Made by a program: the position numbers and the translations under genes
Source: Elusimicrobiota bacterium
GTDB taxonomy: Bacteria > Elusimicrobiota > Elusimicrobia > F11
Reading direction: 5' to 3'
Assembly (NCBI GenBank): GCA_046153645.1
Contig: JBJXGI010000105.1
Span: 1-19,191 of the forward strand
DNA: 19,191 nucleotides
Notes under the pieces: generated by a model
Told to the model about the DNA's origin: nothing
Databases searched by the model: none
The model's input: only the letters and a program-made list of their open reading frames with translations
In this document: positions 1 through 19,191 of the stretch, one piece after another
How positions within the stretch are numbered: the stretch's first letter is position 1
How the letters are laid out: each line of letters opens with the position of its first letter

Positions 1-310
1 GCATTCGAGAATTTGATGTTTGTCATCCAAAAAGACCCACACCCACACTTTTGTTCCCTCCGGACTGAGTTGAAGGTTGCTTTGAATATTCCACGTTTTT
101 CCTGACATGCCGGGAATGGGTTCGCCGTCTTTGATGAGAGGTTTGGGGTTCGATAAGGCACCGGTCGTAAGGTCTCGGTCGCATTCGAGAATTTGATCTT
201 TGCCATCCAAAACGACCCACACCCACCCTTTTGTTCCCTCCGGACTGAGTTGAAGGTCGCTGAGAATATTCCACGTTTTATCTGGCAGGCCGGGAATGGG
301 GTCGCCGTTT
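1..310 (-). repeat. 180-bp (60-aa) tandem coding repeat, beta-propeller-blade-like; probably continues beyond the left edge
   Basis: 1-120 vs 181-300 match at 109/120 nt. Unit reads PIPGLPDKTWNILSDLQLSPEGTKGWVWVVLDGKDQILECDRDLTTGALSNPKPLIKDGE. The LSPEGTK-W-W turn resembles lactonase/PD40 blades. Confidence 0.9.
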
Positions 311-3300
311 CTGGGAAAGCCTGAAATGGAATCGGCATTTTTGGCGGTGTAATTATCCCAGTTGAAGAGAGTGGGTGTTGCTGTAGCTTTTTCTTTTTCC
401 AACTGTGTTTCTGAAAACAATTCTCGAATTGTTTCTTTATCAATCATTTTCAGCGAAATCATTTCAATAAGCAGGGGAATGATGGTTTGGGCGAATTCTG
501 AGCCTAAAACAGAAGAAAGCCAATGTGAAATGTCTCCCAACTCAGGTTCTTGTGGTTTGGGGTAAGTTTTTCTGGCAATTTCATACAAGGATACTTTTGT
601 AATGGCGTCATTAAGCGCCACGGTGGCCGTTCCATTTCTTACAAGATCTAACGCTTTAATAATTACTGTGATCACATTAATTTCTTTTTTCAATGTGTCT
701 TGAATCGATTCAGGGTTAAAAGCATTGACCAGTTTTGAGATTTGTTCCGGTGTTGGTAGTGCATTTATTGTTTTATTGATCAACAAGTCAACCAACGCTG
801 GAGCTAGTTTTTTTAATGCTGTTGATATTTGAGAGTGAACATTTTCTGCTATTCCTTTTGCTTCAATTTCACTTTGAAGCGTAAATATGGTAAAGGCTTT
901 TGCTTGTTTTGAAACAGAATTATGTAATTGAGATTCTTTAATCCATTTTGTAACCGCTGCTTTTTGATCATTATCAGTTATGCCTAATTTGTCTATGATA
1001 AGTTTGGTGGTGTCTTCTTCTTTTAAAAGTTTTAAAGATTCATCGGTTAAAGCTTCTAAAACTTTATCTATGGTTTCATTTTTCTGTTCTGGAAATAAAT
1101 GTTTCCCATTTGTTTTTATTTCAGATTCAATTCCCGCAAATAGTTCTCCTAATGATTTCCCAAGATCGTCTGAATGGTTTAAAATTTTAGCGCGCCTTTT
1201 GGCGTAAAACTGCAATCTGGTTTGAGCCATGGGGCGAACGGCTTGAAGCGCAATACGCTCATGATCGGGGTCTGTGATAATCATTTCTCTAATATATTCG
1301 CTTTCTGCCTCTAATAAACGAAGCGGGTAGCGCCCGAAATTTTGAATCAAACGATGAATTTGCCGGTAATCGGGAGGAGAACCCAATTCACTTTTTCGGT
1401 AAGCTTCTAAAAGATTAAGCTGAGACTGTGCTAAAGCTGTGATGGTTTCTTCTGTGAGATCTGTCCATTCAAAGCCATTATCGATAGCTTCTTTTTTTAA
1501 ACGAATTTGATCAGTGAAGATAAGACTTTTTAGTTGTTTTAGGTTAAGCGGTCTACGTTGAAATATTCTCACACGTGAAGAAAATTCAGCGCTGAGCGCA
1601 TTAGATTGCGTGGAGCCTGTGGCAGGGTTTCCATCAAAAACCATGTGGAATTTTCGCCCTTGGGCTTTTGCGCGTGCTGTTCTGCCTCCAGCAAAAGTTT
1701 GAAAGCCATATTCCATAACATTGTTTAAAGCGGCCATGACACTTTGTTTGGCTTTGGTGAATTCAGAGAAATTAATGGGAAGATCATCTGTTAAAGCGGT
1801 TTCTAGTGGAGTTTTTGGAAAATGGCTTTTCGCATCTACAATTTGTTGAGTTCCCAAAATATCATCGCCCTGCATGCTTTCAGTGATTTGAGGGGGTTGA
1901 ACCAATGGTTGACGTAATAACCCTTTATATAAATAGAGAATAGATTCTGTTTTCCCGGTTCCTTTTTCGCCAATAACGGCATAGTGAAACCCTAAATAAA
2001 TGGTTTTGGCCATGTTGTAAAGGTCAAGCCGATTGGTAGGGGTATCTAAAAATTCAAGAACCTCTGCTTCACTTAAAGGAAGATTGCCTTGTTCAATTTC
2101 AAATTCAGGAACGCCATTTTGGTGATTCCCAAAAACAATGGTTCTTTTTTTAGTTGTAACGCCATTTTCTGTGATTGTTTTTATATTGAGCCTGGGCCAT
2201 TCGGGATCAATAGTAGGGTCTTCTTTTTGATCCAAATAATGTTTATTGAATTTATCGGCTCCTCCTAAAAATTGATTACATAATTCATCAAATTTAGTTT
2301 TCAATCCTGCCTGTTCTGATTCCTCTAGTAAAAATATGGGATAGTCCATCAATAAAATATCCCTCACATAGGCCAGGTCGTTGGGAAAGGCATAAATATG
2401 GTCGAGTGTTCGTTTGACTTGTCTTGGGTCCATGGGGGGAATTCCAGCATTTCGACCAATGTTGGAATTGGCATGCGCTGTGATGGCTGCCGCTATATTA
2501 AATAATTGAAGGGTGATTTTTTCGAAAATAGGGTTTTCTAGTTTTTTTGTGGCAGTTACTTGGTAATTTTTTTCTTCTTTTAAATTTTGGTTTCGAACGA
2601 GGATCTTTTCTTTTGAAGTGGTGGGATTTAACGCTGTTTGATTTGATAATGGAATTTCTAATTCTTTGTAAGTGATATTTGAATCAGAGCCTAAAATTTT
2701 AGCCATATACATTTTGGTTTGTTCTACAGCGGAAGGGTAAACAAACGGAACGCCACTTAACCGACTTAAAAAATCGGAAACATTGTCTAAACTTTGGCCG
2801 GCGTAAATTCCGTTGGGGGGGTTCCACAAGAAAAAGGCGCGGAAATGGTCTCCTGCTTTGATGACAGATCCATTTGGTAAGCGGAGTCGACGGTTTTGAT
2901 TAACAGTATTAAGTGCCGTGAGAGCACCAATGCGACGTGGTTTGGTGGCTTCATCTACCGCAATCCAATCGCCCACGCGGGCAGAGTCAGCATATTCACT
3001 TAAAAAAAGATCGGTGGTACCCGGTTTAAATAAACCAACAGTGGTTTTCCATAAAAGATCAATCTCGTTAATGTCTTCATGAAGACTCATGGTTCGAACG
3101 GGTTGCCGTAAAAAAGCGGCCAAAACATAAACGGCGGTGTTTTTCCCGGTGCTTTTATCACCTGTTAAAGCGAGATTTGTGGATGCGGGGTCGGGGCGGC
3201 TTAATACTTCCATCATATCGGCCAATTGATTAAGGAAAGTGGGCGTGAGTGTAATAATTCGTGATTGCCCTTCAACGGTGAGCCTGATTTGATTGGGAAT

Positions 3301-6300
3301 GAGTTTTCCATTTTTAAAGACTTGTTGAACTGAGGGAACATTTTTTTCGAATTTTTGAGTGGTTGTAATACTGCTATCAATTTTCCATCCCCAAACTTGG
3401 GGTGATATTAAAGAACCGGAGAAAATTTCTTTTCCACTCTCATCATTAACCTTGATATCGTTTTCATTGAGCACTAAACCCAATTCCGCAGGAGGGCCGT
3501 TACCCAACCCAGAAACCGTACCATCGGTTTGTTGTTCGTACCACACCCAGCGGTCTCCCAACCATTCTCCATAAATTTCTGGAATATTTCCTGGTCGTTT
3601 AATAGAGAGTCGGTGCCGTTCTAACTCCCATTCAATGCCTTTATGAGTAAAAAGAGTTTTATTGGTGTCGTTTCGAACAGGAAGCCTGACTTTTTGACCA
3701 AATTTATCTTGGAGGGTGAAATAGGTGATTTCACTTGTATTTTCAAATTCATAGGGAGGTTTTTCATCATTATTATTTTGTGCGTTACTTGAATTGGGGG
3801 GAAGCATATTTAGAGTAAGAACAAAAAGAATAGCAATAGTGATAAGTAAAAGAGACGGCGGTAAAAAGCCATTTGAAAAAAGCCCTGTGAGTGATCCAAA
3901 AATAAGAAGGGGTGCGGATAAATCATGCGCTTTACGCAGTTTTCTGCTGGCTTTTTTTATCATTTCAGTGGTGTTGTTTGTTAGTTCGGTACGGAGTTCA
4001 TCAGGGTTATTTGCGTGGGACCAAAAAACGTGGGGATTTGTATCTGTTTTGTACACCGCTTCAATTGTTTTTTTAACGGTGTCACCTCCACCTACGCCGG
4101 CGGTAAAATAAAAAATATTTTTATTAGAAGGATCGTCAAAAACATCTTGCACAGCTGGGCGAGCGGAAGCAACGTTTCCGTCTGTTCCGTGAATCACAAG
4201 GGTAATGGCGCGTTCGCCTTTGGTTCTTTCTTTTAAATCCTTGCTGGCTTCTTTAAGTGTGGGGGCATCGGCAGTGCCTGCTCGGTCAATACGACTGGAA
4301 AATAATTTCTCAATTGATTTTGCCAATTCTTTTTCTGTTATTTTTTGACCCGCTTTAAGAATGAGAATATTGGCATAAGCGGCGTAACCGCGAATTCCCA
4401 CATTTAAGTTGAGAAGTCCTCTCCATTTACCGCTTCGGTTCAGTTCAATAAAAGCCAGCGCTTGCGCTATAAAAGCGACAGCAGTTTGTACAAGGGGAGA
4501 ATCAAAATCTAATTTACCTTCATTAGTAAAAGGGCCGCCCATACTTCCGCTTACGTCTAAAACAAGTTCAAGGGCTACTGTTAAAGATTCGGGGGCTGAA
4601 GTTCTCTCTAAAGCTTTTCCATCTATAAAAACACCAACAACATTATCGGGGTCTAACTTTTTCCCGGAAATTTGGCGGCCTTCTTTTCCTTCGGTGATGA
4701 GGGCATCAAAATAAGGGCTCCATTTGTTTTTTAACGTTTGAGCCAGTGGCATGGCCGCTTGGCGAAGCTCCATCCAATGCTCCGCCCATTGGGGGCTTAC
4801 TTCAAGCCGTTCGGCCCAATCTTGTGCTGAGTTACCTTTGCCGGCGCCTCCACTACCTGGAGTGCCGGGTTTATTACCAAAATCCTCTAAAGTTTTTAAT
4901 AAGTCAGAATCTAAATCACCCTGCTGTGGCTCTCCTTTATTCGCTGAGTCTTTACCATCTTCACCATCGGGTTTCCCTGGGTTTGTTGTGGGAGATAAGG
5001 CTTCAGCTAATTGTTGTAATAATTCAGCGGCTTTATCTGCTTTATCTCCAACTTCATTTGCTTTATCTGAAATTTGATTGGATTGCCCATCGATTCCTTG
5101 AGATTTTGCCTGTGTTCCGGTTGTGTCTTCTCCCGTTCCTTTTTTGATTTCGTCTAATAAACTTTTTGCCGCTTCCGCAATTTGATCGCTCAATTGATTC
5201 GCCTGGTTCGCGGCATTCTCCATTTCAGTTGCATTTTGATTCGCATTGTTTGAACCCTTCATATTTTCCGTTGTTTTTTGAATACCTTGGGAAAATTGTT
5301 TGGTTTTATTAGCCATTAATTTGGCCAGAGCGGCTAATTGTTGTGCCAAGTCTTTCATTGTGTGGGCTGTTTTGGGGCGGTTTCCGTTCCCTTCTTGGGG
5401 TAATGCTTTGGCTTTCTCACCCAGTTGTTTTGCAAGTTCAGCCACTTTTTTGGCCAGGTCTTTTATATCGGGGACTTCATTCCCAAGGGCTTCGAGCATA
5501 TCTTTAAGATTTTGGAATTGTTGATTCATTTGTTGTTGTGCTTGTGAATTTTGATTGGCTTGTTGACCTGCCCCTCCCAATTGTTGGGCCATATTTTGTG
5601 CGGCTTTATCTAATTCATTTTGATCAGGGAAGTTTTTTTTGTCGGCTTCAAATATTTCTTTTAAAACAGGCCATATTTTTTCACGAATAATTTTCAAAGA
5701 TATCGAAATTTTTTCCTTCTCAACCAAGTCGGGGTTTCGATCTGGATCCATTTGATGTTTGTCTTGAACATTTTGGCGGGCTTGTAATTTTATTGTTTCT
5801 TGGTCCAATAATTCATTCCAATCATTCAAAGAATCTTTGATTTTTTGAGCGGAAATGTCACTAACTCGCGGGTCGGGTTCTCCTTTTCGAATTTGGAACA
5901 TAATTCCTTCTAAATACTGAATAATCCCTGGTTGTTTTTCCATGTAAGTTTTTGCGGCGGGGTTTTTAGGATTGGGGTATTTGTTTAAAACCATGCGCTC
6001 AAATGTTTCAATAAGCCCTGGTCTTTGTTTTATTAAATCTTTTTCAATGATGAGTGTTTGTGCCGTTCCCCAAAGCAGTTGAAATAAAGTATCAACATTT
6101 TCTTCATTGATGAAAGTGGTTTTCATTTGCTGAAGAACAACCCGCGCCTGCGTGAGCCCTTGAAGTTTGGTGATTTCTTCATCTGGGTTAAAAAAATCTC
6201 GAAGTGGGTATTCAAAAATGGCAGGGCGCCCTTCTAATTCAGGGGTGAAACGCCACTGAGGTTGTTTATCTTCGGGAGACTTTGCTTTCCATGGTTGAAC

Positions 6301-9300
6301 CAGTAATTTAGCTATCCCAGTCAAACTTTGGATTTCTTCAGTTAAATATTGAGTTAATTTTTTTTCCCGGGCTTTATCCATGAAAATAGGTTCAAAATTA
6401 TGTTCTGCATATAATGCCGCTAAACCTGAATTTGCGTACTCAATTAAATGTCGAAGAGCAGGGAATGGGTTTGAATCAGAAGTTTCTTGTTTTGAATACC
6501 AGTAGTGAAACACCATCCCAATAAAAGCGCCTAGTTTTCGCTCAGCATATTGTCGGCCTCTCATCCAAGTTAATGCGGCTTTTTCTTTACTTTCAAAATC
6601 AAAGTCACTCCAGTTTTCGATAATAAAACCTCCCACAATGAGTTGGAGGTTTTCAAAATCAGTTCCCGATGAAATATTTTTCCCTGGTTCGTTTGCTTGT
6701 GCAAATGCCTTGGCTCGTTCTAGTAAACGTACGCCTCCTATTTCTTCATGGATACTAAATCGTTCTGCGTCAGGTTTAACTGAACGTAACAATTCCAACA
6801 TAGAAACAGCCATCGGGGCGAATTCGCTTGATGATGGTAACTGCAATACATTTCGAAGACTAAGGCCATGGACAGTTTCATGCATAGCGATTTCTCGAGA
6901 CAAAGTTACGTCTTCTCTCGGTTGCATAGACACTTCAAGATGAGGTTTATTCAATGGAAGATGATCGGGAATTAATTTGTCGTTGGGTAGTGTTAAGCTT
7001 AAAGTTAATTGCGCAATCATTTTTTCAATAGGTTCATTGTTTTTTATCATGGATTCTATTTCATCTGGTATAAATATTGTGTTCCCATTAATGGTATTGA
7101 TCCGGAATTGATTTTTGAATGGTTTGATATCTTCTTTTTGATTTTCAGGAAATGAATCAAAAAGATTGTCAACGGCTTTTGTAATCTCTGAACGCATTTT
7201 TTCTGATAAACCTTCAGTATTTCCAGCGATCCAAATTTCACCGGCTCTTACGGGGGGGATTTTTGCCTCAGGGTGTGAGGGCCAAAGACGTTTTGCGTTA
7301 TCTTTATTGATCAATGTTTTTAATTCTTCAAAACTCCTCACTTCTATTCGAATTTTTTTGGCTAGCTCTATCGCACGTTCTACCGCTATTTGAAATGATT
7401 TATTGTCACGACTCATAATGTGCTGAAATAAACTTAAAGTTGTTTTACGATAATCTTCAATATCTTTAGTTATTTGTGCTTTTTCATCTGGACTGAGAGA
7501 AAGTCTAAAAGGAATAAATCGTTGCCAAGAAAAACCACGGAGTCCTTTGTAAGGAGGGCCTGTTTTTTGAAGCTTTTGATAAGCCAAAATAGCGGCTTGA
7601 ACGCCGTCTCCGAGTAATAGATTATAAAGCGCTATAACCAAGTTGACTGAGATAATCATTTCTAAAAAGAGCGACTCTCCCCATATGCGTTGTGCCAAAA
7701 GACCAAGACTGGCCAGAGCGATGTTAAGGGCAGGACCCGCCAAATAAATGCTCACGCGGGCATTTTCGTCTTTAAATTCAATGGGTTTGGCGCTCAGAAG
7801 TGAAAATATTTTTTTGACGATTGGTTGGTCGCTTTGAATCACTTCTCGAACATTGTTCCAGTGGGAGAAAAAATTGAGGGTCAAGCGACCTTGATCGCGG
7901 GGAGTACGATCTCCAAAGTAAATAGCGGCCCAGCCATGAGCCAATTCATGTAATACCACTGAAACAACAGCGATCATAATCCACAGGGGTGCATGAACTT
8001 TTAAAAAATGACTAAGGCTCATTGAAATTAAAATCAAAGATGTGTAAGCCACGCCCCATTTCAGTTCACGAATAAAGCGATTGTTTTGAGAAACATGATT
8101 GACCAATCGATAGAAAAGTTTGGGCGCGTCTTTCCTTAAAGTGGGAGCATCTTTCTGTGGTTCAATAGGACCAATACCTTCAGGAAGCCCTAAAAATAAT
8201 TTGCGACCTGAAAAAAGTTTTTGAAGTGTAGATTTTTCTTGAAGAAAATATCGAAGTGCTTCGGTTCCACTATTGGTTTTAATTTTTGAAATGCGCGGAG
8301 TCAGAATAGAAACAGTTGTTCCTTGTTTTTTGATGAGCTCAACAAGTCCTGCCGTATGAAACCCACCCACAAGCAAAGCTGACATTTTGTTTTGACCTAA
8401 ATTTTTCAACATGACGGGGTTTCGCTTTTCTGCCACGTGATAAAAATTTTCAAAGGATTTAAGCGTCATTCCCGAAATTTTTAATCGGGAATCTAGATCC
8501 CCGATTAAGACATTCGGGGATGACGAATACCTTTTATACTGTTCCCATTCTTCTGGCGTCAAAGAAAACGTGATCAACTTTTTTAATAAACCAAACCAGA
8601 GGTTTTTACTGACAAAATCTTTTTCTTTTTTATTCGAAATAATCTGCTTAATAAAACTTTGTTCTATCTTAAAAAGGTTTGACATCACTTCTGTCGGTTC
8701 AATCAAATCAACTAACAGAATATATTGAATAAATGACTGGAAAGAGGGAGTTTTTGAAAGCGACAAATGATATTTTGAAAAAAGTGCTTGGAGAAACTCA
8801 TAAAGCGCGCTTTGTTGAATTTTATGGGTTTGAAGGGCTTGAGTGACTTCTAATAAAGTCTTTTGGTCATTGGTTGATAGAACAGATGTTAGCTTCGCTA
8901 AAATAATATCTCTTTCCTGCTTGGCTTTTTGAAAGGGAATTCTTTTTTCAAGTTGATAAGCCGATAAAAAAGTTTCAACGCTTAAAGGAACATCATCAGC
9001 CGGTATTTTTTTTATTAATGTGGAGAGATAATCTCCCATATTAATTTGACCATGATCAAAACTTTTTCGCAGTGATAAAAAAGATTGTATGGGAGTAGAA
9101 TATTGAGATGCTTCTTTTGAAAGATCTGTTTCTATCAGATTTATTTCATGTTGAACTTCTTTTTCATTTTCCATTGCCTTTCGGTAGGTATCAACATGGG
9201 CTGAATATAAATTCGCTGATTCAACACCTTTAATGATGAGTTTCTTGAGAAGCAAGTGAGGAAGAGTAAGCCCCGCTAGTGAAGCTGCACCAATACGACC

Positions 9301-9693
9301 TTCGTTTAGCAGGTTTTTTGCTGCGTTTAATATCGTGGTCGGGGAAGCCGCTTTTCGATAAGGGGTGTAATTAAACGGGCCATAAGACCCTTCTATTCCC
9401 AATGTCAAGGTTGGGTTTTCTTCTGTCAATATTTTAAGTGACTCTGCCAAATTTTCTTGAGCTTCTTTATTAAGATGAATATCTTCAAGTAGATAGATGT
9501 GAGGACGCCCCGGAAGGGGGGAATCTCCTCTCATTCGGACAAATTTTTTCATTCTTAAGGCTGAGGTTTTTGCCGCGTTAATATAAGCGAAATTATCAAT
9601 TCGCCGTGTTAAAAATGACTGGTTTTCTTGACCAGCAAAGACACTTTGAAGTGGAATAATAAGAGAGATAAAAACGGCTATTAACCTTTTCAT
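1..9693 (-). CDS. Giant multidomain membrane protein (>=3231 aa, C-terminus runs off the window): SP / TIKI-like / M50 S2P / HExxH zincin / vWA / 2x AAA_5 / beta-propeller repeats
   Basis: Manual translation finds no stop from ATG at 9693 (MKRLIAVFISLIIPLQSVFAGQ..., signal-peptide-like) to position 1. The nearest upstream in-frame stop is at 9730-9732. Motifs in the same frame: HELAH, AGPALN, HETVH, DVSGSM, GDKSTGKN, WIAVDE, GEKGTGKT. Confidence 0.93.
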   Translation of the reverse strand, partial: MKRLIAVFISLIIPLQSVFAGQENQSFLTRRIDNFAYINAAKTSALRMKKFVRMRGDSPLPGRPHIYLLEDIHLNKEAQENLAESLKILTEENPTLTLGIEGSYGPFNYTPYRKAASPTTILNAAKNLLNEGRIGAASLAGLTLPHLLLKKLIIKGVESANLYSAHVDTYRKAMENEKEVQHEINLIETDLSKEASQYSTPIQSFLSLRKSFDHGQINMGDYLSTLIKKIPADDVPLSVETFLSAYQLEKRIPFQKAKQERDIILAKLTSVLSTNDQKTLLEVTQALQTHKIQQSALYEFLQALFSKYHLSLSKTPSFQSFIQYILLVDLIEPTEVMSNLFKIEQSFIKQIISNKKEKDFVSKNLWFGLLKKLITFSLTPEEWEQYKRYSSSPNVLIGDLDSRLKISGMTLKSFENFYHVAEKRNPVMLKNLGQNKMSALLVGGFHTAGLVELIKKQGTTVSILTPRISKIKTNSGTEALRYFLQEKSTLQKLFSGRKLFLGLPEGIGPIEPQKDAPTLRKDAPKLFYRLVNHVSQNNRFIRELKWGVAYTSLILISMSLSHFLKVHAPLWIMIAVVSVVLHELAHGWAAIYFGDRTPRDQGRLTLNFFSHWNNVREVIQSDQPIVKKIFSLLSAKPIEFKDENARVSIYLAGPALNIALASLGLLAQRIWGESLFLEMIISVNLVIALYNLLLGDGVQAAILAYQKLQKTGPPYKGLRGFSWQRFIPFRLSLSPDEKAQITKDIEDYRKTTLSLFQHIMSRDNKSFQIAVERAIELAKKIRIEVRSFEELKTLINKDNAKRLWPSHPEAKIPPVRAGEIWIAGNTEGLSEKMRSEITKAVDNLFDSFPENQKEDIKPFKNQFRINTINGNTIFIPDEIESMIKNNEPIEKMIAQLTLSLTLPNDKLIPDHLPLNKPHLEVSMQPREDVTLSREIAMHETVHGLSLRNVLQLPSSSEFAPMAVSMLELLRSVKPDAERFSIHEEIGGVRLLERAKAFAQANEPGKNISSGTDFENLQLIVGGFIIENWSDFDFESKEKAALTWMRGRQYAERKLGAFIGMVFHYWYSKQETSDSNPFPALRHLIEYANSGLAALYAEHNFEPIFMDKAREKKLTQYLTEEIQSLTGIAKLLVQPWKAKSPEDKQPQWRFTPELEGRPAIFEYPLRDFFNPDEEITKLQGLTQARVVLQQMKTTFINEENVDTLFQLLWGTAQTLIIEKDLIKQRPGLIETFERMVLNKYPNPKNPAAKTYMEKQPGIIQYLEGIMFQIRKGEPDPRVSDISAQKIKDSLNDWNELLDQETIKLQARQNVQDKHQMDPDRNPDLVEKEKISISLKIIREKIWPVLKEIFEADKKNFPDQNELDKAAQNMAQQLGGAGQQANQNSQAQQQMNQQFQNLKDMLEALGNEVPDIKDLAKKVAELAKQLGEKAKALPQEGNGNRPKTAHTMKDLAQQLAALAKLMANKTKQFSQGIQKTTENMKGSNNANQNATEMENAANQANQLSDQIAEAAKSLLDEIKKGTGEDTTGTQAKSQGIDGQSNQISDKANEVGDKADKAAELLQQLAEALSPTTNPGKPDGEDGKDSANKGEPQQGDLDSDLLKTLEDFGNKPGTPGSGGAGKGNSAQDWAERLEVSPQWAEHWMELRQAAMPLAQTLKNKWSPYFDALITEGKEGRQISGKKLDPDNVVGVFIDGKALERTSAPESLTVALELVLDVSGSMGGPFTNEGKLDFDSPLVQTAVAFIAQALAFIELNRSGKWRGLLNLNVGIRGYAAYANILILKAGQKITEKELAKSIEKLFSSRIDRAGTADAPTLKEASKDLKERTKGERAITLVIHGTDGNVASARPAVQDVFDDPSNKNIFYFTAGVGGGDTVKKTIEAVYKTDTNPHVFWSHANNPDELRTELTNNTTEMIKKASRKLRKAHDLSAPLLIFGSLTGLFSNGFLPPSLLLITIAILFVLTLNMLPPNSSNAQNNNDEKPPYEFENTSEITYFTLQDKFGQKVRLPVRNDTNKTLFTHKGIEWELERHRLSIKRPGNIPEIYGEWLGDRWVWYEQQTDGTVSGLGNGPPAELGLVLNENDIKVNDESGKEIFSGSLISPQVWGWKIDSSITTTQKFEKNVPSVQQVFKNGKLIPNQIRLTVEGQSRIITLTPTFLNQLADMMEVLSRPDPASTNLALTGDKSTGKNTAVYVLAAFLRQPVRTMSLHEDINEIDLLWKTTVGLFKPGTTDLFLSEYADSARVGDWIAVDEATKPRRIGALTALNTVNQNRRLRLPNGSVIKAGDHFRAFFLWNPPNGIYAGQSLDNVSDFLSRLSGVPFVYPSAVEQTKMYMAKILGSDSNITYKELEIPLSNQTALNPTTSKEKILVRNQNLKEEKNYQVTATKKLENPIFEKITLQLFNIAAAITAHANSNIGRNAGIPPMDPRQVKRTLDHIYAFPNDLAYVRDILLMDYPIFLLEESEQAGLKTKFDELCNQFLGGADKFNKHYLDQKEDPTIDPEWPRLNIKTITENGVTTKKRTIVFGNHQNGVPEFEIEQGNLPLSEAEVLEFLDTPTNRLDLYNMAKTIYLGFHYAVIGEKGTGKTESILYLYKGLLRQPLVQPPQITESMQGDDILGTQQIVDAKSHFPKTPLETALTDDLPINFSEFTKAKQSVMAALNNVMEYGFQTFAGGRTARAKAQGRKFHMVFDGNPATGSTQSNALSAEFSSRVRIFQRRPLNLKQLKSLIFTDQIRLKKEAIDNGFEWTDLTEETITALAQSQLNLLEAYRKSELGSPPDYRQIHRLIQNFGRYPLRLLEAESEYIREMIITDPDHERIALQAVRPMAQTRLQFYAKRRAKILNHSDDLGKSLGELFAGIESEIKTNGKHLFPEQKNETIDKVLEALTDESLKLLKEEDTTKLIIDKLGITDNDQKAAVTKWIKESQLHNSVSKQAKAFTIFTLQSEIEAKGIAENVHSQISTALKKLAPALVDLLINKTINALPTPEQISKLVNAFNPESIQDTLKKEINVITVIIKALDLVRNGTATVALNDAITKVSLYEIARKTYPKPQEPELGDISHWLSSVLGSEFAQTIIPLLIEMISLKMIDKETIRELFSETQLEKEKATATPTLFNWDNYTAKNADSISGFPRNGDPIPGLPDKTWNILSDLQLSPEGTKGWVWVVLDGKDQILECDRDLTTGALSNPKPLIKDGEPIPGMSGKTWNIQSNLQLSPEGTKVWVWVFLDDKHQILEC
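1320..2000 (-). other. Second AAA+ domain (MoxR/AAA_5-like) of the giant protein, degenerate Walker B
   Basis: Walker A GEKGTGKT (1948-1971); Walker B position PINFSE (1762-1779) followed by AALNNVMEYG; sensor-1 FHMVFDGNP; LSAEFSSR Arg finger (1573-1587). Confidence 0.8.
2400..3200 (-). other. First AAA+ domain (MoxR/AAA_5, dynein-related) of the giant protein
   Basis: Walker A GDKSTGKN (3139-3162); Walker B WIAVDE (2950-2967); HFRAFFLWNPPNGIYAG sensor-1 region; DFLSR Arg finger (2761-2775). Confidence 0.85.
3990..4800 (-). other. von Willebrand factor A (MIDAS) domain with CobT/midasin-like pre-vWA segment
   Basis: LVLDVSGSM (DxSxS within 4540-4557), GT (4273-4278) and VIHGTDG (TDG 4177-4185) supply all MIDAS positions. 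Preceded by SGKKLDPD. Confidence 0.85.
6720..6960 (-). other. Putative zincin-type metallopeptidase motif within the giant protein
   Basis: REIAMHETVHGL (HETVH 6868-6882, aa ~938), with downstream Glu candidates (SSSEFAPM). Confidence 0.5.
7570..8060 (-). other. Site-2 protease (peptidase M50) intramembrane domain within the giant protein
   Basis: Hydrophobic helix ending in VLHELAHGWAAIYFGDRTPRDQGRLTLN (HELAH 7936-7950), AKP, IYLAGPALN (7723-7740), VNLVIALYNLLLGDG (7603-7623). Confidence 0.88.
8290..9500 (-). other. N-terminal domain resembling the TIKI/TraB/ChaN/EreA fold, split by a helical insert
   Basis: IYLLEDIHLNKEAQ...LGIEG, KGVESANLY, FYHVAEKRNPVM and ALLVGGFHTAG (GGFH 8356-8367) follow the H...E...RN...GxxH pattern of that superfamily. 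Fold assignment is inference. Confidence 0.5.
8464..8525. repeat. 62-bp palindromic element (GTCATTCCCG-type, dRS3/Rickettsia-RPE-like) inside the giant CDS
   Basis: Two 31-nt arms centred on TCTAGA pair at 26/31 positions. Each arm is itself a hairpin (ATTCCCGA..TCGGGAAT; ATCCCCGA..TCGGGGAT). Confidence 0.8.
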
Positions 9694-9701
9694 GAACTTT
9701 G

Positions 9702-9735
9702 AGTATAGATGGTGGGCATTAAGATTTCCTTAAGA
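9702..9735 (-). promoter_or_regulatory. Probable promoter of the giant gene: -10 TATACT plus TCTTAA-N5-TCTTAA direct repeat in place of -35
   Basis: TATACT (9702-9707, minus) lies 8 nt upstream of the ATG. No Shine-Dalgarno. TTAAGA at 9719-9724 and 9730-9735, 11-bp period. Confidence 0.55.
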
Positions 9736-9797
9736 AAAGGTAACAAAGTTGTTAAATCTTTCACTGTCCCGGATCCAATAAATGGTTTTGTGGGTTT

Positions 9798-9818
9798 TGT
9801 GGATAAGCCTGTGGATAA
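9798..9818. promoter_or_regulatory. Two tandem consensus DnaA boxes
   Basis: TGTGGATAA (reverse complement of TTATCCACA) at 9798-9806 and 9810-9818, followed by an AT-rich tract. Confidence 0.7.
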
Positions 9819-9835
9819 CAATTAATAAATAATTC

Positions 9836-9864
9836 TTGACCTTTTAGCTCGCTCTAGGTAAATA
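9836..9864 (+). promoter_or_regulatory. Candidate sigma70 promoter for the cyclase gene
   Basis: TTGACC (9836-9841), 17-nt spacer, TAAATA (9859-9864); the -10 is imperfect. Confidence 0.4.
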
Positions 9865-9906
9865 TATGTGTGTTAGCAATTAAAACGGTTTAAATACGTT
9901 TTTTAG

Positions 9907-12090
9907 GTGCGAATGGACATACCCTTTCCTTTTCAAATGCGAAGTGTGTTCTTACTCTGGGTTCTTCTTTGTTCTATGATCAACCTGGTGTTAGGAGGAG
10001 TTGTTTTATTTGATAGCTCCGGACGCAAAGTAAATCGATTATTTTTTGTTCTTTGTCTTTTTCTTTCCTCTTTTGGCGTAACTCTCATTGGTCTTAACTT
10101 CAGTAACAATCCTTCTACTACTCTCCTTTGGTCTCGTCTTTATAATGCTTCTTTACTTTTTTGTTCGCCGCTCTTCTATCACTTTGTCATGGGGACGTTG
10201 GGAAATTCATTTAAAACACATGAATCCAAGCTGGCCGATTTTTTTGATCGTTTAAAACAACTGGCTTACGTTTTTTGTACTGGCTGGTTGGTGTTGATAT
10301 TTATGGGAATTGTTCCGATTTCTTTAAATAAGGACTTGAGTATCTATTTACCTGTCATTCAAAACCAAGAATGGGTTGGATTGTTTTTATTCGGAATTCT
10401 ATTGGGGACTGCTTTTGTGGCGTTATTGAGGCAATATTTGGTTTCACATGACCCGACACACCGAAGTCGAATGCTTTTCATCTTAATTGGAACAGGAACC
10501 ATGATGACAGCCGGAATTGTCAGTTCGATGTTTTTTTATATTCCTCACTTCCAAAACTTCGTGTTTCTCATCCCGCTCAGTCATTTTTTATCTACCATTG
10601 GTCTTGCTTTTATTGCCTATTGCTTAACCACGAGTCATCTGTACCACATCTCTGAACTCATAAGAAAAACATTGGCTTTTTTTGTTATGACAACTATTTT
10701 ATTAACGGTTTTTGGTGGTACTCATTTCTTGGCGGCTAAACTTTTGGTGCCCTATATTCCGCGCAGCGATTTTTTTGCCCTTGGGATGGCTTCCATTATT
10801 ATGGCTCTTCTTTTTCACCCACTTCGGTTTAGAGTTCAGAACATGGTTGATAAAGTTTTCTTCAGGCAGAGTTATGATCAAATGCAACGCTTGCGTCAAC
10901 TTTCTCGACGTGTTTTATCTTCAGCAGATCGTGATGAACTCTTAAATATTTTATTTTCTAGTTTAAAAGGAATTGGTTTTAATTCTGTCAGTCTCCTTTT
11001 GAAAGATCCACAAAAACCAATTTTTCATATCAAAAAAGGGGTCGGCCTTAACCCCAATTCAGAAGGGTTTTTTCTGAAAACAGATTCACTTCTTATTCAG
11101 CATGTTCGTGAAGAAAAAGAAGAAGTTATTCGAGATGAAGTAACCAGGAGAATTTTGACTGACTGGGAACGTCAATCAATCTCTGATGAAATGGAAATTC
11201 TTCAGTCTGAAATTGCTTTTCCCTTGTTTTCTACTCGAAGACGGGCCTTGTTTGGTGTTATTACACTTGGAAACTCAGAACTTGGATATTCTTCCTATAA
11301 AGGGCGAAACGTATTTTGGTTGAAATCCGTTATTGATAATGCGGGAATTATGTTGGATAACTTTTACCATCAAGAACTTGCCAATGCGCTCATCCCTTAT
11401 GTTGGCAAAGCATGGGCAACTGAAATGCGCCGAAATAAAGAAGGTTTTAGGGAACGCTTGAGTGGACATCGAACCTGGGTTTCTGTTCTTATGGTAGACA
11501 TTAGGCATTTTACGCCTATGTCGGCGCGACTTGATCCTAAAGATGTTGTTGAACTTTTAAAAGAATTTCGCTCTCGCGTGGCGCCGGTGGTTTACCGTTA
11601 TCAAGGAACAATTGATAAATTTATTGGGGATGCCATTATGATTGTTTTTGGTTTACCTATTCTTCCGCCTTTACCCAATCAAGATAAAAACGCCGTTGAG
11701 TGCGCGCTAGAAATCATGAGAGAAATTGAAGCACTGAATATAAAACGGTATGAAGAATCAAAAAAGGAACCTATTTCAATTGGAATTGGAGTTTCTTCTG
11801 GCGAAGTGATAGCGGGAAATGTGGATTCTGGTGATCGTGTTGAATATACTGTCATTGGTGATGCCGCTAATATGGTCGCCCGTTTAGAAGATTTAGCAGG
11901 TGACAACCAAATATTATGTTCGCCAGCAACTTTTGAAAAGGTTCGCGAACATGTTATTGTGAATCCTTGGAAGCCGCGATACCTAACCGGATTTGAAGAA
12001 CAACTGGTCGTTTATGAACTGCTTGGCATGGTTGATGGTAACCAAACGACAGCCAGAACTGATGATCAATACCTCGCCGCTAACCAATAA
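9907..12090 (+). CDS. Membrane-bound class III adenylate cyclase (multi-TM N-terminal sensor, GAF-like middle, cyclase domain)
   Basis: Many hydrophobic helices in the first ~300 aa. Cyclase motifs VLMVDIRHFT, IDKFIGDAIM, GIGVSSGEVIAGN, EYTVIGDAANMVARLE. True start may be ATG 9913 or 9937. Confidence 0.9.
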   Translation: MRMDIPFPFQMRSVFLLWVLLCSMINLVLGGVVLFDSSGRKVNRLFFVLCLFLSSFGVTLIGLNFSNNPSTTLLWSRLYNASLLFCSPLFYHFVMGTLGNSFKTHESKLADFFDRLKQLAYVFCTGWLVLIFMGIVPISLNKDLSIYLPVIQNQEWVGLFLFGILLGTAFVALLRQYLVSHDPTHRSRMLFILIGTGTMMTAGIVSSMFFYIPHFQNFVFLIPLSHFLSTIGLAFIAYCLTTSHLYHISELIRKTLAFFVMTTILLTVFGGTHFLAAKLLVPYIPRSDFFALGMASIIMALLFHPLRFRVQNMVDKVFFRQSYDQMQRLRQLSRRVLSSADRDELLNILFSSLKGIGFNSVSLLLKDPQKPIFHIKKGVGLNPNSEGFFLKTDSLLIQHVREEKEEVIRDEVTRRILTDWERQSISDEMEILQSEIAFPLFSTRRRALFGVITLGNSELGYSSYKGRNVFWLKSVIDNAGIMLDNFYHQELANALIPYVGKAWATEMRRNKEGFRERLSGHRTWVSVLMVDIRHFTPMSARLDPKDVVELLKEFRSRVAPVVYRYQGTIDKFIGDAIMIVFGLPILPPLPNQDKNAVECALEIMREIEALNIKRYEESKKEPISIGIGVSSGEVIAGNVDSGDRVEYTVIGDAANMVARLEDLAGDNQILCSPATFEKVREHVIVNPWKPRYLTGFEEQLVVYELLGMVDGNQTTARTDDQYLAANQ

Positions 12091-12095
12091 TCATT

Positions 12096-12803
12096 GTGAT
12101 TTCATCAAAAAAAAATTCAGATAACAGAATCATTTTATTTATTAAATCCCCTGTGGCTGGAAAAGTAAAAACCAGACTTCAACCCGATTTATCTCCAGTT
12201 GAATCGGCCACTTTATATCAATCTTTCGCCCAAGACATTGTTTCGCAACTAATTGAGACGTTTGGTTCTCAAATGATTTCGGTTGCGTACCAATCTTTTC
12301 CTGAGTTTCCAGAATTGTCTTGGTTAAATTCAAAAGTTGAACTTCATCATTTTCCTCAAAACGGAAATGATTTAGGAGAAAAACTAATTCATGCTTTCAA
12401 AACCGTTTTTGACGATGGAGCCAAAAAAGTTATTGCCCTTGGAACCGACGCGCCTCATTTACCGTTATCCATCGTAACTCAAGCGTTTGAAAGTTTAGAC
12501 AATAATGATGTTGTTGTTGGGCCTTGTGAAGACGGTGGCTATTATTTGATTGGTCTTAATCATATGAATAAAAAAATTTTTGAAAATATTAACTGGTCCA
12601 CGTCAAATGTTTTACCTCAAACTCAAGCTGTATGTAAAAAGGAAGGAAAGAAAACATTTCTTCTGCCGATATATTATGATGTAGATGTTTTTGAAGATTT
12701 AAAAAGACTAAATTCTGATAAAAAAAATAATTTAGAAAAAGCGCCAAAGACGAGAATATTTTTAGATCATTTTTTCCGACGAACGCTTATTGACAGACCT
12801 TAG
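12096..12803 (+). CDS. DUF2064 / TIGR04282-family nucleotidyl-/glycosyltransferase (CofC-like)
   Basis: Motifs FIKSPVAGKVKTRL, QNGNDLGEKL, LGTDAP, VGPCEDGGYYLIG, INWST, DVD. Confidence 0.88.
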   Translation: MISSKKNSDNRIILFIKSPVAGKVKTRLQPDLSPVESATLYQSFAQDIVSQLIETFGSQMISVAYQSFPEFPELSWLNSKVELHHFPQNGNDLGEKLIHAFKTVFDDGAKKVIALGTDAPHLPLSIVTQAFESLDNNDVVVGPCEDGGYYLIGLNHMNKKIFENINWSTSNVLPQTQAVCKKEGKKTFLLPIYYDVDVFEDLKRLNSDKKNNLEKAPKTRIFLDHFFRRTLIDRP

Positions 12804-12818
12804 GCGGGAGGATAAACT
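12790..12818 (+). promoter_or_regulatory. Sigma70 promoter for korAB-sucCD
   Basis: TTGACA (12790-12795), 17-nt spacer, TAAACT (12813-12818). AAGGA RBS at ~12839 before ATG 12853. Confidence 0.7.
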
Positions 12819-12852
12819 AATCAAAAATGAGCTTATTTAAGGATGTGAATTC

Positions 12853-14574
12853 ATGCCAAGCAATCTAACATTTAGAATCGCCGGAGAAGGGGGAGAGGGT
12901 GTTATCTCTACCGGAGAATTGTTGACAACCGCTATTGCCAGAACCCGTCGAGATGTATTTACTTTTAGATCGTATCCCGCTGAGATTAAAGGCGGACCAG
13001 CCATGTTTCAAGTTCGATGCGCTGACCACCCTGTCCTTTCTGTTGGAGACAAATTAGACGTTTTAATCGCTTTTAACGAGGAAGCTGTTGATCTACATGC
13101 TGAAGACTTAAAGAGTGATGGCATTCTTATTTATGACTCTTCCATATTTGATCCTGAAAAAAAAGTGAGAGCCGGAACACAATTAATTGGAGCTCCTTTA
13201 ACCGCCATTGCAACAGAAGGCGTTGGACTTAAGAAATCTAAAAACATGGTGGCCTTATCACTTATCGCGCAAATGATCGGTGTTCCTTTAGATGGGATTA
13301 TTGCTCTTGTACAAGAAAAATTTGGGAAAAAAGGTTCTGAGATAATTGATAAAAACTTAAAAGCTGTTGAAGAGGGATATCGTTGGGCGGAAAGTCATCC
13401 GTTTGATAAAGACTTAAAAGTTCCTGTCAGTGAAAGAAAAGATAAAAAACTCGTTATGTCAGGAAATGAAGCCATGTCTGCTGGTGCTATTGCTGCTGGT
13501 TGTCGGTATTATGCCGGTTATCCTATTACGCCGGCTTCAGATATTTTAAGTTTTATGGAAAAAAGTTTGCCTAAGTTTGGCGGGGTTGCTATTCAAACCG
13601 AAGATGAAATTTCAGCCATTGCTTCGTGTGTGGGTGCCTCTTTTGCGGGAGCCAGTGTTTTAACCGCAACATCAGGGCCCGGTCTTTCTTTAATGGCAGA
13701 AATTTTAGGTTTGGCTTCTATGACGGAAACCCCCATTGTGATTGTTGATGCCCAGCGCTCTGGTCCTTCCACTGGAATGCCAACAAAAACGGAGCAATCT
13801 GACTTATCTTATGCAGTTCATATGGGGCACGGAGACGCCCCTCGAGTGGTGATGGCGCCCTCCAATGTAAAAGATTGTTTTTATGGAATGATTAAGGCTT
13901 ATTATATTGCTGAGAAATATCAAATTCCTGTTATTATGTTATCAGATCAATCTCTTTCCCATCGAACGCAAACATTTACTCGACCTCAAATTGAAAATCT
14001 CCAACTCCCTTCTCGTCTTAAAGCAAGTAAGAATGGCCACTTTAAAAGGTTTCTAGACACTGAAAATGGCGTGTCTCCTGTGGCTTTTCCAGGAGAAGAG
14101 GGTTTAAATTATGTGACTACCGGCCTTGAACATGATGAACAAGGGCATCCCAGCTGGGATATCAGTAATCATGAAAGAATGTCTGCAAAAAGACATAGAA
14201 AGTTAGATTTTATTTCTCGAGAAAAAGGGTTCACGCATAGAATGGGTGATGAACATGCCACTATTGGTATTATTTGTTGGGGATCAACGGAAGGTCCTGT
14301 TGAAGAAGCTATTAATGATGCGGCTCGACATGGAATTGAAGTAAAAGCTTTAACAATTAAGATGATTCATCCTCTCCCTGATGAAGAAATTCGCGGCTTC
14401 TTAGCAGGCCTCAAACATGTCATCGTTCCTGAAATCAATTATACGGGTCAGCTTTGTCAAATTTTAAGAGCAAAATATCTATTTCCATTTCAGTCGTTTA
14501 TTAAATGTGGAGGAGTTCCTTTTACTCCAAAAGAAATTTTGAATCGCATCGAGGAGGTGAAGCGTCGTGCCTGA
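12853..14574 (+). CDS. korA: 2-oxoacid (probably 2-oxoglutarate):ferredoxin oxidoreductase, alpha subunit (fused gamma-alpha)
   Basis: GEGGEGVIS, YPAEIKGG, YAGYPITPASD, EDEISA, TATSGPGLSLM, QRSGPSTGMPTKTEQSD; adjacent to sucCD. Confidence 0.93.
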   Translation: MPSNLTFRIAGEGGEGVISTGELLTTAIARTRRDVFTFRSYPAEIKGGPAMFQVRCADHPVLSVGDKLDVLIAFNEEAVDLHAEDLKSDGILIYDSSIFDPEKKVRAGTQLIGAPLTAIATEGVGLKKSKNMVALSLIAQMIGVPLDGIIALVQEKFGKKGSEIIDKNLKAVEEGYRWAESHPFDKDLKVPVSERKDKKLVMSGNEAMSAGAIAAGCRYYAGYPITPASDILSFMEKSLPKFGGVAIQTEDEISAIASCVGASFAGASVLTATSGPGLSLMAEILGLASMTETPIVIVDAQRSGPSTGMPTKTEQSDLSYAVHMGHGDAPRVVMAPSNVKDCFYGMIKAYYIAEKYQIPVIMLSDQSLSHRTQTFTRPQIENLQLPSRLKASKNGHFKRFLDTENGVSPVAFPGEEGLNYVTTGLEHDEQGHPSWDISNHERMSAKRHRKLDFISREKGFTHRMGDEHATIGIICWGSTEGPVEEAINDAARHGIEVKALTIKMIHPLPDEEIRGFLAGLKHVIVPEINYTGQLCQILRAKYLFPFQSFIKCGGVPFTPKEILNRIEEVKRRA

Positions 14575-15427
14575 AAATCCAATTCAAGTTAAACCTATGG
14601 AGTCTTACAAAAGTGAAGTTCCGGTAACCTGGTGCCCGGGATGTGGAGATTTTTCAGTTCTTCATGCTGTTTATAAAGCGCTTGGAATTTTAGGATACGA
14701 TACCAAGGATACGGTTATTTGTTCTGGCATCGGTTGTTCGGGACGTCTTCCTATTTTTACGACTTGTTACGGTTTTCATGGCGTTCATGGACGCGTCCTT
14801 CCCACAGCGATGGGAGTTAAACTGGCCAATCCCAAATTACATGTATTTGCCGTGGGTGGCGACGGAGATGGTTTAGCTATTGGTGGCGGCCATTTTTCTC
14901 ACGCGGCCAGACGAAATCTTGATATCACCTATATTATGTTAGATAACTCAACTTATGGTTTAACCAAAGGGCAATATTCACCAACAACAAGTAAAACTTC
15001 AAATATCAGAAGTATTCCCTACGGTGCCACAGATGACAGTATTAATCCCATTGGACTTGCTTTGGCCTATAACGCGTCATTTGTTGCGCGTGGATTTTCC
15101 GGTCAATTAAATCAACTTATTGATCTGATCGTTAGAGCCGCTAAACATCCCGGGTTTTCTTTTTTACATGTTATTTCACCCTGTGTTGTTTTTAATAATA
15201 CTTATCCTTATTACATGAAAAATGTAACCAAAATTCCGGATAACCACGATATAAAAAACAAAAGAGACGCTTTGAACTTATGGCAAGACCCTGATAAAAC
15301 CTACATTGGTGTATTTCATGATACCGAAGACCGTGATGCTTTATCAGCGCGCTACGAAAAAATGAAAGAAATGGCTCAAACCAATGGAAAAGGCAATTTA
15401 GAAAAGCTTTTGGATAATTACCGCTAA
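14567..15427 (+). CDS. korB: 2-oxoacid:ferredoxin oxidoreductase, beta subunit (TPP-binding)
   Basis: TWCPGCGD, SGIGCS, HGVHGR, GGDGDG, DNSTYGLTKGQ, SPCVVFN. GAGGAGG RBS; overlaps the korA stop. Confidence 0.93.
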   Translation: MPENPIQVKPMESYKSEVPVTWCPGCGDFSVLHAVYKALGILGYDTKDTVICSGIGCSGRLPIFTTCYGFHGVHGRVLPTAMGVKLANPKLHVFAVGGDGDGLAIGGGHFSHAARRNLDITYIMLDNSTYGLTKGQYSPTTSKTSNIRSIPYGATDDSINPIGLALAYNASFVARGFSGQLNQLIDLIVRAAKHPGFSFLHVISPCVVFNNTYPYYMKNVTKIPDNHDIKNKRDALNLWQDPDKTYIGVFHDTEDRDALSARYEKMKEMAQTNGKGNLEKLLDNYR

Positions 15428-15438
15428 TCTTAAAACTC

Positions 15439-16605
15439 ATGAAACTATACGAGTATCAAGCTAAAGAATTATATGGAAAATTTTCCATTCCTAAACCGGA
15501 TGGATTTTTTATTTCTAAACCGAATGAATTAAAACCTGTCTTAAAAAAAATAGGAAAAGGCCCTTGGGCCATGAAAGCGCAGGTCCTTGCTGGGGGACGT
15601 GGTAAAGCGGGTGGAGTAAAACTGGTTAAAACACCTCAAGAAGCAGCCTTGTTTGTCAAAAATATTCTTGGAAAAAAATTAGTCACTCACCAAACGGGAC
15701 CTGAGGGTGAAAAAGTTGTTGGTATTCTCATCGAAAAGTCTCTTCCCAAAATTGTGCGTGAGATGTATGTCAGTATTCTTTTAGATCGAAAAACCGGTGC
15801 TCCTGTCCTCTTGGCGTCAAAAGAAGGAGGGATGGACATTGAAACATTGGCTCATGAAAGGCCTGAGGCCATCTTAAAATTTCAGATTGATCCCACATTA
15901 AAATTACCTCTTTATCGCGCAAGAGAAATATCCAAAGCATTGGGGCTAACAGGGCCATTGTTGAACCAAGGAGCCGCACTCCTCAGTAAACTGTGTGATA
16001 TATTTATTTCAATTGATGCAAGCTTACTTGAGATTAACCCACTTGCTGTTTCTCAATCGGGTCAACTCATGGCCTTAGATGGAAAAATTACCACCGATGA
16101 AAATGCTCTTTTCAGACATCCAGATCAACAACGCTGGAAAGAATCTTCTCCTCAACCACAAGCTGAAAAACGGGCTCTGAAAGCCAATATTTCATTTATT
16201 AAATTAGATGGAAGTGTTGGTTGTCTCGTCAATGGCGCCGGCCTTGCCATGGCAACCATGGACATTATTAAACTTCATGGTGGAAGCCCCGCCAATTTTT
16301 TAGATGTTGGTGGAGGGGCCAATGAAAAACAAGTCACTGAAGCTTTTAAAATAATTTTATCTGATAAACAAGTGAAAGGCGTTTTGGTTAATATTTTTGG
16401 TGGCATTATGCGCTGTGATGTTATTGCTCAAGGAATTATTGAAGCTGTTAAACAAGTTAAAATGAAAGTGCCTTTGGTCGTACGGTTAGAAGGAAACAAA
16501 AGCCAAGAAGCGAAAGAAATTTTAGCTAAATCAAAACTCGCCCTTATTCCAGCAACAGGTTTAGCCGAGGCGGCCAAGCTTATTGTGGAAGCGGTGAATA
16601 AATAA
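15439..16605 (+). CDS. sucC: Succinyl-CoA synthetase beta subunit
   Basis: MKLYEYQAKE, KAQVLAGGRGKAGGV, LEINPL, VNGAGLAMATMD, PANFLDVGGGA, NIFGGIMRCD. Confidence 0.96.
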   Translation: MKLYEYQAKELYGKFSIPKPDGFFISKPNELKPVLKKIGKGPWAMKAQVLAGGRGKAGGVKLVKTPQEAALFVKNILGKKLVTHQTGPEGEKVVGILIEKSLPKIVREMYVSILLDRKTGAPVLLASKEGGMDIETLAHERPEAILKFQIDPTLKLPLYRAREISKALGLTGPLLNQGAALLSKLCDIFISIDASLLEINPLAVSQSGQLMALDGKITTDENALFRHPDQQRWKESSPQPQAEKRALKANISFIKLDGSVGCLVNGAGLAMATMDIIKLHGGSPANFLDVGGGANEKQVTEAFKIILSDKQVKGVLVNIFGGIMRCDVIAQGIIEAVKQVKMKVPLVVRLEGNKSQEAKEILAKSKLALIPATGLAEAAKLIVEAVNK

Positions 16606-16611
16606 GGTTTT

Positions 16612-17520
16612 ATGGGAATACTTCTCGATAAAAATTCAAAACTTATCACACAAGGAATTACAGGTTCTGCTGGTTCATTTCATACGCGGCTTTGTAAAGA
16701 ATATGGAACAAATGTTGTGGGCGGAGTGACACCTGGAAAAGGGGGCTCTGATTTTGAGGGAATCCCTATTTTTGATACCGTCAAAGAAGCTGTTAAAGAA
16801 AAAAACGCCAATGTATCCATGTTGTTTGTTCCTGCTCCTTTTGCGGCTGATGCTATTTTAGAAGCCATGGAAGCGGGCATTAAGCTTGTTGTTGCTATCA
16901 CGGAAGGCATTCCCGTGACGGATATGGTGATGGTTAAAAAATATCTAGAAAAGTGGAATAAAGACCAATCATCAGAAAATAAATGCCGACTTATTGGTCC
17001 TAATTGTCCTGGCCTTATTACGGTGGACGTCTGTAAGGTGGGAATTATGCCGGGTTCTATTCACAAAAAAGGAAATATTGGTATTGTTTCTCGGTCTGGG
17101 ACGTTAACTTATGAAGCGGTGTGGCAACTTTCCGAATTGGGTATCGGACAATCTTCTGTGGTTGGAATTGGCGGTGACCCGGTCAATGGGACAAATTTTA
17201 TTGACGTACTAGAGCTTTTTGAAAAAGATCCTGAAACCTCCGCTGTTGTTATGCTTGGTGAAATTGGAGGAAGAGCCGAAGAAGACGCTTCTGAATACTT
17301 TAAAAAGAATATGAGTAAACCTGTGTTTTCTTTTATTGCTGGAATTTCGGCGCCACCTGGAAAAAGAATGGGGCATGCGGGAGCCATTGTTGAAGGTGGG
17401 TCTGGTAAAGCAGAAGACAAAATTGTCACTCTTAGAAAAAATGGCGTTATTGTGACAGAATCACCCGCTACCATTGGAAAAACCGTTAAGGACAATTTAT
17501 TTGCTGAAAAAAAATATTAG
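16612..17520 (+). CDS. sucD: Succinyl-CoA synthetase alpha subunit
   Basis: [50 protein letters not shown] (phospho-His). Confidence 0.96.
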
Positions 17521-18406
17521 TTTTTTTATATTTTTCTTTATTTCTTCGACTTTTCTTTATTCTCAGTCTGTCCCCTATGTTCCCGATATAAAGGAACTTT
17601 CTTACTATCTTCGACAATTAGAATCTGAAAAAGACGAAACAAAAATATTGGAATTAAATCGTCTTATTCATGATGGGATCGTCAATGCCAAGTTAGGTGA
17701 TAAAAAAGTTTTAAAAGAGTTACTTCCTGTTATTGAAAGAGTACAAATAGCGATGGATTCCGGATTAGACCGAGTCAATCTAACTGGAGAAGAAAAATGG
17801 CTTCATAGTGCGATGCTTTATTATGAACAGGAAAAAAATAGACAAGTTATTGAAGTAAATGAAACCGATATCATGACAGACCAGACTCAATCCCTTCAGG
17901 ATGAAAAAATTTCAGTTTTTCCTGAGAAAATTATTTATATTAAAAATGATCAAGCCTCGCCCCTTATTGAATCCACCCATATAAATGAGGCTGTTGTTTC
18001 ACCGAATGGGCAAGACATTGGGTATTGTAGAAATACAGATGGGCATGGTGAAATTTGGACCATTCAGGTTAAAAACAAAAAAAATAGGAAAGTGGCATCT
18101 TCCAAAGGGTGTAGAACACTTCTTTTTTCTTCTGACAGTCAGCAATTGTTTTTCCAAGAGGATTTATCTCCCAATCAACGCCAATCTACTGTTTACCGAG
18201 TGCCTGTTTCTGGAGGAACAAAAAAGAGTTTAGGAGAGTTTAGATTTCTACAAGGAATCGTTATAAAAGGAAAATACAAAGGTTGCGTTATCGCTTTGAA
18301 AAACCGAAAACATCATTTGGGTATAGCAAATCTTGATTGTACCTATGCCATTAGCGGTTCAAATGGGAAAGAAGTTGGGCGTCTCTTAAATATTCCGTGT
18401 CGTTAA
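17501..18406 (+). CDS. Exported hypothetical protein with a TolB/PD40-like partial beta-propeller C-terminus
   Basis: Probable TTG start at 17501 after AAGGA gives signal-like [22 protein letters not shown] (track start 17474). [29 protein letters not shown] and VYRVPVSGG are PD40-like. Confidence 0.65.
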
Positions 18407-19191
18407 CGACTGAGTAATTCTTTAAGCAAATCGCGTTGTTTGATCAATTCTTCTGATTTAATTTCTTGACTGGCTTTTAAATCATCGAGTTTCTTCTGTT
18501 TTTGTTGTGCTAATTTGTCTAATTCTTGATCTTGTTTTAGTCCAGGGGACGTTCTTCTCATTAAAGATTGTTTTTCATTGACATAGAAAATATCTAGTTC
18601 TTTTTTCTTTTCAGTGAAAAATTTTTCAATTCCAGCTAACTCTTTTTCGATATTAGGTAAGTTTTTTCCCTTTCCAGAAGCCAGTTGATAAAAAGAATCC
18701 TGCATCAAAATCATTGTTCCTTCAATGCTTCTTTTATCTGAAACCAATTTTGACTTCTGTTCGTTCATGTTTTTTCTAAGATCTCTCAGTTCTGTCCAGA
18801 AAAATACTGCAGGAGCAGAACCAATCAAAAGTCCAAAAATAAACATCAGTAAAACTGGCGCGGAACTACTAGAAGAGCCGGCTGAATGATTAACCGCCGA
18901 ATGCGTTGTGTTGGGAACAGCAGACGGTTGTTTCGTTATGTGTCCAGAACCATTTCCATTTTTTTTAGGTTTAAATCCGCTTATTTTAAGGTTATATTTA
19001 TTTTTTAAATCATTAACGATAGGTAGAAATGAAGATTCTGCTTGAACTATTGATTTATCATCCCAGGAAACGCGGTCTTTTGTAAGTTCAATGTCATCAT
19101 GTATCGCGTCAATTTCGAAATCAAAAACTGAGTCAATTTCCATCTTAATGTTTTTAATGGCTTCCTCATGATTTTCCGGTGGGCTTTCATC
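18403..19191 (-). CDS. Hypothetical single-pass membrane protein with C-terminal coiled coil (5' end probably outside the window)
   Basis: The frame stays open from the track start at 19143 to the right edge. TM segment PVLLMFIFGLLIGSAPAVFFW is followed by a K/E/Q-rich helical region. Confidence 0.75.
   Translation of the reverse strand, partial: DESPPENHEEAIKNIKMEIDSVFDFEIDAIHDDIELTKDRVSWDDKSIVQAESSFLPIVNDLKNKYNLKISGFKPKKNGNGSGHITKQPSAVPNTTHSAVNHSAGSSSSSAPVLLMFIFGLLIGSAPAVFFWTELRDLRKNMNEQKSKLVSDKRSIEGTMILMQDSFYQLASGKGKNLPNIEKELAGIEKFFTEKKKELDIFYVNEKQSLMRRTSPGLKQDQELDKLAQQKQKKLDDLKASQEIKSEELIKQRDLLKELLSR

What the first reader, a model, noticed from the sequence alone, without database searches (positions are those of the whole stretch)
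1..9693. Hidden >3200-aa gene fusing up to three peptidase-type modules with a vWA/AAA+ machine and a variable beta-propeller
Seen: one stop-free frame of 9693 nt, absent from the ORF track, carrying in order a signal peptide, a TIKI-like domain, an M50 site-2 protease, an HExxH motif, a Q-rich coil, vWA, a TM hairpin, two AAA+ domains and tandem blades. Established: MoxR-type AAA+ ATPases usually work with separately encoded vWA partners, and some such loci include peptidases and beta-propeller proteins; M50 proteases are normally small stand-alone membrane proteins. Inference: this is a single-chain, membrane-anchored recognition/remodelling/proteolysis system, possibly for biological conflict, predation or host contact, and possibly a self-processed polyprotein. 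I know of no described protein with this architecture but cannot search to confirm.
Basis: partly seen in the sequence, partly recalled or inferred. Interest (0 to 1): 0.92.

Follow-up and report, generated by a model that had tools for sequence, protein, structure and literature searches.

The report
Giant membrane protein with MoxR-vWA machine
This is a real gene for a membrane-tethered protein of more than 4,000 residues, one of about 45 giant relatives in the same small genome, that joins protease-like parts, a metal-dependent gripping domain and a two-module ATP motor of the dynein/midasin type in one chain; its function is still unknown.

Summary
The stop-free frame is real. It lies on the minus strand (9693 to 1) and gives 3,231 aa. 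It begins at an ATG with a signal peptide and is cut at its C-terminus by the contig end. A second contig (C105) very probably carries the rest: more 60-aa repeats, a WD40 propeller, a membrane segment and a tail. The whole protein would then be at least 4,092 aa.

- two MoxR-class AAA_5 modules (firm, by sequence and fold);
- a vWA domain with a full MIDAS motif (firm by profile);
- a conserved HExxH-x14-E domain (motif only);
- an M50-like intramembrane module (at Pfam's threshold);
- a Tiki-like head (supported for the paralogue family only).

The repeats inside the window match no known blade family.

The gene is not unique. It is one of 47 head-bearing ORFs that take up 12% of this genome. 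This family has not been described in print; earlier reports of this scan noted it in at least 16 genomes. The block HExxH domain, vWA, AAA_5 pair recurs in the same order in other giant proteins, in one of them with three AAA pairs.

Best reading, by inference only: a membrane-proximal, ATP-driven remodelling or proteolysis machine.

The parts
9718..9753 (-). Upstream element shared by the family: AACAACTTTGTTACC followed by TTAAGGAAATCTTAAT, about 25-60 nt before the start codon. It is probably a promoter or operator.
   Evidence: Sequence read. The pattern TTAAN-N6-8-TTAAN lies in the last 120 nt upstream of 20 of 42 paralogues, against 0.034 expected per 120 nt genome-wide. Its function was not tested.
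9631..9693 (-). Start codon (ATG at 9693-9691) and signal-peptide-like N-terminus, aa 1-21 (MKRLIAVFISLIIPLQSVFAG).
   Evidence: hydropathy 1.92. Paralogues carry similar N-termini ending ..VFA/..FAH. No signal-peptide predictor was available.
8104..9624 (-). Conserved family 'head', aa 24-530, presumably exported. The invariant residues are D71, H73, A78, Q79, E101, G102, R424, G443, G444 and H446.
   Evidence: Alignment of 40 paralogous heads. PF04187 (ChaN/Tiki superfamily) is hit by 18 of 40 heads, but not by this one. There are 9 own-genome PF04187 matches, all in head-bearing ORFs. The fold was not predicted here.
7579..8058 (-). M50-like intramembrane module, aa 546-705. It has 3-4 hydrophobic helices, with HELAH (582-586) in one and N690-x4-D695-G in the last.
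   Evidence: Pfam PF02163 gives 25.4 bits (cut-off 27.2), or 25.7 bits and 30.3 summed in the own-genome scan. Hydropathy. No solved relative was found by sequence.
5734..7476 (-). Conserved, mostly helical domain, aa 740-1320, with H938-E-x-x-H942 and E957. It is a putative zinc metallopeptidase of no named family.
   Evidence: HExxH and the downstream E are invariant in 7 of 7 relatives. The G112 relative hits Peptidase_M78 weakly (E 0.0042, below the cut-off). There is no Pfam hit for this protein and no solved relative by profile. The AF2 model was too poor to search.
4774..5706 (-). Low-complexity A/Q/K-rich helical (coiled-coil-like) linker, aa about 1330-1640.
   Evidence: Composition A 12.6%, Q 11.3%, K 10.6%. 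The AF2 model shows long helices at low confidence.
3934..4626 (-). vWA domain, aa 1690-1920, with a complete MIDAS motif (D1713-x-S1715-x-S1717, T1807, D1838).
   Evidence: Invariant D, S, S, T and D in the alignment of 6 sequences. The profile hits solved vWA domains: collagen VI at 6e-7, TRAP at 6.7e-7, the midasin MIDAS domain at 4.1e-4. As a single sequence it hits TRAP at 0.006. Pfam for this sequence alone gives only 0.16.
3802..3933 (-). Hydrophobic hairpin, aa 1921-1964: two stretches of about 17 residues joined by a PP turn, with a K/R-rich stretch before it.
   Evidence: Hydropathy 2.44. The topology is inferred.
3304..3786 (-). Beta-rich domain, aa 1970-2130, that precedes the AAA pair.
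   Evidence: AF2 strands at low pLDDT. P0090 conserves it together with AAA1: query 1990-2330 matches at E 6e-61.
2266..3279 (-). AAA_5 module 1 with its lid, aa about 2139-2476. Walker A is GDKSTGKN (K2184, N2185), Walker B is D2247-E2248, and N2291, R2311 and R2424 are conserved.
   Evidence: Pfam AAA_5 E 6.8e-21. AF2 pLDDT is mostly 80-92. Fold matches: CbbQ2 6l1q_A at Z 21.3, rmsd 2.5, 260 of 267 aligned; NorQ at Z 20.8. The GKN Walker A is shared by most relatives. Residues.
1105..2076 (-). AAA_5 module 2 with its lid, aa about 2540-2863. Walker A is GEKGTGKT (K2581). The Walker B position reads S2643-E2644 instead of D-E.
   Evidence: Fold match to NorQ 9qh6_B at Z 17.5, 253 of 257 aligned. 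Most homologues keep D-E at this position. Residues.
334..1104 (-). Helical region of unknown family, aa about 2864-3120.
   Evidence: No Pfam family at E<=0.01. AF2 helices at falling confidence at its start.
1..309 (-). Two copies (the second cut off) of an exact 60-aa tandem repeat, aa 3129-3231. The contig ends inside the array.
   Evidence: The only other place in the genome with this repeat is the end of contig C105, at 67-86% identity. The same repeat type follows the AAA pair in P0090.

Best explanation
The ORF is a genuine gene for a multi-anchored inner-membrane protein of at least 4,092 aa. It belongs to a very large family of giant Elusimicrobiota/Omnitrophota proteins that has not been described in print. 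Family members share an upstream DNA element, a signal peptide, an exported Tiki/ChaN-like head and an alanine-ended tail, and they differ in the 'cargo' between head and tail.

Here the cargo is a fused MoxR/vWA machine. In order it has an HExxH-x14-E (metallopeptidase-like) domain, a coiled coil, a vWA domain with a complete MIDAS site, a membrane hairpin, a beta domain, two MoxR-class AAA+ modules packed like neighbouring modules of dynein or midasin, a helical region, 60-aa repeats and a WD40 propeller.

Proposed working (inferred):
- The head faces the periplasm, and everything behind the M50-like membrane module faces the cytoplasm.
- Three chains bring their AAA pairs together into a six-module ring. 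Relatives that carry three pairs in one chain suggest this.
- The MIDAS site and the WD40/repeat region hold a target protein at the membrane.
- ATP turnover, mainly in module 1, pulls on or twists the target.
- The built-in HExxH domain and/or the M50-like module cut the target or the chain itself.

Shown here: the frame, the family membership, the domain identities and their conserved order. Inferred: the topology, the oligomer, the substrate and any proteolysis.
For: Reality of the gene:
- Open frame of 3,231 codons; chance of this about 1e-94.
- Short contigs from 4 DNA runs of one study are identical to the window, with no joints or indels. They cover 29 of 30 bins in run X1.

Family:
- 47 head-bearing ORFs of up to 10,189 aa, together 106,481 aa or 12.2% of the genome.
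- Nearly all complete members printed end in alanine (my count from that list: 31 of about 33).
- The C105 frame ends ..LVAA, like three paralogues.
- The upstream element is present in 20 of 42 paralogues, against 0.034 expected per 120 nt.
- The head is found in 39 of 121 sampled genomes of the phylum.

Machine:
- AAA_5 at E 6.8e-21. AF2 model with pLDDT 71.8 and pTM 0.70.
- Module 1 matches CbbQ2 at Z 21.3 and NorQ at Z 20.8. Module 2 matches NorQ at Z 17.5.
- The pair overlays two consecutive modules of dynein (Z 20.3, 519 residues aligned) and of Rea1/midasin (Z 17.9, 448 aligned). Foldseek's top hits are dynein motors at E 7.6e-18.
- The vWA profile hits solved vWA domains at 6e-7 and the midasin MIDAS domain at 4.1e-4.

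Conserved order:
- HExxH domain, vWA, AAA pair occur in the same order in P0005, P0022, P0035 and the G112 ORF. P0028 and P0039 carry the HExxH domain and the AAA part in that order, and alignment A2 shows the MIDAS D-x-S-x-S in both.
- P0005 has three AAA pairs.
- P0090 keeps the beta domain, the AAA pair and the 60-aa repeats together.
- WD40 or a propeller shares a chain with AAA_5 in 3 of the 12 relatives scanned.

Precedents in print:
- MoxR rings act through vWA partners: the VWA finger of NorD enters the NorQ pore (PMC13036017, abstract read).
- A MoxR-vWA-peptidase operon was predicted to be a membrane-proximal degradation system (PMC3495828, passages read).
Against: - No function was tested, and no RNA or protein evidence exists.
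- The HExxH domain and the vWA domain could not be folded with confidence (pLDDT 46). The peptidase reading of aa 740-1320 therefore rests on an invariant motif plus one sub-threshold M78 hit in a relative.
- The M50 call sits at Pfam's threshold and lacks the prolines of the second M50 motif.
- Module 2 has S-E where most relatives have the Walker B D-E. Module 1 has N in place of the Walker A S/T. ATPase activity is therefore not assured.
- The topology rests only on hydropathy and the positive-inside rule. The two hydrophobic 'hairpins' are too short to be certain membrane spans.
- The join to C105 is inferred from repeat similarity and a family-type tail. No read or contig spans it.
- The neighbouring genes are housekeeping genes and name no substrate.
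Confidence: 0.5

Rival explanations
1. It is a single-chain version of a conflict (defence or attack) system of the MoxR-vWA ternary type. The WD40 propeller and the near-identical but varying 60-aa repeats sense an invader or a neighbour. The AAA/vWA core switches the system on, and the peptidase-like modules are the effectors.
For: Kaur et al. 2020 (PMC7159879, passages read) describe MoxR-vWA ternary systems, including a beta-propeller type that works near the membrane and has variable regions. Variable cargo on a constant chassis, and many paralogues per genome, are hallmarks that they list for conflict systems. The repeat copies differ at a few positions only. Two relatives hit PF20030 bpMoxR below its cut-off.
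Against: This protein does not hit PF20030 at E<=1. In the published propeller type the propeller follows the vWA domain in a separate vWA protein; here the WD40 follows the AAA pair. No classical effector (TIR, caspase, nuclease) was found. No mobile-element or defence genes lie beside it. PADLOC was not searched.
Confidence: 0.2
2. It is an assembly chaperone of the NorQD/CbbQO/chelatase kind. The AAA ring and the vWA domain insert a metal or cofactor into, or reactivate, an envelope enzyme complex. The HExxH motifs bind metal rather than cut protein.
For: The best structural matches of both AAA modules are CbbQ and NorQ, which work with vWA partners on metal insertion or enzyme reactivation (PMC13036017 and PMC9976466, abstracts seen). 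The MIDAS site is complete.
Against: No candidate client operon (nor, cbb, cox, chelatase) lies nearby. Known systems of this kind are small two-gene pairs, not parts of a 45-member giant family. The WD40, the repeats and the exported head have no counterpart in them.
Confidence: 0.15
3. It is a polyprotein precursor. The intramembrane M50-like module and/or the HExxH domain cut the chain, which releases the periplasmic head and several cytoplasmic modules that then act separately.
For: In the family the position right behind the head is often taken by an intramembrane-protease-like module. PF02517 (CPBP) passes its cut-off there in 2 paralogues, similar motifs are visible in others, and here the module is M50-like. 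This fits a conserved cleavage step. The constant alanine C-terminus could be a processing or degradation mark.
Against: No cleavage sites are known, and no proteomic data were available. A regex count of CPBP motifs behind the head gave only 3 of 42 (control 1 of 169). This reading does not exclude the main one.
Confidence: 0.13
4. It is an artefact: a chimeric assembly or a decaying, unexpressed ORF.
For: The genome is a fragmented metagenome assembly of 105 contigs. No contig spans the whole ORF. No RNA run is on record.
Against: The frame is open over 9.7 kb. Independent proteins from other genomes show the same domain order. Contigs from four runs are identical to it and show no joints. 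The catalytic and MIDAS residues are conserved.
Confidence: 0.02

Closest known systems
MoxR-class AAA+ ATPases with vWA partners (CbbQ-CbbO, NorQ-NorD, RavA-ViaA)
   Same: Both AAA modules have the MoxR fold: Z 21.3 to CbbQ2 and Z 20.8 and 17.5 to NorQ, and both are in Pfam AAA_5. A vWA domain with a full MIDAS site accompanies them.
   Different: The known systems are two small separate proteins in which the ATPase forms a homohexamer. Here two unlike AAA modules and the vWA domain lie in one chain of more than 4,000 aa. A membrane hairpin separates the vWA from the AAA modules, and peptidase-like, repeat and WD40 parts are added. Module 1 has a GKN Walker A and module 2 has an S-E Walker B.
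Midasin (Rea1/Mdn1) and dynein: AAA_5 modules concatenated in one chain, in midasin with a MIDAS domain
   Same: The predicted pair overlays two consecutive ring modules of dynein (Z 20.3, 519 residues aligned) and of Rea1 (Z 17.9, 448 aligned). The vWA profile hits the midasin MIDAS domain at E 4.1e-4. Relative P0005 carries three such pairs, which makes six modules.
   Different: This protein has two modules, not six. Its vWA lies before the AAA modules, not after them. It is bacterial and membrane-tethered, and it has no linker or stalk. Zhang and Aravind 2012 (PMC3495828, passages read) place the origin of the six-module chain early in eukaryotes.
MoxR-vWA-peptidase (YebA-like transglutaminase-like) operon, predicted to be a membrane-proximal degradation system (PMC3495828)
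   Same: It has the same three functions side by side at the membrane: a MoxR ATPase, a vWA substrate binder and a peptidase.
   Different: That system is made of separate genes and its peptidase is a cysteine (TGL) type. Here the parts are fused and the candidate peptidases are HExxH types. Neither system has been tested biochemically, as far as the passages I read go.
MoxR-vWA ternary conflict systems, beta-propeller type (Kaur et al. 2020, PMC7159879)
   Same: MoxR, vWA and a beta-propeller occur together, the system works near the membrane, and variable parts sit on a constant core.
   Different: PF20030 (bpMoxR) does not match. The propeller lies after the AAA pair rather than fused behind the vWA. 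This is one chain instead of three genes, and it sits in a different phylum from those listed in the passage read.
Site-2 proteases (Peptidase M50: RseP, SpoIVFB, MjS2P)
   Same: HExxH lies inside a TM helix, a later TM helix ends in N-x4-D-G, and the Pfam score is at the threshold.
   Different: The second motif lacks the prolines of the usual NxxPxxxxDG (motif recalled, not from a call). There is no PDZ or CBS domain. The module is embedded in a giant protein. The genome has its own ordinary M50 protease on contig C6, scoring 208 bits.
Tiki-headed giant modular membrane proteins of Elusimicrobiota/Omnitrophota (known only from earlier notes of this scan), and the published giant proteins of Omnitrophota (bioRxiv 10.1101/2023.11.21.568195 and 10.64898/2026.06.07.730766)
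   Same: Shared head, upstream element and alanine tail. The build with a signal peptide plus many TM anchors matches what the 2026 preprint reports for long Omnitrophota proteins (passages read).
   Different: Neither preprint mentions a Tiki head, vWA or M50: 0 occurrences of these words. AAA_5 appears only in a supplementary figure legend of the 2023 preprint. Their supplements were not seen. The cargo of this gene is specific to it.

Membership tests
MoxR-class AAA+ (Pfam AAA_5) | Sequence match above the curated cut-off | tested here: met
   PF07728 at 75.2 bits against a cut-off of 22, in 2 stretches.
MoxR-class AAA+ (Pfam AAA_5) | MoxR fold (core plus lid) resembling solved MoxR ATPases | tested here: met
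   Module 1: 6l1q_A at Z 21.3, rmsd 2.5, 260 of 267 aligned. Module 2: 9qh6_B at Z 17.5, 253 of 257 aligned. The model has pLDDT 71.8.
MoxR-class AAA+ (Pfam AAA_5) | Intact Walker A (GxxxxGK[ST]) and Walker B (hhhhDE) motifs | tested here: inconclusive
   Module 1 has GDKSTGKN (N in place of S/T, shared by most relatives) with D-E intact. Module 2 has GEKGTGKT but S-E in place of D-E.
MoxR-class AAA+ (Pfam AAA_5) | Hexameric ring | not testable with these tools
   A trimer of pairs is inferred from relatives that carry three pairs. Three copies exceed the size limit of the complex tool.
vWA domain with MIDAS | D-x-S-x-S ... T ... D metal site | tested here: met
   D1713, S1715, S1717, T1807 and D1838 are present. 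D, S, S, T and D are invariant in 6 of 6 sequences.
vWA domain with MIDAS | Significant similarity to known vWA domains | tested here: met
   The profile of 6 sequences hits collagen VI vWA at 6e-7, TRAP at 6.7e-7 and 4rck at 2.7e-6. Pfam on this sequence alone gives only 0.16. The fold could not be tested (pLDDT below 40).
Peptidase M50 (site-2 protease) | Pfam PF02163 above the gathering score | tested here: inconclusive
   25.4 and 25.7 bits against 27.2, or 30.3 when neighbouring stretches are summed. Only profile positions 4-106/144 of 221 are matched.
Peptidase M50 (site-2 protease) | HExxH within a transmembrane helix | tested here: met
   HELAH at 582-586 lies inside the hydrophobic segment 566-591.
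Peptidase M50 (site-2 protease) | Second motif NxxPxxxxDG in a later TM helix (motif recalled) | tested here: inconclusive
   The sequence reads N690-LLLG-D695-G. N and DG are present, the prolines are absent and the spacing is shorter.
Tiki / TraB / ChaN / erythromycin-esterase superfamily | Match to a family model (PF04187 or PF05139) | tested here: inconclusive
   This head has no hit. PF04187 is hit by 18 of 40 paralogous heads at E<=1 (best 2.1e-6) and PF05139 by 1 of 40. In the own-genome scan 2 of 9 matches pass the cut-off only after summing.
Tiki / TraB / ChaN / erythromycin-esterase superfamily | Conserved His/Glu/Arg/His set in two GxxH-type motifs (recalled) | tested here: inconclusive
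   D71, H73, E101, R424 and GGxH446 are invariant in 40 of 40 heads. Their equivalence to the superfamily's residues was not shown by alignment or fold here.
Tiki / TraB / ChaN / erythromycin-esterase superfamily | Fold | not tested
The profile found no solved relative by sequence.
MoxR-vWA-beta-propeller ternary system (Kaur et al. 2020) | bpMoxR-type ATPase (PF20030) | tested here: not met
   PF20030 is not among the families reported at E<=1 for this protein. It appears only below its cut-off in relatives P0016 and P0029.
MoxR-vWA-beta-propeller ternary system (Kaur et al. 2020) | vWA protein with a roughly four-bladed propeller directly C-terminal to the vWA; three separate genes | tested here: not met
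   Behind the vWA come a membrane hairpin and the AAA pair. The WD40 (6 Pfam stretches) lies far downstream on C105, and everything is in one frame.
Midasin/dynein-type concatenated AAA ring | Six AAA modules in one chain | tested here: not met
   There are two modules. Relative P0005 has six.
Midasin/dynein-type concatenated AAA ring | Neighbouring modules packed as in a ring | tested here: met
   The pair aligns over 448-547 residues to consecutive modules of dynein and Rea1, at Z 17.4-20.3.
Tiki-headed giant family (unpublished; defined in this scan) | Head, upstream element and alanine-ended tail | tested here: met
   The head is 22-30% identical to 39 paralogues. The element lies at 9718-9753. 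The tail ..LVAA is on C105, if the join is right.
WD40 beta-propeller | WD40 repeats above the Pfam cut-off | tested here: met
   This holds only for the C105 continuation: PF00400 at 1.3e-80 in 6 stretches, aa 229-594 of that frame. The 60-aa repeats inside the window have no match.

The most novel reading that the evidence does not exclude
The two-module MoxR pair is a natural building block of single-chain AAA rings. It occurs once here and in many relatives, and three times, making six modules with a vWA/MIDAS domain, in relatives such as P0005. If so, bacteria built midasin/dynein-like concatenated rings stepwise from pairs. This protein would trimerise into a membrane-tethered ring that pulls MIDAS- or WD40-bound proteins into its own metalloprotease. 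That would make it an ATP-dependent membrane protease unrelated to FtsH, wired to an exported hydrolase head.
Probability: 0.2. Interest if true: 0.8.

Novelty: new variant of a known kind. Interest (0 to 1): 0.6.

Why it matters
- MoxR-vWA systems are widespread but poorly understood. A natural fusion that fixes the order peptidase-like domain, vWA, AAA pair, propeller in one chain says which parts work together. It also offers a single construct for biochemistry.
- AAA_5 pairs that occur once or three times per chain in bacteria bear on how six-module rings such as midasin and dynein arose. Passages of PMC3495828 place that step in early eukaryotes.
- A 2.6-Mb genome spends 12% of its DNA on about 45 such giants. 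Their role is therefore likely central to the biology of these uncultured bacteria.

Tried and rejected
- Word-indexed homologue searches found almost nothing. The whole-length search found only two weak head matches. The searches with aa 740-1320 and with the AAA pair found nothing.
- ESM Atlas on aa 720-1300: best score 0.88, with recognition below the mark, so uninformative.
- Search against solved sequences: no hit for the M50-like region, the head profile or the HExxH-domain profile.
- The AF2 model of aa 740-1920 with a 7-row alignment was too poor (mean pLDDT 46.3). Its VIA-wide search returned only helical bundles on the coiled-coil part. The folds of the HExxH domain and the vWA therefore remain untested.
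- Complex prediction, AAA pair against vWA domain: no verdict (score 0.00). This is no evidence either way.
- Sequencing runs: no RNA holder was listed. The DNA contigs are short and none bridges C34 to C105.
- An iterative HMM search for the CPBP-like module among the 42 post-head segments did not grow beyond 2. A motif regex found 3 of 42 against 1 of 169 control windows. The 'CPBP-like in many paralogues' impression is therefore not quantified.
- The tail of the C105 frame has no phmmer match to other paralogues' tails. Only the last ~15 residues look alike.
- I rejected the reading that the window repeats are WD40 blades. They have a 60-aa period and no Pfam hit.
- PADLOC and PHROGs were not searched.

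Full report
**The observation**

The window equals one whole contig, C34, of a 2.63-Mb assembly of 105 contigs at 39% GC. On the minus strand a frame runs from an ATG at 9693 to base 1 without a stop. It gives 3,231 residues and its 3' end is open. At this base composition the chance of no stop in 3,231 codons is about 1e-94.

The N-terminus is complete, and the contig end cuts the C-terminus. Contigs from four DNA runs of a single study (labelled biofilter metagenome) lie on the ORF. The pieces listed show no differing letters, and no joints or indels were reported. They touch 29 of 30 bins in the best run. They are short and none spans the gene. One variant contig at bases 82-147 is most simply another copy of the terminal repeat.

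**The rest of the gene**

The last 103 residues are two copies of an exact 60-aa repeat. The only other place in the genome with this repeat is the end of contig C105, at 67-86% identity. There an open frame of 846 aa continues in this order:
- three more repeat copies;
- a WD40 propeller (PF00400 E 1.3e-80, six stretches);
- a hydrophobic segment;
- a tail ending ..LEDALVAA.

The two contig ends do not overlap, and at least 15 residues are missing between them. The protein is therefore at least 3,231 + 15 + 846 = 4,092 aa.

Two results support the join. The C105 tail looks like the tails of three paralogues, which end ..VLVAA or ..IQVAA. A protein from another sample, P0090 (3,611 aa), carries the same beta domain plus AAA pair (E 6e-61 and 3e-62), followed by seven matches to the same repeat type. 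No read bridges the gap, so the join remains an inference.

**Family context**

The first ~500 residues have 47 matches in the ORFs of this genome. Most sit in frames of 1,300 to 10,189 aa, and together these ORFs hold 106,481 aa, or 12.2% of the genome. An alignment of 40 heads has ten invariant residues: D71, H73, A78, Q79, E101, G102, R424, G443, G444 and H446.

- Nearly all of the complete members end in alanine. My count from the list printed is 31 of about 33.
- The pattern TTAAN-N6-8-TTAAN lies within 120 nt upstream of 20 of 42 members, against 0.034 expected. In the window it sits at 9733-9718, preceded by AACAACTTTGTTACC.
- The head profile finds matches in 39 of 121 sampled genomes of the phylum (20 of 53 genera), in frames of up to 12,656 aa.
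- Source names of relatives are Endomicrobiia, Elusimicrobiota, Omnitrophota and Ratteibacteria. One weak head match is labelled Chlamydiota. I did not determine the taxonomy of this genome myself.
- Earlier notes of this scan describe the same 'Tiki-headed giant' family in at least 16 genomes, this one included. I re-derived the head, the element and the tail independently.

On the Tiki label, the sequence evidence is only partial. PF04187 (ChaN/Tiki superfamily) is hit by 18 of 40 heads at E<=1 (best 2.1e-6), but not by the window's head. In the own-genome scan all 9 matches lie in head-bearing ORFs, and 2 pass the cut-off only after summing. I did not fold the head.

**The module behind the head**

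Residues 546-705 hold three or four hydrophobic helices. HELAH (582-586) lies in one of them and N690-x4-D695-G ends the last. Pfam Peptidase_M50 scores 25.4-25.7 bits against a cut-off of 27.2, or 30.3 bits summed. The genome's ordinary M50 protease, on contig C6, scores 208 bits.

Among the paralogues only this gene has HExxH directly behind the head; C54 has a similar HEGAH further on. Two paralogues carry a CPBP/Rce1-like module (PF02517, over its cut-off) at that position, and others show similar motifs by eye. My attempts to count these failed. The idea that the family needs some intramembrane protease there is therefore a lead, not a result.

**The cargo**

The exhaustive HMMER search with aa 1641-2840 found 87 proteins at E<=1e-3, of which 36 were at E<=1e-10. 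All of them match AAA module 1 (aa about 2130-2340), module 2 (about 2390-2840), or both.

The pair is a unit:
- it occurs alone in shorter proteins;
- it occurs with WD40 or a propeller in 3 of the 12 relatives scanned;
- it occurs three times in P0005, which gives six modules.

P0005 is 5,936 aa and its source names it 'AAA family ATPase [Endomicrobiia]'. It also has the head, the HExxH region and the coil plus vWA in the same order as here. The order HExxH domain, vWA, AAA pair is also seen in P0022, P0035 and an ORF of at least 4,803 aa in a same-class genome, G112. P0028 and P0039 carry the HExxH domain and the AAA part in that order, and alignment A2 shows the MIDAS D-x-S-x-S in both.

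AAA pair. The AF2 model of aa 1970-2900, built on a 20-row alignment, has pLDDT 71.8 and pTM 0.70, and both AAA modules reach 80-93.
- Module 1 with its lid matches CbbQ2 (Z 21.3, rmsd 2.5, 260 of 267 aligned) and NorQ (Z 20.8).
- Module 2 matches NorQ (Z 17.5, 253 of 257 aligned).
- The pair overlays consecutive modules of dynein (Z 20.3, 519 aligned) and of Rea1/midasin (Z 17.9 and 17.4).
- Foldseek's best hits are dynein motors at E 7.6e-18.
- Module 1 has Walker A GDKSTGKN, a GKN that most relatives share. Its D2247-E2248, N2291, R2311 and R2424 are conserved.
- Module 2 has GEKGTGKT but S2643-E2644 where most relatives have D-E. If either module is the active motor, module 1 is the more likely one.

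vWA. D1713, S1715, S1717, T1807 and D1838 form a complete MIDAS set. It is invariant in six aligned sequences. The profile hits solved vWA domains at 6e-7 and the midasin MIDAS domain at 4.1e-4.

HExxH domain. H938, E939, H942 and E957 are invariant in 7 of 7 relatives. No Pfam family and no solved sequence matches it. The G112 copy touches Peptidase_M78 at E 0.0042, below the cut-off. The AF2 model of aa 740-1920 was too poor to use (pLDDT 46).

**How it probably works (inferred)**

Topology. By hydropathy and the positive-inside rule, the head lies outside. Three helices of the M50-like module would place both of its motifs near the cytoplasmic face, and everything after aa 705 would then be cytoplasmic. 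That location is required for the ATPase modules. The segment 1921-1964 and the one on C105 would act as hairpin anchors.

Mechanism. MoxR rings act on targets through vWA partners. In NorQD a finger of the vWA domain enters the ring pore (PMC13036017, abstract). A MoxR-vWA-peptidase operon has been predicted to be a membrane-proximal degradation system (PMC3495828, passages read). On this basis I read the protein as a fused machine of that type:
- three chains form a six-module ring;
- the MIDAS site and the WD40/repeat region hold a target;
- ATP turnover remodels the target;
- the HExxH domain and/or the M50-like module cleave it.

I put this at about 0.5. The rivals are a fused conflict system of the Kaur et al. 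type (0.2), a cofactor-insertion chaperone (0.15), a self-processed polyprotein (0.13, and not exclusive of the main reading) and an artefact (0.02). The neighbouring genes give no hint. They are a membrane cyclase, a DUF2064 protein, a two-subunit 2-oxoacid:ferredoxin oxidoreductase of the POR family and the two succinyl-CoA ligase subunits.

**Comparison and novelty**

The parts are known kinds. What I could not find in print is:
- their fusion in one chain;
- the two-module AAA_5 unit;
- its placement in a Tiki-headed giant.

I read passages of the two giant-protein preprints. They have 0 occurrences of Tiki, vWA or M50. Their supplements were not seen and could list such architectures.

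Within this scan the family and a six-module relative in this same genome were already noted. This gene therefore adds three things rather than a wholly new find: the conserved HExxH-vWA-AAA-pair block, the pair-as-unit pattern and the M50-like substitution. I rate it a new variant of a known kind, with interest 0.6.

Noticed in passing
whole genome G000: 47 ORFs with the same ~450-aa head, up to 10,189 aa long, take 12.2% of a 2.63-Mb genome. Many of them run off contig ends, so the giant genes are a main cause of the assembly breaks.
   Followed up: partly
window 9718-9753 (minus strand) and upstream of 20 of 42 paralogues: A shared upstream motif, TTAAG-N6-7-CTTAAG-like, often preceded by ACAAnTTTGTTnC. 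It suggests one dedicated regulator or sigma factor for the whole family.
   Followed up: partly
C-termini of the paralogues; L040 (C105) 5472-5480: Nearly all complete family members end in alanine (..VAA..NA..QA..HA). The reason is unknown; it could be a sorting, processing or degradation signal.
   Followed up: partly
G000 C29:50357-50659 and C19:22810-23127: Two paralogues carry a CPBP/Rce1-like intramembrane-protease module (PF02517, over its cut-off) directly behind the head, where this gene has its M50-like module. Several others show E-E...H...HxxxN-like motifs by eye.
   Followed up: partly
G000 C23:17490-18779: A head is split over two short ORFs of 235 and 204 aa. This is probably a frameshifted or decaying family member.
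   Followed up: no
P0090, aa 2260-2318: P0090 is the closest relative of the AAA pair. It has no head, HExxH domain or vWA, but it carries an RNA polymerase alpha C-terminal-like domain (E 4.4e-6) among the 60-aa repeats, and it ends ..IIAAA.
   Followed up: no
window 82-147, run X1: One contig differs from the window at 10 positions within 66 bases. It is most simply a different copy of the 60-aa (180-nt) repeat, or a strain variant of the array.
   Followed up: no
window 9907-12090 (+): A polytopic membrane protein with a C-terminal adenylate/guanylate cyclase domain (PF00211, 2.4e-19) is transcribed divergently from the giant gene. The two share the 213-nt spacer that holds the family element.
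   Followed up: no
window 17474-18406 (+) and 18403-19191 (-): Two ORFs have no Pfam match at E<=1e-4. The first is an exported-looking protein of 310 aa. The second is a protein with a hydrophobic stretch near its middle and a Lys/Glu/Gln-rich C-terminal half, and it runs off the right end of the contig.
   Followed up: no
relatives P0006, P0014, P0016: AAA_5 pairs recur with WD40 propellers in other long proteins: four AAA_5 modules alternating with WD40 blocks in P0006, and six AAA_5 plus a propeller plus VWA in P0016. The AAA-propeller link is therefore wider than this family.
   Followed up: no
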